From the NCBI GenBank assembly GCA_963771075.1, contig CAVYSE010000001.1, positions 32,001 through 96,000 on the forward strand: a stretch of 64,000 bases of DNA, read 5' to 3'. Below the pieces are notes generated by a model. That model was not told the origin of the DNA, did not search any database, and worked only from the letters and a program-made list of their open reading frames with translations. The position numbers and the translations under genes were made by a program. Position 1 is the first letter of the stretch, and each line of letters opens with the position of its first letter. Below are positions 1 through 64,000 of this stretch, one piece after another. This DNA comes from a candidate division FCPU426 bacterium. GTDB taxonomy: Bacteria > Oederibacteriota > Muellerivitia > Muellerivitales > Muellerivitaceae.

Positions 1-2
1 CG

Positions 3-1853
3 GATTTTTCCACCAACCGGCGGGTTCTCTTCATTTCGGCCATTGCTTTAGTGGTCGGTTCGATCTGTTCCCTCATTGCGGTGCTTCTCCTGAAGACCAT
101 TTATTTTTTCACGAACTTATTTTTCTACCAGCAATTTTCCCTTGCCTTCCGATCCCCCGCCGACAACCACTTGGGGTGGCTGGTCATACTGGTCCCCGTT
201 TTGGGTGGACTGTTGATCGGGTTCATGGCCCGGTATGGATCGGACCGGATCCGTGGACACGGCATTCCGGAAGCCTTGGAGGCGATTCTTTTTAACAAGA
301 GCCTCATGGACCCCCGCTTGGCCGTGATCAAGCCCCTTTCAGCGGCCATCTCCATCGGTTCCGGGGGGCCCTTTGGGGCGGAAGGTCCTATCATCATGAC
401 GGGTGGGGCTTTCGGTTCCATCATCGCCCAGGTTTTCCATCTTACGGCGGTCGAGCGGCGAACCCTGCTGGTGGCGGGGGCCGCCGCGGGCATGTCCGCT
501 ACCTTCGCCACCCCGGTCGCGGCGGTGCTTTTGGCGGTCGAGCTTTTACTTTTTGAATGGAAGCCCCGGAGCCTGGTTCCCGTCGCCCTGGCAAGCGCGG
601 TGGCGGCCGCCATCCGTCCGCTGGTGTTGGGGGCGGGACCCCTCTTTCCCATGCCGCCCCAGGGTCCATTGCCTTTCCAAGACTTGGGGTGGGCCGTTTT
701 CGTGGGCCTCATCGCCGGATTATTCGCGACCTTGGTAACGGGAGCGGTTTATAAGTTCGAGGATTTATTTCAAAAGCTTTCGATTCATTGGATGTGGTGG
801 CCGGCCATGGGAGGATTGGCCATTGGGTTGGGTGGGTATTTCCAGCCCCGTGCCTTGGGCGTGGGATATGACGTCATCGCGAATTTCTTGAGGGGAAACA
901 TGGCCCTCAGCGCCGTGATTACGCTTGTTTTGGTGAAGGGCTTGATCTGGTCCTTCTCACTCGGGTCGGGGACTTCCGGGGGCGTGCTAGCGCCCTTGCT
1001 GATGATGGGGAGCGGATTGGGGTTAGTGGAAGCTTCCTTTCTCCCGCCGGATTCCGCGTCTTTATGGCCCTTGGTGAGCATGGCCGCCCTATTGGGGGGT
1101 GTGATGCGGTCGCCCTTTACGGCGATTCTTTTCGGCCTCGAATTGACCCACGATCAAGATGCTCTCCTCCCCCTATTGATCGCCACCATGGCCGCCCACC
1201 TGTTTACGGTGCTGGTCATGAAAAGATCAATCCTTACCGAGAAGGTGGCCCGCCGGGGATTCCATATTTTCAGGGAATATTCCGTGGATGTCCTGGAAAG
1301 GGTTCACGTGGAGGATGTGATGACCCGGGAGGTCGTATCCATTCCGGCCCGGATGAAAGTGAGGGAAGTGGTCCTGAAATACTTCGCCGACGGCCGGAAG
1401 CAAAGGGGTTACCCCCTGGTGGACGGACGGCGCCAATTGGTGGGGGTCATCACCTCATCCGATCTATTGATCCGATCCTCCATCGCTGAAATCGAGAATC
1501 AGCCGGTGAGGGATTTAATCGCAAAGAAGCCCATCGTGGCCTACCCGGATGAGAATTGCCGGGATATAGCGGCCCGCATGGCCGCCGAAGCGGTCGGCCG
1601 CCTGCCGGTGGTGGAAAGGGACCATCCCCGGAAAATGGTCGGGATTATATCCCGAAGCGATCTTTTCAAGCCTTCGGTGAAATACCTTGAGGAATATGAC
1701 GTGAGGGAAGCCTACCTTTTGAGGCAAACAAAAAAACAAGTTGAAAAAAACGACAAAGTTATCCCCTTCCCGTTAGAAAATTTAAATTTATCCTCAGTTC
1801 GCGGGGGGAAAAAGGCCGAGAGAAACTTAATTTCAGTTCCGCGCTCCAGATAA
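3..1853 (+). CDS. ClC-family chloride channel/transporter with C-terminal CBS pair; 5' end probably upstream of the window
   Basis: GHGIPE, GAEGP and GGVLAP ClC motifs plus two CBS domains. The frame is open from base 3 (DFSTNRRVLFIS). Confidence 0.93.
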   Translation, partial: DFSTNRRVLFISAIALVVGSICSLIAVLLLKTIYFFTNLFFYQQFSLAFRSPADNHLGWLVILVPVLGGLLIGFMARYGSDRIRGHGIPEALEAILFNKSLMDPRLAVIKPLSAAISIGSGGPFGAEGPIIMTGGAFGSIIAQVFHLTAVERRTLLVAGAAAGMSATFATPVAAVLLAVELLLFEWKPRSLVPVALASAVAAAIRPLVLGAGPLFPMPPQGPLPFQDLGWAVFVGLIAGLFATLVTGAVYKFEDLFQKLSIHWMWWPAMGGLAIGLGGYFQPRALGVGYDVIANFLRGNMALSAVITLVLVKGLIWSFSLGSGTSGGVLAPLLMMGSGLGLVEASFLPPDSASLWPLVSMAALLGGVMRSPFTAILFGLELTHDQDALLPLLIATMAAHLFTVLVMKRSILTEKVARRGFHIFREYSVDVLERVHVEDVMTREVVSIPARMKVREVVLKYFADGRKQRGYPLVDGRRQLVGVITSSDLLIRSSIAEIENQPVRDLIAKKPIVAYPDENCRDIAARMAAEAVGRLPVVERDHPRKMVGIISRSDLFKPSVKYLEEYDVREAYLLRQTKKQVEKNDKVIPFPLENLNLSSVRGGKKAERNLISVPRSR

Positions 1854-1983
1854 TAAAGCGGTTGATGATTATTTTACGGATAAATTTCCACAAGGCCCCA
1901 GGCCCGAAGGACCCGGCCGGTTGGGAAATCGGGGTCAAGTTGGACGGCAAGGGCTAACCTTTTCAGTGTTGGCCAGGTGACTA

Positions 1984-1997
1984 GGCCCCTTGGTTCA
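1984..1997 (+). repeat. Cassette-boundary motif copy 1 (GGCCCCTTGGTTCA)
   Basis: Identical to 5365-5378; preceded by AGTGTTGGCC (1965-1974), as in the transposase right end. Confidence 0.65.
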
Positions 1998-2118
1998 TTA
2001 TTTCCTGTCTAAAACGAGGCTTCCAAGGAGGTACTTCGTACAAATTGTACGATGGAAAACAAATGGATTTTGGGCTTGGAAGCTCTTACCCCGCCTACCC
2101 CATAAAACAAGGGATTTG

Positions 2119-2390
2119 ATTGGCGGATACTCCGCAAATGAAAATAAGGGAATTTGGGGGTATCGGGATTGCTGCCCAGGCTCCGGACAAACCAACAGGT
2201 CTTGCTGCCAATTAGCCGTCGTCCGCCGACGTTTAATTTGCAGCAACAGCCCAAAATCGAGGTTTTAATTGTCGGATACTCCGACAATTAAAATAAGGGA
2301 AATCTGGGCATTCTTGAAAAATTCAAGAATTTGAATAAAACCCTTATTTTTGATGGGCGCCGGGCGCCCACTCATTTAAAGGGTTTTTGA
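2119..2390. repeat. Cluster of palindromes and an imperfect direct repeat
   Basis: Perfect 14-bp stem TTTTAATTGTCGGA-TAC-TCCGACAATTAAAA at 2263-2293. GGATACTCCG..AAAATAAGGGAA occurs twice. Further palindromes at 2311-2329 and ~2352-2372. Confidence 0.6.
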
Positions 2391-2636
2391 GGGGGTGTCG
2401 GTCCAGCGTCCAATTAACGGATTCGAATCGGCTACGCTCGCTCAATTTGAATTTGTCCCTCGATGAAGAATTGGACGCAAGAATCTGTCCGGTCGGTCAA
2501 ACTTGCCAAACATTGGCGGAATCCCTATTAGACCTTGGAAAATTTGGGGGAGAAATTGGCAGGTAGGGGCGGTCTATCCCGTCTAATTCGCCAAGTCTTG
2601 GCGACCACCCTGTGGTCAGACCCCTATGATCCGATT

Positions 2637-2861
2637 TTATCGAACGATGGCTTTCCCCGTCATAACCTGGATTTTATTCGTTTTGCCCTGGCCCCCGCTC
2701 TTGGGCTGGAAGGGGGGTGTTTTTAGTTTTCCCTTAGTTTCCCCTTTCATCGGGCCCGAATAGGGGGGGCGGGTGTGTTTACGCTTTTGAACCGTCTGGG
2801 CCCAGCTTGCCGACGCCGCCAAGAAAACCACGGCCATCGCAATCGTTAATAATTTCCTCAT
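2637..2861 (-). CDS. Small secreted basic protein
   Basis: AAGGAGG RBS and signal peptide MRKLLTIAMAVVFLAASASWAQ. Confidence 0.6.
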   Translation of the reverse strand: MRKLLTIAMAVVFLAASASWAQTVQKRKHTRPPYSGPMKGETKGKLKTPPFQPKSGGQGKTNKIQVMTGKAIVR

Positions 2862-2876
2862 GAAAACCTCCTTGAT

Positions 2877-4064
2877 TTACGGTTGCCAATCCTTGAATTC
2901 CTTCACTAGGCAATTTCCGTTATCCGCCACGAATAAGTCATCGGTCGTATCCATTGACAAATCGGCAGGTTCAAAAAAACCGTCGATTTCCCCCAGGTAC
3001 TGCCCTTGGACTGAGGCATAAACCACACGGTTCTTTTGGATGTCAGACAGGAAAAGATTGCCTTGGGTGTCCACCGCGACACCGTAAATAAAACCCATGG
3101 GAATCGTCCATGTCGATCCACTGAAGGAATTCGCGAATTGATACTGGGGAGTGAATTTAAAAATGCCCACATTATCCGAACTATCCACACCGGAAGCATA
3201 AAGATTTCCGCCCGCGTCGATCGCCATGGTACAGGGGTAATAAGACCCGGGTGTGGTCTGGTTGAGGATGGAGTCGTCCTCCCAGGCAAGGTTCACGATC
3301 GTTCCGGCGGAAAAATTAGCGACTACCAGGTTACCCTGGGCGTCGATCTTGACGCCGGTGGGTTTTTGGTAATTCCCCTGGCCAGTCCAGGTGTAGTCGT
3401 AAACGGCCCCCTGGGGGCCCAGGTAATAACCCAATACACCGGTTAGTGACGCGGCGATATAAAGTTCACCGTAGGAATCAATGGCTAAGTCGCTAGGATC
3501 GATGGTTGGGATGTCGTAAAGAAATTGGTTGTTCATGTCGAAAATCTGGACGTCGGTGTGACCGTCGCTGACAGCGATATAACCGGCTCCCACCGCGACC
3601 GCCGCGGGGCAGTTAACGGAAAGAGCAGTGACGGTCGGTGTGACCGTCGTCGTGCTGGTGAAAGTGCTTGTGTCGGTCACATGGAACCTTTGGGTGAAAG
3701 TCGGGGTTGCCGTTAGAGTGTAGGTATTTGTGGGGGTGGGGCTTGCGGTAGGCGAAGGCGACGTCGAGGGGGTCGGGATAACGGTATTCGTGCCCGTGGG
3801 TAGGGGTGTGGCGAGAACCACGATGGTTACGGGCGTGGCGGTAGGCAAAAAGGTTGAGGTGGAGACCGGGGTGGTGGTGTGGGTGGCTGTTAAGGTGGCA
3901 GTCAGCGTGCCCGATGGAAAGGTCGGGGTGTAGGTCGGCGTAACCAGAACCGTTACGGGGGCAGGCGCTGCAGGCGTGGGATTCGAACCGCATGCGATCG
4001 GGGAAAATACCACACAAGCTAAAAACAGCAGGCAGGACAATAAAAGATAATAGGTGCGGTTCAA
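2877..4064 (-). CDS. Secreted or lipoprotein with Thr/Pro linker and NHL-repeat beta-propeller
   Basis: Signal peptide with Cys, TPT-rich region, and repeated P.xxxxD..GNL.V.D NHL motifs. Confidence 0.8.
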   Translation of the reverse strand: MNRTYYLLLSCLLFLACVVFSPIACGSNPTPAAPAPVTVLVTPTYTPTFPSGTLTATLTATHTTTPVSTSTFLPTATPVTIVVLATPLPTGTNTVIPTPSTSPSPTASPTPTNTYTLTATPTFTQRFHVTDTSTFTSTTTVTPTVTALSVNCPAAVAVGAGYIAVSDGHTDVQIFDMNNQFLYDIPTIDPSDLAIDSYGELYIAASLTGVLGYYLGPQGAVYDYTWTGQGNYQKPTGVKIDAQGNLVVANFSAGTIVNLAWEDDSILNQTTPGSYYPCTMAIDAGGNLYASGVDSSDNVGIFKFTPQYQFANSFSGSTWTIPMGFIYGVAVDTQGNLFLSDIQKNRVVYASVQGQYLGEIDGFFEPADLSMDTTDDLFVADNGNCLVKEFKDWQP

Positions 4065-4505
4065 GGAAGGCCTCCGAAATTGCGTTAAATTCCGGATGGC
4101 CGATGATGAGCGGCACGGGACATTCCGCTCCCCAGCGAACGGAGGATATCTTATCCAATGGGCGGGTATTTAGAAGCCTTATAAGGGTGAAACGGTGGGT
4201 TTTAACAATGAGGACATATGAAAATTCACGACGTGTTAATTGTTTGCAAGGCCCCTTAATTCAGAAGGGTTGTCAACTTGCCTTGAGGCTCGCGAAGGGC
4301 TGCGAACTGCGAACTGTCGACTGCCACTTAGCACGAACCTATTGACCAATCACTCACCCACAAGGTGGGTGATGATGTTAGTGATGCCAACTGATAACAG
4401 TTGGTACAAGGTGAGTGCGAGGTTTAGTAGCCCCAATTGAAATGGACAATTGGGGGGGACTGCCATTTCGGTGCGATAATGATTCGGAGAGGGAAGAAAG
4501 GCCAA

Positions 4506-4538
4506 AAGTGTTAAATGTGTTGGCTCGGCCCTGGTTCA
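4506..4538 (+). repeat. Cassette-boundary motif copy 2; degenerate copy of the Y1 transposase end
   Basis: AAGTGTTAAATGTGTTGGCTCGGCCCTGGTTCA versus the reverse complement of the left IR, AAGTGTTATGTGTTGGCCTGACCC. Confidence 0.7.
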
Positions 4539-4559
4539 CAAATAACGTATAGTAAACGT

Positions 4560-4584
4560 TTATAAAAAATACTACTTTTTATAA
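4560..4584. promoter_or_regulatory. AT-rich inverted repeat upstream of the antitoxin gene; possible autoregulatory operator
   Basis: TTATAAAAA-ATACTAC-TTTTTATAA in the AT-rich region before the AbrB-type gene. Confidence 0.35.
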
Positions 4585-4646
4585 TAGTATTACTAATTGT
4601 AAAAGGTATACTTATATATGTAATCACACTATCTGGAGTTGAAATC

Positions 4647-4916
4647 ATGAAAACGACTGAAAACGCCCCAACAAGAACCGTTATTACGCCCAAAGGCCAA
4701 GTCGTCATTCCCGCGAAAATTCGGCGGCATCTAGGCATCAAGGGGAGTACCCAAGTCAGCATCTATGAAAGAAATGGCGAGATCTGCTTGATTCCGACCA
4801 CCCCTGAAACCATTGAAAACAACTTCGGGCTCCTCAAAGGCGGAAAAGGCAAGATGACCCAGGCTCTGCTTGAGGAAAGAAAGAAAGAACGCGAACGGGA
4901 GGATCTTAAATCTTGA
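4647..4916 (+). CDS. AbrB/MazE/SpoVT-family antitoxin
   Basis: ITPKGQVVIPAKIRRHLGI swapped-hairpin motif; overlaps the PIN toxin gene. Confidence 0.9.
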   Translation: MKTTENAPTRTVITPKGQVVIPAKIRRHLGIKGSTQVSIYERNGEICLIPTTPETIENNFGLLKGGKGKMTQALLEERKKEREREDLKS

Positions 4917-5311
4917 AACGCTATGTTCTGGATAGTTATGCCCTTATCGCTTATTTCAACGGCGAGGAGGCGGGTAAGAGCGTCACCGAAATACTGAAAA
5001 AAACGCTAGAGGATAACGTTGAAGCCTATATGAGTGTTGTCAATTGGGGGGAACTGTACTACATCACCCATAGGGAACAGGGGCCGGTTCAAGCCGAAAC
5101 TTGCCTTAAAGTCCTGGGTGAATATCCCGTGGAAATCGTGGATGCCAACCAAGCTTTAACTTTGGATGCGGCCAAGTTCAAGGCCGATCACAAAATGTCT
5201 TATGCGGATGCCTTCGCGGCGGCGCTGGCCAAACAAAAAAAGGCCGAACTGGTAACCGGGGATCCGGAATTTAAAGTTTTGGAGAAAGATATAAAAATAA
5301 TTTGGATTTAA
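4913..5311 (+). CDS. vapC: VapC PIN-domain toxin
   Basis: YVLDSYAL, ELYY, SYADAF and LVTGD PIN motifs. Confidence 0.9.
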   Translation: MKRYVLDSYALIAYFNGEEAGKSVTEILKKTLEDNVEAYMSVVNWGELYYITHREQGPVQAETCLKVLGEYPVEIVDANQALTLDAAKFKADHKMSYADAFAAALAKQKKAELVTGDPEFKVLEKDIKIIWI

Positions 5312-5364
5312 TTTTGTTATTAAGATCACTTCCGTTAAACAGGATAAAGGTTGAGCTTAGGCTT

Positions 5365-5378
5365 GGCCCCTTGGTTCA
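5365..5378 (+). repeat. Cassette-boundary motif copy 3 (GGCCCCTTGGTTCA)
   Basis: Lies between vapC and the MNT gene; identical to 1984-1997. Confidence 0.65.
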
Positions 5379-5491
5379 TGCAGATGGTGGTGGAATTAAC
5401 AAGGGGGATAGATGTTTTCGGGTAGTAGTGTGAGGACTATAATGGGCCCAATTCTGGGTAGCCTATTCGCCGAAAATCTTGAGGTAATGCC

Positions 5492-5815
5492 GTGGGAATC
5501 AATGAGGATGTCGTTAAAAAAATAGTCAGACGAATTCTCAAGGTTTATAAAGCCGACAAGATTATTTTGTTTGGTTCCGCCGCCACAAACCGCATGAACC
5601 CGGATAGTGACATCGATTTATTAATCGTCAGCAAGGGTGTTAAGGACGCGCTCACCGAAAGCGTCAGGATCGACACCGCTTTAGGCGGCTTGGGTTATCC
5701 TTTCGATGTCATCGTCATGCCCCTTGAGAGGTTCGAGGAAACCAAGAACCATATCGGCGGCCTTGCCTACCCCGCCAACAAGTACGGCAAAGTCATTTAT
5801 GCCAAAACCGCCTGA
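5492..5815 (+). CDS. Minimal nucleotidyltransferase (MNT) antitoxin
   Basis: IILFGSAA...DSDIDLLIV pol-beta motif; 107 aa. Confidence 0.9.
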   Translation: MGINEDVVKKIVRRILKVYKADKIILFGSAATNRMNPDSDIDLLIVSKGVKDALTESVRIDTALGGLGYPFDVIVMPLERFEETKNHIGGLAYPANKYGKVIYAKTA

Positions 5816-6218
5816 CCGGGTCACGCAAAAGCTTGTCAATGAATGGCTTCAGAAGGCTGACCCCGATCTCCGCCTAGCGGAATTCCTCCTGGCCGAAAAC
5901 GCCCCCTTTTGGGATGCCATCGCCTACCATTGCCAACAAGCCGTTGAAAAATACTTAAAAGCCTTCCTGGTCAGCCGCCAAATAGAATTTCCAAAAACCC
6001 ATAACATCCGTGAATTGTTGGGGTTCGTCGCGAGTACCGGTTAGAAGCTGGCTCTTGACCTGAAGCCAACTGCGATTTTGACCCCCTATGGGTTTTTGGT
6101 TCGATATCCAGATGACGCCCAGCGCGTCGATCCAAAGAAGGCGGAAATGGCTTAAGGCTTGGCCCAAAAGGCCGAGAAAAGCGTTAAAAAGAAATTGAGG
6201 AATTTTTTTAAACACTGA
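5799..6218 (+). pseudogene. HEPN-domain protein with two in-frame stops
   Basis: YHCQQAVEKYLKAFL, FPKTHNI and, after read-through, RYP. TAG at 6042-6044 and TAA at 6153-6155. Confidence 0.85.
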
Positions 6219-6228
6219 ATGTTATATT

Positions 6229-6240
6229 GCCCCTTGGTTC
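6229..6240 (+). repeat. Cassette-boundary motif copy 4 (GCCCCTTGGTTC)
   Basis: Starts 10 bp after the HEPN stop and precedes the next gene. Confidence 0.6.
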
Positions 6241-6284
6241 GGGTTTGATAATGGGGGGACAGGGGAGAGTCTGGAGACATATCG

Positions 6285-7478
6285 ATGGTTCGAATTTATT
6301 TCGTATTAGTTTCCATCCTGCTTTTATTGGCCATCTTTGGGGCATTTTTCTACATCACCAAGATAAATAAACTCCCCCCGCCTGCCCCCGGGGTCTCCCA
6401 AAAGGTTCTCGCACCTCTAGCGTCACCCACCCCTGCCCGAAAGGAGAAAAGGGGCCCGAAAAAAGTGACCGAAAACCATGTGCGAATCCACACTCCAAAG
6501 GCGGTTTGGCACATCAAGAATAATTTAACCCCGACGCCAACCTCCGCCGTTGAAAGAGGCTCGGCGGATGCCAATAAAATCACTTTTGAACCGACTATGA
6601 TTCCATCTAAGAATATTCCCGAAGGTATGCCATGTCCCGCTCCGTTCATTTATCCATTGCCCCCGGGAGCTCAGGCTCTCCTACCGGAAAAAGCCCAGGT
6701 AATTAGTGACGGGTGGATAAACTTCCCGCGGAGGGAAAAAGAACTTTATGTTAGTTGTACGGTTATTGACCATATGAAGTATTGCTATTCAATCAATATC
6801 TTTTCCGCTCAAGGTGATCATTACGGTCTTGTTTTTCAAAAAGAGTTTTGCAGTATGGGTTTGGGTGAGCATTATTGCCAGCCCAATCCCAAAGACCCCA
6901 CGCTGCTTCTACTTGTTAATCAACTCCCTGTATCGCAGGAAAAAACTTTGGAAATTTATCGATGGGACAGTTCAGGGGTATCACAGATATTTACCGTCCC
7001 AAATTGGGGGGAACACCTGGCGGATCTCAACCATGATGGAGGCCGGCAAATCATTTGCATGAATCGATATGGTCCTGACAATATCCTAGCCTACCGGAAT
7101 GGGGAGATAGTCATCGCCAATTTTGATTACCCCGAAAATTACCATCAGGTAATACAGGAAATGGGTTTTGCCATTGACGATCCCGGCGTGCCGGACCATG
7201 AGAAGCTTTTTAAGGAAGAATACGGGGATTGGCTTCCGGCTTATTTATACGCAGGTCAGCTCCGCTACGGGCTCTATGTTGTCCAACAATTGCGGGAGAT
7301 CGCCAAAAGGTCCACCAATCCGGAAGACCAAAAGGCTCGAGGTAGGTTGGAGGAGAAATTCGAGCGGTTTGAATCGGAAGTAAAGATTCTCCAAGGGAGT
7401 GAAACAAAGAAAATAATGGAATTGAAAACCAAGATACCTTTGTTAGATAAGGCTTTGTCAAGGGACGAAGGGAATTGA
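6285..7478 (+). CDS. Membrane-anchored hypothetical protein with a DLNHDG (FG-GAP/EF-like) motif
   Basis: 397-aa ORF with an N-terminal TM helix, GGAG RBS and a TGATAAT -10-like site upstream. Confidence 0.7.
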   Translation: MVRIYFVLVSILLLLAIFGAFFYITKINKLPPPAPGVSQKVLAPLASPTPARKEKRGPKKVTENHVRIHTPKAVWHIKNNLTPTPTSAVERGSADANKITFEPTMIPSKNIPEGMPCPAPFIYPLPPGAQALLPEKAQVISDGWINFPRREKELYVSCTVIDHMKYCYSINIFSAQGDHYGLVFQKEFCSMGLGEHYCQPNPKDPTLLLLVNQLPVSQEKTLEIYRWDSSGVSQIFTVPNWGEHLADLNHDGGRQIICMNRYGPDNILAYRNGEIVIANFDYPENYHQVIQEMGFAIDDPGVPDHEKLFKEEYGDWLPAYLYAGQLRYGLYVVQQLREIAKRSTNPEDQKARGRLEEKFERFESEVKILQGSETKKIMELKTKIPLLDKALSRDEGN

Positions 7479-7561
7479 ACCGGGTGCGTTTAGAAAGTTT
7501 CCAAAATCCCGGTTGCGCGGCAGGTAAATTGAAACTGGTATAATCCTGGAATGGAAAAAAA

Positions 7562-8576
7562 GGGTCAGGCCAACACATAACACTTAAAAAACAATTCGGT
7601 ATTTGATAAGATTCTGCCATGCCCCGAGCAAAAAGAATCCATTACGAAGGCGCGGTTTATCACGTCACTTCCCGGGGGAATGAACGAAGAAAGATCGTGT
7701 TTGACGATTCAGACCGTGGTTTATTCCTAAAAATACTCGCCGAAGTCGTGGAAGAACATCACCTGCATTGTCATGCTTGGGTATTGATGGACAATCACTA
7801 TCATTTGTTGTTTGAAACCCCGGCCGCCAATCTTTCCACCGCCATGAAGCATTTAAATGGGCTTTATACCCAAAGGTTCAATCGAAAAAGACACCGAGTA
7901 GGACATTTGTTCCAAGGCCGGTTTAAGGCCATCCACGTCGACAAGGAAAGTTATTAGAAGGAATTGTGTAGGTATGCGGTCTTAAACCCGGTAAGGGCCA
8001 AAATGGCGAAGCATCCGAAAGAATGGAAATGGAGCCGTTATCGGCCTACGGCAGGTATTGAGAAGGCCCCGTCTTGGTTGGAAACGAAGTGGTTATTAGG
8101 ATTATTCGATAAAAGGTTAGATACGGCCCAAAAGGCCTATCGAGAGTTCGTGGACGATGGGCTCCAAGGGGGAACCAGCCCTTGGGATGAGTTGAGGCAT
8201 CAGGTTTATTTGGGGAAAGATGAATTTTTGGAAAAGATGAAGGGCCTGATATCGAAAAAAGAAAACATGGATATGCCGAAATACCAAAAGAAAATCATGC
8301 ATCCACCGGTGGAGAAGGTATTGGCGAAGGTGGCGGAAGTTTATGGCGTGAAGAAGGAAGCAATCATAAAAAGCCGAAAGAAGGGAAATGAAGTGAGGGA
8401 TGTAGCGATCTATTTGCTGAAGAAAACGGCTGGAATAAGCTCAAAAGAAACGGCGAAGGTGCTGGGGGTGAGTTCGTCGGCGATTGGGAACCGATGGGCG
8501 GTGATAAAAATGCGCATGGAGAAAGACCGGCAATTGGAGAAAATGATCCGTAAGTGTCAAGTGTTGGCCTGACCCC
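7562..8576 (+). mobile_element. Y1/RAYT-like transposase element with ~24-bp terminal inverted repeats
   Basis: Left GGGTCAGGCCAACACATAACACTT (7562-7585) and right AAGTGTCAAGTGTTGGCCTGACCCC (8552-8576) are near reverse complements. Confidence 0.8.
7619..8572 (+). pseudogene. REP-associated tyrosine (Y1 HUH) transposase with C-terminal DnaA_C-like HTH; in-frame TAG at 7955-7957
   Basis: YHVTSRGN, MDNHYHL (HUH), GHLFQGRF, RYAVLNPVRA (catalytic Tyr) and WKWS. The two ORFs share one frame. Confidence 0.88.
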
Positions 8577-8746
8577 ATTTTTTTTGTTTTTTTGCGAAAA
8601 CATCCAACCTCGAATACCATCGTCATTCTTTAGGATTAAATTCTCCCGGATGTTCTCCCAATGAAACCCCCGCCCGTTTTTTGAGTGCGGGCGCTACAAA
8701 ATGGTTCTTGCCACCCATTCAATGGATGGCGCCGATTTCTACTAAA

Positions 8747-8783
8747 GTTGCACACCATCCTTTTTGCGAGGGCCATGTGCAGG
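8747..8783. repeat. 37-bp CRISPR-type repeat, cas-distal copy
   Basis: Exact match to 12261-12297. Confidence 0.95.
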
Positions 8784-10502
8784 CTTAAATGGCGTCCCCA
8801 GGTTTTTGCCGACATGGTCGGGCAAGAACACATTACCCGCTCTTTGCAGAACGCCATGAAGGCCGAGCGCGTGGCCCATGCTTACATCTTTGCCGGACCC
8901 CGTGGCGTGGGTAAGACCACTACCGCCCGCATCTTTGCCAAAGCCCTCAACTGCCGCGACCTGAAGAACGGTGAACCCTGCAACGTTTGCGACCTTTGCC
9001 AGGATGTGAACCAAGGGTCTTCGATGGACGTGATCGAGATCGATGCTGCTTCTTTCAACGGTGTGGACGATATCCGCAGCCTGCAAGAAACCGTCGCAAC
9101 CGCCCCCTCCAAGGCTAAATATAAGGTCTATATCTTTGACGAAGCACACCGGATCACCAAACAAGCCTTTGACGCCTTCTTGAAGACCCTGGAAGAGCCG
9201 CCCGCGCATGTCATCTTCATTTTGGCTTCGACTGAAATCCACCAGTTCCCCGCCACCGTCCAGTCCCGCTGCCAACGCTTCGAGTTCCGCGCGATGGGCA
9301 TGGATACCCTGGTCAAGCAATTGCGACGCATTACCGACGCTGAAGAGATCAAGATCGACGACAAGGGCCTCTATCAGATCGCTCGGGCCGCCCGCGGTTC
9401 CATGCGCGACAGCCAAAGGACCTTGGACCAGGTCGTGGCCTTCTCAGGAAAAGAAGTCAAAGCCGAAGATATCGCTATTGCCCTCGGCACCATTGAAGAA
9501 GAGGTTTATCTCAAGCTGGTCGAAGCCGCGGTGAACCAAGACGCTCCCTCCGCTTTGACCGTGACCAAGGCCGTCATCGATGGCGGCAAGGACCTGGAAC
9601 ATTTCTACGCCGGTTTGCTCGAAACCTTCCGCCACTTAGCGGTGGCCAAGGCTTATCCCGCTTCCGCTGCTCAATTCATTTCCCTGTCCGGCGAAGAAGT
9701 CGAAAAACTCGTGAAGTTCTCTTCCCAAATGGACGAGACCCAGATCCTCTCCTCCTTGCGTCTTCTCATTGAGCAAGAATGGGCCCTGCGCCATTCGAAC
9801 AACCCGCAGATCGTTCTAGAAACCGTCGTTTTGGAATTGTCCCATTTAAAACAGCTCACTTCGGTGAATGCTTTGTTGAAGCAGACCGAAGGCGGCGCGG
9901 CGCCGGTCTTGAACAACCCTAAACCCGCCATAGTTGCGCCCCGGCCAGCCGCTCCCATTGCCGCTCCTGCCTCGACCCCGACCTATTCTGCACCCGCCGC
10001 GCCTAAGGCTGCGGTTGTCATGGAAGGTGAGCCCGTATTAGCTGTTGATGAAATAGAAGAACCGATCGAGGCTGAAAGCAGCCCGGAGATGGCCAAGCTG
10101 AAATCCCAATGGCAAGAATTGTTGGAAAAGGTCGGCGCCAAGAACGCCACGATCAAAGCTGTCTTGAACGACACTCATCCGAAAAGCATCAAAGACGGCG
10201 TCTTAACCTTGTCCTGTAAAGGTCCCTTTCACTTCGACAAGCTGTCCGTTGCCGAGAACAGGGCTATTGTTGAAGGCATCATTTAAGAATTGCTGGGGTT
10301 GAAGCTCACCATAGTGCCCTTGGCGCCGCAAACCACTAAACCCGCCGCCGGGGATAAACCCACCATGCGGTCCCCCAAGTCGATGTCCACCGCCAAGGTG
10401 GATGTGAAAGAGATCGAGAAGGACGAGCCCGTTGTGGCCGCCGCCATGAAACTTTTTGGCGCCAAGGTCGTCGAGGTCAAACGCAACAACCCTTCAAAGT
10501 AA
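8784..10502 (+). pseudogene. dnaX: DNA polymerase III gamma/tau, missing its first few codons, with an in-frame TAA at 10284-10286
   Basis: KWRPQ.F...VGQEH, GPRGVGKTT, zinc-binding Cys cluster, EIDAAS, DEAH, KTLEEPP and SRCQ. The frame continues after TAA to ...KLFGAKVVEV. Confidence 0.9.
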
Positions 10503-10511
10503 AAAGCCGTT

Positions 10512-12218
10512 TCAAGATCCATTTTGCGAGTGAATCGAAAAACCGCTGAAGGCTCCGCATTTAAAGACCAATCGCGCGTAGATCTTCTTGTGAAAATTCT
10601 CCAGAACATACTGGTAGTAACGCAACCCCTCCCCGGTCGAGCAAATCACCAATACCCGCGGATTGTCCACTGCGTCCCGAAGAGGTTCTTTCACTCCAAA
10701 ACTTTCCAAACCATTCAAACTGGCCGGACTGGTCTGTGAAAAAGAAGATATCCAAAGATGAAAGGGCCGCAGACACTCGAGGTCATCGAAAGCACCAAAG
10801 CCTTCCAATGGGAACTGCCAGATCACATAAAGCCGATCAGATCGAGGCTGAGCGTCAATGAGATAGTCATGAAGGGTTTGTTGAGCATCCTGCCGCTGTC
10901 GGGCTTGTTGGTAATAACCTTTTAAATTCGGGAAACAAAGGATCAAAGCCGCTGCCAATACCGCGCCTTTTCCCCAAGAGACCAGATCTCTCCCCGTTTT
11001 AAAAGACTCTCCTTCGACGAGAGCCCAGCTCAATGAAAAGGCCAGCACCGGTAAAGTGACCCGGTCCGGCGCCCGCAAAAGATAGATCAGTCCCACGAAC
11101 AGAAGGAGTGTCCACAAGAACTGAGCAAGAAGGAATTTTCTCGCGGACGAAGAACAAAAAAGACCCAATATCAGGAGCGCCAAGATCATCCGCAGGTCCC
11201 AATCAGATAGCACCAATTCTTCTAAGCTGTGGAACGAAGCGGTCTTCCCTTCGGAACTCCATCGGGGAAAAGAAGCCCCGATCTTGCGAAAAGCTTCTAA
11301 GTTGAACTTTGCCGGGTCGGTATAATACCAATTCTTAAAAAGCCAAAGGTCGTTCTCAGTCCACCCCGCCGCGTCAAAGACCGGTTTGGTTTGGGCCGTA
11401 TAAAAAGGAACATGGTAGTCCTGAAGTTCTACCCGAGCCTGGTCAAAGTCGCGGTATTGCCGCCAAGCGGGATCGTTCTGGAACCAAAAGAAATGGAACA
11501 GTCCTAAGACCAATAACCCCGCTCCTATCAGGATAGGGAAGCCTTTTTTCTTAGCAATGAACTCCCGCCACTGAGGGTCTGAGAGACAAGAGATCCAAAG
11601 AGGAAGCGCGAGCACGAATGCCAGTGCTAATGAATCCATTCGGATCAAAGCGGAGAGCCATAAGAGGACCGTCCCAGTGACGAGTGATCCATTCGAAGGT
11701 TTTTCTTGGCCATCCCGGCCGGACAACAGGAAAATAAAAAGTCCCGCTTCGGCGGCCAATAGGGCCGTGATGGTGAACTGAAGAAAAACAAAAAAGAGGA
11801 AATAAACGCAGACCCACGCGATGGTGAAAAGGAGAACTCGTCCCCACACCAAAGCCTTTCGCAGTGAAAGCCAAAGAACGGCCCACAAAGCGCCGAACTG
11901 GGTCAGGCAGAGGAACCAGCCGTACCAAGGAAAGGTCTGCCGCCAGCGATAAAGCTCCCGCAAAAAGTAGCCCAAAAGAACGTTGGAGTAACCGATAAAA
12001 GGTGAAGCCTGGCCCGAAGCATTGATGCCTTTGACCGCCAGGACCTTGAAAATGTCATCGTTGACCAGGAAGAATGGCTTGATAAAAAACAATTGGATGC
12101 TGAAGAGGATTAGCGTTATTGTGAACGACGCCAACGCGGGGTTGTCGCCGAAAACCCGCGAAGGTCGGTTCTCGGCCTTTGCGGCAAGAGGATGTTTGGG
12201 TTGAGAAAGACGGGGCAT
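10512..12218 (-). CDS. Multi-pass membrane protein of unknown function (possibly GT-C-like)
   Basis: About 10 TM segments and an NDD motif after TM1. ATG at 12218 follows a TGATAAAAT extended -10-like site. The frame stays open to 12323 through the repeat. Confidence 0.75.
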   Translation of the reverse strand: MPRLSQPKHPLAAKAENRPSRVFGDNPALASFTITLILFSIQLFFIKPFFLVNDDIFKVLAVKGINASGQASPFIGYSNVLLGYFLRELYRWRQTFPWYGWFLCLTQFGALWAVLWLSLRKALVWGRVLLFTIAWVCVYFLFFVFLQFTITALLAAEAGLFIFLLSGRDGQEKPSNGSLVTGTVLLWLSALIRMDSLALAFVLALPLWISCLSDPQWREFIAKKKGFPILIGAGLLVLGLFHFFWFQNDPAWRQYRDFDQARVELQDYHVPFYTAQTKPVFDAAGWTENDLWLFKNWYYTDPAKFNLEAFRKIGASFPRWSSEGKTASFHSLEELVLSDWDLRMILALLILGLFCSSSARKFLLAQFLWTLLLFVGLIYLLRAPDRVTLPVLAFSLSWALVEGESFKTGRDLVSWGKGAVLAAALILCFPNLKGYYQQARQRQDAQQTLHDYLIDAQPRSDRLYVIWQFPLEGFGAFDDLECLRPFHLWISSFSQTSPASLNGLESFGVKEPLRDAVDNPRVLVICSTGEGLRYYQYVLENFHKKIYARLVFKCGAFSGFSIHSQNGS

Positions 12219-12260
12219 ACCTGGGATTTTATCAAACCCCTCTTCCAGCCTTGCGGTTAT

Positions 12261-12297
12261 GTTGCACACCATCCTTTTTGCGAGGGCCATGTGCAGG
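12261..12297. repeat. 37-bp CRISPR-type repeat, cas2-proximal copy
   Basis: Exact match to 8747-8783. Confidence 0.95.
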
Positions 12298-12319
12298 AGC
12301 CTGTAATTATTGGATTTTT

Positions 12320-12655
12320 TCAATGTTCAGCCGAATTCGGCGTGATTTGGATAAGTTCAAATGCAGATTCAATGTCAACATCATCTTTCATAGAACTTAG
12401 CGTACCACTGAAAACCGAATCCTCAAAGCACGACCGGCAGAGCGTACTGACAAAAAACTTCTCGGTCTTCTTTGCGAATGTCCCCTTGAATTGTTTCTCG
12501 AGTTTATCCCGTTCTTTTGAATACAATTTCCCGATATACATATTCCGTAAAACCGGCTTGAGACCATAATTCTTGCACCACTGAACCGCCTTGTCCCGAT
12601 GCCGCCAGTTGCGCGTTTCCCACGATACTAGGGTAATGGCATTGAAATTGTTCAT
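12320..12655 (-). CDS. cas2: Divergent Cas2-like protein
   Basis: Overlaps the cas1 stop (ATGA). The LVSWE...R.K....CKNYGL..V....Y.G.L...E...L and LCxxC pattern follows the Cas2 layout. Confidence 0.75.
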   Translation of the reverse strand: MNNFNAITLVSWETRNWRHRDKAVQWCKNYGLKPVLRNMYIGKLYSKERDKLEKQFKGTFAKKTEKFFVSTLCRSCFEDSVFSGTLSSMKDDVDIESAFELIQITPNSAEH

Positions 12656-13662
12656 GATATCGAAAAAAGTTTTTCCGCTCGAAATGGATTGTACTTGCCT
12701 TCCTTTTCAACAAAGTGGCGAGCCAACGCCCTAATCTGGTTATCGATGATCTGCTTAAGAGTATATTGCTTGCCCCGCCATGCCGTCATTTCATTCAACC
12801 GCTTCATGATGGCACCTACCACGACGCTTTTTCCTTCAGGTGATAACAGATATTTACCAACCGCGATTTTTTCAAAATATTTCCGTTGGTTCAGTTTCTT
12901 TTCTATGAAAAGCGGGAAAAGCACCGAGTCGACGATTGGTACGCGGAATTCTTCGACAAGATCGAGCACGAGGGCAGGCTTACCATAGCGTTCACTGTGG
13001 TAGAGGCCGAGATATGGATCAAGACCGACGTAAAGACATGCCCGTTCGACTTCATTGTAAAGGATGCCGTAGCCGTAATTCAGTACGCTGTTAAACTGGT
13101 CTCTGCCTTGTGGTTTACGGCCCGGGAATCTATGGAATTTCTTTAGCCCGCTGAAATATTTGTCAGCGATGTATCCCTCGGTACCAAGGAGTTGCTCCTT
13201 GCCCTTCTCTGAACACGGAACATTGTCCAAGACATCAAAAAGTGTCTGTGCTTGTAAGAGCTCCGTCCCCACATCTTTTTTGTATCGATACGCGAGATAT
13301 CGGAGTAGATCGAGCTGATTAGCGCATTTGCCTCGCACTAATTCTTTCGCGATATTGAACGATCGCTCAAGCGAAGTTGATGCTTCCAGTTGGGCTTTAC
13401 GAAGACTCGCCAGGCCTTTTGGTTCGCTTGAAAATACTCTTCCGATGGGTTTGCCAAATGAACCGAGATAGACGATATCAACATCGTGCTCAATCGCGAG
13501 CTGAACCGCATGAGTCGTGAGCGAGGCCGGCCGAAGTATAACTATTTTCTCCAGTCTATGGATCGGGTATTCTTTTTTCTCTTTAACTTTCGGAAAAGAA
13601 AGGACGATGCGCTCCCCAATTGTGCCGATCTTGGTACCGTAAGTATCAATAAGCAAGTCCAT
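12652..13662 (-). CDS. cas1: CRISPR-associated integrase Cas1 (336 aa from MDLLID)
   Basis: LLGTEG (catalytic E), NSVLNYGYGILY, GLDPYLGLYH (catalytic H) and LVLDLVEEFR (catalytic acidic residues). Confidence 0.95.
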   Translation of the reverse strand: MDLLIDTYGTKIGTIGERIVLSFPKVKEKKEYPIHRLEKIVILRPASLTTHAVQLAIEHDVDIVYLGSFGKPIGRVFSSEPKGLASLRKAQLEASTSLERSFNIAKELVRGKCANQLDLLRYLAYRYKKDVGTELLQAQTLFDVLDNVPCSEKGKEQLLGTEGYIADKYFSGLKKFHRFPGRKPQGRDQFNSVLNYGYGILYNEVERACLYVGLDPYLGLYHSERYGKPALVLDLVEEFRVPIVDSVLFPLFIEKKLNQRKYFEKIAVGKYLLSPEGKSVVVGAIMKRLNEMTAWRGKQYTLKQIIDNQIRALARHFVEKEGKYNPFRAEKLFSIS

Positions 13663-13663
13663 G

Positions 13664-13675
13664 TGGCCTGTCCCC
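13664..13675 (+). repeat. Copy of the transposase end motif at the cas1 start
   Basis: TGGCCTGTCCCC versus TGGCCTGACCCC at 8565-8576 (11/12 identical). Confidence 0.45.
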
Positions 13676-13975
13676 CAAATTTCGTAAACCATCCTTGTAT
13701 AATTACGTACAATATTTAATAAACCAGCATCTGAAAATATAATTCCTCCAGATATTCTTGATTCGAAACAAAAGCAAAATGATTTGAGCGGAAAAAACAA
13801 ATTTGAAGAAAACCCTACCTTCTTGGCTGTTCCTGGCTGGTAGCTTTGCTTGAAAATGCCCCCAATCTGTTGTATTTTAGCTCCCCTTTCTTTACCTTTA
13901 GCGTGTGGGCCCAAATGTGGGCCTTTTTTTTACCCATGAATAGGAAAACCTGATTCCCGTGTGTGGAGTGAAGAG

Positions 13976-16900
13976 ATGAATAACTCGCCGATAACGCCCA
14001 ACCCCAACGAAAACCTACTCAGCCCCTTTGATATGGGGAAAGATTCCTGCGGCGTGGGTTTCGTGGCGGATATGAAGAACCGCAAAAGCCATGAGATCGT
14101 CCAGCAGGGCGTCGAGATTCTCCTGAACCTTTCCCACCGGGGCGCGTGCGGGTGCGAAACCAATACCGGCGACGGGGCCGGAATCCTGATCCAAATTCCC
14201 GACAAGTTCTTGCGCAAATTCGCCAAAAATTCCGGTTTTGAATTGCCTGTGGCGGGGGATTATGGCGTCGGGGTGGTCTTTTTGCCCAAACGGCCCGACC
14301 ACATTCAATATTGCGAGGAAGTCATTTCGCGCGTGGTGAAAGAAGAAGGCCAAACCATCCTGGGTTGGCGCTTGGTACCCACCGACAATTCCGAAGTGGG
14401 GCCCACGGCCAGGGTCTCCGAGCCCGTCATGAAGCAGGTTTTCATCGGCAAGGGCAAAGACATCAAGAACCAGGACGCTTTCGAGCGCAAACTGTACCTT
14501 ATAAGGAAGCGCATCGAGCATACGGTGGCCGCTTCCATCCTCACCGAAAAGAACCTTTTCTACTTCGCCAGCTTCTCCTGCCGCACCCTCGTTTATAAGG
14601 GCATGCTTACGCCCGGCCAGGTTTCGCCCTATTTCCCCGATTTGAGGGACAAGGACGTCGAATCCGCCTTGGCGCTGGTGCACAGCCGTTTCTCGACCAA
14701 CACCTTCCCCTCGTGGGACCTGGCGCACCCTTTCCGCTATATCGCCCACAACGGCGAAATCAACACCCTGCGGGGCAACATCAACTGGATGCACGCCCGA
14801 GAAGCCCTCTTCGCCAGCGATTACTACACCCCCGACGAAATGAAGAAGCTTTTGCCCATCATTCGGGAAGGGCAATCCGACTCGGCCACCTTCGACAACG
14901 CCCTGGAAATACTGGTGATGGCCGGGCGGCCCCTGCCGCACGCCATGATGATGCTGATTCCCGAGGCCTGGAGCGGTCACGCCACCATGCCCCAATATAA
15001 GAAGGATTTTTACCGCTACCATTCCTGCCTGATGGAACCCTGGGACGGCCCGGCCTCCATCGCCTTCACCGACGGCCGTGTCATTGGCGCGGTGTTGGAC
15101 CGGAACGGTCTCAGACCCTCCCGTTATTACGTGACCAAGGACGACCTGGTCATCATGGCGAGCGAAGTGGGCGTGCTGGAAGTGGAACCTTCGCGCGTGG
15201 CCAAGAAGGGAAGGCTGGAACCCGGAAAGATGTTCCTGATCGACCTGGCGGAAGGCCGGATCATCGACGATTCGGAACTGAAAGAGAAGATTTCCAAGGC
15301 CCACTCCTACGGCGAGTGGCTGCAGGAAAACCTGGTGACCCTGGAGACGCCTGCCCGACGCCCCCCACGTGCCCGAACCGGACCACGACACGGTCTTGAA
15401 GCGCCAAAAGGCCTTCGGTTACACGCACGAGGAGATCAAGATTTTGATGACCCCCATGACGGTTAATGGGGAAGAGCCGGTCGGCGCCATGGGCGACGAC
15501 ACCCCCTTGGCCGTGCTTTCCGACCAGCCGCAAAGCCTTTTCAACTACTTTAAACAGCTCTTCGCCCAGGTCACCAACCCGCCCCTGGACGCTATACGCG
15601 AGGAACTGGTGACTTCGGTGGTCACCACCGTGGGCCCCGAGGGGAACCTGTTGAAACCCTCGCCAGAGAGCTGCCGCCAGATCGAGCTGAAATGCGCGGT
15701 GTTGGACAACGACGAACTGGCCAAATTCACCCACATCAACCACAAGGGGTTCAAATCCGTCTCCATCCCCATCCTCTATAAGGTCTCGGAAGGGGAAGCG
15801 GCCCTGGCGATGTCCATGGAAGACCTGCAAAAGAAAGCCAGCCAAGCCGTGAAGGACGGCTTCCAAATCATCATCCTTTCCGACCGGGGCATGGACCACG
15901 ACCTGGCCCCCATCCCCAGCCTTTTGGCCATTGCCGGGGTGCACCACCACCTGATTCGCAACGGCGAGCGCACCAAGGTGGGCTTGATCATCGAAACGGG
16001 CGAGCCCCGCGAAGTGCACCATTTCGGCCTGCTGTTGGGCTACGGCGCCAACGCCATCAACCCCTACCTGGCCTTCGAGACCCTGGATGACATGATCCGC
16101 CGCAAGATCCTGCCCTCGGACCTCGACCACAAGATGGCCGTGAAGAAATACATCAAGGCCTGCAACAAGGGCATCGTGAAGATCATGTCCAAGATGGGCA
16201 TCTCGACCATCCAGAGCTACCGGGGCGCCCAGATTTTCGAGGCCATCGGCCTGAACAAGGAATTCGTCGACAAGTATTTCACCTGGACCGCCACCCGCAT
16301 CGGCGGCATCGGATTGAAGGAACTGGCGCAGGAACTGGAAAAACGCCACCGCGGCGCCTTCCCCGAGAGGCCCGACCGGGAACTGGATTTGGACTGGGGC
16401 GGCCGCTACCAATGGCGCCGCGACGGGGAAAAGCATCTTTTCAACCCCGAGACCATCCACAAACTGCAAACCTCGGCCAAGACCGGCTCTTACAAGGTCT
16501 ATAAGGAATACGCCCAGGCCGTTAACGACCAGTCGAAGGCCCTCTGCACCTTCCGGGGTCTGTTCGGCTTCAAGAAGGGCAACCCCATCCCCCTGGACCA
16601 GGTGGAACCCGCTAGCGAAATCGTGAAGCGTTTCGCCACCGGGGCCATGAGCTACGGCTCCATCAGCCAGGAAGCCCACCAGACGCTGGCCATCGCCATG
16701 AACCGCCTCGGCGGCAAGTCGAACACCGGCGAGGGCGGCGAGGACGAGGCCCGTTATATCCCGGAACCTAACGGAGACTCGCGCAATTCGGCCATCAAGC
16801 AGGTGGCCTCGGGCCGGTTCGGGGTGACCAGCAATTACCTGGTCAACGCCAGGGAACTGCAGATCAAGATGGCGCAAGGCGCCAAGCCCGGCGAGGGCGG

Positions 16901-18525
16901 GCAGTTGCCCGGCAAGAAGGTTTACCCCTGGATCGCCAAGACCCGTTTTTCGACCCCCTTCGTCCAGCTCATCTCGCCGCCGCCGCACCATGACATCTAT
17001 TCCATCGAGGACCTGGCCCAGCTCATCCACGACCTGAAGAACGCCAACAAGAACGCCCGCATTTCCGTGAAGCTGGTGGCGGAAGTGGGGGTGGGCACGG
17101 TCGCCGCCGGGGTCTCGAAGGCCCACGCGGACCATGTGCTGATCTCCGGCTTTGACGGCGGCACGGGCGCTTCTCCCCTGACTTCCATCAAGCACGCGGG
17201 CATCCCCTGGGAACTGGGGCTGGCCGAGACGCACCAGATTTTGGTCAAGAACCGCCTGCGGGACCGCATCGTGGTGATGACCGACGGACAGTTGAAGACC
17301 GGCCGGGACGTGGCCGTGGCCTGCCTTTTGGGCGCCGAGGAATTCGGTTTCGCCACCGCCGCTTTGGTGGCCGAGGGATGCATCATGATGCGCGTTTGCA
17401 ACCTGGATACCTGCCCCGTCGGGGTCGCCACCCAAAACCCGGAACTGCGCAAGAAGTTCACGGGCAAGCCCGAATACGTGGTGAATTTCATGATGTTCGT
17501 GGCCGAGGAGATGCGCGAGATCATGGCGCAACTGGGTTACAAGACCGTCAACGAGATGGTGGGCCATTCGGATATGCTGGAAACCAACCACGCCATCGCC
17601 CACTGGAAGTCCAAGGGGCTCGACTTCTCCGCCATTTTCCACCGCCCCGCCGAATCGAACCTGGGGCCGGTCTATTGCGTGAACAAGCAGGACCACGGCC
17701 TGGACAAGGCGCTGGATAACGAGGTCTTGATCGAAAAGTGCCGCCCGGCCCTGGACGACAAGAAGCCCGTGAAGTTCGAGACGCCGATTAGAAACATCAA
17801 CCGCACGGTGGGGACCCTGCTGGGCGCCGAGATTTCGCGCAAGTACGGCTCCAAGGGCCTGCCGGACGACACCATCCAGATCACCTTCCACGGCTCGGCG
17901 GGGAACAGCTTTGGGGCCTTCGTGCCCAAGGGGATGACCCTGCGCCTGGAGGGCGACGCCAACGACTACCTGGGCAAGGGATTGTGCGGCGGAAAGATCA
18001 TCGTTTATCCCCCGAAGGACGCCACCTTTACCCCCGAGGAAAACATCCTCGTCGGGCAACGTGCTCCTCTACGGCGCCACCAGCGGGGAAGCCTACCTGC
18101 GCGGCAAGGCCGGGGAACGCTTCTGCGTCCGTAATTCCGGCGTGCACGCGGTGGTGGAGGGCGTGGGCGACCACGGGTGCGAATACATGACCGGCGGCCG
18201 GGTGGTCGTCATCGGGGACACGGGCCGCAATTTCGCGGCAGGCATGAGCGGCGGGATCGCCTACGTGTGGAACAAGACCGGCGATTTCCCGGTGCGCTGC
18301 AACCAGGACATGGTCGATTTGGATCCGTTGGATTCGGAGGACCTGAAGATCGTTTCCGAGATGCTGAGAAAGCACCAGGAATACACCCACAGCCCGGTCG
18401 CGGCCGGATTGCTGAAGGACTGGGAGAAGCATTCGAGGCAGTTCGTGAAGATCTTCCCCAAGGACTACAAGAAGGCCCTGGCGGAACAAAAGAAAGCCGC
18501 CGCCGAAAAAGGCGCGGTGGCGTAA
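13976..18525 (+). CDS. gltB: Glutamate synthase large subunit, split by two apparent single-base insertions (~15350, ~18055)
   Basis: CGVGF N-terminal nucleophile, [31 protein letters not shown] and [11 protein letters not shown], spread over three frames. Confidence 0.95.
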
Positions 18526-18529
18526 AACC

Positions 18530-18845
18530 AAAAGCCAACGAGACGGGGAACCAAGAGCCAACGCAAAGCCGCAAAGACGCAAAGGAAGGCAAGAAGAAGG
18601 GTTTAAAACCGAGACGAAAACAAGGCGAACTAAAACCCACGGCCAACACGAAGACACGAAGAAAGACGAGATAAAAGAGATTAGAACCAAAGGCCACGAA
18701 AAGGCGAACTAAAACCCAAGGCCAACGCAAAGCCGCAAAGTTTAAGAAAAGGGTAAAAACCGAAGCCGAAAATTGTAAAGATGTTCTAAGGGTTTTGAAC
18801 AAAACTTATTGTCGTTCTTGGCGGCTTGGCGTCTTTGCGTTGGAT
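18530..18845. repeat. REP/REPIN-like repetitive spacer between gltB and gltD
   Basis: GCCAACGCAAAGCCGCAAAG twice, AAGGCGAACTAAAACCCA twice, and an inverted copy CTTGGCGGCTTGGCGTCTTTGCGTTGG at ~18818-18843. Confidence 0.65.
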
Positions 18846-18888
18846 GTTGGTTTGGGATGTTGGTTTATTAATTTTTTTTGAGGAAGAA

Positions 18889-20334
18889 ATGGCGAAACCC
18901 ACAGGATTCATGGAAGCGGGACGGGAAACCCCGCACAAAAGGCCCGTAACCGAGCGGGTGAAGGATTGGAAAGAATACACCCTTCCCCCCGAACCCTCCC
19001 ACCTGAAGACCCAGGCCGCCCGCTGTATGGACTGCGGCATCCCCTTCTGCCACATGGGCTGCCCCCTGGGCAACATCATCCCCGACTGGAACGACATGGT
19101 CTACCGCGAGCGATGGAAGGAAGCCATCGAGCGCCTGCACGCCACCAACAATTTCCCCGAGTTCACCGGCCGGCTCTGCCCCGCCCCTTGCGAGAATTCC
19201 TGCACCCTGGCCATGGACGTCTACGACCAGCCGGTGACCATCAAGCAGATCGAGGTTTCCATCATCGACCATGCCTGGAACGAGGGCTGGGTTCGCCCCC
19301 TGCCCAGCGTCAAGAAGACCGGGAAAAAGGTCGCCGTGGTGGGGTCGGGCCCCGCGGGGCTGGCCGCCGCCCAGCAGTTGGCCCGGGTGGGCCATTCGGT
19401 GACGGTGTTCGAGCGCGCGGACCGCGTCGGCGGGCTTTTGCGCTATGGCATCCCCGAGTTCAAGATGGAAAAGCGCCACCTGGACCGCCGTTTGGAGCAA
19501 ATGCGGGCGGAAAGCGTGGAATTCAAGGTGAACGCCAACATCGGCCATAACGTGCCTGTGGAGGACTTAAAGAAGAATTTTGACGCCATTGTGTTGGCCG
19601 GGGGCGCCACCCAGCCCCGCAACCTGCCCGTACCGGGTAGGGAATTGAAGGGCGTTTATTTCGCCATGGAATACCTGACCCAGTCCAACAAGGTCCAGCA
19701 AGGCGACAAGGTCGAGGGCCAGATCATCGCGAAGGACAAGCACGTCATCGTCATCGGCGGCGGGGACACGGGAGCTGACTGTATCGGCACCGCCCATCGC
19801 CAGGGCGCCAAGAGCGTGACCTCCCTTGAGGTTTTGCCCAAGCCCCCTGTTTCCCGCGCGGCGAACAACCCCTGGCCCGAATGGGCCCGGATCTTCCGCG
19901 TGGCGGGAGCCCATGAGGAGGGCGGGGAAATCCTCTATAGCGTTTCCACCAAGCAATTCGAGGGCGAGAACGGCGTGGTCAAGAAATTGAAGGGCGTGAA
20001 GGTGGAATGGATACCGCAGCCTTCCGGCCCCCCCAAGATGCAGGAAGTGGCGGGAAGCGAGTTTGAGTTGCCCGCCGACCTGGTGTTTTTGGCCATGGGC
20101 TTTACCGGCCCGGAGAAGAACCCGCTGTTCGAAAAGATGGGCATCGAGTTGGACCCGCGCTCCAATGTGAAGGCCAACGCCAACAAGATGACCAATGTTC
20201 CCGGCATCTTCGTGGCGGGGGACATGACCCGGGGCCAGTCCCTGATCGTTTGGGCCATCGCCGAGGGCCGCGCCGCGGCCAGGGGAGTGGATCTTTATCT
20301 GATGGGTGAAACGACACTGCCCAGCCCTCTTTAA
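18889..20334 (+). CDS. gltD: Glutamate synthase small subunit
   Basis: MAKPTGF, CMDCGIPFCH.GCP, GSGPAG and GGGDTG. Confidence 0.96.
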   Translation: MAKPTGFMEAGRETPHKRPVTERVKDWKEYTLPPEPSHLKTQAARCMDCGIPFCHMGCPLGNIIPDWNDMVYRERWKEAIERLHATNNFPEFTGRLCPAPCENSCTLAMDVYDQPVTIKQIEVSIIDHAWNEGWVRPLPSVKKTGKKVAVVGSGPAGLAAAQQLARVGHSVTVFERADRVGGLLRYGIPEFKMEKRHLDRRLEQMRAESVEFKVNANIGHNVPVEDLKKNFDAIVLAGGATQPRNLPVPGRELKGVYFAMEYLTQSNKVQQGDKVEGQIIAKDKHVIVIGGGDTGADCIGTAHRQGAKSVTSLEVLPKPPVSRAANNPWPEWARIFRVAGAHEEGGEILYSVSTKQFEGENGVVKKLKGVKVEWIPQPSGPPKMQEVAGSEFELPADLVFLAMGFTGPEKNPLFEKMGIELDPRSNVKANANKMTNVPGIFVAGDMTRGQSLIVWAIAEGRAAARGVDLYLMGETTLPSPL

Positions 20335-20981
20335 ATAATTAGATTTAGAGGGAAGGCTGGACATACCCAGTTCTCATATAAATTCACAAATTGAAACTGG
20401 GTGCCCAGCCCTCTTTAATAAATAGATTTAGAGGGAAGGCTGGACATACCCAGTTCTCATATAAATTCACAAATTGAAACTGGGTGCCCAGTCCTCTTTA
20501 ATAAATTGATTTAGAGAGAAGGCTGGACATACACAGTTCTCATATAAATTTTAAGGGTCGTTCCCGAATTTGCAGATAAAGGGTTTTGAAGTGCTTTTTG
20601 TGGTCTGTCATCGAGAGGAGGCGCCCCAATCGGGGCGGTTGCCGACGTCGCGATCTCAGTTCGATGTTCGTCTTGGCCTTTTTAAAGGCTTTTTTAAACT
20701 GGGATTGTCCATGGGCTAAAGCCCATGGAGGGTTGGCCGAATTTAGGCCAACTACCACAAGCCTCTCGTGAACGTCCGCCTAGCCCCATTTTTCTTTAAG
20801 GGTAAATAAGGAAAATGGGATGATCCCGCATCATCTTTTAAAATTTTCAAAAGGAAATGCGGGATATCGGCGGCCACTCGTCGCAATGACAACCAAATAA
20901 AGCAAGATTTAAAACGGACTCTATCTGCAAATTCAGGAAAGGGGCAATTTTAAAATTGAAACCGGGTGCCCAGCCCTCTTT
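20318..20981 (+). repeat. 83-84-bp tandem repeat starting in the gltD 3' end; third unit interrupted by a MITE
   Basis: Units start at 20318, 20402 and 20485; the third resumes at ~20954. Confidence 0.85.
20555..20945. mobile_element. MITE-like element with 18-bp subterminal IRs and 8-bp TSD AATTTTAA
   Basis: TTCCCGAATTTGCAGATA (20561-20578) pairs with TATCTGCAAATTCAGGAA (20922-20939). AATTTTAA at 20547-20554 and 20946-20953. Confidence 0.7.
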
Positions 20982-21023
20982 GATTAGCTCACAGCTAAAA
21001 ACATAGCAGGTTATTTCAATTAA

Positions 21024-21116
21024 CCCTCTCCCCTTGAGGGAGAGGGCCAGGGTGAGGGGTGTCTTTCTTGAGTCATTTCCCCCTCATCCCAACCTTCTCC
21101 CTCCTGGGGAGAAGGA
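21024..21116. repeat. REP-like doublet (CCCTCTCCC..GGGAGAGGG..GGGTGAGGGG type)
   Basis: Two inverted copies of a widespread palindromic motif. Confidence 0.7.
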
Positions 21117-21138
21117 GAAAATAAAATATCAATTTTTT

Positions 21139-21177
21139 TAAAGGCGAACCCTCGACAAGCTCGGGGTCGCCTTTTTT
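21139..21177 (+). terminator. Intrinsic terminator
   Basis: AAAGGCGAACCC..GGGGTCGCCTTTTTT hairpin with T tract. Confidence 0.6.
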
Positions 21178-21289
21178 GTGCCTTTCAGTGGTGAAAAAAT
21201 TATTTGCCACTTCATTGTTTTCCACGATTGTTCCGAACCGGAGTGTATAGTTTTAGCGGATTGATATGAAATCGAAAGGAAATTTATCC

Positions 21290-22405
21290 ATGCCCAAAGC
21301 GATCTTTTACGTCCTCTTCGCGATCCTGTCTTTCCAAGCCTCGGTGGCTTGGTCCGTGACCAGCGACGAATACCTGAACGCGGGCCTGTCCCTCTACCAA
21401 AAAAAACAATGGGATCAGTCGGCGCAATACCTCAAGGCCGCGACCCAGACCGATCCCAAGAACTGGAAGGCTTTCCAGGCGCTGGGAAACTGCCTCTATC
21501 AGCAGGGCAAAGAGCAGGAAGCGCTCGACGCGTTTGACCAAAGCCTTACCCTCCATCCGGACCCCGCGACACAGAATTTCGCCGACGCCTTGAGAAAAAA
21601 GCTGGGGTCTTCCGGACCCATCCCGCCTCCCATGCCCGGGGTGGGCGCCCCGGCTCCGATCCCCGCGCCCGGGGATAGCTACGCCAAGGCGGTCCAGGAG
21701 GCCGAGGGGAACCTCCGCTATTACAACCTAAACCCCCAGGACCATCCGCTGTTGATGCAATATTATGAGGGGAAGAGCCTCGAGGGCCAATGCCGGGCAA
21801 GCCTGAAACAGGCCGACCAAAGCCAGTTAGGCGTCAATGAAAAATACGTGGAGCTTTACGGCGGGGTCAAAAGCGATTTTTACGATACCCATTTCACCCT
21901 CATGCTGGGGGTGCTCACCCCCACGATTGGATCCCTCGACTTCGGATATTTTCTCAATCCCACGACGAACGTGGGCTTGATGTTAGGTTATATCCCCCTG
22001 AACGATGAGGAATATCAATATTCCGAAAACGACTATGGTTATGTCACCAACGAACAAGTCGTCAATTATGGGGGCTCCGTCCTTTACCTCGAGCCACGGA
22101 TCAAATACTATTCCGCCCCCAGCGGATTGACGACCTATTACGGGTTCAGCGCCATCTATTACGGTATCCATTATTCATTAGCGGGGGATACCAACTTCGA
22201 TATCTTTGGTTTGGGATACCTGTTCGGCTTCCGCACCCTGCCGATGGATGGAATGACCATGGAATTGGGTTGGAAGGCCGGGGTCGCGGTCCTGGTCAAC
22301 GCGACCTACCAATATAACTATGATACCTATACCAGCACACCCACTACCGAGATTGTCCCCTTTCCCTACATCATCCCCGAGTTCCGGTTCGGGTTCACCT
22401 TTTAG
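21290..22405 (+). CDS. Secreted TPR protein with C-terminal beta-barrel-like domain
   Basis: Signal peptide, TPR pattern, and amphipathic strands ending FRFGFTF. Alternative start at 21266. Confidence 0.75.
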   Translation: MPKAIFYVLFAILSFQASVAWSVTSDEYLNAGLSLYQKKQWDQSAQYLKAATQTDPKNWKAFQALGNCLYQQGKEQEALDAFDQSLTLHPDPATQNFADALRKKLGSSGPIPPPMPGVGAPAPIPAPGDSYAKAVQEAEGNLRYYNLNPQDHPLLMQYYEGKSLEGQCRASLKQADQSQLGVNEKYVELYGGVKSDFYDTHFTLMLGVLTPTIGSLDFGYFLNPTTNVGLMLGYIPLNDEEYQYSENDYGYVTNEQVVNYGGSVLYLEPRIKYYSAPSGLTTYYGFSAIYYGIHYSLAGDTNFDIFGLGYLFGFRTLPMDGMTMELGWKAGVAVLVNATYQYNYDTYTSTPTTEIVPFPYIIPEFRFGFTF

Positions 22406-22454
22406 GATTCGCATGCGTCCACTGGGGATTCGTTAGTAATGGTCCTATTTAGCG

Positions 22455-22770
22455 GTAGTGTCTCAGTTTGAAGTCATTCCGAGCTTTGACCCGATAGGCT
22501 CGATTTGCGACGTGGGAATCCCAGGTTTTGCCGTAGGTTCAAGGTGTACAACCTGAGATTGTCCTGGGGCTAAAGCCCCAGGATGGTTGGCCGAATTCAG
22601 GCCAACTACTACATGCCTGGTTCATGCCGCTTTACAAAAAAAGACAAAGGGTTAGCGGCATAGTCCTGATTTACGTTGCCCAATGGGCAACGTAGGACAA
22701 ACCGCCCCGATTGGGGCTGACCCTCGCAATGACGACTTAAATTAGTTGCCCTTTTAAACTGAGACACTAC
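22455..22770 (+). mobile_element. MITE copy A (TIR GTAGTGTCTCAGTTT)
   Basis: Terminal IRs. Flanks CTATTTAGCG and CTATTCAGCG form a near-perfect 10-bp TSD. Near-identical inverted copy at 26260. Confidence 0.85.
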
Positions 22771-22814
22771 CTATTCAGCGCATCTTTTGTAATTAGTCCA
22801 TTCCTTTTTATACA

Positions 22815-25217
22815 ATGTCCTGCCTGAACCAAACTTTACAAAGGGATTCAATGACCGTCCGAAGTTTTTACGCTGGCCTGGTGGTGTTTTTCTTTTCCTC
22901 CTTGACCTTTGCCCAAAATCTCCCAATGACTCCCGTGACCGTTGACGAGTGCGCGACGACCATCCGCATCGACGGCCACCTGGATGATTGGCCCCTTGCC
23001 CGGATGTTCCACCTGAACCAGAAATCCCAGGTCACCTCGGGGCTCTCCTTCTGGAAGGACGAGGACGATTTCAGCGGAAGGGTCTTCATCACCTACAACA
23101 CCCAGTACCTCTACTTCTCCGCCGTGGTCACCAAGGCCAATCCCGTCGTCAACGACGGATCACGGCTGTCCCTGTTGAACGGGGATTGCGTGGAACTGCT
23201 GATTTCAACCCACCATTCCGCCAAGCGCCGGACCCGCCTGTCGCGGGGAGATTATCATTTCGGCTTTTCCCCTGGAACCGATTGCAAGTTCCCTTCGCTC
23301 TACTGTTTCAACCTGGACGAGGAAGTAACGGGGGCGCGGATTGTGTCGCGAAAAACTTCCAAGGGCTATGTGGTGGAAGCGGAGATTCCCCTATCGTTCC
23401 TGAAAGGCATCGACCTGGGGCCGGGGAAGGGGGCCTACCTGGACGTGGCCCTGGACGAAGGAGGCTCCCTGAGCGGCAACCGGATCCTGCGGATGGACAT
23501 GGCCCAAGATGACTTTTCGCCCAGCCATCCGGGCGGCTGGCCCGAAGTGGAGTGGATCGGGAAGGATGAGGTTTCCATTCCCCTGGTAGATCCGGGCGAC
23601 CTTAATTCGGACCTGGTGAAGGATGGCACCGCGGGTGAAACTTTCCGGGGTTCCCATCCCGTGACCGGGGTCGTCCAGGACTTAAACGGCAAACCCCTGG
23701 CGGGGGCGTTCGTCACCACCTGGCCCCGCACCCATGAATGCCAGGCCGACAAGTCCGGCCGGTTCCTTTTTGACCGCATCAAGCTTTATGACCGCACCCT
23801 GTTCTATGCCCGTTTGGACGGCTACCTGACCAGCCTGGCGCCCTACGTGAAGAACATTCCGGTCACCCTCCGGTTGAAACCCATTCCGCCGGAACTGATG
23901 CCCGAAACGGGCAGGGTGGGCGGGTTCTTTTTTGGGCTCAACCTGCCCGTCTCCCAAGGGGGAAACAACCCTCCGCCCCTTGCCGGTGACGAGCCAAGCT
24001 TGAAAACCATGGGCCTGAGCTTTCTCGATTTTTCCGGCCTGGACCCCCGGACCCAAACCCCGGAGGAAATGTCCGAGAGATTGGATCTTTTCGTCGACTA
24101 TTGCGGCCAGGTGGGCTGCGCGCCTCTGGTTCGCTTGGCCCTGCCTTTTTTCAGCGCCGAGCAGGCCGCCGCATTGGTGGAGCACGAGAGTGAAACCCAT
24201 CCGGGCCGAGTGGAATATTGGGCCCTGGGAAATGAGCCTGATCTCTTGGAGGGGATCAACGATGACCCCGACCAACAGCCCTTCAACGTCTATCGGTACA
24301 TCAATGAGTTCCGGGAAATCTACAACGCGATGAAACGGGTGGACCCCGGCCTGGTCATCATGGGGCCGGGACTGGCGTTCAAATATGGACACGCCGGGGA
24401 GGATTGGTTGACTCCCTTCCTTCGTTATGACGGCGACATCGTCAACCTGGCTTCCATCCACCGCTACGCGATGAAGGCCCCCCCGGTGGATGGCAAGGCG
24501 GTCCTGAAAACCCTCCGCGAGGAGCCGGCTCTCATCCGGGGCCTGGAGGACCGGGTCGACGTGAATACGGACGTGACCGTGCCCCTGGTCGTCACCGAGG
24601 CCGGCCTGTTCGCGGGTCCCGGATTACCCGCGGCGACCCCGGTTCCCGCCATGACCCCATCCGCGACCCCTTCCTCCGGTCCGGCGACGCTTAAAACGCC
24701 GACCCCCACCCCCTCCACCCAATACGATAGGGTCTGGCCCGCCCTTTGGGCGGGGGAAGAAGCGGGGCTTTTAATCACGGGGGGAATACCCATGGCGCAT
24801 TTTTCGCCTCTCGTCTATTCGCCGGGTCCGGTTTCGGCCTTTTCCAATATCTCCAGTCCAATCGACTGGGCCTTGCGCGTGATGGCGCCCCAACTGAAGG
24901 GAAAGGTGCTATCGGCCCAAACCCGCATGCCGAACCTTTTTGTCTTCGCCACCGAGGATGAAGCAACCCGCACGGTCCAATTGATCCTGGTGAACGCCGG
25001 TGACCGTTACCTTCACCCGCGCATCAATGTGAGGGGGGGCGACGCGGATGTGAGCCTGCTCTCCGATCTTTACATGGACGCCGATCTGGAAGTGCCGGAG
25101 ATGGGCCTGGCCCGCCTGACCTTGCGGGATCAGGGCCGCCCCTGCGAATCCGAGGTCTACTTTTACCGTGATGTCCTGGACGGGAAGCCGCCCAGGGTGA
25201 AAAAGGAATCATTCTAA
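22815..25217 (+). CDS. Secreted modular protein: CBM9/DOMON-like domain, carboxypeptidase-regulatory-like domain and clan GH-A glycoside hydrolase
   Basis: IDGHLDDW and GYVVEAEIP; WALGNEPD acid/base, SIHRY and VTE nucleophile. The start may be 22851. Confidence 0.75.
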   Translation: MSCLNQTLQRDSMTVRSFYAGLVVFFFSSLTFAQNLPMTPVTVDECATTIRIDGHLDDWPLARMFHLNQKSQVTSGLSFWKDEDDFSGRVFITYNTQYLYFSAVVTKANPVVNDGSRLSLLNGDCVELLISTHHSAKRRTRLSRGDYHFGFSPGTDCKFPSLYCFNLDEEVTGARIVSRKTSKGYVVEAEIPLSFLKGIDLGPGKGAYLDVALDEGGSLSGNRILRMDMAQDDFSPSHPGGWPEVEWIGKDEVSIPLVDPGDLNSDLVKDGTAGETFRGSHPVTGVVQDLNGKPLAGAFVTTWPRTHECQADKSGRFLFDRIKLYDRTLFYARLDGYLTSLAPYVKNIPVTLRLKPIPPELMPETGRVGGFFFGLNLPVSQGGNNPPPLAGDEPSLKTMGLSFLDFSGLDPRTQTPEEMSERLDLFVDYCGQVGCAPLVRLALPFFSAEQAAALVEHESETHPGRVEYWALGNEPDLLEGINDDPDQQPFNVYRYINEFREIYNAMKRVDPGLVIMGPGLAFKYGHAGEDWLTPFLRYDGDIVNLASIHRYAMKAPPVDGKAVLKTLREEPALIRGLEDRVDVNTDVTVPLVVTEAGLFAGPGLPAATPVPAMTPSATPSSGPATLKTPTPTPSTQYDRVWPALWAGEEAGLLITGGIPMAHFSPLVYSPGPVSAFSNISSPIDWALRVMAPQLKGKVLSAQTRMPNLFVFATEDEATRTVQLILVNAGDRYLHPRINVRGGDADVSLLSDLYMDADLEVPEMGLARLTLRDQGRPCESEVYFYRDVLDGKPPRVKKESF

Positions 25218-25307
25218 GGGAAATGGATCTCCGGGCCCTTGGAAAGGGTTGGGAGAATCCCCAGGTGGGGTTAAAATGGTTCCATTCTTTTCCCTTGAGG
25301 GTATTCG

Positions 25308-26048
25308 ATGAAAAATATTTTCTTTCTTATCCCCTTTTTTTTGATCTCCCTTTGGCTGCCCGTCGCCTGCCAGAAGACCTATACCCTTCCCACAGTTCCG
25401 CCCACGCCAGGCCCCACCGCCACCCCCACCTGTAACACGCCCGCCCAAACCCAGCCCTGTTCCGGGACGGGCATTCAATGGGGTTACGGGCAGGTGGTGG
25501 TTCAAGCCAGCCAAGGCGGAACAACGACTTGGTACGCAGAATTGGAAATTGATGTTGATTGCGCGCTTTGCACTAACGCCCAGGTCACCCTGACGAGCCC
25601 GGAGTTGGCCCTGCCCGTACCTGTGCCTTACGCCAACGGTCATGTCCTCATGAACGGGACCCAATATTCCGATTATGGGACCAATAATTTTCCGGGGACC
25701 CTGGCGGCCGGCTCCTACACCCTCACCGCCGTCACGCCCTCCGGGACCACCTCAGCTACCTTGACCCTGCCGCCCCAGCCGGTCATCTCCGCCGACGGTT
25801 CCACCGCCTCCTGGCCCGGTTCAGCCCAATGGGCGCTCGTCGCGGTCGACAACTCCTCCTATTCCCGAACCTTCATTTCCAGCGACTGCTGGTCTGCCAG
25901 CTCGCCCTACTCCATTCCCGCTTCGGCCTATCCATCCTCCGGTACCTATTACGCGGCCGCGGGTTGTGAAAATTGGACGACGGCCATTAACGGGGGTTCC
26001 GGCATTTTCAGCATATCCAACTCATACGAAACGGGCGTAACGAAATAG
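25308..26048 (+). CDS. Lipoprotein, hypothetical
   Basis: Lipobox-like LPVAC, GAGG RBS and Thr/Pro linker. Confidence 0.75.
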   Translation: MKNIFFLIPFFLISLWLPVACQKTYTLPTVPPTPGPTATPTCNTPAQTQPCSGTGIQWGYGQVVVQASQGGTTTWYAELEIDVDCALCTNAQVTLTSPELALPVPVPYANGHVLMNGTQYSDYGTNNFPGTLAAGSYTLTAVTPSGTTSATLTLPPQPVISADGSTASWPGSAQWALVAVDNSSYSRTFISSDCWSASSPYSIPASAYPSSGTYYAAAGCENWTTAINGGSGIFSISNSYETGVTK

Positions 26049-26058
26049 AGGAGTGTCT

Positions 26059-26232
26059 ATGAATTTTGGGCATCTGGATCCAAACCTGGTTTTGCTATTG
26101 ATCATCATTTTCTGGGTTATCTGCGGACGCTTCCTGATGAAATTAGCGATCGAGATCGTCCTGCTTTGGGCCTTGGCCCTGTTCGTTTTCTGGTACGCCG
26201 CGCCTTTCCTTGCCAAGTTTTTCCATCATTGA
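26059..26232 (+). CDS. 57-aa small membrane protein (absent from the ORF track)
   Basis: GAGGAG RBS; MNFGHLDPNLVLLLIIIFWVICG... with two hydrophobic segments. Confidence 0.6.
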   Translation: MNFGHLDPNLVLLLIIIFWVICGRFLMKLAIEIVLLWALALFVFWYAAPFLAKFFHH

Positions 26233-26259
26233 TCCCCTAACCCCAAACGAAACACCCGG

Positions 26260-26577
26260 GTAGTGTCTCAGTTTAAAAGGGCTATTGATTTAATTCGTCA
26301 TTGCGAGGGTCAGCCCCAATCGGGGCGGTTTGTCCTACGATGCGCATTGGGCAACGTAAATCAGGACTATGCCGCTAACCCTTTGTCTTTTTTTTGTAAA
26401 GCGGCATGAACCAGGCATGTAGTAGTTGGCCTGAATTCGGCCAACCATCCTGGGGCTTTAGCCCCAGGACAATCTCGGGTTGTACAACTTGAACCTACGG
26501 CAAAACCTGGGATTCCCACGTCGCAAATCGAGCCTATCGGCTCAGCTCCTCGGAATGACTTCAAACTGAGACACTAA
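26260..26577 (-). mobile_element. MITE copy B, inverted relative to copy A
   Basis: TAGTGTCTCAGTTT / AAACTGAGACACTA ends, with AAACACCCG duplicated on both flanks. Confidence 0.85.
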
Positions 26578-26670
26578 CAAACACCCGCATCAAGGTTGAT
26601 CACCTGCAATAGGGTGTAAAATAGCTGCCATTCCAACACTCGCCGGACTCACCGGCGGGGAGGAGGCCTG

Positions 26671-27717
26671 ATGCCGCTCGACCTGCAGTTGTTCCTCATC
26701 AGCGTGTTTTTCATCTTTTTCCAGGGAGTGCCCCGGATCCTGAAACGCCAAGGTTTGCCCCTCCAACTCAACTTCGTCCAGGTATCAGACGCAAGTTTTA
26801 CCGAGAGACAAAAGAGGCATTTCGGGGAACTGGACGAAAAGATGGCGAAACTGGGCTTCACGCCGGTCCTCAATTACGCGGTCACCAACCTGTCGGGGCC
26901 CAACATCAGCCGGTGCTACCTGAGCAGTCTGGACGCGGCCCGGGTGAACGCGGTCCTTTTGATCGGGAGCCGCACCCAGGTAAACCCCATCCAGGCCCTA
27001 TACCTGGAAATCAGCACCAACTTCAAGGATGGGACCAGCCTGACCACGATGAATTCCGAGACCGCCACATTCTTCGACCTCCTGCCGGGACGCGTCCGCC
27101 AGAAGTTTCCCGCCGTCAAGGACCCGGAGGAATTGAAAAACCTCCATGACTTGAAACTGGGGGAATTCAAGGACAGGGAAAGGCTTTATATCTCCAAAGA
27201 GGATATCTTCCCCCGCCATGAGAAATACCACGCGGAATTCTGCGAGTACCAGGTGAAGCGCGGTCTCCTGCGTCTCCATCCCGGGGAGACTCGTTACCGC
27301 TTGACCCTCAAGGCGACCCTGCGCGCAGTGATGAATTACCTGAACCCCTTCGCTCCGGGCCTCGTTTGGAAGAATCTTTTCTGGGCGATCCTGGGCGGGG
27401 TCTTGATCCCGGTAAGCGGGGTTTATTTCAGCCCCGTGATTATCCCATTCCTTCAACAGGCGATGGGGTTGGAACCGGTGACGCTTTCGTGGATCCTGGA
27501 CCTGGTGCTCTACGCCTTCGGGGGAGCGGTGGTCGGCTATGTCCTCGCCCGTCGGGTTTTTGTTTGGGGGTTCCTCCTGGCTTATTTACCCTCCCGTATT
27601 CTCACCCTCGCGGGTCTTCTCGCTTTCGAACCCCGTTTCATCCCTTTGAGCCTGCTGCTCACCTCGGTGGCCCAGGAGGTTTCGGTATGGAAGCGAAAGC
27701 GGGAAAGGATCATCTAG
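26671..27717 (+). CDS. Hypothetical membrane protein
   Basis: GGAGGAGG RBS; N-terminal TM and several C-terminal TMs. Confidence 0.75.
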   Translation: MPLDLQLFLISVFFIFFQGVPRILKRQGLPLQLNFVQVSDASFTERQKRHFGELDEKMAKLGFTPVLNYAVTNLSGPNISRCYLSSLDAARVNAVLLIGSRTQVNPIQALYLEISTNFKDGTSLTTMNSETATFFDLLPGRVRQKFPAVKDPEELKNLHDLKLGEFKDRERLYISKEDIFPRHEKYHAEFCEYQVKRGLLRLHPGETRYRLTLKATLRAVMNYLNPFAPGLVWKNLFWAILGGVLIPVSGVYFSPVIIPFLQQAMGLEPVTLSWILDLVLYAFGGAVVGYVLARRVFVWGFLLAYLPSRILTLAGLLAFEPRFIPLSLLLTSVAQEVSVWKRKRERII

Positions 27718-27732
27718 CCTAGGTCGGGGAGG

Positions 27733-28590
27733 TTAGGGTGTACTGAAGGTGGTCGTGGAAATGTCGATATTCCAGTTTTCGTTATTGTAGCTGCGCGCGG
27801 TCACCGTCAACCCGCTGGCGGCGGCGGGAAGCACCCCGGCCGTGACGTAGGTCAGCCCCCCGGCGGGCGGCTGCGCGTAAGTGACGGTGGAACTCAAGGG
27901 GTTGCCCTGGTCCCCCCATACCCAGTAATAAGCCGGCACGATCTGGGGAACTTCCCAGGTGCGCGACACGGCGCCGGCCACCGTCCCCGTGGCGGTGAAG
28001 ACCGGGGCGGAGCTGGTGGTGGCGGAAAGGGCCAACCCGTTGGTCGAGGTTGAGGAAGAGAGGGCGTGCACCGTGACCGAGTTGGCGCTGGAGGGAAGGG
28101 TTCCGATGGCGACCACGTAATAGTAGACGTTGAAGTTGGTCATGCCGTTGGACCAGAACATGGTGGACCCGGGAATCTTGGCCCCCGTCGCGAGCAGGGA
28201 ATAGGGCCCGCCGGGACCGGTGGTGCTGTCCCAGACCTGGTAGGCGGTCACCGCGGCGCTGTTGTCCACCAGCCATTCCAGGGTGCCGTTATTCGTGGAA
28301 AGGTCCAGATAACCCAAAACGCCTTGGGGCACCGCGAGAGCCGTGGGGGTTGAGGTCGGAGTCAGCGTGAGAGTCGGTGTAAGCGTGAGGGTTGGGCTGA
28401 GTGTGGGGCTGGGGGTCGGGGATAGGGTGGGTGTACAGGTGTTGCCCGGAAAACCACAGGGCAGGGTGGTGGGAGTGTAAGGTATGGATGAAAGGGGGGC
28501 CAGGGTCGTGTTCTTCTGGCAATCCCACACTATCAGGGGGAAAAAAAGGACCGCGCCGAGGAGCAGAAGCTTTTGAGGATGGGGGGCCAA
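27733..28590 (-). CDS. Thr/Pro-rich lipoprotein with FN3/Ig-like domains
   Basis: Signal ending WDC, TPT linker and YYYVVA strand. Confidence 0.7.
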   Translation of the reverse strand: MAPHPQKLLLLGAVLFFPLIVWDCQKNTTLAPLSSIPYTPTTLPCGFPGNTCTPTLSPTPSPTLSPTLTLTPTLTLTPTSTPTALAVPQGVLGYLDLSTNNGTLEWLVDNSAAVTAYQVWDSTTGPGGPYSLLATGAKIPGSTMFWSNGMTNFNVYYYVVAIGTLPSSANSVTVHALSSSTSTNGLALSATTSSAPVFTATGTVAGAVSRTWEVPQIVPAYYWVWGDQGNPLSSTVTYAQPPAGGLTYVTAGVLPAAASGLTVTARSYNNENWNIDISTTTFSTP

Positions 28591-28733
28591 GGTTTCCCTC
28601 CCGATAAAATAATAACGTCACAAATGATTATACGCTGGTTTTGTTCCGGAGGGGTTCAGGGAGAATGGGGTTTTGCCCCAAGGGAACGGCCCTAAAATAC
28701 CTTTTAACGGCATTCATATATTGACTATCATCA

Positions 28734-29249
28734 GTGAGGTATTCAGCGCCTTCATCCCGTCCGGAAGTGGAGAAGAACCGGTTGAAAAATCGTCCCTGGT
28801 CCCACTCGATCTATCAGGCCCTGGAGGGGGTTCATTGCCCCTTGTGCCAAAGCGGCGAGGTGGCCTTGATCCTCTATGGCCAGCGCAAATCGGACCCGGA
28901 ATTGGATCAATTGATCCTGCAGAAAAAGGTCATCCTCTGGGGTTCCTGTTTCGGAGTGGAGAACCACTTTTGTTTCGGTTGCCACGCTTCCTGGGCGGCG
29001 AAAGAGAAGATCGAATGGCGGCCCGTCGACCCCTTGACCCGGGCCGATGGAAAAGCCCCCTGTCAGACCGAATTTCCCATGGGAGCCCGAATGCCAGCCC
29101 CGACCCTGCCTGCCCAGGTCAAGGATTTCATTTGCTCCCGGTGCCTGGAACGGGCGCCCGTCAAATACATCCGTTGGAACCTTTTCCATGGGGCGATCTG
29201 CCTAAAATGCGTGGGAACCCTTCGCCAGATCAAGAAATACCTGGGCTGA
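28734..29249 (+). CDS. Cys-rich hypothetical protein (several CxxC)
   Basis: CPLC...ILYG...ILWGSC...CFGC pattern, plus CSRC and CLKC. Confidence 0.55.
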   Translation: MRYSAPSSRPEVEKNRLKNRPWSHSIYQALEGVHCPLCQSGEVALILYGQRKSDPELDQLILQKKVILWGSCFGVENHFCFGCHASWAAKEKIEWRPVDPLTRADGKAPCQTEFPMGARMPAPTLPAQVKDFICSRCLERAPVKYIRWNLFHGAICLKCVGTLRQIKKYLG

Positions 29250-29259
29250 GGCAAAAGGG

Positions 29260-29883
29260 TTAATGGGGAAGCTGGGCTTCCGGGTTTGCCCCGGGATCGG
29301 CATCGGGATAGATCTTGACGGAATCCTGGTCCAACACCCCATTCTTGTAATTCGATTCGGATTTCAAACGGCCGTCCTCATAGAAGGTTTGATGCAGGCC
29401 GTGAGGACGATCGTCCTTGTTTCCCCATCTAAATTGGATATGGCCGTCCGGGAAATATTTTTTGGCGATCCCTTGCATGCGACCATTCACCATCGTGTAC
29501 TCATACAAAAGCTTTCCGCTCTTGGAAAAGCCCTGCTTCAAGCCCGTGATCTGCCCGTCCACATAAGGCACCTTGGCTGAGATCCATCCTTCCGGGCTGT
29601 AGACGATCTGGATTCCGTTTCCCTTCCCATAACGGAACCTTAATTTCCATTCGGGTTTCCCGGAGGGAAAATAACAAGTCGCGATCCCGTCGGGGACCCC
29701 GCCCCGATCCACGATCTGGCCTTCCGCGATGAATTGCGTGTCGACCAATCGGTTGTTGACATAAAACTTAGTGATGCCGTTGGCCGATTTGGCGGTAATG
29801 GCCGTTTCCCCGCAGAGGGCCTGGGCAGGGCAAAAGGGAAGGGTGCCCAACAGGATGAAGAGGAAGAATTTATAGGATTTCAC
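29260..29883 (-). CDS. Secreted MORN-variant repeat (YwqK-like) protein
   Basis: Repeated Y.xG......Y.xG...G pattern and signal peptide. Confidence 0.8.
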   Translation of the reverse strand: MKSYKFFLFILLGTLPFCPAQALCGETAITAKSANGITKFYVNNRLVDTQFIAEGQIVDRGGVPDGIATCYFPSGKPEWKLRFRYGKGNGIQIVYSPEGWISAKVPYVDGQITGLKQGFSKSGKLLYEYTMVNGRMQGIAKKYFPDGHIQFRWGNKDDRPHGLHQTFYEDGRLKSESNYKNGVLDQDSVKIYPDADPGANPEAQLPH

Positions 29884-30255
29884 CTTTCGCCCTTTCGAGA
29901 ATCCAAAGAGTTCAGGGATTCTTACCGGATCGATCCCTTTAGTTAGACTGAAAGATGATAGCCCTATCCCTCTTACTCCGGAAAGTGGGCGCGCGAGGGG
30001 AAGGACCGCTCTCTCCCTCCCAAAAAAACAGGGTGTGATATCGGCACCGGTTCAAATCCAAGTTAATAAAATCACCCTATTTGATTTTAACGGGAAATCA
30101 TTACTTTAAAACGGTCTCGAAACCGGATTATAAATGTACCCGTTTGTTGCTATTTTTGCGCTTTTAATGGGAAACTTCATCCGTCCGTAAAATCGTTTTT
30201 CACCTAATGAACAATGCCCATATTAGATCATTATGCCAGCAAGATTTGACGACCA

Positions 30256-33200
30256 TGGGGAGAATGGATTTTAACATTTCAACGTTTTTAATTACCAAAA
30301 CCCTCAGAAATGCGCGACTGGGAGTACTGCTCCTGGGCCTGCTACCTCTCGCCCAGCCCCTTTTCGCCCAATGTACACCTACCTCGGCCTCCCTTTGCGC
30401 TAGCGGCGATGATTTAACCACCGTCTATGTGGGGGGATCCCTCCTTGGCACTTTCAACTATGCCGGCGCGCCGGGTACCAATTGAGCCGCCAATCCCACC
30501 TGCATGACCGTTTCGACGGCCCTATTGACCGGGGCGCAAGTCTGCCTTTCCGTGGAGACCCAGAACACCGCCCCGGAGGACAATTTCAGTTCCTGGGACC
30601 TGGACATTACCTGCCAAGGCGGCAACCATTCGGAGATCACCAGCTCAGGAACGGGCATCTCGGTGGACTACGTCTCCGGCGGCAACCCCTCCGCGACTCC
30701 CATTCCCGACGGCAGCGGAAATCCCTGGTACGGCACGGGTTTCAATGGGGGCACCACCTTCCCGACCACCTTTTGCTCCAGCGGAGTGACGGCCTCCACC
30801 TGGGCCAACCCCATCTACAACCCGGTCACGGGAAAGGTCATCCCCTTCATCTCCAACAACTGCTCGGGCGATTACAGCACCAGCAATTCCACCGGCGCCC
30901 TTTTTTGGCACCAATGCACCACCCTACCCCTTCCTTCGCCCACGATCGGACCGCCCAATTTCACCATTACCAAGTCCCTGGAAAGCGCCGTCACCAATAC
31001 GTCCAACAACACGGTGACGGTTAATTTCAGCGTGGTGGTCTGCAACACCGGCGGGCCTGTCACGAACGGCCCCACCACTGTCTCGGACAATTTCCTGACC
31101 AACGTGAACCAGGGAACCTGTAACGCGTTCAACAGCTTTAATTGCTGGGGATACGGGGACGCCATGGTGCCCTTTACCGAGTGTTACTACAGCCCTCCCA
31201 ACGGCCTGGCGAACGAGCCGACCGTCACCAATAACCAGCTGATCTTCCCGAATTTCGGGACCGGATGCGTCACGGCGACGGCGGTGGCCATTAATTATTA
31301 CGACAATATCGCGGGCTGCGGCCTGACCCTGGTGGACCAGGCCTCGGTGACCTGGCCCAACGGGAGCAAAAGCTCCGGGGACGTAACCTATATCCAAACC
31401 ATTCCCGCCGCCACCACGCCCACCTTCACCCACACGCCCACCCGTACCCCGACGGTGACCCCCACCCGTACGCCTACCTTCACGCCCACCGTCACCCCCA
31501 CCCGCACCAACACCCCCACCGTGACCCCGACCAATACCAACACCGTGACTCCCACCGTCACTCCAACCAACACGCCTACCAGGACCAACACGGTCACCCC
31601 CACCAACACCAACACCGTCACACCGACGGCGACCCCCACGAATACCTTTACCCCCACGGTCACGCCCACCCGCACCAACACCCCGACCAATACGCCCACC
31701 CGCACGAATACCAACACCCCCACCGTCACCCCCACCGCCACGGCCACTCCGACCGTTACGGTCACCAACACCTCCACGAATACCTTCGTGGTGACGCCCA
31801 CCCACACCCTGACCCCAACGCCGACCGTGACCCCCACTGTGACGCCGACGAACACCCCCACGGCCACCCCGACCCGTACCAAAACTAATACGGTGACAGC
31901 CACCAGCACTCCCACCCTTACCAATACCGCCACCAATACCCGTACCCTGACCAGCACACCTACCGTTACGAACACACCCTCGGTCACCATGACCACGACA
32001 CCGACCAATACCCTATTGATGACCCCCACCCAAACGAATACCAATACGGTGACCAATACCAACACCCAAACCAACACCCGAACCCAAACCAATACTCCAA
32101 CCCTGACCAACACCCGAACCCAGACCAATACCCCAACGCTCACCCTGACCGCCACCAACACCTTGCTCGTGACCAATACCCCCACCCAGACCCTGACCTA
32201 TACATCCACCAACAGCCCCACGGTGACGATGACTCCGACCACCACCAATAGCCCCACCGTCTCTTCCACTCAAACACCTACCAAGACGATCACCAACACC
32301 GAGACGGTCACCAACACCCTCACCCTCACCCTGACAAAAACGCAAACCGACAGCCCCACCGTGACCAGTACGTTTACCACTACGAATAGCCCAACCTTCT
32401 CCTACACCCCAACCCCCACGAAGACGGTCACCAACACCGAGACGGTCACCAGCACCCCCACCTTGACCCTGACGAAAACGCAGACCGACAGCCCGACGGT
32501 GACCATGACCCTTACCACAACAAATAGCCCGACGGTTTCATCCACTCAAACGCTCACCAAGACGATCACTAACACCGAGACGGTGACCATCACTCCCACC
32601 CTGACATTAACGAAAACGCAGACCAATAGCCCAACGGTGACCATGACCCTGACCACCACCAATACCCGGACGGTGACCAGCACCCCCACCGATACCTTTA
32701 CCATCACGAATACCTATACGCCCACGAACACCAAGACCATCACCAACACCGATACCCCGACGAATACCAAGACAATCACCAGCACTCCCACCGATACCTT
32801 TACCATCACGAATACCTATACGCCCACGAACACCAAGACCATCACAAACACCGATACCCCGACTAATACCAAGACAATCACCAGCACTCCCACCGATACC
32901 TTTACCATCACGAATACCTATACGCCCACCAACACCAAGACCATTACCAACACCGATACCCCGACGGATACCAAGACCATCACCAGCACTCCCACCGATA
33001 CCTTTACCATCACGAATACCTATACGCCCACGAACACCAAGACCATCACCAACACCGATACCCCGACGAATACCAAGACAATCACCAGCACTCCCACCGA
33101 TACCTTTACCATCACGAATACCTATACGCCCACCAACACCAAGACCATTACCAACACCGATACCCCGACGGATACCAAGACCATCACCAGCACTCCCACC

Positions 33201-35063
33201 GATACCTTTACCATCACGAATACCTATACGCCCACCAACACCAAGACCATCACCAACACCGATACCCCGACGAATACCAAGACCATCACCAGCACCCCCA
33301 CCGATACCTTCACCATCACGAATACCTATACGCCCACGAACACCAAGACCATCACCAACACCGATACCCCGACGAATACCAAAACCATCACCAGCACCCC
33401 CACGGATACCTTTACCATCACGAATACCTATACGCCCACCAACACCAAGACCATCACCAACACCGATACCCCGACGAATACCAAGACCATCACCAGCACC
33501 CCCACCGATACCTTTACTATCACGAATACCTATACGCCCACCCACACCAAAACCATCACCGATACCTTTACCTCCACCCACACTCCAACGGTGACCCGCA
33601 CGCCTACCGATAGTTTCACCCCGACGCAAACCCATACCCCCACTCATAGCCCGACCGTGACGAACACACGAACCTCCACCTTGACGCCCACCTCCACCCA
33701 CACACCGACCGTGACCCCCACGGCGTCTTCGACATCGACCGTGACCTTTACACCCACCGTTACCCTGGTGGGGGCCGCCATGATCACCAAGCAGGTTTCC
33801 ACTTCGGTCACTGGCGCCGGCTCTGATCTGTTCTATACCCTTACCCTGAACGTGACGGGGAGCGGGGTCCAGAACCTGGTGGTGACCGACCCCCTACCGT
33901 CCAACCTTACCTTCAAATCCTTCGGGTCCGTCCCGGCTGGGACCGTCACCCTCTTCAACGCCGCCTCGGCCCTCCTTACCTGGCAGCTGCCCTCGCCCCT
34001 CGCACCCGGTTCTTATCCGCTCGTATTCCAGGCGACGGTCAACAACCTAGTGGCGGGAGGTGTTACGATCCATAACTGCGCGGTGATGAACGTCACGGGC
34101 CAGGGGCCCATGACCGCCTGCGCGGATACCCTGACGACGGGCGAATATACGGTGAAGATCGGGGTCTACAATGAGGCGGGTGAGCTGATCGAGTCCCTGC
34201 CCGTGAGTCAGTATTCCCAATCCATCAACAGCTTCAGCCTGAGCTCGGGGGCAATCACGGCGGTGAGCGGGCCCGGGAGCTCGACGACGGTCCTCTTCTC
34301 GGGAAGCCCCATCGGTTCCTGGAACGGAACGGACTCGTCGGGGACCCCGGTGGTAAACGGCCAGTATTACCTGAAGATCGACAGCATCAGCGGCATGGGC
34401 GCGGACACCAGCGTTACCGAGCCGGTCGTGGTGAATCGGTCGGTCTATAAGGTGGCGGTGAAGATCTACAACGAGGCCGGGGAGGTGGTGAGGAACCTTT
34501 ACGTCTATACGAGTAATCCGGGCCCGAACACGGCCACCCAACTTCAATTATCAACCACGAATTTCGCGCCTACCAGCGGCCCGGTCACCGGTGCCATCCC
34601 AACCCAATTGACGATCACGCTCAACAATGGCACGGCCATCGTGTGGGACGGCACGGGGGACAACGGGACGGTGGTTACTTCCGGCCAATATTACATCGAG
34701 GTATCCGCACAGGACGGGCAGGGCGGGGAAACGCTGTTGACGGCGCATGTGATGGTGCTTTCGGACACGGCCAACGCCGGGATGGGCAATATCACGGCGA
34801 GGCCGAACCTGCTGAACCCGGGCACGGGTTATACCGTCACCTTCATCTCGGACTCGACGCAGAGCCTGACCCTGGCCTGCCGGGTTTATGACATGGCGGG
34901 CGAGCTGGTAAAGCGGAACGCGACGGGTCCGGCGGGGACCAACGGAGCTTCCTGGGACGCGTCGGGGGTTGCCAGCGGGATCTATTTTGCCGTCGTGGAA
35001 GCTTACAACGCCCAGGGCGGCTTGATCGGCCACCAAAACCTCAAGATCGCGGTGGTGCGGTAG
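30256..35063 (+). CDS. Very large Thr/Pro-rich surface protein with DUF11-like and FlgD-Ig-like domains; in-frame TGA at 30483-30485
   Basis: The signal-peptide ORF (30207-30485) is in frame with the 1519-aa ORF. Motifs [20 protein letters not shown] and WDGT. Confidence 0.8.
32205..32660 (+). repeat. 138-bp (46-aa) coding tandem repeat, about 3 copies
   Basis: AAGACG anchors at 32283, 32421 and 32559. Confidence 0.8.
32670..33575 (+). repeat. 102-bp (34-aa) coding tandem repeat, about 9 copies
   Basis: Unit [42 protein letters not shown] anchors at 32676, 32778 ... 33492. Confidence 0.92.
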
Positions 35064-35330
35064 CCTTACTGAAGTCGGCCTAGGACCAGGCCCTGTCGCG
35101 ACTCGTTTTTTCCTTGTTTATGCAATCCCGCACTTCCGAGTTGTTATTGCCAAGTAATCATCCATCCGCCCCCAATGACCAAACCTATTGGGATCAAAGT
35201 CCTGCCGCCCGCTACGATTCTTAACGGACCCCTCCCCTGAAGGCGGTGAATCCCCGGGTCCCATTCGAGGCCCCACATTCACTAATCCTGGGTAAAATAG
35301 AGCCGGAAGGTCGATGGTTCGGAGGCTGTC

Positions 35331-35702
35331 ATGGAAGACGCAAAAATGTTCATTGAAAAACGGGCCTATCCCCGGACCAAGGCGCAATTCCCCGTGAAGT
35401 ATTGCCTTTTAGAGGACAAACGGGAGATCGAATTGATCCTCGACGATAGCAAAAGGGAAAGGGTCGCCCTGACCCGGGACATCAGCCTGGGCGGGATGCA
35501 GATCATCGCCGAACACCCGATCCGGGTGGGGGAGGTCATGATCTTCGAGATCCCCTTGCCCGGCCTGGTCGAACCCCTCCTGGCCGCCGCAGAGGTGGTC
35601 TGGGTGGATGGGAGCACCGGGGGATTGCATTTTCTCAAGATCAGCGACGAAGACTTCGCGGCCCTGACGGCCTACATTAAAAAGGTCGGCGTGCGGGCTT
35701 GA
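35331..35702 (+). CDS. PilZ-domain protein
   Basis: EKRAYPR (RxxxR) and DISLGG (DxSxxG). Confidence 0.9.
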   Translation: MEDAKMFIEKRAYPRTKAQFPVKYCLLEDKREIELILDDSKRERVALTRDISLGGMQIIAEHPIRVGEVMIFEIPLPGLVEPLLAAAEVVWVDGSTGGLHFLKISDEDFAALTAYIKKVGVRA

Positions 35703-35754
35703 GGGTGTGAGTAACCCAGCCTTGAGAATCCGCATTTCATCGATGGAATAAAAA

Positions 35755-36384
35755 ATGGGGAGGTCGAACCCTGCCATGGGCAAAAAACTTAAAACCAACA
35801 CGCGAATGAATCCCAAGGTGGACGAATTCCTCGGGAGGGCCAAACAGTGGAGGGAAGAGTTCACTCAATTAAGGGCGATCGCCTTGGCTTGTGGGGTGAC
35901 CGAGGAATTGAAGTGGAAACATCCCTGCTACACGGTCGATGGAAAAAATATCGTCCTGATCCACGGGTTCAAGGAATACTGCGCGCTCCTATTCTTCAAG
36001 GGGGTCTTGATGAAAGACCCCAAGAAGATCCTGATCCAGCAAACCGAACATGTGCAGGGCCCACGCCAGGTGCGATTCACCCGTCTCAGGGACATCACCG
36101 CCCTCACTCCCGTCTTGAAAGGCTATATCCACAATGCCATTGAGGTGGAAAAAGCCGGATTGAAGGTGGTGATGAAAAAAACAGCCGAGTTCAAGGTGCC
36201 CGAAGAATTGCGGGCGAAGTTGGAATCGAACCCCGTCCTGAAGAAGGCCTTCGAGACCCTGACCCCGGGAAGGCAAAGGGCCTACCTGTACTATTTTTCA
36301 CAGGCCAAGCAATCCCAAACCAGGGAAATCCGGATCGAAAAATGCGTCCAGTGGATCCTCTCGGGGAAGGGTTTGGACGATTAG
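35755..36384 (+). CDS. YdeI/OmpD-associated (DUF1801) family protein
   Basis: MNPKVDEFL, EELKWKHPCY, LLFFKG and LTPGRQR. The start may be 35806. Confidence 0.9.
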   Translation: MGRSNPAMGKKLKTNTRMNPKVDEFLGRAKQWREEFTQLRAIALACGVTEELKWKHPCYTVDGKNIVLIHGFKEYCALLFFKGVLMKDPKKILIQQTEHVQGPRQVRFTRLRDITALTPVLKGYIHNAIEVEKAGLKVVMKKTAEFKVPEELRAKLESNPVLKKAFETLTPGRQRAYLYYFSQAKQSQTREIRIEKCVQWILSGKGLDD

Positions 36385-36454
36385 GTGTTCAAAGGGGCTC
36401 CTCGGCAGATTTGTTATAATGAACCGATCAATGAAAGAAATTCGGGGTTAAACC

Positions 36455-37459
36455 ATGCCTGGTAGTATCTATCTTTTGCCTCTATTGATGCCCCGCTCCA
36501 CCCCGGAGGACCTCTTGACCGAATCGGTCGGTTATTTGCTGGACCATAATCTCCTCCTGCGCGAGAAGCTGGAAAGACGTGTGTTTGGCGACATCGCCCC
36601 CAACGCCCAGCCCGAGATTGAGACCCAAAGGGCCTTCAAGGACGGCCGGGCCGATATTTATTTCGAATCCAAATCCCGCAAAATGATCGTGGAAGTGAGG
36701 ATCAACACCGACTTTATCGAGAATCAGCCCTACAATTACCTGGAACATTTGAACGAAGGAACCCCGGGCCGGGAATTGGCCCTGGTCTTGTTCGCCCCCC
36801 GCCGGAGGAAGGACCCGTTAATCAAAAAAACCCTGCAGAGGCTCAAGGGAAAGGTGAAGGACCTTCATTGGGAGGGGGAACAGGGAATCGCGGGGAAAGT
36901 GAAGCTCCGCTTTTGGTCCTTTCGGGAATGCGGGGATTGGATCCAGGAAATATTGGAGCGGGAAACCGAAATGAAAATGCGCGTGCATTTGGAGGAAATC
37001 ATGAGCGTGATCCGTGAAAGGGACCGGGAATATTCGTTCCATACGAAGCCCGCCCAACTCGGCCAAGCCCCTATGGGCGCTTCGTTAAAGGACCTCGTTA
37101 GTTATGTGAACGCCGTCAAGGACAAGTTGGAGGAAGAAGGCTATACGATCGAACGATACAACGACCGGACCCGTGGCTTTTACTTTGGTTTTACCATCGG
37201 CTCACGGCGGAAATTATGGTTCGGCTATTGGCTGGTGCCCTGGGCGGAGGGCAAAGGCCCGATCTGGCTGACCACCGAAACAGGCAACCAGGAGGATAGC
37301 GAGTGGTTTGAGTCGAAGGTGGTGGGGACCTGCGTGATTCATGACGACGGATACGACATGATTTCCAAACCTATTCCCCTGGGCGGTAAGACATGGGATG
37401 AAATGATTGAAAGGACGCTGATCCGCTTGCGCCCAATCCTGGAAAAGATCGATAAATGA
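36455..37459 (+). CDS. PD-(D/E)XK nuclease-like protein
   Basis: EDLLTE, IETQ, GRADI, IVEVRI and QPYNY. Confidence 0.7.
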   Translation: MPGSIYLLPLLMPRSTPEDLLTESVGYLLDHNLLLREKLERRVFGDIAPNAQPEIETQRAFKDGRADIYFESKSRKMIVEVRINTDFIENQPYNYLEHLNEGTPGRELALVLFAPRRRKDPLIKKTLQRLKGKVKDLHWEGEQGIAGKVKLRFWSFRECGDWIQEILERETEMKMRVHLEEIMSVIRERDREYSFHTKPAQLGQAPMGASLKDLVSYVNAVKDKLEEEGYTIERYNDRTRGFYFGFTIGSRRKLWFGYWLVPWAEGKGPIWLTTETGNQEDSEWFESKVVGTCVIHDDGYDMISKPIPLGGKTWDEMIERTLIRLRPILEKIDK

Positions 37460-37748
37460 TCCGCTGATGCGGCCACGATGGCCCTCCTCGCTTGAAAGTA
37501 TGATTTTTTACGTTTCATCGACATTTATGTAGGGCCCGACCTTGATCTTTTATTCCAAACCCCGCTTTCTCTTGGATACTCCTGGGCTTCACAAGCCCCT
37601 ATTTATTTAACTCTTCACAATCGCTTTGATTTACAAAATTTCCATGATGTTTTTTGTTCCCGCCCATGTCCTCCATCCACCCCGGGGGATGGCACGCCAT
37701 ATGCCATTACCTAAAAGAGCAATAAAAATGATTGAACCTGGAGGCAAC

Positions 37749-38426
37749 ATGAAATTTTATCTTTCGCTGAATCAGTTGATGGAAGGTCTCGAAACCCTTG
37801 GCCAGAGCGTCCAGTTCCTATCAAGCCGGGCGCTGCGGATATCCCCTAGGGACGCCCGGGCTAACCGAGACCTTCTGGATCAATGTTCCGCCAAACTGGG
37901 TGAAGTGAGCGAATTGCTGGATAAAAAGATCCGTGTCAGCAAGATCGCCCTGCGAAACTCGGGCATCCTTTACGATCTTTTGGATGTTTTTTACCGCCGG
38001 ACCCTCCACCTGGCCGCCTCTTCCGCAAGCCTGGGTGCGGACGAAAAGGAATCCATCCAGTGTGTCTGGCCTCTTTTGTCGCAGGCCCAGAAGCATTATC
38101 ACCAACTGGCCAAGACCCTTTTCGCCGCCACTGACCTGCCGGTGACCCTGAAGTTGGACGCGGCGGCGGAATACCAGAACCGTTCTTTTCCCGTTATTCT
38201 TCAGGACGATTCCGCCTTCCAGCGGGAAGCCTTGAAACTGTTGGATCGGGCGGTGGAACTTTTTGGGGAAGAGGCCGATATGGCCGGAACGCTGGAGCAG
38301 ACCCGCAAGGAGATGCTGGAAACCCGCCGATGGATGAACCGTACCTTCGCCGTGGCCAAATCGGAAAAGCTGATGGAGAACATGGTCTCCGATATGGCCT
38401 ATCACGTGGCAAACTCGCCCAATTAA
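37749..38426 (+). CDS. Hypothetical helical protein
   Basis: GGAGG RBS before ATG at 37749; long ORF. Confidence 0.65.
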   Translation: MKFYLSLNQLMEGLETLGQSVQFLSSRALRISPRDARANRDLLDQCSAKLGEVSELLDKKIRVSKIALRNSGILYDLLDVFYRRTLHLAASSASLGADEKESIQCVWPLLSQAQKHYHQLAKTLFAATDLPVTLKLDAAAEYQNRSFPVILQDDSAFQREALKLLDRAVELFGEEADMAGTLEQTRKEMLETRRWMNRTFAVAKSEKLMENMVSDMAYHVANSPN

Positions 38427-38652
38427 CGTTTTCAATCCAAGGTTCGGGGAAGGGGTTCGAGAGAGACCTGAAGGGTCTCTCTTCCTTAGGCTGGATTGCA
38501 GGAAAAAGCGAGCCCTTCCAGTCAACTTTTATCAGATGGTTTATATCAGGGGTTTTTCCATGAAAAATGAATTGAACCTTTCAAGCTGGGGTGTAATTTA
38601 GGGGTGAAGCGGAAGGGAACCGACTTCCATTCCCGTTCTTTAAAGAGCCCCC

Positions 38653-39186
38653 ATGAAAACGGCCGATTGTTCAAACTGCGGAAGGACCCTAACGCTACCC
38701 AAGAACCGAAGGGGCCAAAGCCGGGCCCATGTCATTTGTCCGGAATGCGGGGAGGTTTACCAGCGCCAGAGCCGGGGGATGAACGTGGCGAAGGTCTTGA
38801 GCAAAACCGACCTGCCGAGCCTGGTCCTGGACAAGCAGAATCGGGTACTAGGCTGCAATGAAAGTTACATCGAAAAGATCGCCGCCGGGAATATAAGCCC
38901 GGCAGGCCTCCTGATGGGTGAGTTCCTGGAATGCGTGAATTCCTATTCTCCCGAGGGATGCGGGCAGACCCACCATTGCGGGGATTGCGCCATCCGCCAA
39001 GCCGCAAGCAAAACACTTAAAACCGGCAAGGCCGTGAAATATATACCCGCCTATATCACCCGGTTCGAGGACAACCGGAAGGTCCGCAAAGAATTGCTCA
39101 TTTCCGCAACCCCGGTGGGAAAGAATGTACAGGTCACGGTGGAGACCCTCTTTAAAACTTTAGAGCCGCTTCCTCCGAAAAAATAA
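38653..39186 (+). CDS. Zinc-ribbon plus PAS-like protein with a Cys cluster
   Basis: CSNC/CPEC; LVLDKQNRVLGCN; C..S..PEGCG....CGDCAIR. Confidence 0.65.
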   Translation: MKTADCSNCGRTLTLPKNRRGQSRAHVICPECGEVYQRQSRGMNVAKVLSKTDLPSLVLDKQNRVLGCNESYIEKIAAGNISPAGLLMGEFLECVNSYSPEGCGQTHHCGDCAIRQAASKTLKTGKAVKYIPAYITRFEDNRKVRKELLISATPVGKNVQVTVETLFKTLEPLPPKK

Positions 39187-39331
39187 AGAAACGAGCATTT
39201 TTTTATTTCCAACGAAATCGATAAGGGTTGGGGCTTGCGGGGATGAAATAAATACCCCCCAAGGGCTCCCTTGCGATCAAAGCACTCCTATAATTAATGG
39301 CGCTGTTTAAATAAATATCTTGGGAGGCTTT

Positions 39332-39871
39332 ATGATCAAAACATCGAGTCTTATCTTTCCGGCGATCCTGACTCTCTTGATGTGCTTCCCGCGCTTGGCT
39401 TATGAACAAACCACCGCCAAGCCCTCCATGATCCTGGATGAAGTGTTCGCGCTGCCCCACAAGATCATAGTGGGGAATCAGGTAACCTATGGGATCGACA
39501 AGGTTTTCATCATACCCAAGCGGGCGACCGTGGGGCTCCGGATCGCGGCCAATAAAAAAAGACCGCACCTCAATGTTAACCTTTTGGACGAGGAACAATA
39601 CACGAAGTACCGATCCTCCTTTAGCCTGAAACACATTCGGGTAAACGACGAGTTCTCGAAACAGGGTACCTCGGATTTCGAGGCGATCCATGAATTGGCC
39701 CCGGGAAAATACTTTTTCCTGATCCGTTGGGCCGATCAAGTCACAAAACGGACCCAACTGAATGTGGCCTTGAAGGTGTACGCCCGGGAGATTCAACCTT
39801 CCGGGGCGACCCTTGATACGCAATGGGCGGACCTGCTGGGCGACTATAGTCCGACACCCATCACTCAATGA
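39332..39871 (+). CDS. Secreted hypothetical protein
   Basis: GGAGG RBS and signal peptide. Confidence 0.65.
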   Translation: MIKTSSLIFPAILTLLMCFPRLAYEQTTAKPSMILDEVFALPHKIIVGNQVTYGIDKVFIIPKRATVGLRIAANKKRPHLNVNLLDEEQYTKYRSSFSLKHIRVNDEFSKQGTSDFEAIHELAPGKYFFLIRWADQVTKRTQLNVALKVYAREIQPSGATLDTQWADLLGDYSPTPITQ

Positions 39872-40070
39872 AAGTTAAAAGATCGAAACAAAACTTTACT
39901 TTTATTCGCGATCTTTAAGTCTTCGCGGTGAAAATTTGAGGTTTTGTTCCGTTTCTTTAGACTCCCTTAGGGGCTTGCACCCCACCCGGTCCCTGCCGGA
40001 AAGGGAATAAGCCACGTTCGGCGCCTTGCGGGCGTCTTCCCAACCCCCTTTCTGCGGACCATAATGTCTC

Positions 40071-41072
40071 ATGACCCTTTCCACCTCGCAGACGCCCATT
40101 GGTTCCGGTTTTGGGGCCGCATCCACTTCCCGCGAGGTAATCCAGGGCATCCATCTGGCCAATCGAGTCGCCATCGTGACAGGGGGCTATGCGGGTTTAG
40201 GTCTCGAAACGGTGCGGACCCTGGCGGGTGCGGGTTGCAAGGTGATTGTCCCGACCCGGGATCACCACCGGGCCTTCAAGGTTTTGGAAGAAATACAGGG
40301 TGTTGAACTCCAGAAAATGGACCTGATGGACCCGAATTCCATCGTTGATTTCACGGAGCGGTTTATCGAAACGGGTCGGCCTCTCCACATCCTCATCAAT
40401 TGCGCGGGGATCATGGCCTGTCCCCTGGCGAGGGACCCGCGGGGAAACGAGTCCCAACTTTCCACCAACCACCTGGGCCACTTTCAGCTTACTACCCGCC
40501 TTTTGCCCGCCCTTTTCAGGGCGAAAGCAGCGCGCGTGATCAATGTCACGTCACTGGGACACCGCTACTCCCCTGTGGTGGAAGAGGACCCTAACTTCGA
40601 GCGCCGCAATTATGACCCCTGGCTGGCTTATGGCCAATCCAAGACCGCTAACTCGCTCTTTTCGGTGGAACTGGACCGCCGGTACCAGGACCAGGGCATC
40701 CGTTCCTTCGCCGTGCACCCGGGAAGGGTCCTGACGGGATTAGGGAGGCACGTGCCCCGGGAATCCCTCCTGGCGGGTGGTTTCATCGACGAAGGCGGAA
40801 ACCCCATTCTCGATCCCTTGAACAAAATGAAGACCCTCGAGCAAGGCGCGGCGACCATTTTGTGGGCCGCGACGAACCTGAAGATTAATGGCCTGGGAGG
40901 GGTCTATTGCGAGAACTGCGACATCGCCCCCTTGATGGACGGGGAACTGGGCACCCGGGATTTGAAAAATTCCACCGGGCTGGTTGGCGTGATGAACCAC
41001 GCGGTGGATCCGGACGCGGCCGAGCGGCTCTGGGCCTTGAGCGAGAAGTTGATATCCAGGAACACAAACTGA
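40071..41072 (+). CDS. Short-chain dehydrogenase/reductase (retinol-DH/WWOX-like)
   Basis: TGGYAGLG, NCAG, NHLGHF and YGQSK. Confidence 0.93.
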   Translation: MTLSTSQTPIGSGFGAASTSREVIQGIHLANRVAIVTGGYAGLGLETVRTLAGAGCKVIVPTRDHHRAFKVLEEIQGVELQKMDLMDPNSIVDFTERFIETGRPLHILINCAGIMACPLARDPRGNESQLSTNHLGHFQLTTRLLPALFRAKAARVINVTSLGHRYSPVVEEDPNFERRNYDPWLAYGQSKTANSLFSVELDRRYQDQGIRSFAVHPGRVLTGLGRHVPRESLLAGGFIDEGGNPILDPLNKMKTLEQGAATILWAATNLKINGLGGVYCENCDIAPLMDGELGTRDLKNSTGLVGVMNHAVDPDAAERLWALSEKLISRNTN

Positions 41073-41228
41073 ACCGAAAAACGATTTCGACCTGCTCGCA
41101 GCGGGTTCGCAATCCTTGTTTCCTTCCGTGATTCCAGAACTCCCATTTGCTAAGATCATTCTCGGGAGTTATTATCTAGAAAGTTCCGGGCGGATGGACC
41201 GCCCGAATCTTCCAGGAGGCGTCCGCTC

Positions 41229-41639
41229 ATGACCGAAGAGGAGAAACATTTGACCCAGGCGGAAAAGCAAATTCACCGCCTGGAACAATTGCGCCTTCAA
41301 AAAGAACAGGAATCGAAGCTGTCCGCCGAGAAGGCTTTTTTCCCCGCCAAAACCGAGGTGGAACGCACTACCGCACGGTTGGCGGCCATGAAGAAATCCG
41401 CCGATCAAACCCACGGGCATAAGAGGCCCCGGTTCGAGGGCAAGAGGAAAAGCGCGAAGCTGACCCAACTGCAGGTCAAGGCCCTTGAAGGGATGCAGGC
41501 CCAGGACCCCGAGTTATCCTCCAGCCAGCTCATTCGCATCGCCATGAACCATTTTCTGAAGATCGAGAACAGCGCTGACGAGAATACGATCGAGGCAAAG
41601 GCCATGGAAATCCTGAGGCAGCTCAGCAGCCGGTCTTGA
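41229..41639 (+). CDS. Hypothetical coiled-coil protein with C-terminal ribbon-helix-helix-like motif
   Basis: GGAGG RBS; KSAKLT...SSSQLIRIAMNHFL. Confidence 0.65.
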   Translation: MTEEEKHLTQAEKQIHRLEQLRLQKEQESKLSAEKAFFPAKTEVERTTARLAAMKKSADQTHGHKRPRFEGKRKSAKLTQLQVKALEGMQAQDPELSSSQLIRIAMNHFLKIENSADENTIEAKAMEILRQLSSRS

Positions 41640-41772
41640 AAAACAAAATCAAATATTAGACCATTTAAATATTTGCCGCCAAGCCACCATGAAAAGCTTC
41701 TGTTTAATTTAACGCGGAAGCCAAAGTGGTATTGATTCGACAATGAAAAAGGGTTCACGAATATATTTACGA

Positions 41773-41985
41773 ATGAGGTCGCTTTTGAAATTGCATGTGA
41801 ATGGGGAAAGCCGGGATTTCGCCGATGGACTGGCGCTGGAAGGATTGATCTCTCAACTGGGGATTAAGAAAGAAGCGGTCGTGGCGGAAGTTAATCGGAA
41901 AATTATCCAACCTTCCGAAAGGGCGGGCTTCATGCTTGCCGACGGGGACCGAATAGAATTGATCACCTTTGTCGGCGGAGGGTAA
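41773..41985 (+). CDS. thiS: Sulfur carrier protein ThiS
   Basis: VNGE, VVAEVN and C-terminal FVGGG; precedes thiG. Start is uncertain. Confidence 0.92.
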   Translation: MRSLLKLHVNGESRDFADGLALEGLISQLGIKKEAVVAEVNRKIIQPSERAGFMLADGDRIELITFVGGG

Positions 41986-42107
41986 AGCAATGGGCAGTCC
42001 ACAGTTGACAGCCAGAAAAGGGAATCAACCCGAAAATTAGTACACAGACCACCGTTGGCAGATCGCGGTCAGGCATCCGCCTAAAGGCGAAAACCGAGGA
42101 AAAAGAA

Positions 42108-42902
42108 ATGGCTATCACGTTAGAACAAATCAAAACCCAGGACAGTTGGACCATCAACGGCAAGACCTTTACTTCCCGTCTGTTGGTGGGGACGGGCAAG
42201 TACGCCTCCAACGAGCTGATGGCCGATTGCCTGGCGGCCTCTGGAACCCAGATTGTCACGGTGGCCCTGCGGCGTATTCCCCTCGATCAAAAGAACGAGA
42301 AGAACCTCCTCGATTTCATTGATCTTAAGAAATATACCCTGCTTCCCAACACGGCGGGGTGCTTCAACGCCGAGGAGGCCATTCGTATCGCCCGTCTATC
42401 ACGGGCCGCGGGGCTGTCCGACTTCGTGAAATTGGAAGTGCTCTTCGACGAGAAGACCCTCTTGCCCGACCCCATTGCCACCCTGGAAGCCACGAAGATT
42501 TTGGTTTCGGAGGGGTTCACCGTCATGTGCTATACCTCGGACGACCCGGTCATGGCCCAAAAATTGGAACAAGCCGGGGCCCACGCGGTCATGCCGGCAG
42601 GGTCTCCCATCGGCTCGGGACAGGGGGTTCTCAACCCCAACAACATCCGCATCATCCTTGAGAAACTCAAGTGCCCTGTGCTCATCGACGCAGGAGTGGG
42701 CTCCGCCTCGGACGTGGCGGTGGCCATGGAACTGGGTGTGGAGGCCGTGCTCTTGAACACCGCCATCGCCCACGCGAAGGATCCCCTGAAGATGGCCTAC
42801 GCCATGCGGTGCGCCACCGAGGCAGGGCGATTGTCCTATCAGGCGGGGCGTATCCCCAAAAAACTCTACGCCCAGGCCTCCACCCCGCAAAAGGATTTTT
42901 AA
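42108..42902 (+). CDS. thiG: Thiazole synthase
   Basis: [21 protein letters not shown] and DAGVG. Confidence 0.96.
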
Positions 42903-42904
42903 CC

Positions 42905-43561
42905 ATGTCAGTCCGGGACTCCCTATTGGAAAAATTAAAAGCCGCACGCCTGTACCTGGTTACCCATCCTGAAAAAGAAGGAGGGAGGCCCCTATTGGCA
43001 ACGGTGGAAGCAGCCCTCAAGGGCGGGGTGGATATTGTTCAATTGCGGGATTACACCCTATCCGACTCGAAACTGTTACAAACCGCCATTGCCCTTCAGA
43101 AAATGACGCTTAACTACGGAGCCCTTTTCATCGTGAATAACCGGCCTGACATCGCCCGGCTTTCGGATGCGGATGGGGTGCATGTGGGCCAGGAAGACCT
43201 CCCCGTGCGGATGGCCCGGAAAATCGTGGGTGAGGAAAAACTGGTGGGGCTATCCACCCAAGAAGCCGCCCAGGCCCGGGGGGCGGTGGTGCAGGGGGCG
43301 GATTACATCGGGGTGGGACCCGTTTTCGCCACTCCCACCAAGGACAAGGACCCGGTGGGCCTGGGGTATGTTTCGGAGGCTTTCCAAATGAATTTACCCA
43401 TCCCCTTTTTCGCCATCGGTGGGGTTGATCTGCAAAATATCGAATCGGTCATGAAGGCGGGGGGAAAAAGGGTTTCGGTCGTTCGGGCCCTGATGGACGC
43501 GGCAGATCCTACCGTCGCAGCTCGGAAATTTGTCGACATCCTAGAAAAATTCCGAGAATGA
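42905..43561 (+). CDS. thiE: Thiamine-phosphate synthase
   Basis: LYLVT, QLR, ADGVHVGQED, GPVFATPTK and AIGG. Confidence 0.94.
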   Translation: MSVRDSLLEKLKAARLYLVTHPEKEGGRPLLATVEAALKGGVDIVQLRDYTLSDSKLLQTAIALQKMTLNYGALFIVNNRPDIARLSDADGVHVGQEDLPVRMARKIVGEEKLVGLSTQEAAQARGAVVQGADYIGVGPVFATPTKDKDPVGLGYVSEAFQMNLPIPFFAIGGVDLQNIESVMKAGGKRVSVVRALMDAADPTVAARKFVDILEKFRE

Positions 43562-43632
43562 CCCATCCTCTTGAGATTGGGTAAAACGAAACCATATAAT
43601 TTCGGTATTTACTGACAAAGGAAAGTGAGCCG

Positions 43633-44160
43633 ATGAGCCGCCCAATCGTTCTTTATCCCGATCCGATCCTGAAAAAGAAAAGTCAAGCCATCACGAAATT
43701 CACCGAGGATCTGGCGGCGCTGGCCGCGGAAATGACCGAATCCATGCGTGAGGCCAACGGTGTAGGCCTGGCCGCCGTACAGATCGGCGAACTGCTTCGA
43801 ATGATGGTCATGGACGAAAATTACGACAAGGAAGAAAAGGGTGAGACCCTGGTTTTAATCAATCCGGTGGTTTTGGAAGAGCAGGGAACGGACCTTTCCG
43901 AGGAAGGCTGTCTTTCCATCCCCGATGTTCGCGAGGAGGTGGAGCGAGCCCTGAAGGTGAAGGTCAAGGCCCAGGACCTCAAGGGGGAGGAGCACACCTA
44001 CTCCTTCGAGGGTTTACTCGCCCGCTGCATCCTTCATGAGATCGACCATATGAATGGCCAGCTTTTCATTCAAAGAATCTCCGCGGTCAAGAAGCTTTTC
44101 CACCAGAAACAGCTACACCAGTTGAAGAAGAACTTCGAGAAGGCGCCAGTCCGCTTATAA
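43633..44160 (+). CDS. def: Peptide deformylase
   Basis: GVGLAAVQ, EGCLS and HEIDH. Confidence 0.96.
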   Translation: MSRPIVLYPDPILKKKSQAITKFTEDLAALAAEMTESMREANGVGLAAVQIGELLRMMVMDENYDKEEKGETLVLINPVVLEEQGTDLSEEGCLSIPDVREEVERALKVKVKAQDLKGEEHTYSFEGLLARCILHEIDHMNGQLFIQRISAVKKLFHQKQLHQLKKNFEKAPVRL

Positions 44161-44234
44161 ATCAATTCGCCCATTTAGATTCCCCAGTTATTCATCCCTA
44201 AATCCCCTATAATCCCCGTGCGTAGAACATTTCC

Positions 44235-45197
44235 TTGAAGTCGAAGGACTTAACCTTGGAGCAACCTTTCCGCATACTTTTCATGGGCACATCCGATTTC
44301 GCCGTGCCGACTTTGAAGGCGCTGCATGGGGCAGGTTATCCCATCTGCTTGGTGGTGACCCAACCGGACCGTCCCGCGGGTCGGGGACTAGATCTCAAGC
44401 CTTCCCCTGTCAAAAGTGCCGCGGTGGAACTGGGCCTTCCCCTTTATCAGCCCGAGAAAGTTCGCTTTCCTGAGGCGGTGGAAACCCTGAAAGCCCAGCA
44501 GCCGGACCTGACGGTGGTAGCCGCCTATGGCCAAATCCTACCCCCTTCGGTCTTGCAAATACCCAAGGTCACCGCCCTGAATATTCATGGGTCCATCCTT
44601 CCCAAATACAGGGGGGCCGCCCCGATCCATTACGCGGTGATGGCGGGGGAAAAGGAAACGGGTGTCACAATCATGTATATGAATGAAAAGCTGGATGAGG
44701 GGGACATGCTATTGGTGAAGAAAACCCCCATCCATCCGGAGGAAACGACGGGTGACGTGCATGACCGATTGGCTTCCTTGGGCGCGGAAGGACTTTTAGA
44801 AGCCTTACGGCTTCTATCGGAAGGTAAGGCCCCGCGAATTCCTCAAGACCATTCCCAAGCCACCTTTTCGCCCAGTATCAAGAAAGAACAATGCCGGGTT
44901 CGATGGGAAATAAGCGCCCGGGAAGCCGTCGACCAGATCCGGGGCCTGGCGCCTTGGCCTGTGGCGGAGACCTATTGGAAAGGGATTCCCCTACGGCTTT
45001 ACAAAGCCCTGGAATTGGATGGAGAAAATGGGAACCCAGGGGAAATTGTCAGGGTCTCGAAAGAAGGCATTGAGGTTTCAACAGGGAAGGGAAGGGTTCT
45101 TTTAAAAGAACTCCAGCCCCCGGGAAAAAAGCGCATGGGCGCGTACGATTTCACTTTAGGCCATCCCGATTTTAAATTGGGCGAAAGGTTCACATGA
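44235..45197 (+). CDS. fmt: Methionyl-tRNA formyltransferase
   Basis: FMGTSDFA, TQPDRP and NIHGSILPKYRGAAP. Confidence 0.96.
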   Translation: MKSKDLTLEQPFRILFMGTSDFAVPTLKALHGAGYPICLVVTQPDRPAGRGLDLKPSPVKSAAVELGLPLYQPEKVRFPEAVETLKAQQPDLTVVAAYGQILPPSVLQIPKVTALNIHGSILPKYRGAAPIHYAVMAGEKETGVTIMYMNEKLDEGDMLLVKKTPIHPEETTGDVHDRLASLGAEGLLEALRLLSEGKAPRIPQDHSQATFSPSIKKEQCRVRWEISAREAVDQIRGLAPWPVAETYWKGIPLRLYKALELDGENGNPGEIVRVSKEGIEVSTGKGRVLLKELQPPGKKRMGAYDFTLGHPDFKLGERFT

Positions 45198-46774
45198 CCA
45201 CCCGAGATCCCCAATCCCCTTCGGATGGACCGAAGGAGATCAACTCCGCAAAGCCAACCCGACTCACCCAACCGAAACGGGTTGCCGGCAAGCGCCCCAT
45301 GGGAAAACCTCCGGCAGGCAACCGAACTGTTGGCAAAGGATCGTCTGGCGGTCGACCTCCTTTTCGAGGGACCCGTAAAACCATGGGAACGGGTTCAATC
45401 ATTCCGGGAACGGTCCGCTCTCCCCAACCCGATCGTTCAAATAGCGCACCGGGAAGGGAGTTTATTACACCCTCCCGTTTAGAGGCGGCCAAGGCCCTTT
45501 TGAAAATCGAGAAGGGCTCCAAGGTCGCGGATGTGATGGAAGTGAGGGGATTGATCCCCGAGGATATGGCTCTTTTCCGCGAACTGGTTTACGGATGCAC
45601 CCGGCAAAAACGCCTCCTGGATTACCAGTTGGACAAGCTTTGCCAGTCCCCTTTCGCAAAACTGCCGGTAGAGGTCAAGATCTCCCTGCGGATGGGGCTT
45701 TACCAACTGATGTTCCTGACGAGGGTGCCGGCCCACGCGGCAGTCCATGAGACCGTCAATTTGGTCAAGGGCGCGGGACAGGAGGCCCTGTCCGGCTTCA
45801 CGAACGCGGTTCTTCGGAACGCGGAAATTAAAAAGGCGGAGTTCACCTTTGAGGGCGAGAGTGAACTGGATAGCCTGGCCATCCGCCATTCCCATCCGAC
45901 CTGGCTGGTGAAACGATGGGCAGAAAGTTTTTCCCCCGAAACCCTGGAGGCCATCCTCGCGGCGGACAACAAACCACACCCGGTTTTTTTGAGGGCCCGG
46001 CCCGGCTGGGGTCCCAAGATTCAAGAGTCATTAAGGGCGCAGAAGATCAACGTGGAGCCGCTTTCCTGGCCCCCTGATATCCTGCGGCTGAACAGCCATG
46101 AGGGAGGGCTATTTTCAGGAGAAAGCTTCAACCAGGGTGACTGGTTCGTTCAGGATTGGTCACCCCAGGCCATGCTGGAGATGCTGCCCTTTACCCATGT
46201 CTTCCGGGCTTGGGATGTATGCGCGGCTCCAGGCGGTAAGACCGCGGGTCTAGCTTGGAAATTAGGGGATAAAGGCGAGGTCTGGGCCACGGATTTGTCC
46301 CCCGTACGCCGAATCAAACTACAGGAAAACATCAAACGGTTGAGCCTGAATAATGTGAAGGTTTACGAGGATGCCATCGAAAAGATTACCCCGGCCCAGA
46401 AGTTCGATTTAATTTGGGTTGACGCTCCCTGCAGCGGAACCGGCGTTTTGTCACGGCGTGCGGACCTGCGTTGGAAATTGAAAAGGGAAGAGATAAAAAA
46501 ACACGCCGAGGAACAGGGAAAACTTCTGGAAGAGGTGCAGGGGCATCTCTATCCCAAGGGCTTTCTGGTTTACAGCACTTGCTCGTTGGAAAAGGAGGAA
46601 AACCAGGAACTCATCCAGGCCTTCCTGGAGGCCCATCCGGGATGGGACGTGGTCATGCCGGAGGTGCCTGTGGAGGTGACCGGGTTGATCCGTGGTGAAT
46701 ATGGAATCACCTTTCTTCCCACCCAGGACAGGGATGGGGGCTACTTGGCCTTGATTCAAAAAAACAGGAATTAA
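45194..46774 (+). CDS. rsmB: 16S rRNA m5C967 methyltransferase with disordered N-terminal extension
   Basis: NusB-like domain, CAAPGGK, DAPCSG and YSTCS; def-fmt-rsmB synteny. Confidence 0.92.
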   Translation: MTTRDPQSPSDGPKEINSAKPTRLTQPKRVAGKRPMGKPPAGNRTVGKGSSGGRPPFRGTRKTMGTGSIIPGTVRSPQPDRSNSAPGREFITPSRLEAAKALLKIEKGSKVADVMEVRGLIPEDMALFRELVYGCTRQKRLLDYQLDKLCQSPFAKLPVEVKISLRMGLYQLMFLTRVPAHAAVHETVNLVKGAGQEALSGFTNAVLRNAEIKKAEFTFEGESELDSLAIRHSHPTWLVKRWAESFSPETLEAILAADNKPHPVFLRARPGWGPKIQESLRAQKINVEPLSWPPDILRLNSHEGGLFSGESFNQGDWFVQDWSPQAMLEMLPFTHVFRAWDVCAAPGGKTAGLAWKLGDKGEVWATDLSPVRRIKLQENIKRLSLNNVKVYEDAIEKITPAQKFDLIWVDAPCSGTGVLSRRADLRWKLKREEIKKHAEEQGKLLEEVQGHLYPKGFLVYSTCSLEKEENQELIQAFLEAHPGWDVVMPEVPVEVTGLIRGEYGITFLPTQDRDGGYLALIQKNRN

Positions 46775-46872
46775 TTTAAAGAAAAATACATTTGCCGCTA
46801 AGAACGAGGTCGATACCCAGAAAGGCAAGAAGAAACTAAAGTTAGGATGAAAAGATCAGGAGTGGAGAGACT

Positions 46873-48432
46873 TTGAAACGAATTTGGTTATTTCTCACAA
46901 TCATTCTTTGGGCGGATTGTTCCTTCGCCGAAAACCCGGCCGAGTATGACCTCGTATTGAACAACGGGACCCTCTTGGACGGATCCGGACTTCCACCGAC
47001 CCATGGAAGCCTGGCTTTCAAGGATGGGAAAATAGCAGCCGTAGGCCTATTACCTCCCTACAAGACGAAGAAGGAAGTGGATGTCCATGGCTTGGTCGTG
47101 GCACCCGGGTTTATCGACCTTCTTTGCCACAACGACCTGCTTTGGACCTTCACCGAACAACAAAAAGCCATACGTCGGGGTGTCACTTCAGGTCTGGCAG
47201 GGAATTGCGGGTTCTCCATATTGGATGTAGAAAAAAACCTGCAAAAGCTGCAAAAACACAAAGGCCTGATCAACCTGGGCACCCTGCTCGGGCAGGGAAG
47301 CGTTAGGGATTGGTTCGTAAAGGCCCAAAAACAAAAGGCGCCGGATGCCGCAAGCATGGCGCGCATGAAAACCTTTTTGGAGGTTGGGCTGAAGGCTGGG
47401 GCGTTCGGTTTATCCAGCGGATTGGGTTACGAACCGGGAGAATGGTGCCAAAGCGCGGAGCTGGAAGACCTGGCATCGGTTCTTTCGAAATATCCCCACG
47501 CGGCTTATTACACTCATATCCGCAATTACCGATCGGGCGTGTTGGACGCAATCAAGGAAGCCCTTCACCTGGGCGAAGTGGACAAGGTGCCGGTCGTGAT
47601 CCAGCATCTCCTATTCAAGCTTCCCAGTAATTGGGACCAGACCGAAAGCGGATTGCGTCTCCTTGAGGAGGCCCGGGGTAAGGGCCTGGAAGCTTGGGCC
47701 ACGGTATACCCCTATGACTTCTGGGGAAACGAAGTTCAGATACCTCTCTACCAGTTTCTTTACCTTCCGGAGGATTCGGCCCGCTGGTCCTTTTACCACC
47801 AGGAAGACAAGACGGACGACTTAATGGCACGGATCCATCGCCGACTACTGGAATATGGCGGAGGGGACAAGATCGAGATTACCCGGGTTCGGGCAAAGAG
47901 TTCCAAATCCGCGCTGGGACTCACCCTGAAAGAATTGGCGCAACAAAGAAAGTTGTCCGAAGAAAACGCGGTGGTGGCCCTCTTGCTGGAGAATGGAAAG
48001 GACGTCAAGATCTGCTATCACGGACTTTCGGAAGAGGGGCTCATCAAGAAAATCCAATCACCCTACGTTCTTTTTGGTTCTGACTCGGCGGCCACCATCC
48101 CCCATCCAAGGGACGTGGGGGCTTTTCCCCGATTGTTGGGAACCTACGTACGGGACCAAGGGGTCATCCGCCTTTCGGAGGCCATTCGACGCTTAACGAG
48201 AGAACCGGCCCGTATCATGGGCTTGAAGGACCGAGGGCAATTAAAAACGGGATTTTGGGGCGACGTGGTGGTTTTCGACTACAAAACGATCGGGGACAAG
48301 GCGACGGCAGTGGCGCCATGGGAATCTCCGAGCGGCATAAAAATGGTATTTGTGAACGGACAGCAGGTCTTCGGAAAGGGAGGGTTTTTAAACGGATACC
48401 CGGGACAGGTACTGAGAAGGTCGGATGATTAA
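46873..48432 (+). CDS. Secreted N-acyl-D-amino-acid deacylase-family amidohydrolase
   Basis: VAPGFIDLLCH, GNCG, GLSSGLGYEPG, GSD and HPR. Confidence 0.87.
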   Translation: MKRIWLFLTIILWADCSFAENPAEYDLVLNNGTLLDGSGLPPTHGSLAFKDGKIAAVGLLPPYKTKKEVDVHGLVVAPGFIDLLCHNDLLWTFTEQQKAIRRGVTSGLAGNCGFSILDVEKNLQKLQKHKGLINLGTLLGQGSVRDWFVKAQKQKAPDAASMARMKTFLEVGLKAGAFGLSSGLGYEPGEWCQSAELEDLASVLSKYPHAAYYTHIRNYRSGVLDAIKEALHLGEVDKVPVVIQHLLFKLPSNWDQTESGLRLLEEARGKGLEAWATVYPYDFWGNEVQIPLYQFLYLPEDSARWSFYHQEDKTDDLMARIHRRLLEYGGGDKIEITRVRAKSSKSALGLTLKELAQQRKLSEENAVVALLLENGKDVKICYHGLSEEGLIKKIQSPYVLFGSDSAATIPHPRDVGAFPRLLGTYVRDQGVIRLSEAIRRLTREPARIMGLKDRGQLKTGFWGDVVVFDYKTIGDKATAVAPWESPSGIKMVFVNGQQVFGKGGFLNGYPGQVLRRSDD

Positions 48433-48521
48433 AATGATCGAAACCCCATGTTTCCTCTTTTTTTCATCGAAATTTGCCGTCTTTTCGTTCAGGTTTGCTC
48501 CCTTTGGCCGTTAGAAGCACT

Positions 48522-51260
48522 ATGTACCTATCCCATTCCAACCGTCCCGCAAAGGGGATAGCCCTCGGGTTCGTTCTTTGTTTCCTTTTGACTTTGGCCG
48601 GAGCGGAACCGGCTTTCCCCCAAACAGCGACCTTCACCCGCACCCTTACGAACTCACCCACCGTTTCCTTGACTCCATTGCCCTCCAACACGCCGACTCT
48701 AACCTTCACGCCCAATTTGACCCTGACCCCACCCTGCGGGGCCTCGGCGACCTTTTTTGGGAATGTCAACATTAGCGGCTTAAGCAGCGGTAATGTCACG
48801 ACCGGTCCCGGAATTTACGGCGCCGGCGCCACCTTGAATTTTCCGGCTTCGGTCTACAGCCTATCCATATACAACAGCGGGGCCAATGCCGGCGTTTCGG
48901 TCATCGCCGGGATCTACGATATCGGGGGCGTCCACCCTAGCAGCGTGAGCAACATTGGAAGTTTGGTCGTTCAATCGACACCCCAGCCAATGGTCGCTGG
49001 TTGGAACGGTTTTGTCATTCCACCCACTTATTTGCCTGTCGGCCAATATTGGCTGACCTATATGTTTGACTCCGCGGACTATAACATCGTCAATTCCAGT
49101 GGGGTCAGCGGTAACTTGGTTTTTACAACCGCGCCCCAATCCTACGGGTCGCTTCCAAACGGGATGCCGTCCAGCATAGCCTATGGGGCGGGGTCGATTC
49201 CCATGGCCGCCGACTATTGCATCGTGCCTACCAACACGCCAACCATCACCAACTCACCCACGCCCACGAATACGATCACCCAAACTGGAACTCCTACGAA
49301 TACCAATACGCCAACCTCCACGAGCACCCCGACTATCACCGGAACAATCATGACCTATACCCCAACCGTCAGCAATAGCCCCACCCCCACCAATACCCTG
49401 ACGCCCAGTCCGACCGCCACTTCCACGAATACACCCAATCTTACCTTAACCCCCGATTGTGGCGCGAGCGCCCAGTCCTTTGGAAATACCAATCAAGCCG
49501 ACGCGAATGTGATCGAGCAAAATGCCTTGGGTTGGGGTTTCAGGGCCAGCGTGTATAACTTGCCGGTGACAGGAAATGTAGAAACGATATCACTTTATTG
49601 CGACCCCAGCAGCGCCGGGGAAACTGCCGTGGTGGGGATTTACAACAGCCAGTCCGTTTCTTTGATGGGGACTCTGCTTTCCCAATCCGATTCGACCAAC
49701 CTGCAGGCAATGTCTTCGGGTTGGAACGTATTCAGCGTGCCGGCAACCCTCTTACCCCCTGGAAATTATTGGCTGGCTTATATTTATTCCGGACCAGCAA
49801 GTTATTTAGTGGATTACCAAACCATATCCGGTTCCGTTTCTAATACATTCGCTTACGCTCTTACGACCGCGGTGCAATCCTATAGTTTGGATGCGACCGC
49901 TTCAACTTATCCCGTAACCTATAACGCGGGTATCAATATCCATGACTTGATTTACGCCAATTATTGTCCGGCCGGTCTTTCCACCAACACGCCCACCCTC
50001 TCCCCGACCCAGACCAACTCCCCCACCGCCTCACTCACTCCCTCCATTACCAACAGTCCCACGGTTTCCTTGACCCCCACCCCTTCCAATTCCCCAACGC
50101 TGAGTTTGACCCCAACCGTCTCCGATAGTCCCACCTTTAGCTCAACCCCTACGAATACCTTGACGCCGACCTGGTCATCCACCATCACGCTTACCGCTAC
50201 GATCACGAATTCATTTACCCCCACGCCGACGGCAACGCTGACCAGTTCCTCCACTTCGACCCCAAGCCCGACGGTTACTTTGACGCCAACCGTTTCGGAG
50301 ACCTCTACTTGGACCCCCACCCTTACTAATAGCCCCACTATAACCTCCACCGCTACCCCAACGGCCACCTTGCCACCGAGTTTCACCTTCACGATGACAC
50401 AAACGATTACTTCGACCCTCAGCGTAACCCCGAGCCTGACCCCCACTTGGTCCACGACGGGGACTTCCACCTTTAGCCCGACGCTGACCCCCATCAGTTC
50501 CTTTACCTTTACCGCCTCGATGACACCGTCCACCACGCCGAATTGGACCCTTTCCCCGACTCTCACCGGAACATTCGTTCAAACGGCGACTGAAACCGAT
50601 TCACCCACCATTCTTTTTACCCGGACCGTGACGAATACCCCAACAGCCACCGGAACCCTTACCATCCTCCAGACTCCCACTTCGTCCCTGACCCCGACGA
50701 ATACGGCTTTTTGGACCCCCACCCGCTCCTGGACGCAAACTACGACTGCCACAAACACACCGGTCTTAAGTATTACCCCTTCCAACACGGGAACGCCCAG
50801 CGAAACCCCCACTGGGACCCCGTCGTTCACGACGACCGCGACTCCCAGCTCCACCGGGACCTTAACCCAAACGAACATTCCCACTCAGACCTTAACGGGT
50901 TCACCGACACTGACCCTGACTTTGCAGCCTACGCCAACCCCCGGACTGACACTCTCGCCGACAATCACGATAATCCCAGCATCGAATCCACCGCCCGTTT
51001 TTTACCCGAACCCGGTGAAAAGCAACGATTCCATCAATCTTTGGGTGTCCTTCACGCAGCCACACGATTATGTGACAGTGAAGCTATTTACCACAGCTTT
51101 TCGGAAGATCTATCAACGAAGCTGGACCTATACCCCAGCGGGTGTCTACGAATTCGCTTTAGATGATTTCAAGCCGCAAATTACCAGCGATGGGCTTTAT
51201 TACGCATTGGTCACCACCCCCACGGACCGGTGGGTCATGAAACTATTGATTCTGAGGTAG
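48522..51260 (+). CDS. Thr/Pro-rich secreted protein with two internal domain copies and a C-terminal YPNP sorting-like domain
   Basis: Signal peptide; duplicated CGASA..FGN...GWN.F...YWL.Y...YC; FYPNP...GLYY. Confidence 0.8.
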   Translation: MYLSHSNRPAKGIALGFVLCFLLTLAGAEPAFPQTATFTRTLTNSPTVSLTPLPSNTPTLTFTPNLTLTPPCGASATFFGNVNISGLSSGNVTTGPGIYGAGATLNFPASVYSLSIYNSGANAGVSVIAGIYDIGGVHPSSVSNIGSLVVQSTPQPMVAGWNGFVIPPTYLPVGQYWLTYMFDSADYNIVNSSGVSGNLVFTTAPQSYGSLPNGMPSSIAYGAGSIPMAADYCIVPTNTPTITNSPTPTNTITQTGTPTNTNTPTSTSTPTITGTIMTYTPTVSNSPTPTNTLTPSPTATSTNTPNLTLTPDCGASAQSFGNTNQADANVIEQNALGWGFRASVYNLPVTGNVETISLYCDPSSAGETAVVGIYNSQSVSLMGTLLSQSDSTNLQAMSSGWNVFSVPATLLPPGNYWLAYIYSGPASYLVDYQTISGSVSNTFAYALTTAVQSYSLDATASTYPVTYNAGINIHDLIYANYCPAGLSTNTPTLSPTQTNSPTASLTPSITNSPTVSLTPTPSNSPTLSLTPTVSDSPTFSSTPTNTLTPTWSSTITLTATITNSFTPTPTATLTSSSTSTPSPTVTLTPTVSETSTWTPTLTNSPTITSTATPTATLPPSFTFTMTQTITSTLSVTPSLTPTWSTTGTSTFSPTLTPISSFTFTASMTPSTTPNWTLSPTLTGTFVQTATETDSPTILFTRTVTNTPTATGTLTILQTPTSSLTPTNTAFWTPTRSWTQTTTATNTPVLSITPSNTGTPSETPTGTPSFTTTATPSSTGTLTQTNIPTQTLTGSPTLTLTLQPTPTPGLTLSPTITIIPASNPPPVFYPNPVKSNDSINLWVSFTQPHDYVTVKLFTTAFRKIYQRSWTYTPAGVYEFALDDFKPQITSDGLYYALVTTPTDRWVMKLLILR

Positions 51261-51297
51261 GGAAGAGGAAAGTGGCAAATGTAAAGATAGAGCAATA

Positions 51298-51333
51298 AAA
51301 AAAGGCCGGTCCCCAAGGGGAAACCGGCCTTTT
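51298..51333. terminator. Bidirectional intrinsic terminator
   Basis: AAAAGGCCGG..CCGGCCTTTT between convergent genes. Confidence 0.8.
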
Positions 51334-51345
51334 GGCTGAAGAAGG

Positions 51346-52485
51346 TTAGATTTTTTTCGAATAGATTCGGTATTTCTTGATGATCTTGCCGCCCATGGCC
51401 GAGATGCCGCTGTTGATGCCCTCGTTATCTTCCAGGGTCCAGGACAACTCACCGCCCTTGATCCTCCGTTTTTTGCCGGTCTTGAGAGCTTCCAGGTAAA
51501 GCATGGCCTCGAGACCCTTCTTTCGATAGTCCGGATGGATACCCATGGCCATTTCCCGGGTATCGTCGAACTTGGTGGTGAGGAACTTCACCAATGCGAA
51601 GGGGTCATGCCAGGAAAAAAGCTCGCCGTCCATTTTGATGAGCGCCTGGTTGACGTCCGGAACCACCAAGTTAAAACCGATGGCCTTCCCGTCGACTTCC
51701 GCGAACACCACGAAATCAGGCCAGACAATGTCCTTCAATTTTTTGACCTGATATTGGAACTCTTCGTCGGTCATGGGTACGAAGCCCCAGTTTTTTTCCC
51801 AGATCTTGTTGTAAAGCTCCTGGAGGATTTTTGCGTCCTCGTAAAGCCTTTTCATGTTCAAGGGACGGATGGTGATGCGTTCCCGCTTCATGGTACGCTC
51901 CACGATTTTCACGATGCGCTCGGGAGGGTCGGCCGTGGCGGGGAGATACCAGGCATAAAGATCCTTGGCCTTTGCGTATCCAGCTTTTTCCGTTAGGGGA
52001 AGATAATAGGGCGGGTTATAGGTCATGGCGATACGGGCCGGTGAATCGTAGCCTTCCAATAGGAAACCAAAATAATCGTCGTTCGAGGTGAAGCTGGCGG
52101 GGCCCCGGACCTCGGAAATGCCCTCGGCCTTGAAGAATTTTTCGCCCGCTTGGAAGAGGGCATCGGCCACAGCTTGGTCGTTCACGCATTCAAACCAGCC
52201 AAAAAACCCCACCTTTTCATTCCAGAATTTGATGAAATTGTCGTCAACGCTGGCGGATAGGCGGCCCACCAGCTCGTTTTGCTCGTTGAAGGCCATAAAC
52301 AGCTTGGTGCGGCTGTGCTGGTGATAGGGATTTTTTTGGGGGTTTAAAAGACTTCGTTGGTCATCCAAAAAGGGAGGAACCCAATTCGATTCGCGTTTAC
52401 CCTGGGGCGCGTATATTTTCCAAGGCAGATGAAGAAAGGCTTCCTGATCCTTCTTGGTTTCAACCGTCTTGATCGTGATAGCCAC
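51346..52485 (-). CDS. YghO-like GNAT acyltransferase; probable bacterial ceramide synthase (bCerS)
   Basis: WVPP, GFFGWFEC, MTYNPPYY, NWGFVPM and ELSWTLEDN; downstream of the spt-like gene. Confidence 0.8.
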   Translation of the reverse strand: MAITIKTVETKKDQEAFLHLPWKIYAPQGKRESNWVPPFLDDQRSLLNPQKNPYHQHSRTKLFMAFNEQNELVGRLSASVDDNFIKFWNEKVGFFGWFECVNDQAVADALFQAGEKFFKAEGISEVRGPASFTSNDDYFGFLLEGYDSPARIAMTYNPPYYLPLTEKAGYAKAKDLYAWYLPATADPPERIVKIVERTMKRERITIRPLNMKRLYEDAKILQELYNKIWEKNWGFVPMTDEEFQYQVKKLKDIVWPDFVVFAEVDGKAIGFNLVVPDVNQALIKMDGELFSWHDPFALVKFLTTKFDDTREMAMGIHPDYRKKGLEAMLYLEALKTGKKRRIKGGELSWTLEDNEGINSGISAMGGKIIKKYRIYSKKI

Positions 52486-52601
52486 GGATTTCCCTCGCTT
52501 TAAATAAAGTTTAGGCTAACAAGGCAAGATTTTATCGGTTTTGGGTAAAAAGAGACAAACTTTTATGGAATGGGATAGGGATTTAACCTATCTGGAACTC
52601 G

Positions 52602-53783
52602 TCAGGGGATCACGCCGTATTTTTTGCCGACTTTGCGGAAAGAATCCAATACATGGCTAAGCTGACCGTCCGTATGGGTGGCGGTATAGGAGGTGCGGAT
52701 CAAGGTTTGCTCTGGCGGGACGGCGGGAGAGACGACCGGGGTGGCGAATACCCCCATTTCGCCTAATTCCTTGGTCATGGCGAATGTTTTCATGTTGTCA
52801 CCCACCATCAGGGGGATGATGGCCGAATTGGTGTTGAGCGTGTTCCAGCCCATGGTTTGGAACTCGGAGCGCATGCGCTTGATTATTTCCCAGAGGCGTT
52901 TCTGCCGATCCGGTTCGCGTTTGATAATTTCCAGGCTTTTCAGCACTGCGGCAGTGTCGGCGGGGGAGAGGCTGGCGGTGAAGATGAGGGGCCTGCTGTT
53001 ATGCCGTAAATAGTCGATCACCTTGTGGGTGGAGGCAATGAAACCGCCGATGGAGACGAAGGATTTGGAGAAGGTCCCCATGACCATATCCACTTCCTTT
53101 TGAACGCCAAAGTGGGGGCCGGTTCCATCCCCCTGCGGTCCCAACACCCCGATGGAATGGGCCTCATCGACCATGAGGCGGGCGCCGTATTTTTTCTTCA
53201 ATTCAACGATTTTAGGCAGGCGGCAAACATCCCCCCCCATGGAGAAAACTCCATCCGTCACAATGAGCTTGGGAACATCGGGATGATTGGAAAGAACCCT
53301 TTCCAGGTCGGCCATATCGTTGTGGAGATACTTTACCGTTTTGGCGTAGGAAAGTTTTTGACCATCCACGATCGAGGCGTGGTTATCCCGGTCGGAGATG
53401 ATGTAGTCCCCGCGGGTGGCGATGGTGGAGAGGGCGCCCAAATTGGCCAGAAAACCGGTGGAATAGACCAGGGATTCTTCCATGTGGACGAAATCAGCCA
53501 GCTTTTCTTCCAGCTCTACCCGGATATCCAATGTCCCGTTCAAGAAAGGGGAGCCGGTACAGGCGGAACCATATTTACGGATGGCTTGAACCATGGCTTC
53601 CAGCACCTCAGGATGGGTGACGAGTCCCAAGTAATTGTTGGAACCCACCATGATCATTTTTTTACCCCCAATGGTGACTTCCGTGCCCATTTGGGAGGTA
53701 TTGGGGCGGAAGTAGGGATAAAGGCCCGCTTTTCGAACGTCATCCGCCGCGGTCCAATTATTCGCCTTGTCAAAAATGTCCAT
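52602..53783 (-). CDS. spt: PLP alpha-oxoamine synthase; probable serine palmitoyltransferase
   Basis: GLYPYFR, GSNNYLGL, FLNGTLD, NHASIVDG, DEAH and GTFSKS. Confidence 0.8.
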   Translation of the reverse strand: MDIFDKANNWTAADDVRKAGLYPYFRPNTSQMGTEVTIGGKKMIMVGSNNYLGLVTHPEVLEAMVQAIRKYGSACTGSPFLNGTLDIRVELEEKLADFVHMEESLVYSTGFLANLGALSTIATRGDYIISDRDNHASIVDGQKLSYAKTVKYLHNDMADLERVLSNHPDVPKLIVTDGVFSMGGDVCRLPKIVELKKKYGARLMVDEAHSIGVLGPQGDGTGPHFGVQKEVDMVMGTFSKSFVSIGGFIASTHKVIDYLRHNSRPLIFTASLSPADTAAVLKSLEIIKREPDRQKRLWEIIKRMRSEFQTMGWNTLNTNSAIIPLMVGDNMKTFAMTKELGEMGVFATPVVSPAVPPEQTLIRTSYTATHTDGQLSHVLDSFRKVGKKYGVIP

Positions 53784-53979
53784 GGGTCCTCTTGGTTTCA
53801 GGATGGTTTTAAAATGTTACGGCTAGACTTTTCCGGCTTACCCGGCGGGAGCGGGTCTTAAACCGTTCGGAGGGCTTTTTTTCGCGTAAATAAAATACGA
53901 AAGGTTGTTGCCAGAAGCGGGTGCATTATAATGTTGCCCGATTACCAGTTCAAACTTTTCCCTTCATTACAGGAAACCC

Positions 53980-54972
53980 ATGAAATTTCTTTCGCCCGTA
54001 TTGGTCACAGGCGGTAGCGGATTTGTCGGAAGCCATTTGGCGGAAAAACTGGCCCAAAACCGTGTGCAGGTGAATCTGTTGGTGCGAAAGACAAGCAAAA
54101 TACCCTTTAACATTGGACCGCGAATAAAGGTGTTCTATGGCGATGTGACGGACCGCGACTCGGTGAAGGCGGCGGCCCAGGGCGTGAAGGCCATCTATCA
54201 TCTTGCTGGAATCCTACGTGGGTCCAGTTTGCAAAAACTCAATGAGGTCAACGCCGAGGGAACCCGAAATGTTTGCGAGACGGCGTTGGGAGTGAAAACG
54301 CTCAAGCGATTGGTTTACGTCAGCTCTTTGTCCGCCGCCGGACCCAGCCGGGATGGAAGGCCTTTAAAGGAGAACTTGCCTTGCCAACCTGTTTCGCTTT
54401 ATGGGTTAACCAAATTAAAAGGCGAGGAAATTGCGATAACCTACAACCGAAAGGTTCCATTAACGATCCTAAGGCCAGGCGCGGTCTACGGACCTCGTGA
54501 AACGGACATTTTGGCTTATTTTAAGATGGTGCGGGATGGATGGGTTTTTCTCCCCAGTTTGCGGCAGGAGGTAAGCTTCGTCTATGTCGCGGATTTAGTG
54601 GATGCGATTCTTTTGGCCGGTCAATCGCCCAAGGCGGTCGGTCAAACCTATTATGTTTCCGATGGCGCGGCCTACAGCTGGCAGGATTTGACCCAAAAGA
54701 TCGGCAGATCCTTGAATCGGAACTTTCGAACGATATCGGTACCCATGCCGGTGGTGAAAGGAATCGCTTATTTGGGCGAAATAGCAGAGAAAATCACCGG
54801 TAAAGCCACCATGCTCAATGTCGATAAGGTTAAAGAGGCGTTTTATTCCCATTGGATATGCGATAACGGAAAAATCCGTTCCCATTTGGGGTTTAAACCC
54901 CTTTGGCACTTGGAACAAGGCGTCCGGGAATCAGCGGCCTCTTACATGAGTGCAGGTTGGATCAAAAATTGA
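53980..54972 (+). CDS. NAD-dependent epimerase/dehydratase (extended SDR); candidate ceramide reductase
   Basis: TGGSGFVG, HLAG, VSSLSA, YGLTK and VYGP. Confidence 0.85.
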   Translation: MKFLSPVLVTGGSGFVGSHLAEKLAQNRVQVNLLVRKTSKIPFNIGPRIKVFYGDVTDRDSVKAAAQGVKAIYHLAGILRGSSLQKLNEVNAEGTRNVCETALGVKTLKRLVYVSSLSAAGPSRDGRPLKENLPCQPVSLYGLTKLKGEEIAITYNRKVPLTILRPGAVYGPRETDILAYFKMVRDGWVFLPSLRQEVSFVYVADLVDAILLAGQSPKAVGQTYYVSDGAAYSWQDLTQKIGRSLNRNFRTISVPMPVVKGIAYLGEIAEKITGKATMLNVDKVKEAFYSHWICDNGKIRSHLGFKPLWHLEQGVRESAASYMSAGWIKN

Positions 54973-55008
54973 TACATTCTAGGGGTTCAAAACAAACGGA
55001 GGGGTTAT

Positions 55009-56094
55009 ATGAATAAATTTCTGAAGGGGTTCATCCTGTTGGCGTTTTTATCCTTGTCCGGTATGCCGGGACGAGGCTGGGCCCAGGATTCTCCCACCGA
55101 CTCCGTCCTGCCCAAGGATCATTTACTGGAAAATCTGCCCTGGCTTTCGGACGAGGGCAAACTGGAAAGCAAGGGGTTGTTCGATTTTGAGGATGTCCGG
55201 GGATTGAACCAAAGGGACCTCATCCTGATCTACCGGCAAGCCGTGCCGGTGGGTGATCTGGATAAGCCGCATAGCCAAACCTTGGCAGTTTGTTTTTACG
55301 ATCCAACCCAGAAAAAATATGTTAAGAATTTTACTGACGACGGGGGACCGGTTTTGTGGGTAAAGGTATTCTCGGATAACCAAAAAAAGCATATGTTCCT
55401 GGTTTATCAAAGGGATGACCTGAAAGGAAATCAGGTGCTTCGAGCCTATACTTATGTTGGCGGCAGTTTAAAATCGGTGCTGGAAGTCATGTCTCCGCAA
55501 CTCTATGCCGCCGTCAATTCCAATGATCCGAACGGCGAAATTTTGTGTTCATCAAAAGAGACTCCCAAAGACCGTACTGCAGCTGAACATGACTTTGATT
55601 GGGACGAAACTCAATCCCAGTTCGTGGACCAGATGGTGGTCCAAACCGCGGGGAATTGGGGCGGAAGCTCGCTTCGCATCGCGACACCGGTTCCCACGGC
55701 GGTTCCCGCGATCGCTGTTGCGCCCGCCCCTACGAAAGCGGCGGAATCGGCCCCTGTGGTGGCTTCCAAAAAACAGGGAAAGGGCTGGTGGGATGAGCCT
55801 TTGGACGCGCAGGCTTCCCTTTTAAAATTAAAGACCGTTATCGTTCCCGATCGAATCGGGAATAACAAGATCGCGCAATTGGGGCAGGAAGCCGCCGCTT
55901 TCTTCCAGACGGTGCATCAGAGCGGCATTATTGGTAAGGACTTCGCCTCGATGCGTTCGACTTATTACGCGGCCGTGGCTCAGGCTTTACTGGATAAGGG
56001 ATCAAGCAAGGATGCGGCTTTCTATTTGAAAACAGCCCTGACCTTTCAAAGTGATAACCCTGACGCTTTGGCGGTCAAGGAAAAACTGAAATAA
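55009..56094 (+). CDS. Secreted hypothetical protein with C-terminal TPR-like helices
   Basis: GGAGG RBS and signal peptide. Confidence 0.7.
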   Translation: MNKFLKGFILLAFLSLSGMPGRGWAQDSPTDSVLPKDHLLENLPWLSDEGKLESKGLFDFEDVRGLNQRDLILIYRQAVPVGDLDKPHSQTLAVCFYDPTQKKYVKNFTDDGGPVLWVKVFSDNQKKHMFLVYQRDDLKGNQVLRAYTYVGGSLKSVLEVMSPQLYAAVNSNDPNGEILCSSKETPKDRTAAEHDFDWDETQSQFVDQMVVQTAGNWGGSSLRIATPVPTAVPAIAVAPAPTKAAESAPVVASKKQGKGWWDEPLDAQASLLKLKTVIVPDRIGNNKIAQLGQEAAAFFQTVHQSGIIGKDFASMRSTYYAAVAQALLDKGSSKDAAFYLKTALTFQSDNPDALAVKEKLK

Positions 56095-56150
56095 GACCTG
56101 TGAAACAAGGTTTAATATTTAATGTGTAAGGGTTGAAGCGAAAGAAATAG

Positions 56151-56183
56151 AAAAGCCGCAAACCAAGCGGTTTGCGGCTTTTT
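56151..56183. terminator. Bidirectional intrinsic terminator
   Basis: AAAAGCCGCAAACC-AAGC-GGTTTGCGGCTTTT. Confidence 0.8.
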
Positions 56184-56189
56184 AATGGG

Positions 56190-56272
56190 TGGTGCCCGAG
56201 GCGGGACTCGAACCCGCACGGTCGCCCATACGCACCTCAAGCGTACGTGTCTGCCAATTCCACCACTCGGGC
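56190..56272 (-). tRNA. tRNA-Leu (anticodon GAG)
   Basis: GCCCGAG acceptor stem, TACGC-TTGAGGT-GCGTA anticodon arm, long variable arm, GGTTCGAGTCCC T-arm and CCA end. Confidence 0.96.
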
Positions 56273-56374
56273 CAGCGTGAAAAGACCAATGTTTGCGGTC
56301 TTGTGAGGAAGCGTATTATACTTTTTGAACTCCGATTGTCAAACCAACCTGTAAGTCCGGATTAAGGCTCTCGA

Positions 56375-58435
56375 TTGATTGCAACGCTTTTTTCCTTCCT
56401 GTTTTTGGCTCTTTCCCTTTTAGGGACCGAATTTTACCTTTTGCATCCTTCATTTCGCATGTTGGAAGACACCCTTTGGAATCCCCCGCTCGCAGGAGAA
56501 ATATGGATCCAAAGATTACCCGCACTTTTTTTAATAATCCCGGTTTGGATGGGATTGGCAGGTTGGGCGCAGGTTATTGAACAACTTTTCCTGAGCCGCA
56601 TGGATTTAAGGTTGCGCCCCCCATTTGCCTGTTCAGCGGTTCTTTGTTTATTTTCCTGTTACAGCTTTGGTTTGGCGATCAATGGAGTTTTGTATTCATG
56701 GGCAGCGGGTGCTTTCTTTTTGCCTTTTATGCTGCAGGGATTCGCTGAAATTCAATCATTCATAAGAAAAATTAAGATGTCGCCCGTGAACCCATGGTTT
56801 ATAGGGGGAGGGGTTTTGGTTCTATTGGTTTGGGCCGCCGAGTTTTTATCACCTCCTTTGATATGGGACGCGGTATTGGATCATTTCCGGTTCGCCGGGG
56901 AAGTCGCCCGGCAACACTTGATTCCTTACCACTGGACCAATCACACGGGGGATATGCCGAAATTCGCTGAAATAACATGGGCTGGATTTTGGGTGATGGG
57001 CGGGGAATTCATGTCGAAAGCCTCATTGGCCATTTCGGCAGGCTTAACCCTTTGGATATTGAAGGCATACGCCAATTATAAGGGTTACTTCGGCTGGATC
57101 GGTCCACTCTTGTTCTTGACCTGTCCCGTTTTTTTAGCCTTATTCGCCTGGGGATATGTGGAGGGGCATCTTGCCCTTTTTGAATTATTGGCTCTGATTG
57201 CGTTTTTGGAATTCATGGAAGGTAAGACCCCAGGCCCATGGCTTGGATTAACCGCGTTTTTTCTGGGAGCGGCCTTGGCCACGAAATACACGGCTCTATG
57301 GATGTTTCCCGGCTTTCTCGTTTTGGGTTTGTTTTCAATGAAAGAGAAACGTAAGAAGCTTCCGATTTGGACGGGTTTAATACTTTTCGCTTTTTGTTCG
57401 TTGCCTTGGTATTTGCGTAACGAGTTGGCAAATGGAAATCCCCTTTATCCCCTCTTTACGAATTTATTGGGAGGCCCTCCGGGATTCGATCGCGGGATGG
57501 AAAACGCGCTTTGGGCAGATACGGGAAGGGAAGAGGGTTTGAACCTCATTAGCGGGTTTGCCCTTCACGCGAAAGCCTTTTTTACGGTCCACAATGGCAT
57601 CGGGGCTTGTTGGACGCCCTTGGCGGGTATGGCCTTGCCTTGGTTATTCACGAACACCAAAGAAAAGACGATTCAACGGATGGCCGTTTTTTGCGTGATT
57701 TACTTTGGAGTTTGGGGAATTTTTTGCACAAACCTAAGGCATGCCTCGGGTGGATGCTTGATTTTATTAATGATGGGATCATTTCTTTGGGAAAAAACTT
57801 TGGAAAGCCCGAAAAAGCGGGCGGGGTTTCTATTTATCCCGGCCCTCATATTTTCTTTCCTTTTAACATTTTGGGCGCAAATACAAACAACCGCACCTTA
57901 CGCGGCCGCACTCGGGATGGAAGACCCTTTGTTTCGGCTAAAACGGAATTATTCCTTTGAGATGAGCACCTATTCCGCTTACAAAGCCATTGAGCAGAAT
58001 TCCGATACCCAAGACCGGGTCCTGGCTTTCGGCGTTTACCAAACCTATCCTTTGCGCCGTACGGCTTATGTTGATTTTTTTTGGAAAAAACCGATTCTGT
58101 TGAAATGGGCGGAACAAGCTAAAACCGATGATGATCTCGCCCGGAAACTGCGAGAAGAAGGTATTGAGTTCATCCTATACCAAAGGGAAGAAGCGGTCAT
58201 GATGTCGCGGAAAGAGAAGGACTTTATTTTGACCGGAATGCCGGAGGATCAATATGTGGAATTCTGGCGGCGTTACGCGGACCCGGTCGGAAGTTTTGGA
58301 AATTGCACGTTATATCAAATCCGAAAGTCCCCATCGGCGAAAATTTTCCCTTTGAAGGAATTGCCCGGACTTCAAGAGAATTTACTTTGGGACAAGGAAC
58401 ATCACGCGACAAACAGTCCTCTCGATTTGAAATAG
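56375..58435 (+). CDS. GT-C fold (ArnT/PMT-like) membrane glycosyltransferase
   Basis: WDAVLDH, YVE, ALATKYT and PWYLRN...GNPLYP; many TMs. Confidence 0.75.
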   Translation: MIATLFSFLFLALSLLGTEFYLLHPSFRMLEDTLWNPPLAGEIWIQRLPALFLIIPVWMGLAGWAQVIEQLFLSRMDLRLRPPFACSAVLCLFSCYSFGLAINGVLYSWAAGAFFLPFMLQGFAEIQSFIRKIKMSPVNPWFIGGGVLVLLVWAAEFLSPPLIWDAVLDHFRFAGEVARQHLIPYHWTNHTGDMPKFAEITWAGFWVMGGEFMSKASLAISAGLTLWILKAYANYKGYFGWIGPLLFLTCPVFLALFAWGYVEGHLALFELLALIAFLEFMEGKTPGPWLGLTAFFLGAALATKYTALWMFPGFLVLGLFSMKEKRKKLPIWTGLILFAFCSLPWYLRNELANGNPLYPLFTNLLGGPPGFDRGMENALWADTGREEGLNLISGFALHAKAFFTVHNGIGACWTPLAGMALPWLFTNTKEKTIQRMAVFCVIYFGVWGIFCTNLRHASGGCLILLMMGSFLWEKTLESPKKRAGFLFIPALIFSFLLTFWAQIQTTAPYAAALGMEDPLFRLKRNYSFEMSTYSAYKAIEQNSDTQDRVLAFGVYQTYPLRRTAYVDFFWKKPILLKWAEQAKTDDDLARKLREEGIEFILYQREEAVMMSRKEKDFILTGMPEDQYVEFWRRYADPVGSFGNCTLYQIRKSPSAKIFPLKELPGLQENLLWDKEHHATNSPLDLK

Positions 58436-58566
58436 CACAAAGGGATGAGGAAGTTTTTTATCGTCTGGGATGGGAACCTAAGGCTGGGAAGGGTTTTTGG
58501 GGTGGATGGTCAATTTCTTTTTTTAAACTAGAAATTTTTTCCGAAAAGCGTTTCGCCCGGAGCGCC

Positions 58567-59889
58567 TTACTTTTGACAGTATTGGAGCGGGTCAGGCCTG
58601 AGCACACATTCGGTGGCGATTCTCAGGTTTTTTATTTTTCCAACATGTCTTAGTTCGTAAAGACGAGGAACCACTAGATCCCGTAAAGCAACCGGCGACA
58701 GGGGGTTGACGTAGATTTTGGTCCCGCCCTCAAACCCAGCCTGATTCACGGTCCGCCATTTAATGAGGATATGCCATGGCATGACATCCACCGCGTCCCG
58801 GGGTGAATAGTACCATTCTTCGTTGCATGGAATTTGATTTCCCATGGCGGCATGGCAGGCATGCACCAAATCAGAAAAACCTCGCAACTCTTCGGGTGCG
58901 TGTTCCTCCGGCCGGGCGTTCTTAGATTTGGAATAGATCGCCAAAGTGGGATAGCGGTGCCCTAATTCCGCCAAGGCGATGGCATGGTCATTTTCAGCGA
59001 ACACAAGATTGTGCTTAACCGAAAAATTGATGATTGCCTCATTATAAATGTTAGGGAATTCTCGGGCTATTTCCACCTCGGCTTGAATCGAGGTCCCCCA
59101 TTCATCCAACCCCACCAATTGTTTATGGAGGTGATCCAAGGAAGCACCGGCGGGTTGAAGCCAGTTCTGAAATATCGTGACATAACGGATAAAGGGATTG
59201 TGTTGGTAAATGTCGATCAGGGCATCAATGGTGAATTGCATGAATAAATAATGGTCCTCATCGGTCATTTCTCCGGATGAGTAATACTCGTTGTCGACGG
59301 CCGCGCCTGGCCTGAAATGGCGTCCGGCGATCACCAATTCATGCGCCCCCCCAAAAAAAGATTCGGACAGCTTTCGAATTTCATCGGCCGTCAATGACTC
59401 GGTTGCTTCAATCGATTTACCCTGGAGACGTAGTTTCGTTTGAATGATATTGCGGACATGATCCCAACCTCTGGGATTATCCAAGTAATTCTGCATCCAT
59501 TGGGATTGGGCTGGCGAAAGTTTAAACCCGTGGTTTTTGACCCAGTAATCAATCGTGACGATCTCAAAAAGATTGGCGACCCTGCGAAAGACGGCTTTGG
59601 TGGCGTCAATCATATCGGGGTTGACCTTGTCGAGCCGTTGAAAATGTCCATCCCAATTTTGGATGAGTCTGGATTTCTCCGGTGGGGTCTGGAAATATTC
59701 GGAAACGCAAAAATCGCAATAATTTTCCTTGGCTTGGGATTCTAATGGCTTGGGAGTTTTATGGGATCGATTGGTCAGGGGCCGGTATGCACGATCCGGA
59801 ACGGTCCAGACCTCCGTGCCGGTCAGGGGATTAATATGCTTTAACGTCCCATCGGTCATGGTCAGGTATAAATTTTGAAATTTGCGCAT
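58567..59889 (-). CDS. DUF4921 / GalT-like HIT-fold protein
   Basis: DGTLKHINPLTGTEVWTVP, RRVANLFEI and FQNWL..AGAS.DHLHKQ. Confidence 0.8.
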   Translation of the reverse strand: MRKFQNLYLTMTDGTLKHINPLTGTEVWTVPDRAYRPLTNRSHKTPKPLESQAKENYCDFCVSEYFQTPPEKSRLIQNWDGHFQRLDKVNPDMIDATKAVFRRVANLFEIVTIDYWVKNHGFKLSPAQSQWMQNYLDNPRGWDHVRNIIQTKLRLQGKSIEATESLTADEIRKLSESFFGGAHELVIAGRHFRPGAAVDNEYYSSGEMTDEDHYLFMQFTIDALIDIYQHNPFIRYVTIFQNWLQPAGASLDHLHKQLVGLDEWGTSIQAEVEIAREFPNIYNEAIINFSVKHNLVFAENDHAIALAELGHRYPTLAIYSKSKNARPEEHAPEELRGFSDLVHACHAAMGNQIPCNEEWYYSPRDAVDVMPWHILIKWRTVNQAGFEGGTKIYVNPLSPVALRDLVVPRLYELRHVGKIKNLRIATECVLRPDPLQYCQK

Positions 59890-60027
59890 GGCTTCTTCTT
59901 TGCATCCATTGGCATAAGAAAAATGCTATATTGAATTGTAATGAAATCCGTACTTTGAAGCAATGCGACAAATGGCTTCTCAGACGCGAGGAAATTTGAA
60001 CGGGCATAAACCTTTGCGGGGGTTCCT

Positions 60028-60798
60028 TTGAAATTCTTGTGCCTTTCCGATTACCAAGGGGCGGCCCAGTATCTTCCGCTCCTTCCCCTGTTGGTTCAAA
60101 ACGAGGAACCGGACCTGATTTTCTATTGCGGGGGTTCTATGCGTGGGGAAATTCGCTTGGCGGAATATGAGAACGCCAGGCGGTTCCACAGCAAGCCGGA
60201 TTTGGATTCACCCGTCATTCACAAAGAGGTTCAGGAAGATAGTATCCACCTTCAACAGCTGCTTTTGGCTTTGGCTGATTCACAAAAAACCGTTTATGAA
60301 ATACCCGGGTTGGAGGATGCGCCCGAGTCATTATATTTCAAGACTATTTATAATCTTTCGAACATCTATCCAAATTTACAACCCGCCCATGAAATGCTCC
60401 ACCACGCCGAATCCTTTTCGGTCGCCGGGTTTGGAGGGGAAATCACCATCAGTGAAGACCAACGCGAACTCACTCTGCAATATTCTAAACCCTGGGCAGA
60501 ATTCGCCCTTCGCCGAATGGAATTCTTTCCCGGGGAAAAAATTCTGCTTTTTCATTCACCCCCCGTTTGCCGTTTGGATCAATCCGATGGGGAACATTGC
60601 GGGATTTTATTGGTGAATGAAATCATTGAGACGGTTTCACCCGCTCTCGTGGTTTGCGGACGCGCCAAGTCCGGTCAGGGAGTCGTGAAAATGGGCAAGT
60701 CAACGGTGGTCAATCCCGGCCCGCTATTTCGGGGTCATTACGCGATTATTGATTACCCCTCCATGGATATCCGTTTTGGAAATTTAGAAGACCTCTAG
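60028..60798 (+). CDS. Metallophosphoesterase-fold protein with degenerate metal ligands
   Basis: LSDYQG, PGLEDAP, FHSPP, VVCG and VVNPGP. Confidence 0.7.
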   Translation: MKFLCLSDYQGAAQYLPLLPLLVQNEEPDLIFYCGGSMRGEIRLAEYENARRFHSKPDLDSPVIHKEVQEDSIHLQQLLLALADSQKTVYEIPGLEDAPESLYFKTIYNLSNIYPNLQPAHEMLHHAESFSVAGFGGEITISEDQRELTLQYSKPWAEFALRRMEFFPGEKILLFHSPPVCRLDQSDGEHCGILLVNEIIETVSPALVVCGRAKSGQGVVKMGKSTVVNPGPLFRGHYAIIDYPSMDIRFGNLEDL

Positions 60799-60824
60799 AC
60801 AACGCCTTAATCCCAAGGACTTGC

Positions 60825-61802
60825 TTGATACCGGTTTTAGAAATCAAAAATTTACATATTCACCTTTTGGATGAGGATGGCCGAGTGAGGGGCCATATCC
60901 TTCGTGGCCTAGATATCAACGTTTTTCCCGGAGAAAAGGTCGCCATGGTGGGTGAATCAGGCAGCGGAAAGAGCGTAACCTCTTTGGCGGCGATTAATTT
61001 ACTGCCCTCGCGAAAGATGAAAATAACCCAAGGTACCATTCTGCTAAACGGGAAAGACTTGACCCGGCTTGAGGGTAAACAATGGGGAGATATTCGAGGG
61101 AAGCTGATTTCCATCATTTTTCAAGACCCTTTGGCGGCCCTCAATCCGCTTATGACCGTGGGCGATCAAGTTCGGGAAGCCTTAAGTTTGCTCGATGAAG
61201 ATCGAAATGATTCAGAAAATATTTATGGAAAGGTGATCCGACTTTTTTCCGAAATGGGATTGCCTGATGCCGAAAGGATATGCGGCTTGTTTCCCCATCA
61301 ACTTTCTGGTGGAATGTGCCAGCGAGTGTGTATCGCGATGGCATTGGTTTCTTCTCCCCAACTATTGATTGCGGATGAACCCACAACAGCTTTGGATGTG
61401 ACGGTTCAAAGCCAAATTTTGAAGATCCTGGATCAGGAGATGGCGAATCGAAAATTCACCTTGCTCTTTATTACCCATAATATTCGGATGATGGAATGGT
61501 TTAGTGATCGGATAGCGGTGGTTTATGGGGGTCAAGTGGTGGAGATCGGAAAAACTTCGGATGTGTTTAAGAGGCCAAACCATCCATATACCGCGAGTCT
61601 TCTGTCTTCTTTGGGAGTGGATGAGAAAATGATCAATGACCGTAAACGCATTTATGGCTCAACACCCAGACCTGAAGAAAAGATTACAGGGTGTGTTTAT
61701 TTTGATCGTTGCTCAAGAGCCAAACCCGAGTGTTCTTCCAAGTCTCCGGGATGGTCAAAAATAGAAAAAGGAAATTCAGTCCGGTGCTTTTATCCATTGT
61801 AA
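60825..61802 (+). CDS. oppD: Oligopeptide ABC transporter ATPase (OppD/DppD type)
   Basis: [28 protein letters not shown] and HPYT. Confidence 0.9.
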
Positions 61803-62728
61803 ACATTAGTCATCTTTTTCCGGCCAAAAGGTCCTTGTGGGGAAAGCCGGAAACTTATGTCCGTGCGCTCACGGATATTTCGTTAGAAATAGCCAATGGC
61901 GATATCCTTGGACTTGTCGGCGAGTCGGGGTGTGGAAAGAGTACCTTAGGCCGCTGTGCGGTGGGTCTAATTCGGCCTTCCCAAGGGGATATTTATTGGG
62001 ATGGAGGAAAGCTGGATAAAAGCAGTTCTTCCAATGAGAAACAATCCCGCATGAATTACCAAATGGTTTTTCAAAATCCATATGCGTCTTTAAACCCGCG
62101 CCAAAAAGTGAAGTCGATGTTTCTGGAAGCATTGACGATGCGAGCGGGAAATTCCGGATTGGGAAACGAAGAAGAAACCATTAAAGAATTAGTGGAGCAA
62201 GTGGGTTTATCCCGGAATGATTTAATGAAATATCCCCACCAATTTTCGGGAGGCCAAAGGCAGAGGCTGGCTTTGGCCCGGGTATTGGCATTAAACCCTA
62301 AACTAATCGTATTGGATGAGGCGCTTTCAAGCTTGGATATTACGTTGCAGGCCGCAATGATCAGTTTGTTAAAAGAAATCAATGAAACAAAACAAATTAG
62401 TTATTTGTTCATTTCACACGATTTGAAACTGGTTGGCCAATTAAGTCGTCGGCTGTTCGTGATGTACTTGGGGCATGTGGTGGAGTCTGGCCCTACGGAT
62501 AAAATATTGGGAAATCCTCGGCATCCTTATACCCAAATTCTATTAGCTTCAAGCGAGGGAAGGACGATACCCTTGCATGGGGATCCTCCTAGCCCGACCC
62601 AGATACAAAAGGGATGCCCCTTTAACTCACGCTGTCCGGTCGTCGAGGAGAAGTGTCGGAACGAGGTTCAAACGCTCAAAAACATAAACAGAAATTGGCA
62701 GGTTTCCTGCTGGAAAGCCTCTAATTGA
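61784..62728 (+). CDS. oppF: Oligopeptide ABC transporter ATPase (OppF/DppF type)
   Basis: GESGCGKS, YPHQFSGGQRQR and GCPFNSRC; GTG start overlapping oppD. Confidence 0.9.
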   Translation: MLLSIVNISHLFPAKRSLWGKPETYVRALTDISLEIANGDILGLVGESGCGKSTLGRCAVGLIRPSQGDIYWDGGKLDKSSSSNEKQSRMNYQMVFQNPYASLNPRQKVKSMFLEALTMRAGNSGLGNEEETIKELVEQVGLSRNDLMKYPHQFSGGQRQRLALARVLALNPKLIVLDEALSSLDITLQAAMISLLKEINETKQISYLFISHDLKLVGQLSRRLFVMYLGHVVESGPTDKILGNPRHPYTQILLASSEGRTIPLHGDPPSPTQIQKGCPFNSRCPVVEEKCRNEVQTLKNINRNWQVSCWKASN

Positions 62729-62861
62729 AAGGTATTTACTCGTACTGGTTTTATTTATTAAAAGTGATAGAATGATAATCAATCTCAATTAGGCCTGCCC
62801 GTCCAATTTCTCCAAACGAACCTTAAATTATTTTTATCATCGTCCATTAGGGGAGCAAACC

Positions 62862-64000
62862 TTGAAAACGTTAATTGTCAATCCGCCCACCTGCAACGGA
62901 ATGAAATACATCCGCGAGGGTCGATGTGAGCAAAGATTAAACTCATTTCAATATGTTATGGTCCCGATATCCCTTCCCATGATCGCGGGAGCGCTTGAGG
63001 CAAAAAAACATGAAGTGAAACTTTTGGATTGTATCGCGAGTGATATGGACGTGGAGGGCTTGAAAAGAACCGTTCTGGAATTTAATCCCGGGTTTGTCCT
63101 CTTCAACATGTCCACAGCCACCTCAACGAGTGATATCGAAATCATCAACATGATGAGGCCTTTGACGAAGGCGCATTTTACGGTCATAGGCAACCACGCC
63201 ACTTCTTTACCCGAAGAGGTCCTATTGGCTTCGGGGTTGGACTCGGTGATCCGTCGGGAGCCGGAATTAACGGCACAAGAATTGGTGGAAACGGTTGAAC
63301 GGAAAAGCGGGTTGGAAAAGGTGTTGGGAATTTCCTTCAAAGATTTAGACGGTACGATTGTGCATAATGAAGACCGACCCTTTAACGAGAATTTGGATGA
63401 TTTGCCTTTTGCCGCCAGGCATATGCTGGACAACGCAAAATACACCCTGCCGGTTATTAATGAACCCTATACCCTTATCATCACTAGCCGTGGGTGCCCC
63501 TATTCCTGTATTTATTGCACCGCCCACCAGTATTACGGCAAAAAACTAAGACTGCGGAGCGCTGAAAACGTAGTCGATGAAATGGAGGAGTGTTTAACCA
63601 AACACAAAATACGAAATTTCACAATGTGGTCGGATACGTTCAACCAGAGCAAGAGATTCGTGATGGAGGTTTGCGCAGAAATAAAAAAACGAGAGATGGA
63701 AGATAAAATTCGATGGATGGCCAATAGCCGGGTGGATCACGTTGACGCTGAGGTTTTGGCGGAAATGAGATCTTCCGGGTGCATTGGGGTTTCCTACGGC
63801 GTGGAATCAGGTGTGGATGAAATTTTAAATAACATGAAAAAAGGGGCGAATGCCCAACAAGCCCGGGAAGCGGTCCGGTTAACCAAAATGGCTGGTATTG
63901 AAGTATTAACCCATATCATTTTTGGGCTTCCGGGCGAAACCCTTGAGACCATCAATGAAACCATTCAATACGTTAAGGAGTTGGACCCGGACTATGCCCA
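62862..64000 (+). CDS. B12-binding radical SAM protein (partial; runs off the window; absent from the ORF track)
   Basis: TTG start after GGGGAG; MKTLIVNPP...REGRCEQR, SRGCPYSCIYC and YGVESG. Confidence 0.9.
   Translation, partial: MKTLIVNPPTCNGMKYIREGRCEQRLNSFQYVMVPISLPMIAGALEAKKHEVKLLDCIASDMDVEGLKRTVLEFNPGFVLFNMSTATSTSDIEIINMMRPLTKAHFTVIGNHATSLPEEVLLASGLDSVIRREPELTAQELVETVERKSGLEKVLGISFKDLDGTIVHNEDRPFNENLDDLPFAARHMLDNAKYTLPVINEPYTLIITSRGCPYSCIYCTAHQYYGKKLRLRSAENVVDEMEECLTKHKIRNFTMWSDTFNQSKRFVMEVCAEIKKREMEDKIRWMANSRVDHVDAEVLAEMRSSGCIGVSYGVESGVDEILNNMKKGANAQQAREAVRLTKMAGIEVLTHIIFGLPGETLETINETIQYVKELDPDYA

Follow-up and report, generated by a model that had tools for sequence, protein, structure and literature searches.

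Integrons and CALINs are characterized by IntI, attI and attC, grow by insertion at a site and carry toxin-antitoxin (TA) pairs as cargo. In IS91/ISCR elements, a single end recognised by an HUH enzyme of the Y2 type mobilises adjoining DNA whose length varies, and the target is not duplicated. The TnpA-REP enzyme of E. coli cuts single-stranded DNA at C|T sites within a region of >400 nt surrounding the sequence it binds, and also catalyses strand joining (PMC3333891). The TIRtrons or TIRYTs (Di Nocera et al. 2013, PMC3733652) correspond to TnpA-Y1 subclass 2.1 (Quentin et al. 2018, PMC6006769), which the latter authors report from 14.9% of their surveyed species. In the sections of both papers cited here, TIRYTs are described with low copy number and ~49% identity between copies, and no mechanism is given. 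Our literature search retrieved no experiment on subclass 2.1 and no described TIRYT cassette or stacking mechanism; the supplements and Figure 9 of PMC3733652 and the supplements of PMC6006769 may list grouped terminal inverted repeats (TIRs) with intervening genes.

The window, i.e. the whole stretch of 64,000 nucleotides analysed here, contains at positions 1965-8576 an island that the initial annotation had read as an integron-like cassette array built by an adjacent Y1 transposase, a RAYT acting on REP sequences. The adjacent element comprises a plus-strand gene of 317 codons (7619..8572) predicted to encode a Y1 HUH core and a C-terminal HTH, a left TIR on the minus strand (7555..7586), detected by inverted-repeat search, and a right TIR on the plus strand (8551..8582). 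The gene carries an in-frame stop (7955-7957, after codon 112) and shares 90% DNA identity with three intact copies located on contigs C5 and C21. Pfam matches of the transposase are Y1_Tnp and a Bac_DnaA_C-like domain; the latter, C-terminal match (PF08299) has an E-value of 1-2e-5, but its 24.9-25.7 bits fall below the cut-off of 31.5. The translation contains the HUH motif NHYH and the FQ motif HLFQGRF as well as the class 2 Y motif (Y---NP), which reads YAVLNP in the adjacent copy and YVVLNP in the intact copies and is a variant of the Y[IV]HLNP listed together with NH[YF]H and the FQ motif in Table 1 of PMC6006769. The two TIRs are 32 nt long, 88% identical and unstructured (dG 0 to -2.0); GGGG[AT][CG]A[CG] is exact in the right end and has one mismatch in the left, and no REP hairpin is present. 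GTAG-tagged hairpin REPs, as associated with RAYT groups 2/3, are likewise absent beside the gene, the flanks being the TIRs. Judged by motifs, HTH and TIRs, the predicted element fits TIRYT, i.e. TnpA-Y1 subclass 2.1. It shares with the described members the Y1 HUH core with NHYH and Y-x-x-x-NP, the DnaA_C-like HTH, unstructured TIRs with GGGGWSAS, and the occurrence of solo, dimeric and grouped TIR families (PMC3733652, PMC6006769, as cited above).

The exact 12-mer GCCCCTTGGTTC is present three times on the plus strand of the island (1985-1996, 5366-5377 and 6229-6240), and a degenerate copy, GGCCCTGGTTC, at 4527-4537. As initially annotated, all four positions are intergenic. The claim that the motif recurs in one orientation stands, but the copy at 4527 is degenerate and a fifth end, at 4254, had been missed. 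None of 500 local shuffles of 1965-8576 yielded any 12-mer in three copies spaced by 300 nt or more; among real tiles of the genome, 66 of 654 contain one. Genome-wide, GCCCCTTGGTTC was observed 6 times versus 1.45 times expected from an order-4 Markov model, and GGCCCTGGTTC was counted 10 times.

To score the sites, we used an end model built from 11 ends that all lie outside the window; a score of 15 is reached by random positions with P 1.3e-4. By this model, the copies in the island are of unequal quality. The plus-strand solo end at 1955..1996 (site 1988) has an 8-nt internal insertion and a CTTGGTTC tail, and its inner part scores 21.2 bits at shift -8. The plus-strand end at 4229..4262 (site 4254), with tail CTTAATTC, scores 21.4 bits, which no shuffled position reached, and 20.3 bits in a separate scoring. 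At 5344..5377 (site 5369, plus strand) the inner part is worn and the CTTGGTTC tail exact; this end scores 22.8 bits, again attained by no shuffled position, and 14.5 bits in the separate scoring. The degenerate plus-strand end at 4506..4537 (site 4531) aligns only with gaps (-5.7 ungapped; nhmmer E 1.1 over the inner 16 nt of the end) and retains the AAGTGTTAAATGT head at 4506-4520. Finally, 6229..6240 (site 6232, plus strand) is a bare 12-nt stump with an unrecognisable inner part and a score of -11.4; a comparable bare stump lies upstream of a duplicated unit at C28:308378. When 51 ends were combined into a general nhmmer model, 5369 and 6232 remained unscored, and E was 80 for 1988 and 87 for 4254. 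All five solo sites share the orientation of the right TIR of the adjacent element.

The island repeats are outer stumps of the TIRs of TIRYT elements (TnpA-Y1 subclass 2.1), which bears out their initial assignment as Y1-transposase ends. They are neither REP hairpins nor attC sites. Predicted folding of the ends gave no structure (dG 0 to -4 kcal/mol), which lends no support to a REP-acting RAYT. At none of the five sites did we find an attC (RYYYAAC and GTTRRRY boxes plus a hairpin on the bottom strand), an Rfam scan returned a single, unrelated hit (E 0.41), and none of the 8 PF00589 matches lies on contig C1; the expected lack of attC, and of IntI on this contig, was thus confirmed. The attribution of the motif to the adjacent gene did not hold, as the TTGGTTC tail differs from that element's own tails, TTTTTTTCC and CATTTTTTT. 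It marks a subfamily of solo ends found at C7:212128 and C24:139267/140249/146565 and also in other genera. Two candidate opposite-facing ends of other TIRYT families were considered: GGGGATAG at 5404 has no second copy in the genome, and GGGGACAG at 6255 has chance-like genome matches only.

The first interval begins with 640 nt of non-coding palindromic repeats (1997..2636), of which 2008-2070 and 2104-2159 match stretches of contig C3 inside ParB-like pseudogene pieces. On the minus strand follow a 74-aa ORF without Pfam match (2637..2861) and a 395-aa Thr/Pro-rich NHL-repeat protein (2877..4064; PF01436, E 3e-11) with a putative lipoprotein signal judged by eye. No gene is found at 4263-4537, between the ends at 4254 and 4531; its part 4263..4505 resembles in part the non-coding stretches located inward of the ends at C1:182951 and C18:234289 (75% over 57 nt and 73% over 67 nt). 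Pfam identified on the plus strand an AbrB/MazE antitoxin (4647-4916) with a VapC/PIN toxin (4913-5311), whose relatives in genomes G014 and G041 (72-74% DNA identity) have no adjoining scored end. The plus-strand module at 5403..6218 consists of MNT (5492-5815, NTP_transf_2) and HEPN (5799-6218), the latter with two in-frame stops. Its left boundary is sharp: homology begins at 5403, 26 nt off the motif, in G014, G034, L021-23 and L025-26, and no scored end lies beside these relatives. Among MNT relatives in metagenomes, 80 of 371 loci were kept and 380 kb scanned with a matrix that detects only end families resembling those of this genome, yielding 1 weak end (11.7 bits). The last interval encodes on the plus strand a 397-aa membrane-anchored protein without Pfam family (6285..7478), with relatives at only 21-30% identity in 7 of 30 family genomes. 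The initial gene calls (NHL, MazE/AbrB plus PIN, NTP_transf_2 plus HEPN, Y1_Tnp) hold, but one module per interval does not, given the gene-free interval and the palindromes with ParB-like debris in the first one. A donor copy of any island module was not found in the genome itself, and tblastn and blastn detected no transposase remnant inward of the five solo sites. Other mobile systems occur at the same spot, as illustrated by a 37-nt Cas1-Cas2-linked repeat at 8747.

Variation at the locus was assessed in four runs with near-identical DNA. Among the contigs listed, none has a joint skipping a module, and 1996, 4531 and 5377 are crossed unchanged. One X3 contig tracks 5337-6240 and leaves 7 letters unmatched precisely at the tail, a weak signal. 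Across 30 relatives and 30 genomes of the family, two sets that overlap, neither a syntenic locus nor an empty site was detected; the chloride-channel gene of G001 has different neighbours.

Across the genome, 82 TIRYT ends were identified, and five TIRYT families are present, several of them with near-identical copies (98-99%), in contrast to the divergent copies described previously (PMC3733652, PMC6006769). Copies lose their match ~7-14 nt outside the CCC core, a boundary beyond the TIR core as described, and 12 two-ended copies that were inspected showed no target duplication. The even spread that would have refuted the initial reading was not observed: of 72 points, 49 lie no more than 5 kb from a neighbour, versus 10.8 at random. 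As for its second refuting condition, no indel boundary at this locus was seen to coincide with the motif. Neighbouring ends outside two-ended elements lie on the same strand in 20 and on opposite strands in 13 cases, and genome-wide co-orientation is therefore modest.

The notion that ends gather DNA in co-oriented stacks gains support elsewhere in the genome. Duplicated inward DNA accompanies 53 of 102 ends, namely 26 two-ended copies, 1 at a contig end and 26 one-ended units of 47-2,798 nt, a geometry resembling one-ended movement by IS91/ISCR. Seven of the 26 one-ended units start 6-18 nt behind another co-oriented end, versus an estimated chance expectation of <0.6 even at one end per kb. 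These seven represent 2 elements broken into by another end, 3 local tandem copies and 2 distant cargo copies of 2.0 and 2.8 kb. In the clearest case, C7:202339-204382 is a 98-99% copy of C1:180851-182961 and begins 9 nt behind the end at C7:202329; it contains one end and a ParB-like gene cut near its 3' end, and next to it comes a 110-nt fragment of a transposase that bears an end of its own. A unit of 2,798 nt is located at C28:111191. By eye, a 604-nt unit at C11:544382-544985, comprising an end and an ORF with its upstream DNA, is 98% like C27:31852-32462 and lies behind an end stump. Tandem duplications finish in an end tail in 8 of 44 cases versus ~0.4 expected, short duplications of just the outer core and tail occur on C2, C11 and C19, and the tandem geometry recurs in G014 (120 nt) and G018 (89 nt). 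In donor-copy pairs, the outer boundaries lie at tails and the inner boundaries inside ORFs. C-ending cuts at several junctions provide a candidate rule.

Taken together, we consider it moderately probable that the island is a pile-up of DNA pieces, each with one TIRYT end, joined serially at T-rich tails. Lying directly outside an existing end, such a tail would be where the enzyme prefers to cut and join. Supplied in trans, a Y1 HUH enzyme may bind one end on single-stranded DNA and nick the tail and a loosely chosen site tens to thousands of bases inward; the excised piece, perhaps a circle, would be transferred to a nick in another tail, so that the number of co-oriented ends grows by one with every event. 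As ends decay, TA pairs would likely be retained through addiction. From the stacks elsewhere, we infer that the four modules may have arrived in this way. The idea that the Y1 enzyme builds arrays gains support from those stacks, but a dedicated array on the adjacent gene finds no support: the enzyme likely stacks arbitrary DNA at ends, rather than running an integron-like cassette array.

A dedicated platform, with an ordered array anchored on the adjacent Y1 gene, whose product adds gene-sized cassettes that each close with a defined site, would account for the five sites aligned with the right TIR, for the gene modules in four intervals, two of them TA pairs, and for the ORF of the C11 unit travelling with its upstream DNA. 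Solo ends are also ~5-fold enriched near TIRYT genes, with 17 of 58 lying within 7 kb in 5.5% of the genome. However, the other 41 are far from any TIRYT gene, the three intact sisters have no solo end within 7 kb, the adjacent copy is disrupted and its tails are unlike those of the sites, one interval is gene-free, and inner boundaries cut ORFs. We regard this platform as improbable; neither its anchoring on the adjacent gene nor gene-delimited cassettes, as initially proposed, find support in the 82 ends across the genome, the ORF-internal cuts and the separate boundary of MNT-HEPN, whose relatives have no end. It is less easy to dismiss that a dispensable hotspot was hit by complete TIRYT elements and MITEs, which deletions reduced to single ends, and that the genes arrived otherwise. 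The genome has many truncated elements and two-ended MITEs, wear varies between ends, other mobile systems share the spot, and TA modules are found elsewhere without ends, MNT-HEPN with its own boundary. Such debris is nevertheless a rather unlikely origin, since a common direction of all five sites has a chance of 1 in 16, tblastn and blastn found no transposase remnant on their inner side, the 12-nt tail is identical in three of them, and tail-anchored duplications elsewhere far exceed chance. It is very improbable that some sites are true ends and those at 6229 or 4527 coincidental: the scores of 6232 and, ungapped, 4531 and the ten genomic copies of GGCCCTGGTTC would allow this, but the shuffles gave no threefold 12-mer, 4506-4520 keeps its head, and core-plus-tail duplications and the bare stump ahead of the C28:308378 unit provide parallels.

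Serial stacking at tails would set the island apart from the systems introduced above. Single ends appear to move with cargo and to stack at tails, unlike in the cited descriptions of TIRYTs. With REPtrons and BIMEs the enzyme shares the catalytic fold and would share the loose distant cut site and tandem repeat amplification (PMC3333891, PMC8266576), but here no GTAG-tagged hairpin is involved (RAYT groups: PMC5581495), the enzyme gene itself is copied, and moved units reach 2.8 kb and bear genes. Co-oriented sites between unrelated accessory genes and TA cargo recall integrons and CALINs; in contrast, the contig has no IntI-type gene, attC boxes and hairpin are missing, there is no single anchor, inner boundaries at other loci are not gene-delimited, and sites are spread genome-wide. 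Unlike IS91/ISCR, a Y1 enzyme (Pfam Y1_Tnp) with symmetric inverted ends takes the place of a Y2 rolling-circle enzyme with ori/ter, and another end's tail would be targeted.

The donor-copy pairs fix the stop of copying ~7-14 nt outside the TIR core and suggest tails as targets. A more general proposal, which we put forward tentatively and hold to be doubtful, is that TIRYTs are a recombinase-independent form of gene capture, in which a single-strand copy of one end with its inward DNA enters at another end's tail, giving rise to arrays that can keep expanding and hold TA, ParB-like and surface genes, this island included; for the island itself, such capture is what we infer. The genome supplies intact enzymes and substrates, which renders TIRYT function directly testable. 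If one-ended stacking is true, it would represent a further route to integron-like gene arrays.

The gene content ascribed to the island (positions 1965-8576) by the initial annotation was recovered in full, comprising an NHL protein next to a 74-aa product, AbrB-VapC, MNT-HEPN, a hypothetical 397-aa protein that matches no Pfam family, and a Y1 transposase. The HEPN gene contains two in-frame stops and the transposase gene one. The recurring motif held up as well: the exact 12-mer GCCCCTTGGTTC occurs on the + strand at 1985, 5366 and 6229, and GGCCCTGGTTC at 4527 is a further copy. All copies are intergenic, and shuffling 1965-8576 locally 500 times never produced any 12-mer present three times at least 300 nt apart. 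A diverged 48-nt direct repeat (2112-2159 / 2261-2308), which includes a perfect palindrome and AATAAGGG, is common to the relatives G002, G004, G015, G016 and G018.

The transposase gene (7619-8572) encodes NHYH, HLFQ and YAVLNP motifs, its product matches Bac_DnaA_C weakly, and 32-nt inverted repeats flank it. Motifs and repeats point to a TIRYT element instead of the REP-associated RAYT assigned previously; the gene agrees with the TIRYT elements described by Di Nocera et al. (PMC3733652) and with subclass 2.1 as defined by Quentin et al. (PMC6006769). Grouping on protein and end sequence yielded five TIRYT families in the genome. The family of the window has three intact copies, which share 90% DNA identity with the window copy and are 99% alike among themselves, and has therefore moved recently.

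A matrix for ends (TIRYT terminal inverted repeats) was built from 27 distinct ends, the four motif sites being excluded. At ≥14 bits it matched 82 times in the genome versus once in each of two shuffled genomes, and addition of nhmmer hits gave 88 ends spread over 21 of the 28 contigs. The motif is the outer core of such an end plus its T-rich tail. It is a transposase end as proposed, but the tails of the adjacent element itself differ. The CTTGGTT tail marks a subfamily of solo (single) ends at contigs C7 and C24 and in relatives G001, G040, G015 and G007; no transposase gene owning this tail was found. A second model was made from 11 such ends, all lying outside the window. Scored against it, the site at 1988 proves a genuine end carrying an 8-nt insertion, 5369 is worn, 4531 aligns only with gaps, 6232 is a mere stump, and 4254 represents a fifth end overlooked by the initial annotation.

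Ends are clustered: for 49 of 72 points another lies no more than 5 kb away (10.8 expected at random). Of the 58 solo ends, 17 are at most 7 kb from a TIRYT gene, a zone that makes up 5.5% of the genome. Since the remaining 41 are farther away and intact sister copies have no solo end within 7 kb, the array is not private to the adjacent Y1 gene, on which it had been thought to be anchored. Co-orientation is modest overall, because adjacent ends outside two-ended elements split into 20 same-strand and 13 opposite pairs.

Boundaries could be read from the genome's own duplications. Copies stay alike for 7-11 nt past the CCC core and diverge thereafter, and nested insertions in known sequence place the boundary at +9 and +14. 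No target duplication was seen by eye among 12 two-ended copies. Tandem duplications ended in an end tail in 8 of 44 cases (~0.4 expected), three flagged by script and five, with ends absent from the matrix, recognized by eye. Inward DNA is duplicated behind 53 of 102 ends, representing 26 two-ended copies, one case at a contig end and 26 others. Among the latter are seven one-ended duplicated units (DNA plus a single end) that are preceded, at a distance of 6-18 nt, by a co-oriented end; three further unit boundaries behind cores missing from the end list were found by eye. The seven are two elements broken into by another end, three local tandem copies, one including 972 nt of a gene that we take to be Fic-like from its sequence, and two distant copies with cargo. 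The first distant copy, C7:202339-204382 (98-99% alike to C1:180851-182961), begins 9 nt behind an end, its boundary interrupts a 592-residue ParB-like ORF at residue 559, and another one-ended piece of 110 nt follows. The second is a 2,798-nt unit on C28, which may be either the donor or the copy. The tandem geometry also occurs in G014 and G018.

ParB-like genes or pieces lie beside solo ends at C1:182951, C7:204372, C13:2575, C3:4580, C23:111675 and C28:111191, as though one end subfamily regularly carried them along. Another element, starting with TAACATGAAAAAGG, resides inside TIRYT ends at the same point, directly after CCTGA, at C11:540933, C19 near 78950 and C28:111100, and is possibly an IS200/IS605-type element targeting these ends. 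A one-ended piece at C3:99890-99946 has its tail within what by eye appears to be part of a tRNA gene.

Downstream of the island, identical 37-nt CRISPR-like repeats (8747-8783; 12261-12297) beside a lone cas1-cas2 pair (cas2, 12320-12655; cas1, 12652-13914) bracket a 3.5-kb insert with a dnaX paralog that is missing the initial codons and a 603-aa membrane gene. The insert is 72% like G015:C24, the likeness starting exactly at 8784. The repeat has 29 copies in the genome, including seven co-oriented ones at C3:410875-414199 (spacing 131-936 nt) and six at C8:13496-44765 (535-14,137 nt), and is also present in G001, G002, G004 and G014. These loci look like Cas1-Cas2 capture of kilobase DNA, for which we found no description in the literature. 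TIRYT ends abut or adjoin the repeat at C15:2773-2818, C27:43270-43333, C1:182951-183050 and G002 L014:11975-12048, and the leader on the cas2 side is cut short by an end tail at C1:182961.

For the island's modules, no donor copy was found in the genome. Relatives of MNT-HEPN (78-84% alike) occur among differing neighbours in G014, in G034 and in two sets of metagenome contigs. Their likeness begins sharply at 5403, at a distance of 26 nt behind the motif; in five unrelated contexts the module opens with one and the same 40-nt stretch (5403-5445, led by GGGGATAG), and this boundary is too sharp for drift. No scored end lies beside these relatives and none beside those of AbrB-VapC, so both modules also move without ends. 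Accumulated debris of ends with unrelated cargo is thus a possible, though rather unlikely, explanation of the island. Module gain or loss ending at the motif, as initially predicted, did not emerge from near-identical DNA of four runs from four studies, one of which may be the window's own source. Among the joints and contigs listed, the single joint has no relation to the motif, contigs span 1996, 4531 and 5377 unchanged, and one contig, 99% alike, ends at 6240 and carries 7 extra letters there.

A dedicated integron-like platform appears improbable. The island somewhat resembles the geometry of an integron but is not a member; its end sites show neither attC boxes nor a hairpin and the contig is devoid of any tyrosine integrase, in agreement with the initial annotation. 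Likewise, the boundaries somewhat resemble IS91 one-ended transposition, to which the island does not belong. TnpA-REP of E. coli, bound to a single repeat on ssDNA, cleaves C|T sites across more than 400 nt to either side and can join strands (PMC3333891; PMC8266576); chemistry of this kind would give fixed outer and loose inner boundaries. We found no description of stacking at TIRYT ends in the literature. On balance, we consider it somewhat probable that the island consists of one-ended units stacked at tails by a TIRYT acting in trans.

Follow-up and report, generated by a model that had tools for sequence, protein, structure and literature searches.

In integrons and CALIN, foreign genes stand in tandem on one strand with a short site between them, and REP/MITE-like dispersed repeats occur together with RAYT. 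Casposons employ a protein of the Cas1 fold that joins two unconnected DNA ends to a defined site and duplicates the target, as we propose below for the locus described here. PMC6977970 describes a casposase tetramer that excludes Cas2 and proposes a transition from casposase to Cas1-Cas2, while 10.1101/602623 places about 33 bp between the two active sites of E. coli Cas1-Cas2 and treats a fixed spacer length as a structural property. The type V-F adaptation module is the sister, in the Cas1 tree, of the module reported here, and shares with it the cas1-cas2 order and 37-bp repeats with the same termini.

The cas1-cas2 module identified in our window (the whole stretch of 64,000 nucleotides that was analysed; Table 1) departs from each of these systems. 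Unlike type V-F, its clade has no cas4 and no effector, a 22-bp leader directly after cas2, a different Cas2 motif and spacers of 30–14,100 bp instead of about 34–41 bp. Compared with casposons, the window module has Cas2, a 37-bp duplication and arbitrary cargo, its inserts lack terminal inverted repeats and have ends unrelated to each other, and no polymerase gene lies beside cas1, the module neighbours in the ORF list being cas2 and a gltB-like gene. Tandem same-strand foreign DNA split by a short site is also the arrangement of integrons and CALIN, but here the ORF list around the module contains no integrase gene or other recombinase-like ORF (the family scan covered the ORFs between positions 6285 and 13662), there is no attC, inserts begin or end mid-gene instead of being whole cassettes, and the donor DNA lacks the site. 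About 30 dispersed, weakly palindromic copies and a RAYT-like gene near the distal repeat recall REP/MITE elements, from which the locus is set apart by strict same-strand clustering, locus-specific variants, a fixed position after cas2 and foreign DNA between copies. The RAYT-like gene lies 165 bp beyond the distal repeat.

Table 1. Features of the locus, in window positions.
Feature	Position	Strand	Basis or remark
Distal 37-bp CRISPR-type repeat	8747..8783	-	Identical to proximal copy; length and termini as in sister V-F-like arrays
Insert, 3477 bp, one contiguous foreign-chromosome piece	8784..12260	.	Collinear with G015:C24:172361-175714
dnaX copy minus first 7 codons, in-frame stop 10284-10286	8784..10502	+	NCBIfam/Pfam
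Hydrophobic (membrane-type) gene, intact, 568 aa, plus 42 bp upstream DNA	10512..12218	-	Homology to G015
Leader-proximal 37-bp repeat, presumed integration site	12261..12297	-	2-39 bp after cas2 across clade
Leader, 22 bp, cas2 stop to repeat	12298..12319	-	Conserved in relatives and in five cas2-remnant units elsewhere in host genome
Divergent cas2, 111 aa	12320..12655	-	hhalign and predicted fold
cas1, 336 aa, intact	12652..13662	-	PF01867/TIGR00287; E162/H222/E237 invariant in 41 homologues
Short upstream segment common to other module copies (34-52 bp)	13663..13714	-	Module homology stops here in 8 related loci

An earlier note on this DNA had described an orphan cas1-cas2 with two identical palindromic repeats around a single gene-sized spacer. 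The two repeats do match at every one of 37 bp, and the match goes no further in either direction; their gap is 3477 bp, the nearer one lies 22 bp from the cas2 stop (12320), and dnaX begins, as described, abruptly at the first base after the repeat, with the convergent membrane gene starting at 12218. The genome background needs 13 mismatches to match the 37-mer, so the repeat pair is far beyond chance. The palindrome held in part: a stem is present, but it has only 7 bp and its folding is no stronger than in shuffled sequences (z −0.73). The term orphan is accurate for the module, although the host genome (G000) also has a separate type I-E locus on contig C3 with its own repeats (type read from ORF translations and gene order, only cas1 having been scored). 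The pair is not a lone one, as the host genome carries 29 full copies of the 37-mer (0–5 mismatches) on 10 contigs, in same-strand clusters, and one more cut by a contig end. No degenerate third repeat was found in the 15 kb to the left of the array, and a promoter scan upstream of the module gave no signal above shuffles. The module sits at the gltB end of a 20.3-kb block that is absent between the same genes in G003 (an empty site); in G001, cas1 is at the same place as in the host and the contig ends in a repeat.

Cas1 passes the PF01867 and TIGR00287 cut-offs and stays below those of all subtype models. We take its invariant residues E162, H222 and E237 to be the catalytic (metal-binding) residues, and the best fold matches of the Cas1 model are Cas1 proteins and a casposase (6opm among the top, 26–28% identity). 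Cas2 gave no Pfam, NCBIfam or PDB-sequence match, but a profile of 8 homologues aligns to TIGR01573 Cas2 at 93.7% (hhalign), and the best PDB folds for its predicted model, the C-terminal third of which is of low confidence, are Cas2 proteins. The N-terminal motif YDI of sister Cas2s is WET/WRT in the clade, the window Cas2 having WET, and the usual acidic motif is absent. The module has three features of Cas1-Cas2 adaptation, an intact-triad Cas1, an adjoining Cas2 and a CRISPR-type repeat at each insert. The window locus lies outside the definition of type V-F, having no Cas12f or Cas4, and outside that of a canonical CRISPR array, having no regular short spacing.

In a FastTree of 49 Cas1 sequences (L113 was omitted because of a frameshift), the window Cas1 falls among mostly Patescibacteria-labelled records (clade support 0.984), and the sister group consists of mostly archaeal modules. 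cas4 is present in 7/7 sister loci versus 0/34 clade loci, and a Cas12f-like match in 3/7 versus 0/34; the gene order in the sister locus L035 is cas1-cas2-cas4-Cas12f-like, and sister arrays have 37-bp repeats with the same termini as the window repeat and periods of 71–78 bp. These sequence comparisons indicate that the module descends from Cas4-containing type V-F-like adaptation genes and apparently lost Cas4, effector and control of spacer length, with Cas4 loss and the altered Cas2 as candidate causes of the last. Outside the family, we examined 39 of 158 loci (Cas1 identity of at least 42%, downstream DNA present): a repeat-like motif follows cas2 in 30 of the 39, and 11 have two or more, enclosing 29 gaps of 140–7672 bp. 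Throughout the clade the repeat lies 2–39 bp past cas2, even where Cas1 identity falls to about 57%. Distant Cas1 loci have ordinary 30–44-bp spacers. Module DNA is 93–98% identical across four genera, whose dnaX genes are 72–76% identical to that of the insert, which suggests recent transfer of the module.

The insert itself is foreign to the host chromosome. It is collinear with, and 72% identical at the nucleotide level over 3413 columns to, a locus of G015 (same family, other genus), to which it can be aligned up to its last base. The native order in G015 (names read from translations) is tadA, dnaX, membrane gene, ybaB-like and recR-like, of which the insert covers dnaX without its first 7 codons, the membrane gene and the 42 bp that precede the latter's start. 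The DnaX encoded in the insert shares 83% identity with that of G015 and 62% with the host's own DnaX, whose intact gene lies on contig C11 without the membrane gene beside it; the insert's 568-aa membrane-type protein, which had no Pfam or NCBIfam match, is 58% identical to the product of the gene after dnaX in G015, host paralogues reaching only 28–35%. We considered whether this is a native dnaX locus with repeats inserted on both sides, and rejected it, since the flanks do not continue the locus and the host locus is on C11. The exact donor was not found among 31 family genomes or 3 genomes of the G015 genus, where the best matches were 72–78% identical in nucleotides. Within the best explanation as a whole, the 3477-bp insert is probably a single capture event from the chromosome of a related genus. 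The in-frame stop in the insert dnaX replaces a position at which five homologues have Glu, and may reflect mutation or sequencing error, both of which fit. With its dnaX truncated and broken, the insert does not support gene capture as a selected function.

Two dnaX genes in a metagenome-type assembly with 3.2% contamination are a classic contamination sign, and contigs of co-occurring organisms might have been joined via the common repeat or through chimeric reads, as a suspicious patchwork near the end of contig C8 could also suggest. Insert DNA was present at 99–100% in 4/4 sequencing runs (3 studies), one of which may be the source of the assembly, and contigs from these runs cover 19–26 of 30 locus bins; among the contigs listed, none spans an insert junction by 31 bases in both directions. 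In one X2 contig, an IS-like end is followed by the last 10 repeat bases and then dnaX, a variant absent from the window assembly, and another X2 loose end carries the matching inverted end behind a 6-bp duplication; we interpret the two as the left junction of a strain whose repeat is interrupted by an IS. An artefact of assembly is nevertheless extremely unlikely: a misjoin requires the repeat in the donor, and the donor-like genome G015 has none, its native locus included; the synteny with the donor is maintained over the insert; the left junction occurs in a contig from another sample; and the same layout is found in 5 family genomes and 11 other loci. One X2 contig has two repeats 16 letters apart.

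Within the family, the repeat pattern occurs in 9 of 31 genomes, the other 22 having neither repeat nor clade cas1. Each of the five genomes with clade cas1 has 10–29 repeat matches, G002 has 13, with cas1 represented only by a contig edge that matches its 5' end, and three have 2–3 and no cas1, counts that come from kin which are not independent and from several incomplete genomes. A PF01867 match in G002 was rejected as a clade member, being a different Cas1. Taking as a gap any distance between neighbouring repeats, in regions fetched around a subset of the repeat clusters, we obtained 57 distinct gaps from 5 genomes, of 30–14,100 bp (median 1792 bp), a range whose upper part is inflated, because some long gaps contain whole IS elements, 30-bp-site cassettes or the cas module. 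Only two are of 50 bp or less (30 and 38 bp), 37 of the 57 exceed 1 kb, and none is common to two genomes at 90% identity. The possibility, raised in the earlier note, that homologous loci carry only short spacers was not borne out by the 57 family and 29 wider-clade gaps.

These two short gaps, the transposase or integrase families in about 11 of the 88 scanned gap ORFs, with IS genes common in gaps, and the IS-like end that interrupts the repeat in one sample would be expected if ordinary short spacers had later been inflated by IS elements and cassettes landing in them. We regard such inflation as very unlikely. It fails for the window insert, which consists of housekeeping DNA from a chromosome right up to both edges, leaving no space for a remnant spacer, and it does not account for a 559-bp spacer on contig C3 that is an IS interior without IS ends, or for the wider clade, in which 0/29 gaps are shorter than 140 bp.

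The gap cargo, of which 88 of 102 listed ORFs, from 3 genomes, were scanned for families, comprises transposases, restriction-modification-type genes, a nitric-oxide reductase, a metal transporter and many unknowns. Adjacent repeats share their strand in 57/57 cases and their exact sequence in 45/57, and in the host genome identical neighbours make up 10/15 versus 0.21 for random pairs, as local duplication predicts. In G038, a 1081-bp gap consists of cas1 from residue 94 (5'-truncated), cas2 and leader, several gaps have their start or end within multi-copy IS DNA, each time elsewhere in it, and a variant-repeat pair lies inside an array built on a second variant. Such nested and self-captured stretches are as expected if pieces of arrays are themselves captured.

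The host genome contains one clade cas1 and approximately 30 repeat copies. Clusters on C3 (7 repeats, gaps of 94–899 bp), C8 (6 repeats, 498–14,100 bp) and C27 (4 repeats) have no full cas pair, and five repeat copies follow a cas2 remnant and leader, three of these five units starting just after a 30-bp palindromic site. The same site lies 102 bp before cas1 in six related loci and is missing from the window copy. Of the concern that the 37-mer might be a dispersed repeat unlinked to cas1, the dispersal is real in the host genome, yet the repeat is linked to cas1: it follows cas2, resembles the sister repeats and has 10–29 matches in all five cas1 genomes. The 559-bp C3 spacer matches, at 100%, an internal part of an IS (PF13701) present in three other places, and it meets the repeat bluntly at both junctions, where no base was gained or lost and none is shared; its self-derivation is not certain and it may have come from another cell, because G004 and G038 carry the piece at 100% identity too. 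Host sequence abuts both edges of the repeat at C8:90519 exactly, with 274 bp on one side (100%, mid-gene) and about 1970 bp on the other (98.7%). No homologous recombination or microhomology was seen at the 4 junctions with an exact source, and no shared PAM motif among the 4 source flanks read. At C8:91382-95653, near the contig end, two host-derived pieces are joined bluntly without a repeat, so that another joining process or chimeric reads exist.

Arrays without adjacent cas genes, the repeat-free blunt joins on C8 and the position of the module 102 bp after the 30-bp cassette site in relatives are also what we would expect if a different enzyme (a serine recombinase, a transposase or an end-joining pathway) used the 37-mer as its target or crossover site and cas1-cas2 were a passenger. 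This is decidedly unlikely, given that the entire 37-mer is duplicated, that insert ends share no att-like or inverted-repeat sequence and are often mid-gene, that the repeat keeps its place behind cas2 in loci whose Cas1 identity is as low as about 57%, and that the Cas1 triad is invariant.

The ends of the inserts carry a signature of their own. At positions 1–6, a range chosen after the data were seen, family inserts have an AT fraction of 0.675 versus 0.549 (n = 103 ends, 0/5000 resamplings), at both ends; the 103 ends were read inward from the repeats of 53 gaps of at least 90 bp, 4 short gaps and 3 leader ends having been dropped. An independent set gave 0.643 versus 0.554 at positions 2–7 (n = 77 ends, p about 0.0003), with the bias in proximal and distal ends separately. 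G occurs at position 3 in only 4/103 family ends, a depletion that is weaker in the independent set, and a GC-rich band at positions 7–12 did not replicate there. Two canonical control arrays, one of them (L048) with only 2 usable spacers, have no AT-rich block. According to 10.1101/602623, Cas1 splays DNA ends, with 3' overhangs. Symmetric AT-rich ends would fit an enzyme that splays frayable ends, as Cas1 does; a bias in how DNA breaks is an alternative.

The observed layout, ancestry, length range, foreign origin of the insert, clean junctions and end bias point to what is, in our judgement, likely to be a stand-alone CRISPR integrase without length control, capturing linear DNA ends. The earlier proposal that an integrase had inserted a fragment far longer than a spacer is supported, with Cas1-Cas2 as the inferred agent. 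In the mechanism that we propose, a linear double-stranded fragment would be held by its two frayed, AT-rich ends, one in each Cas1 active site, and the DNA between these ends would loop out instead of lying along Cas2; both 3' ends would then attack the two borders of the repeat, and gap filling would duplicate the 37-mer. Substrates would be whatever linear DNA is present, whether neighbours' chromosomes, IS elements or the module itself, and, since any linear DNA seems to serve, the arrays would be a sequence-independent DNA store. Repeats may spread by capture of repeat-containing pieces and by carriage of the module in 30-bp-site cassette arrays. The C3 and C8 arrays without adjacent cas genes or leader, and the four family genomes with repeats but no detected clade cas1, count against this explanation, as do the repeat-free join on C8, the long gaps that are not single captures and the failure to find the exact donor genome. 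Because captured genes are truncated, unselective capture with occasional benefit appears a better description than cassette exchange or immunity.

Integration might also proceed as proposed and the arrays serve immunity through an effector encoded elsewhere, with transcripts processed at the repeats: the repeat keeps V-F-like termini, many gaps hold mobile-element or restriction-type genes, and TnpB-type or I-E proteins could act in trans. We consider this unlikely, as Cas12f, Cas4, Cas6 and Csm queries found no match in the host genome or in 34 clade loci (many of them short contigs), the I-E locus comes with a repeat set of its own, inserts that match host sequence have been retained, and nothing in the phage collection matches the C3 array. 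Five of the six C3 spacers also lack a match in the 31 family genomes.

No described system with this layout was found, as the earlier note had supposed, in the open literature. What the locus offers is donor synteny along an entire insert, junctions with an exact source, array pieces that are nested or self-captured, an empty site and an end signature. We consider the phenomenon real and undescribed in that literature as searched, and it would be categorically new if an integration assay succeeds. Going further, we lean slightly towards a two-protein site-specific integrase that writes any linear dsDNA, from tens of bases to more than 10 kb and with frayable ends as the sole requirement, into a repeat array. 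It would be a platform for horizontal gene capture, distinct from CRISPR immunity, casposons and integrons, which passes from phylum to phylum, is carried by a second cassette system, founds new arrays with copies of its own repeats and records the DNA of neighbouring species, sometimes with operons (restriction-type, nitric-oxide reductase) intact. If true, a natural clade without a length limit would show how the ruler can be removed, would mirror in reverse the transition from casposase to Cas1-Cas2, and would represent a route of horizontal transfer that depends on no homology and on no site in the donor. With two small genes and 59 bp of target, the system lends itself to direct testing and could give a compact tool that inserts kilobase DNA site-specifically or records it. 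Arrays with kilobase gaps are invisible to spacing-based CRISPR finders, and foreign markers such as dnaX would sit in assemblies, resembling contamination.

Among plasmids, the best-ranked matches listed are 31–34% identical to clade Cas1, and all 157 are below 60%. No clade Cas1 was confirmed in viral contigs; the repeat pattern has one match in each of three viral contigs.

In the source genome, the cas1-cas2 module lies in a 20.3-kb block (contig C1, from 25519 to about 45815, corresponding to the window start to about 13815) that is missing from G003, another genome of the family, where the same flanking genes have no such block between them. The block also contains a nitric-oxide-reductase-like gene, a chloride-channel-like gene, toxin-antitoxin-like pairs and a RAYT. 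Since a resembling reductase cluster is flanked by two of the 37-bp repeats in the related genome G038, the left 15 kb of the block may be old array cargo. The RAYT-like gene left of the array is bounded by 32-bp inverted ends and has an in-frame stop inside; copies about 90% identical are present on contigs C5, C14 and C21, and more distant families are scattered over the genome.

Features of the source genome and their positions
Feature	Location	Remarks
RAYT-like gene	window 7555-8582	IS200-like domain and DnaA-type helix-turn-helix
Gap of 14.1 kb	C8:13533-27632	bounded by identical repeats
Non-autonomous unit	C3:1584-1791	
Non-autonomous unit	C13:1-207	
Non-autonomous unit	C12:18944-19193	
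Type I-E-like CRISPR locus	C3:181900-196000	separate from the cas1-cas2 module

The cargo of the long C8 gap comprises a methylase, two ResIII helicases, SRAP, an S1/P1 nuclease and a truncated UvrD gene. Elsewhere on this contig (90556-95707), host-derived pieces from C16, C7 and C11 (99.7-100% identity) are joined bluntly into a patchwork, with the repeat absent between the last two; it represents either a compound insert or, near the contig end, chimeric reads. The non-autonomous units, composed in order of the 30-bp palindromic cassette site, a short piece, a cas2 3' remnant, the leader and the repeat, could be seeds for arrays served in trans.

In other samples (sequencing runs X2 and X1), where loose ends were observed at window positions 12293 and 12540, respectively, an IS-like element bounded by short inverted ends is inserted in the repeat and in cas2; its end was searched for in the source genome and not found. 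A 559-bp piece of an IS (C8:56007-57708; also G004 and G038) is 100% identical over three genera, which indicates that these bacteria exchanged DNA very recently. IS genes also interrupt the type I-E-like locus, whose array has a period of 61 bp.

Other repeats were observed in the window: inverted arms of about 290 bp (96-98%) around an 800-aa gene (22456-26576), with related copies at 20696-20764; an 83-bp tandem repeat downstream of glutamate synthase genes (20331-20579); and a long Thr/Pro-type coding repeat with a 102-bp period (31380-33700). Three viral contigs (L217, L218 and L219) each have one match to the 18-nt repeat pattern.

Follow-up and report, generated by a model that had tools for sequence, protein, structure and literature searches.

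The window, that is, the whole stretch of 64,000 nucleotides that was analysed, contains a stand-alone unit composed of cas1, cas2, a leader and a 37-nt repeat. The integrase encoded by this unit probably joins long linear DNA at the leader-proximal repeat without a length ruler, and captures genes by doing so. The unit is a real variant of the CRISPR adaptation module and, apparently, an undescribed one.

Organization of the module in the window

The features of the module and of the DNA located between its repeats are as follows.

8747–8783, minus strand: second 37-nt repeat, identical to the first, an exact copy 3,514 nt away
8784–12260, no strand: insert between the repeats, 3,477 bp, flush with both repeats and without terminal repeats
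8784–10502, plus strand: captured dnaX, starting at native codon 8 (the ATG of relatives lies 6–7 codons upstream)
10512–12218, minus strand: captured whole membrane-protein gene, about 568 aa, no Pfam match, 58% aa identity to the gene beside dnaX in genome G015
12261–12297, minus strand: leader-proximal 37-nt repeat, starting 22 nt after the cas2 stop
12298–12319, minus strand: gap from the cas2 stop to the first repeat, 22 nt, ending in the clade-conserved GGCT
12320–12655, minus strand: cas2, 111 aa, PF09827 at E 0.006 (under the cut-off), overlapping cas1
12652–13662, minus strand: cas1, 336 aa, PF01867 at E 1e-66
13663–13742, minus strand: upstream module edge; homology with other copies stops at about 13696–13742

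As in a CRISPR array, identical direct repeats follow the leader, and the exact recurrence of the 37-nt sequence gave 0 matches in 100 shuffles. Both repeats and the 3,477-bp insert lie outside positions 12320–13662, to which the original prediction was confined. The leader probably reaches into the 3' end of cas2, because satellite copies of it keep that part: four other repeat copies in the host genome follow a stretch of 52–224 nt derived from the leader and the 3' end of cas2, and a further leader copy of satellite type lies at the end of contig C13. The terminal TGCAAC of the repeat is common to the 37-nt repeat of a Cas12f2 locus (L037). No stable hairpin was obtained for the repeat (z-scores -0.5 to -1.7 in 4/4 folds), a promoter scan returned 3 sites against 2.8 expected, and to the left of position 8747 there were no further degenerate repeats at up to 13 mismatches and no meaningful partial copies.

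As predicted, cas1 is bordered by a divergent gltB, which starts from about 13961; homology to the gltB upstream region of module-free sites begins at about 13844. The gltB sequence is split into three overlapping ORFs (501, 921 and 154 aa; window 13961–18525) and relatives have one open frame over the part compared, the split being probably due to assembly indel errors or to a frameshifted gene. Other repeated sequences in the window are an 83-nt tandem repeat after gltD with a dispersed copy (20331–20579 and 20946–20988), a 69-nt repeat in two copies (20696 and 22550), and a multi-copy element (7555–8590) with an IS200-like Y1 transposase and a DnaA-C-like HTH. This element is split by a stop at about 7955 and has copies at about 90% on contigs C4, C5, C14 and C21 of the host genome.

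Cas1 and its relatives

In the profile search, Cas1 scored over the cut-off for PF01867 and TIGR00287 and over no subtype cut-off. The catalytic E, H and acidic residue, which had been read as retained from the letters alone, are E162, H222 and E237. They are invariant in 36/36 aligned homologues and line up with the E/H/E of Cas1 in structure 7cr6, which with 4n06 represents the nearest solved Cas1 structures. Homologues at 57–82% identity belong mostly to Patescibacteria where named, and in a quick tree with midpoint root the window Cas1 nests among CPR (Patescibacteria) sequences. The Cas1 tree comprised the homologue loci collected here and the host type I-E Cas1, and its repeat-labelled rows form one side of a fully supported branch against the Micrarchaeota rows. 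The nearest canonical relatives, at 36–38% Cas1 identity, are type V-F2 (Cas12f2) loci of Micrarchaeota (L037) and type III loci (L038). In the following, clade loci are those with Cas1 at least 41% identical (n = 84; L015, L029 and L115 were dropped from the count).

Both genes are more AT-rich than gltB, in agreement with the original prediction: the GC content is 0.463 for cas1 and 0.438 for cas2, as compared with 0.577 for the 5' part of gltB and 0.532 for the genome. The horizontal acquisition proposed on this ground is supported by three further observations, namely that Cas1 is nested among Patescibacteria sequences, that it is 97–99% identical in three genera (G001, G004 and G014, 3/24 other genomes of the host family), and that its distribution in this family is patchy. 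The repeat was found in 6/24 other host-family genomes.

A remodelled Cas2

The profile PF09827 was matched at E up to 1 by 30/36 clade homologues of the 111-aa protein. The structural model of the protein (mean pLDDT 77.6) has the order beta-alpha-beta-beta-alpha-beta, that is, a ferredoxin topology, and its best Foldseek matches are Cas2 structures (2ivy, E 8.5e-5). The best VIA-align match was 1zpw (Z 11.8, rmsd 2.6, 82 aligned), an entry titled hypothetical protein which we take to be Cas2, followed by the Cas2 chains of named Cas1-Cas2 complexes (7mi4_E and 7cr6_E). As modelled, the 111-aa protein has the Cas2 ferredoxin-like fold, and the doubt originally raised that such a fold might be lacking was removed by these searches. 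A modelled complex of 2 Cas1 and 2 Cas2 scored 0.23 against a mark of 0.32.

The N-terminal Y-D-I and the Q-x-S-x-F motifs that mark membership in Cas2 are absent from the window protein. In the alignment to canonical relatives, the YDI position corresponds to W12-E13-T14 and the QxSxF position to L36-R37-N38-M39-Y40, as the original mapping had it. Across the clade, YDI is replaced by a new conserved basic motif, W12-x-T14-R15-N16-x-R18 (W12 in 35/36, T14 in 30/36, R15 in 30/36, N16 in 31/36 and R/K18 in 35/36), and position 13, the canonical Asp, is Glu in the window protein and acidic in only 20/36 clade members. Two other features that had been counted as remodelling had to be withdrawn. 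The first is CRSC: three Cys of the clade Cas2 (27, 73 and 76) are invariant, and the CxxC is, as judged from the aligned sequences, ancestral and outside the remodelling, because canonical relatives keeping YDI and QKS have it too (L035–L038, L146, L153 and L161). The second is the acidic tail, whose acidic stretch is not conserved in the clade; only the F/Y-E-[IL]-[VI] end is. In known complexes, this C-terminal strand of Cas2 docks on Cas1.

Conservation of this strand bears on the alternative that Cas1 has reverted to a casposase-like tetramer joining two ends without a Cas2 bridge, with Cas2 as a regulator or leader-binding accessory. The part of the casposase study available to us describes tetramers that integrate two separate ends and exclude Cas2 (PMC6977970), and in its favour are also Cas2 residues 78–98, which are unconserved and of low confidence in the model. 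However, the strand is kept, cas2 follows cas1 in nearly all clade loci with downstream sequence, and the inserts are without casposon terminal repeats; a reversion of this kind is very unlikely in our judgement.

The captured fragment in the window

The 3,477-bp insert is, on the sequence comparisons, a chromosomal fragment from another genus of the host family. It is colinear, at 72% nt identity, with the chromosome of G015, a genome of another genus of this family, in which the counterpart region contains tRNA genes, a whole dnaX, the same membrane gene and the next genes, and no repeat. The assignment is based on a 21-row dnaX DNA tree, in which the insert pairs with G015 with support 100/100, and on the rejection of a tree forcing the insert dnaX into the host genus (p-AU 0.0007). 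The host's own dnaX, 74% identical in nt to the captured one, lies on contig C11 in a tRNA context. Since the best relative of the insert reaches only 72% nt identity, the actual donor lies outside the sampled genomes. Regarding carriage by phages or plasmids, the best matches reached at most 33% among the matches listed, and all of these (3 phage and 157 plasmid records) stayed below 60%.

The captured dnaX is cut and has an in-frame stop at 10284–10286, before the C-terminal 70 codons, so that no obvious benefit comes from the window insert. The repeat contains an ATG in frame with the cut dnaX, but a repeat-supplied start codon as a design was rejected, as only about 6/20 5'-open edge ORFs in the family inserts fit the frame in a hand count, which equals chance.

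Contigs of four public sequencing runs are identical or almost identical to parts of the insert, and one contig of run X2 spans the junction, with 10 nt from the end of the repeat followed by the dnaX end of the insert. This argues against an assembly artefact, although some of the runs may be related to the sample from which the genome came. In runs X1, X3 and X5 other sequences come after the repeat, and these may stem from other repeat copies in the genome; the flank at 8560–8739 is covered by none of the contigs. Run X2 also has contigs in which this dnaX insert end is present and the repeat contains an IS-like end (window 8774–8779), and in run X1 a similar IS-like end occurs inside cas2, at 12540.

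Repeats and other CRISPR genes in the host genome

The host is a soil bacterium whose assembly is 96.7% complete. At up to 8 mismatches the repeat is present 29 times, on 10/28 contigs, and the gaps within its rows measure 94–899 nt on C3, 498–14,100 nt plus one of 45.7 kb on C8, and 67–8,515 nt on C27. A genome-wide family search identified the window Cas1 as the only one of its kind in the assembly. No other cas1 was found besides that of a separate type I-E system, which is present on C3, with its own, different and unrelated repeat (period about 61 nt). In this type I-E locus (L211, G000 C3, about 184,000–196,000), two unrelated ORFs lie between cas6e and cas1, a dinD-like gene lies between cas3 and cse1, and an IS30 lies beside the array.

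The window module is located at gltB, as in G001. In G002 and G014 gltB comes directly after tgt, as compared with about 21 kb between them in the host. About 15 kb of this interval lie past the last repeat (G000 C1, about 25,500–40,746, left of window position 8746) and contain toxin-antitoxin pairs, low-GC stretches and a probable chloride-channel gene only 73% identical to G001; this stretch may be older captured DNA with its repeats lost.

Lengths, ends and cargo of the inserts

Long inserts, which the original prediction had proposed as a consequence of the altered Cas2, are real at the window locus and across the clade. We collected 89 distinct inter-repeat inserts, 46 from the host family and 43 from others, with lengths of 30–14,100 nt and a median of 1,305 nt; three gaps over 16 kb in the window's own genome and two gaps in G004 (24.7 and 26.1 kb) were left out. 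Only two inserts measure at most 50 nt, four measure 51–100, 31 measure 101–1,000 and 52 measure over 1,000 nt, so the regular spacers of about 25–50 nt that characterize CRISPR are not found. For comparison, the canonical Cas12f2 relative L037 has 37-nt repeats with a period of 73–75 nt. Several of the long inserts hold IS elements, and the upper lengths are upper bounds, because inserts can grow after capture. In locus L190 (G002 C12, 144,389–155,823), eight repeats enclose inserts of 1–3.4 kb and two of CRISPR size (30 and 38 nt).

The source or a near-donor was identified for only 3/89 inserts, in addition to a nested module copy in L015. Besides the window insert, a 386-nt insert in G041 is an internal piece of ndk of the same genome, end to end, with 3 mismatches, and a 559-nt insert in the window's genome (G000) is an internal piece of a transposase gene found at three other places. 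No PAM is evident in the flanks of these two traced protospacers (ndk and transposase), and no base was added.

These tracings weigh heavily against a decayed CRISPR locus, in which normal spacers would have been inflated by IS elements or cassettes, or rearranged between repeats, and the module would be a deletion remnant. Such decay would be in line with the two inserts of normal size (30 and 38 nt), with the IS elements in some inserts and with the spread of repeats over 10 contigs of the host genome. Nevertheless, 87/89 inserts across many genomes exceed 50 nt, a deep clade has retained both Cas1 and the repeat, and the traced inserts are single end-to-end excerpts with no spacer remnant, which largely refutes decay and leaves it barely credible.

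Read from its own 5' end, an insert end rarely has G at position 3 (15 against 39 expected, p 2.6e-6; 8 and 7 of 87 per side) and often has T at position 5 (74 against 48 expected, p 2.7e-5); the bias, obtained in 56 tests, is weak and symmetric at both ends. Neither direct repeats nor terminal inverted repeats were found on the inserts (for the latter at most 8/15 matches, mean 4.0, 87 inserts). Cas1 could also make only a half-site joint, at the leader-repeat junction, and leave it to host repair or illegitimate recombination to join the other end and copy the repeat. This idea draws on type V-A, where, according to the part of the report at hand, loss of the Cas2 Asp stalls full-site integration (PMC13034035), and the Asp position is not conserved in the present clade. 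Yet complete repeats adjoin both insert ends without a gap, in the window as well as in the traced excerpts, and the two ends share a base bias, which would be expected of a single type of active site acting on both; we consider half-site joining unlikely and retain the joining of both ends by the integrase.

The cargo (142 ORFs, with the window insert's own three ORFs dropped) includes metabolic enzymes, methyltransferases, tRNA synthetases, toxin-antitoxin genes, IS elements and many unknowns, and some ORF domains are cut at the insert edges. With inserts under 250 or over 4,500 nt dropped from the ORF analyses, a whole ORF of at least 100 codons is present in 49/69 inserts, as compared with 29 in length-matched random host fragments. 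The inserts contain 15 3'-cut ORFs against 43 in the random fragments, and 15/55 cut ORFs are 3'-cut against 44% expected (p 0.014). The excess of whole ORFs hints at selection after capture, although the control consisted of host DNA, whereas the inserts have a lower GC content (0.44 in the family) and short-gene regions may be their source. Gene orientation is 27:29 in CPR, with no bias, and 36:15 in the host family against a simulated 31.5:25.7.

Absence of effectors and spread of the module

A related 37-nt repeat is located just after cas2 in 66/84 clade loci, 294–521 nt past the end of cas1 and usually preceded by GGCT. No repeat was called in the other 18/84, of which 5 end too early and 2 have a divergent repeat. 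A Verrucomicrobiota module copy (L030/L091, Cas1 68%) has no recognisable repeat in the 10 kb downstream of cas2. Upstream of the clade modules, no Cas protein was found among 95 ORFs from 35 loci (140 aa or longer, no more than 4 kb away, three per locus at most; L107, a duplicate of L106, was dropped). In 3/35 clade loci (L020, L023 and L085), the gene directly upstream of cas1 is divergent and encodes an XerC-like tyrosine recombinase.

At the level of the locus, the description as an effector-less module was borne out, as no effector gene stands beside cas1-cas2. In 20 module-bearing genomes (MAGs of unknown or partial completeness), TnpB/Cas12f-like proteins, RAMP proteins and Cas9 over the cut-off were each found in 0/20; Cas5 was found in 0/16 non-family genomes and in 3/4 host-family genomes of the same kind. 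A marginal match to Cas4, far from the module, was obtained in 1/5 genomes. Neither Cas5, Cas7 or Cas6 linked to the module repeat, as in class 1, nor a Cas12f effector and cas4 in the locus, as in type V-F, were observed. Close homologues in complete CRISPR-Cas loci with normal arrays, which would have made the module a deletion remnant, did not occur in the clade loci and genomes surveyed.

These surveys bear on another possible function, in which the inserts are immune memory for an unrecognised trans-acting effector or for long antisense RNA. The repeat is of CRISPR type, some inserts contain mobile-element DNA (transposases, ArdC and integrases), and the host has a type I-E system, all of which fit immune memory. 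Nonetheless, the known effectors for which models were searched are absent from the 16 non-family genomes, the type I-E repeat is unrelated to the module repeat, and self-chromosomal ndk DNA is stored without apparent harm. Furthermore, PADLOC models were matched by only 6/142 insert ORFs, mostly through generic domains, which is weak evidence against a defence bank. We regard immune memory as highly improbable, and sequence-independent gene capture, with selection then keeping the whole-gene inserts, as the likely role.

Within the host family, the module seems to travel as a gene cassette and also to capture parts of other copies of itself, and the latter would give rise to satellite leader-repeat sites. 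Five loci from three genomes (L004, L005 and L014; G004; G014) have a palindromic cassette site at a constant distance of 1,470 nt ahead of the first repeat, and shortened leader copies lie 70–216 nt after such a site; the window copy of the module has none. In L015, the first base of an insert, directly abutting the repeat, is nt 285 of cas1, and the insert continues through cas2 and the leader to the next repeat, which would explain the origin of the satellite leaders. In G004 (C1, 380,527–431,462), three repeats after cas2 lie 26.1 and 24.7 kb apart, with cassette sites in part; these gaps may be very long inserts or later expansions.

Comparison with known systems

The module resembles a canonical CRISPR adaptation module in its Cas1 triad, its Cas2 fold with CxxC, its 37-nt repeat ending in TGCAAC, the repeat on each side of the insert and the fixed place after cas2. 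It differs in its inserts of 30–14,100 nt instead of about 36 nt, in the lack of a PAM at two protospacers, in the lack of an effector or cas4 beside it, and in the replacement of YDI and QxSxF in Cas2. As in casposons, a Cas1-family enzyme would join two ends of long DNA at a specific site with duplication of the target, according to the portion of the casposase work available (PMC6977970). Unlike in casposons, there are no terminal inverted repeats, the cargo is arbitrary, Cas2 is present, cas1 lies outside the repeat-flanked insert, no polB occurs among the upstream or insert ORFs, and Cas1 nests among CRISPR Cas1 relatives (in the tree of the collected homologue loci and the type I-E Cas1).

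Integrons possess a fixed platform with the tyrosine recombinase IntI and attI/attC sites, and gather foreign genes in a row beside the integrase. The module shares the fixed platform and the row of foreign genes, whereas its enzyme is Cas1, no tyrosine recombinase lies beside the window module, and its inserts are cut mid-gene, occur in both orientations and need no att site. Judged by sequence features, the module would not qualify as a CRISPR array (spacer length), a type V-F system, a casposon or an integron, and it seems to work most like a CRISPR integrase with casposase-like two-end chemistry. No such case is described in the accessible portion of a review of exapted CRISPR systems (PMC8730458), and CPR loci without cas1-cas2 are the subject of another paper, likewise available in part (PMC13059738). 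Our literature search found no description of a long-insert Cas1-Cas2 module; subscription journals and supplements were mostly outside its scope, so a mention in a survey table is possible. Such arrays are likely to escape standard CRISPR finders, in which short spacers are assumed.

Proposed mechanism and meaning

In canonical systems the Cas1-Cas2 complex acts as a spacer-length ruler, and in type V-A the N-terminal Asp of Cas2 is needed for full-site integration and metal binding and is linked to the ruler, as stated in the available part of that report (PMC13034035). The casposase, a Cas1 homologue, integrates two separate DNA ends, and the step from casposase to CRISPR has been proposed, in the part accessible to us, to be a change of architecture in which Cas2 came to favour single short spacers (PMC6977970). 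In the mechanism that we propose, the integrase would attach a long linear fragment by both its ends, one on each side of the leader-proximal 37-nt repeat, and the repeat would be duplicated as in CRISPR spacer acquisition, but with the length ruler lost. The inserts would be made by Cas1-Cas2, each Cas1 dimer gripping one end while the intervening DNA loops out, and the remodelled Cas2 would no longer clamp a duplex of roughly 35 bp. The newest insert would be the leader-proximal one, and the donor may be DNA that was taken up or transduced, or else broken DNA of the cell itself. We found no two strains that differ by a single leader-proximal insert. The clade would thus have gone part way back toward the casposase, keeping target recognition and repeat duplication and losing length control.

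The altered Cas2 may be the cause of the lost length control, as suggested by their co-occurrence in the same clade. The change in Cas2 would not be sufficient alone, because loss of the Asp in type V-A blocks, and does not free, full-site integration in the part of the study available (PMC13034035). More tentatively, and with somewhat less than even confidence, we propose that a CRISPR integrase has been repurposed as a selected gene-capture system, that is, a two-protein site-specific recombinase which needs no donor sequence, keeps an ordered bank of other species' whole genes, and moves from one phylum or genus to another both as a cassette and through capture of its own target site.

That the Cas1-Cas2 architecture fixes the length of spacers is a basic rule of CRISPR adaptation, which a natural clade seems to break here. 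The ruler model and the casposase-to-CRISPR transition become testable with two small proteins and a target of roughly 100 bp, and a site-specific integrase taking kilobase donors with arbitrary ends would serve DNA writing and recording. Homologous recombination is not expected at 72–74% identity, the level at which a fragment of core chromosome passed here from one genus to another, and the module, if the proposed mechanism is true, would provide a homology-independent route of horizontal transfer.
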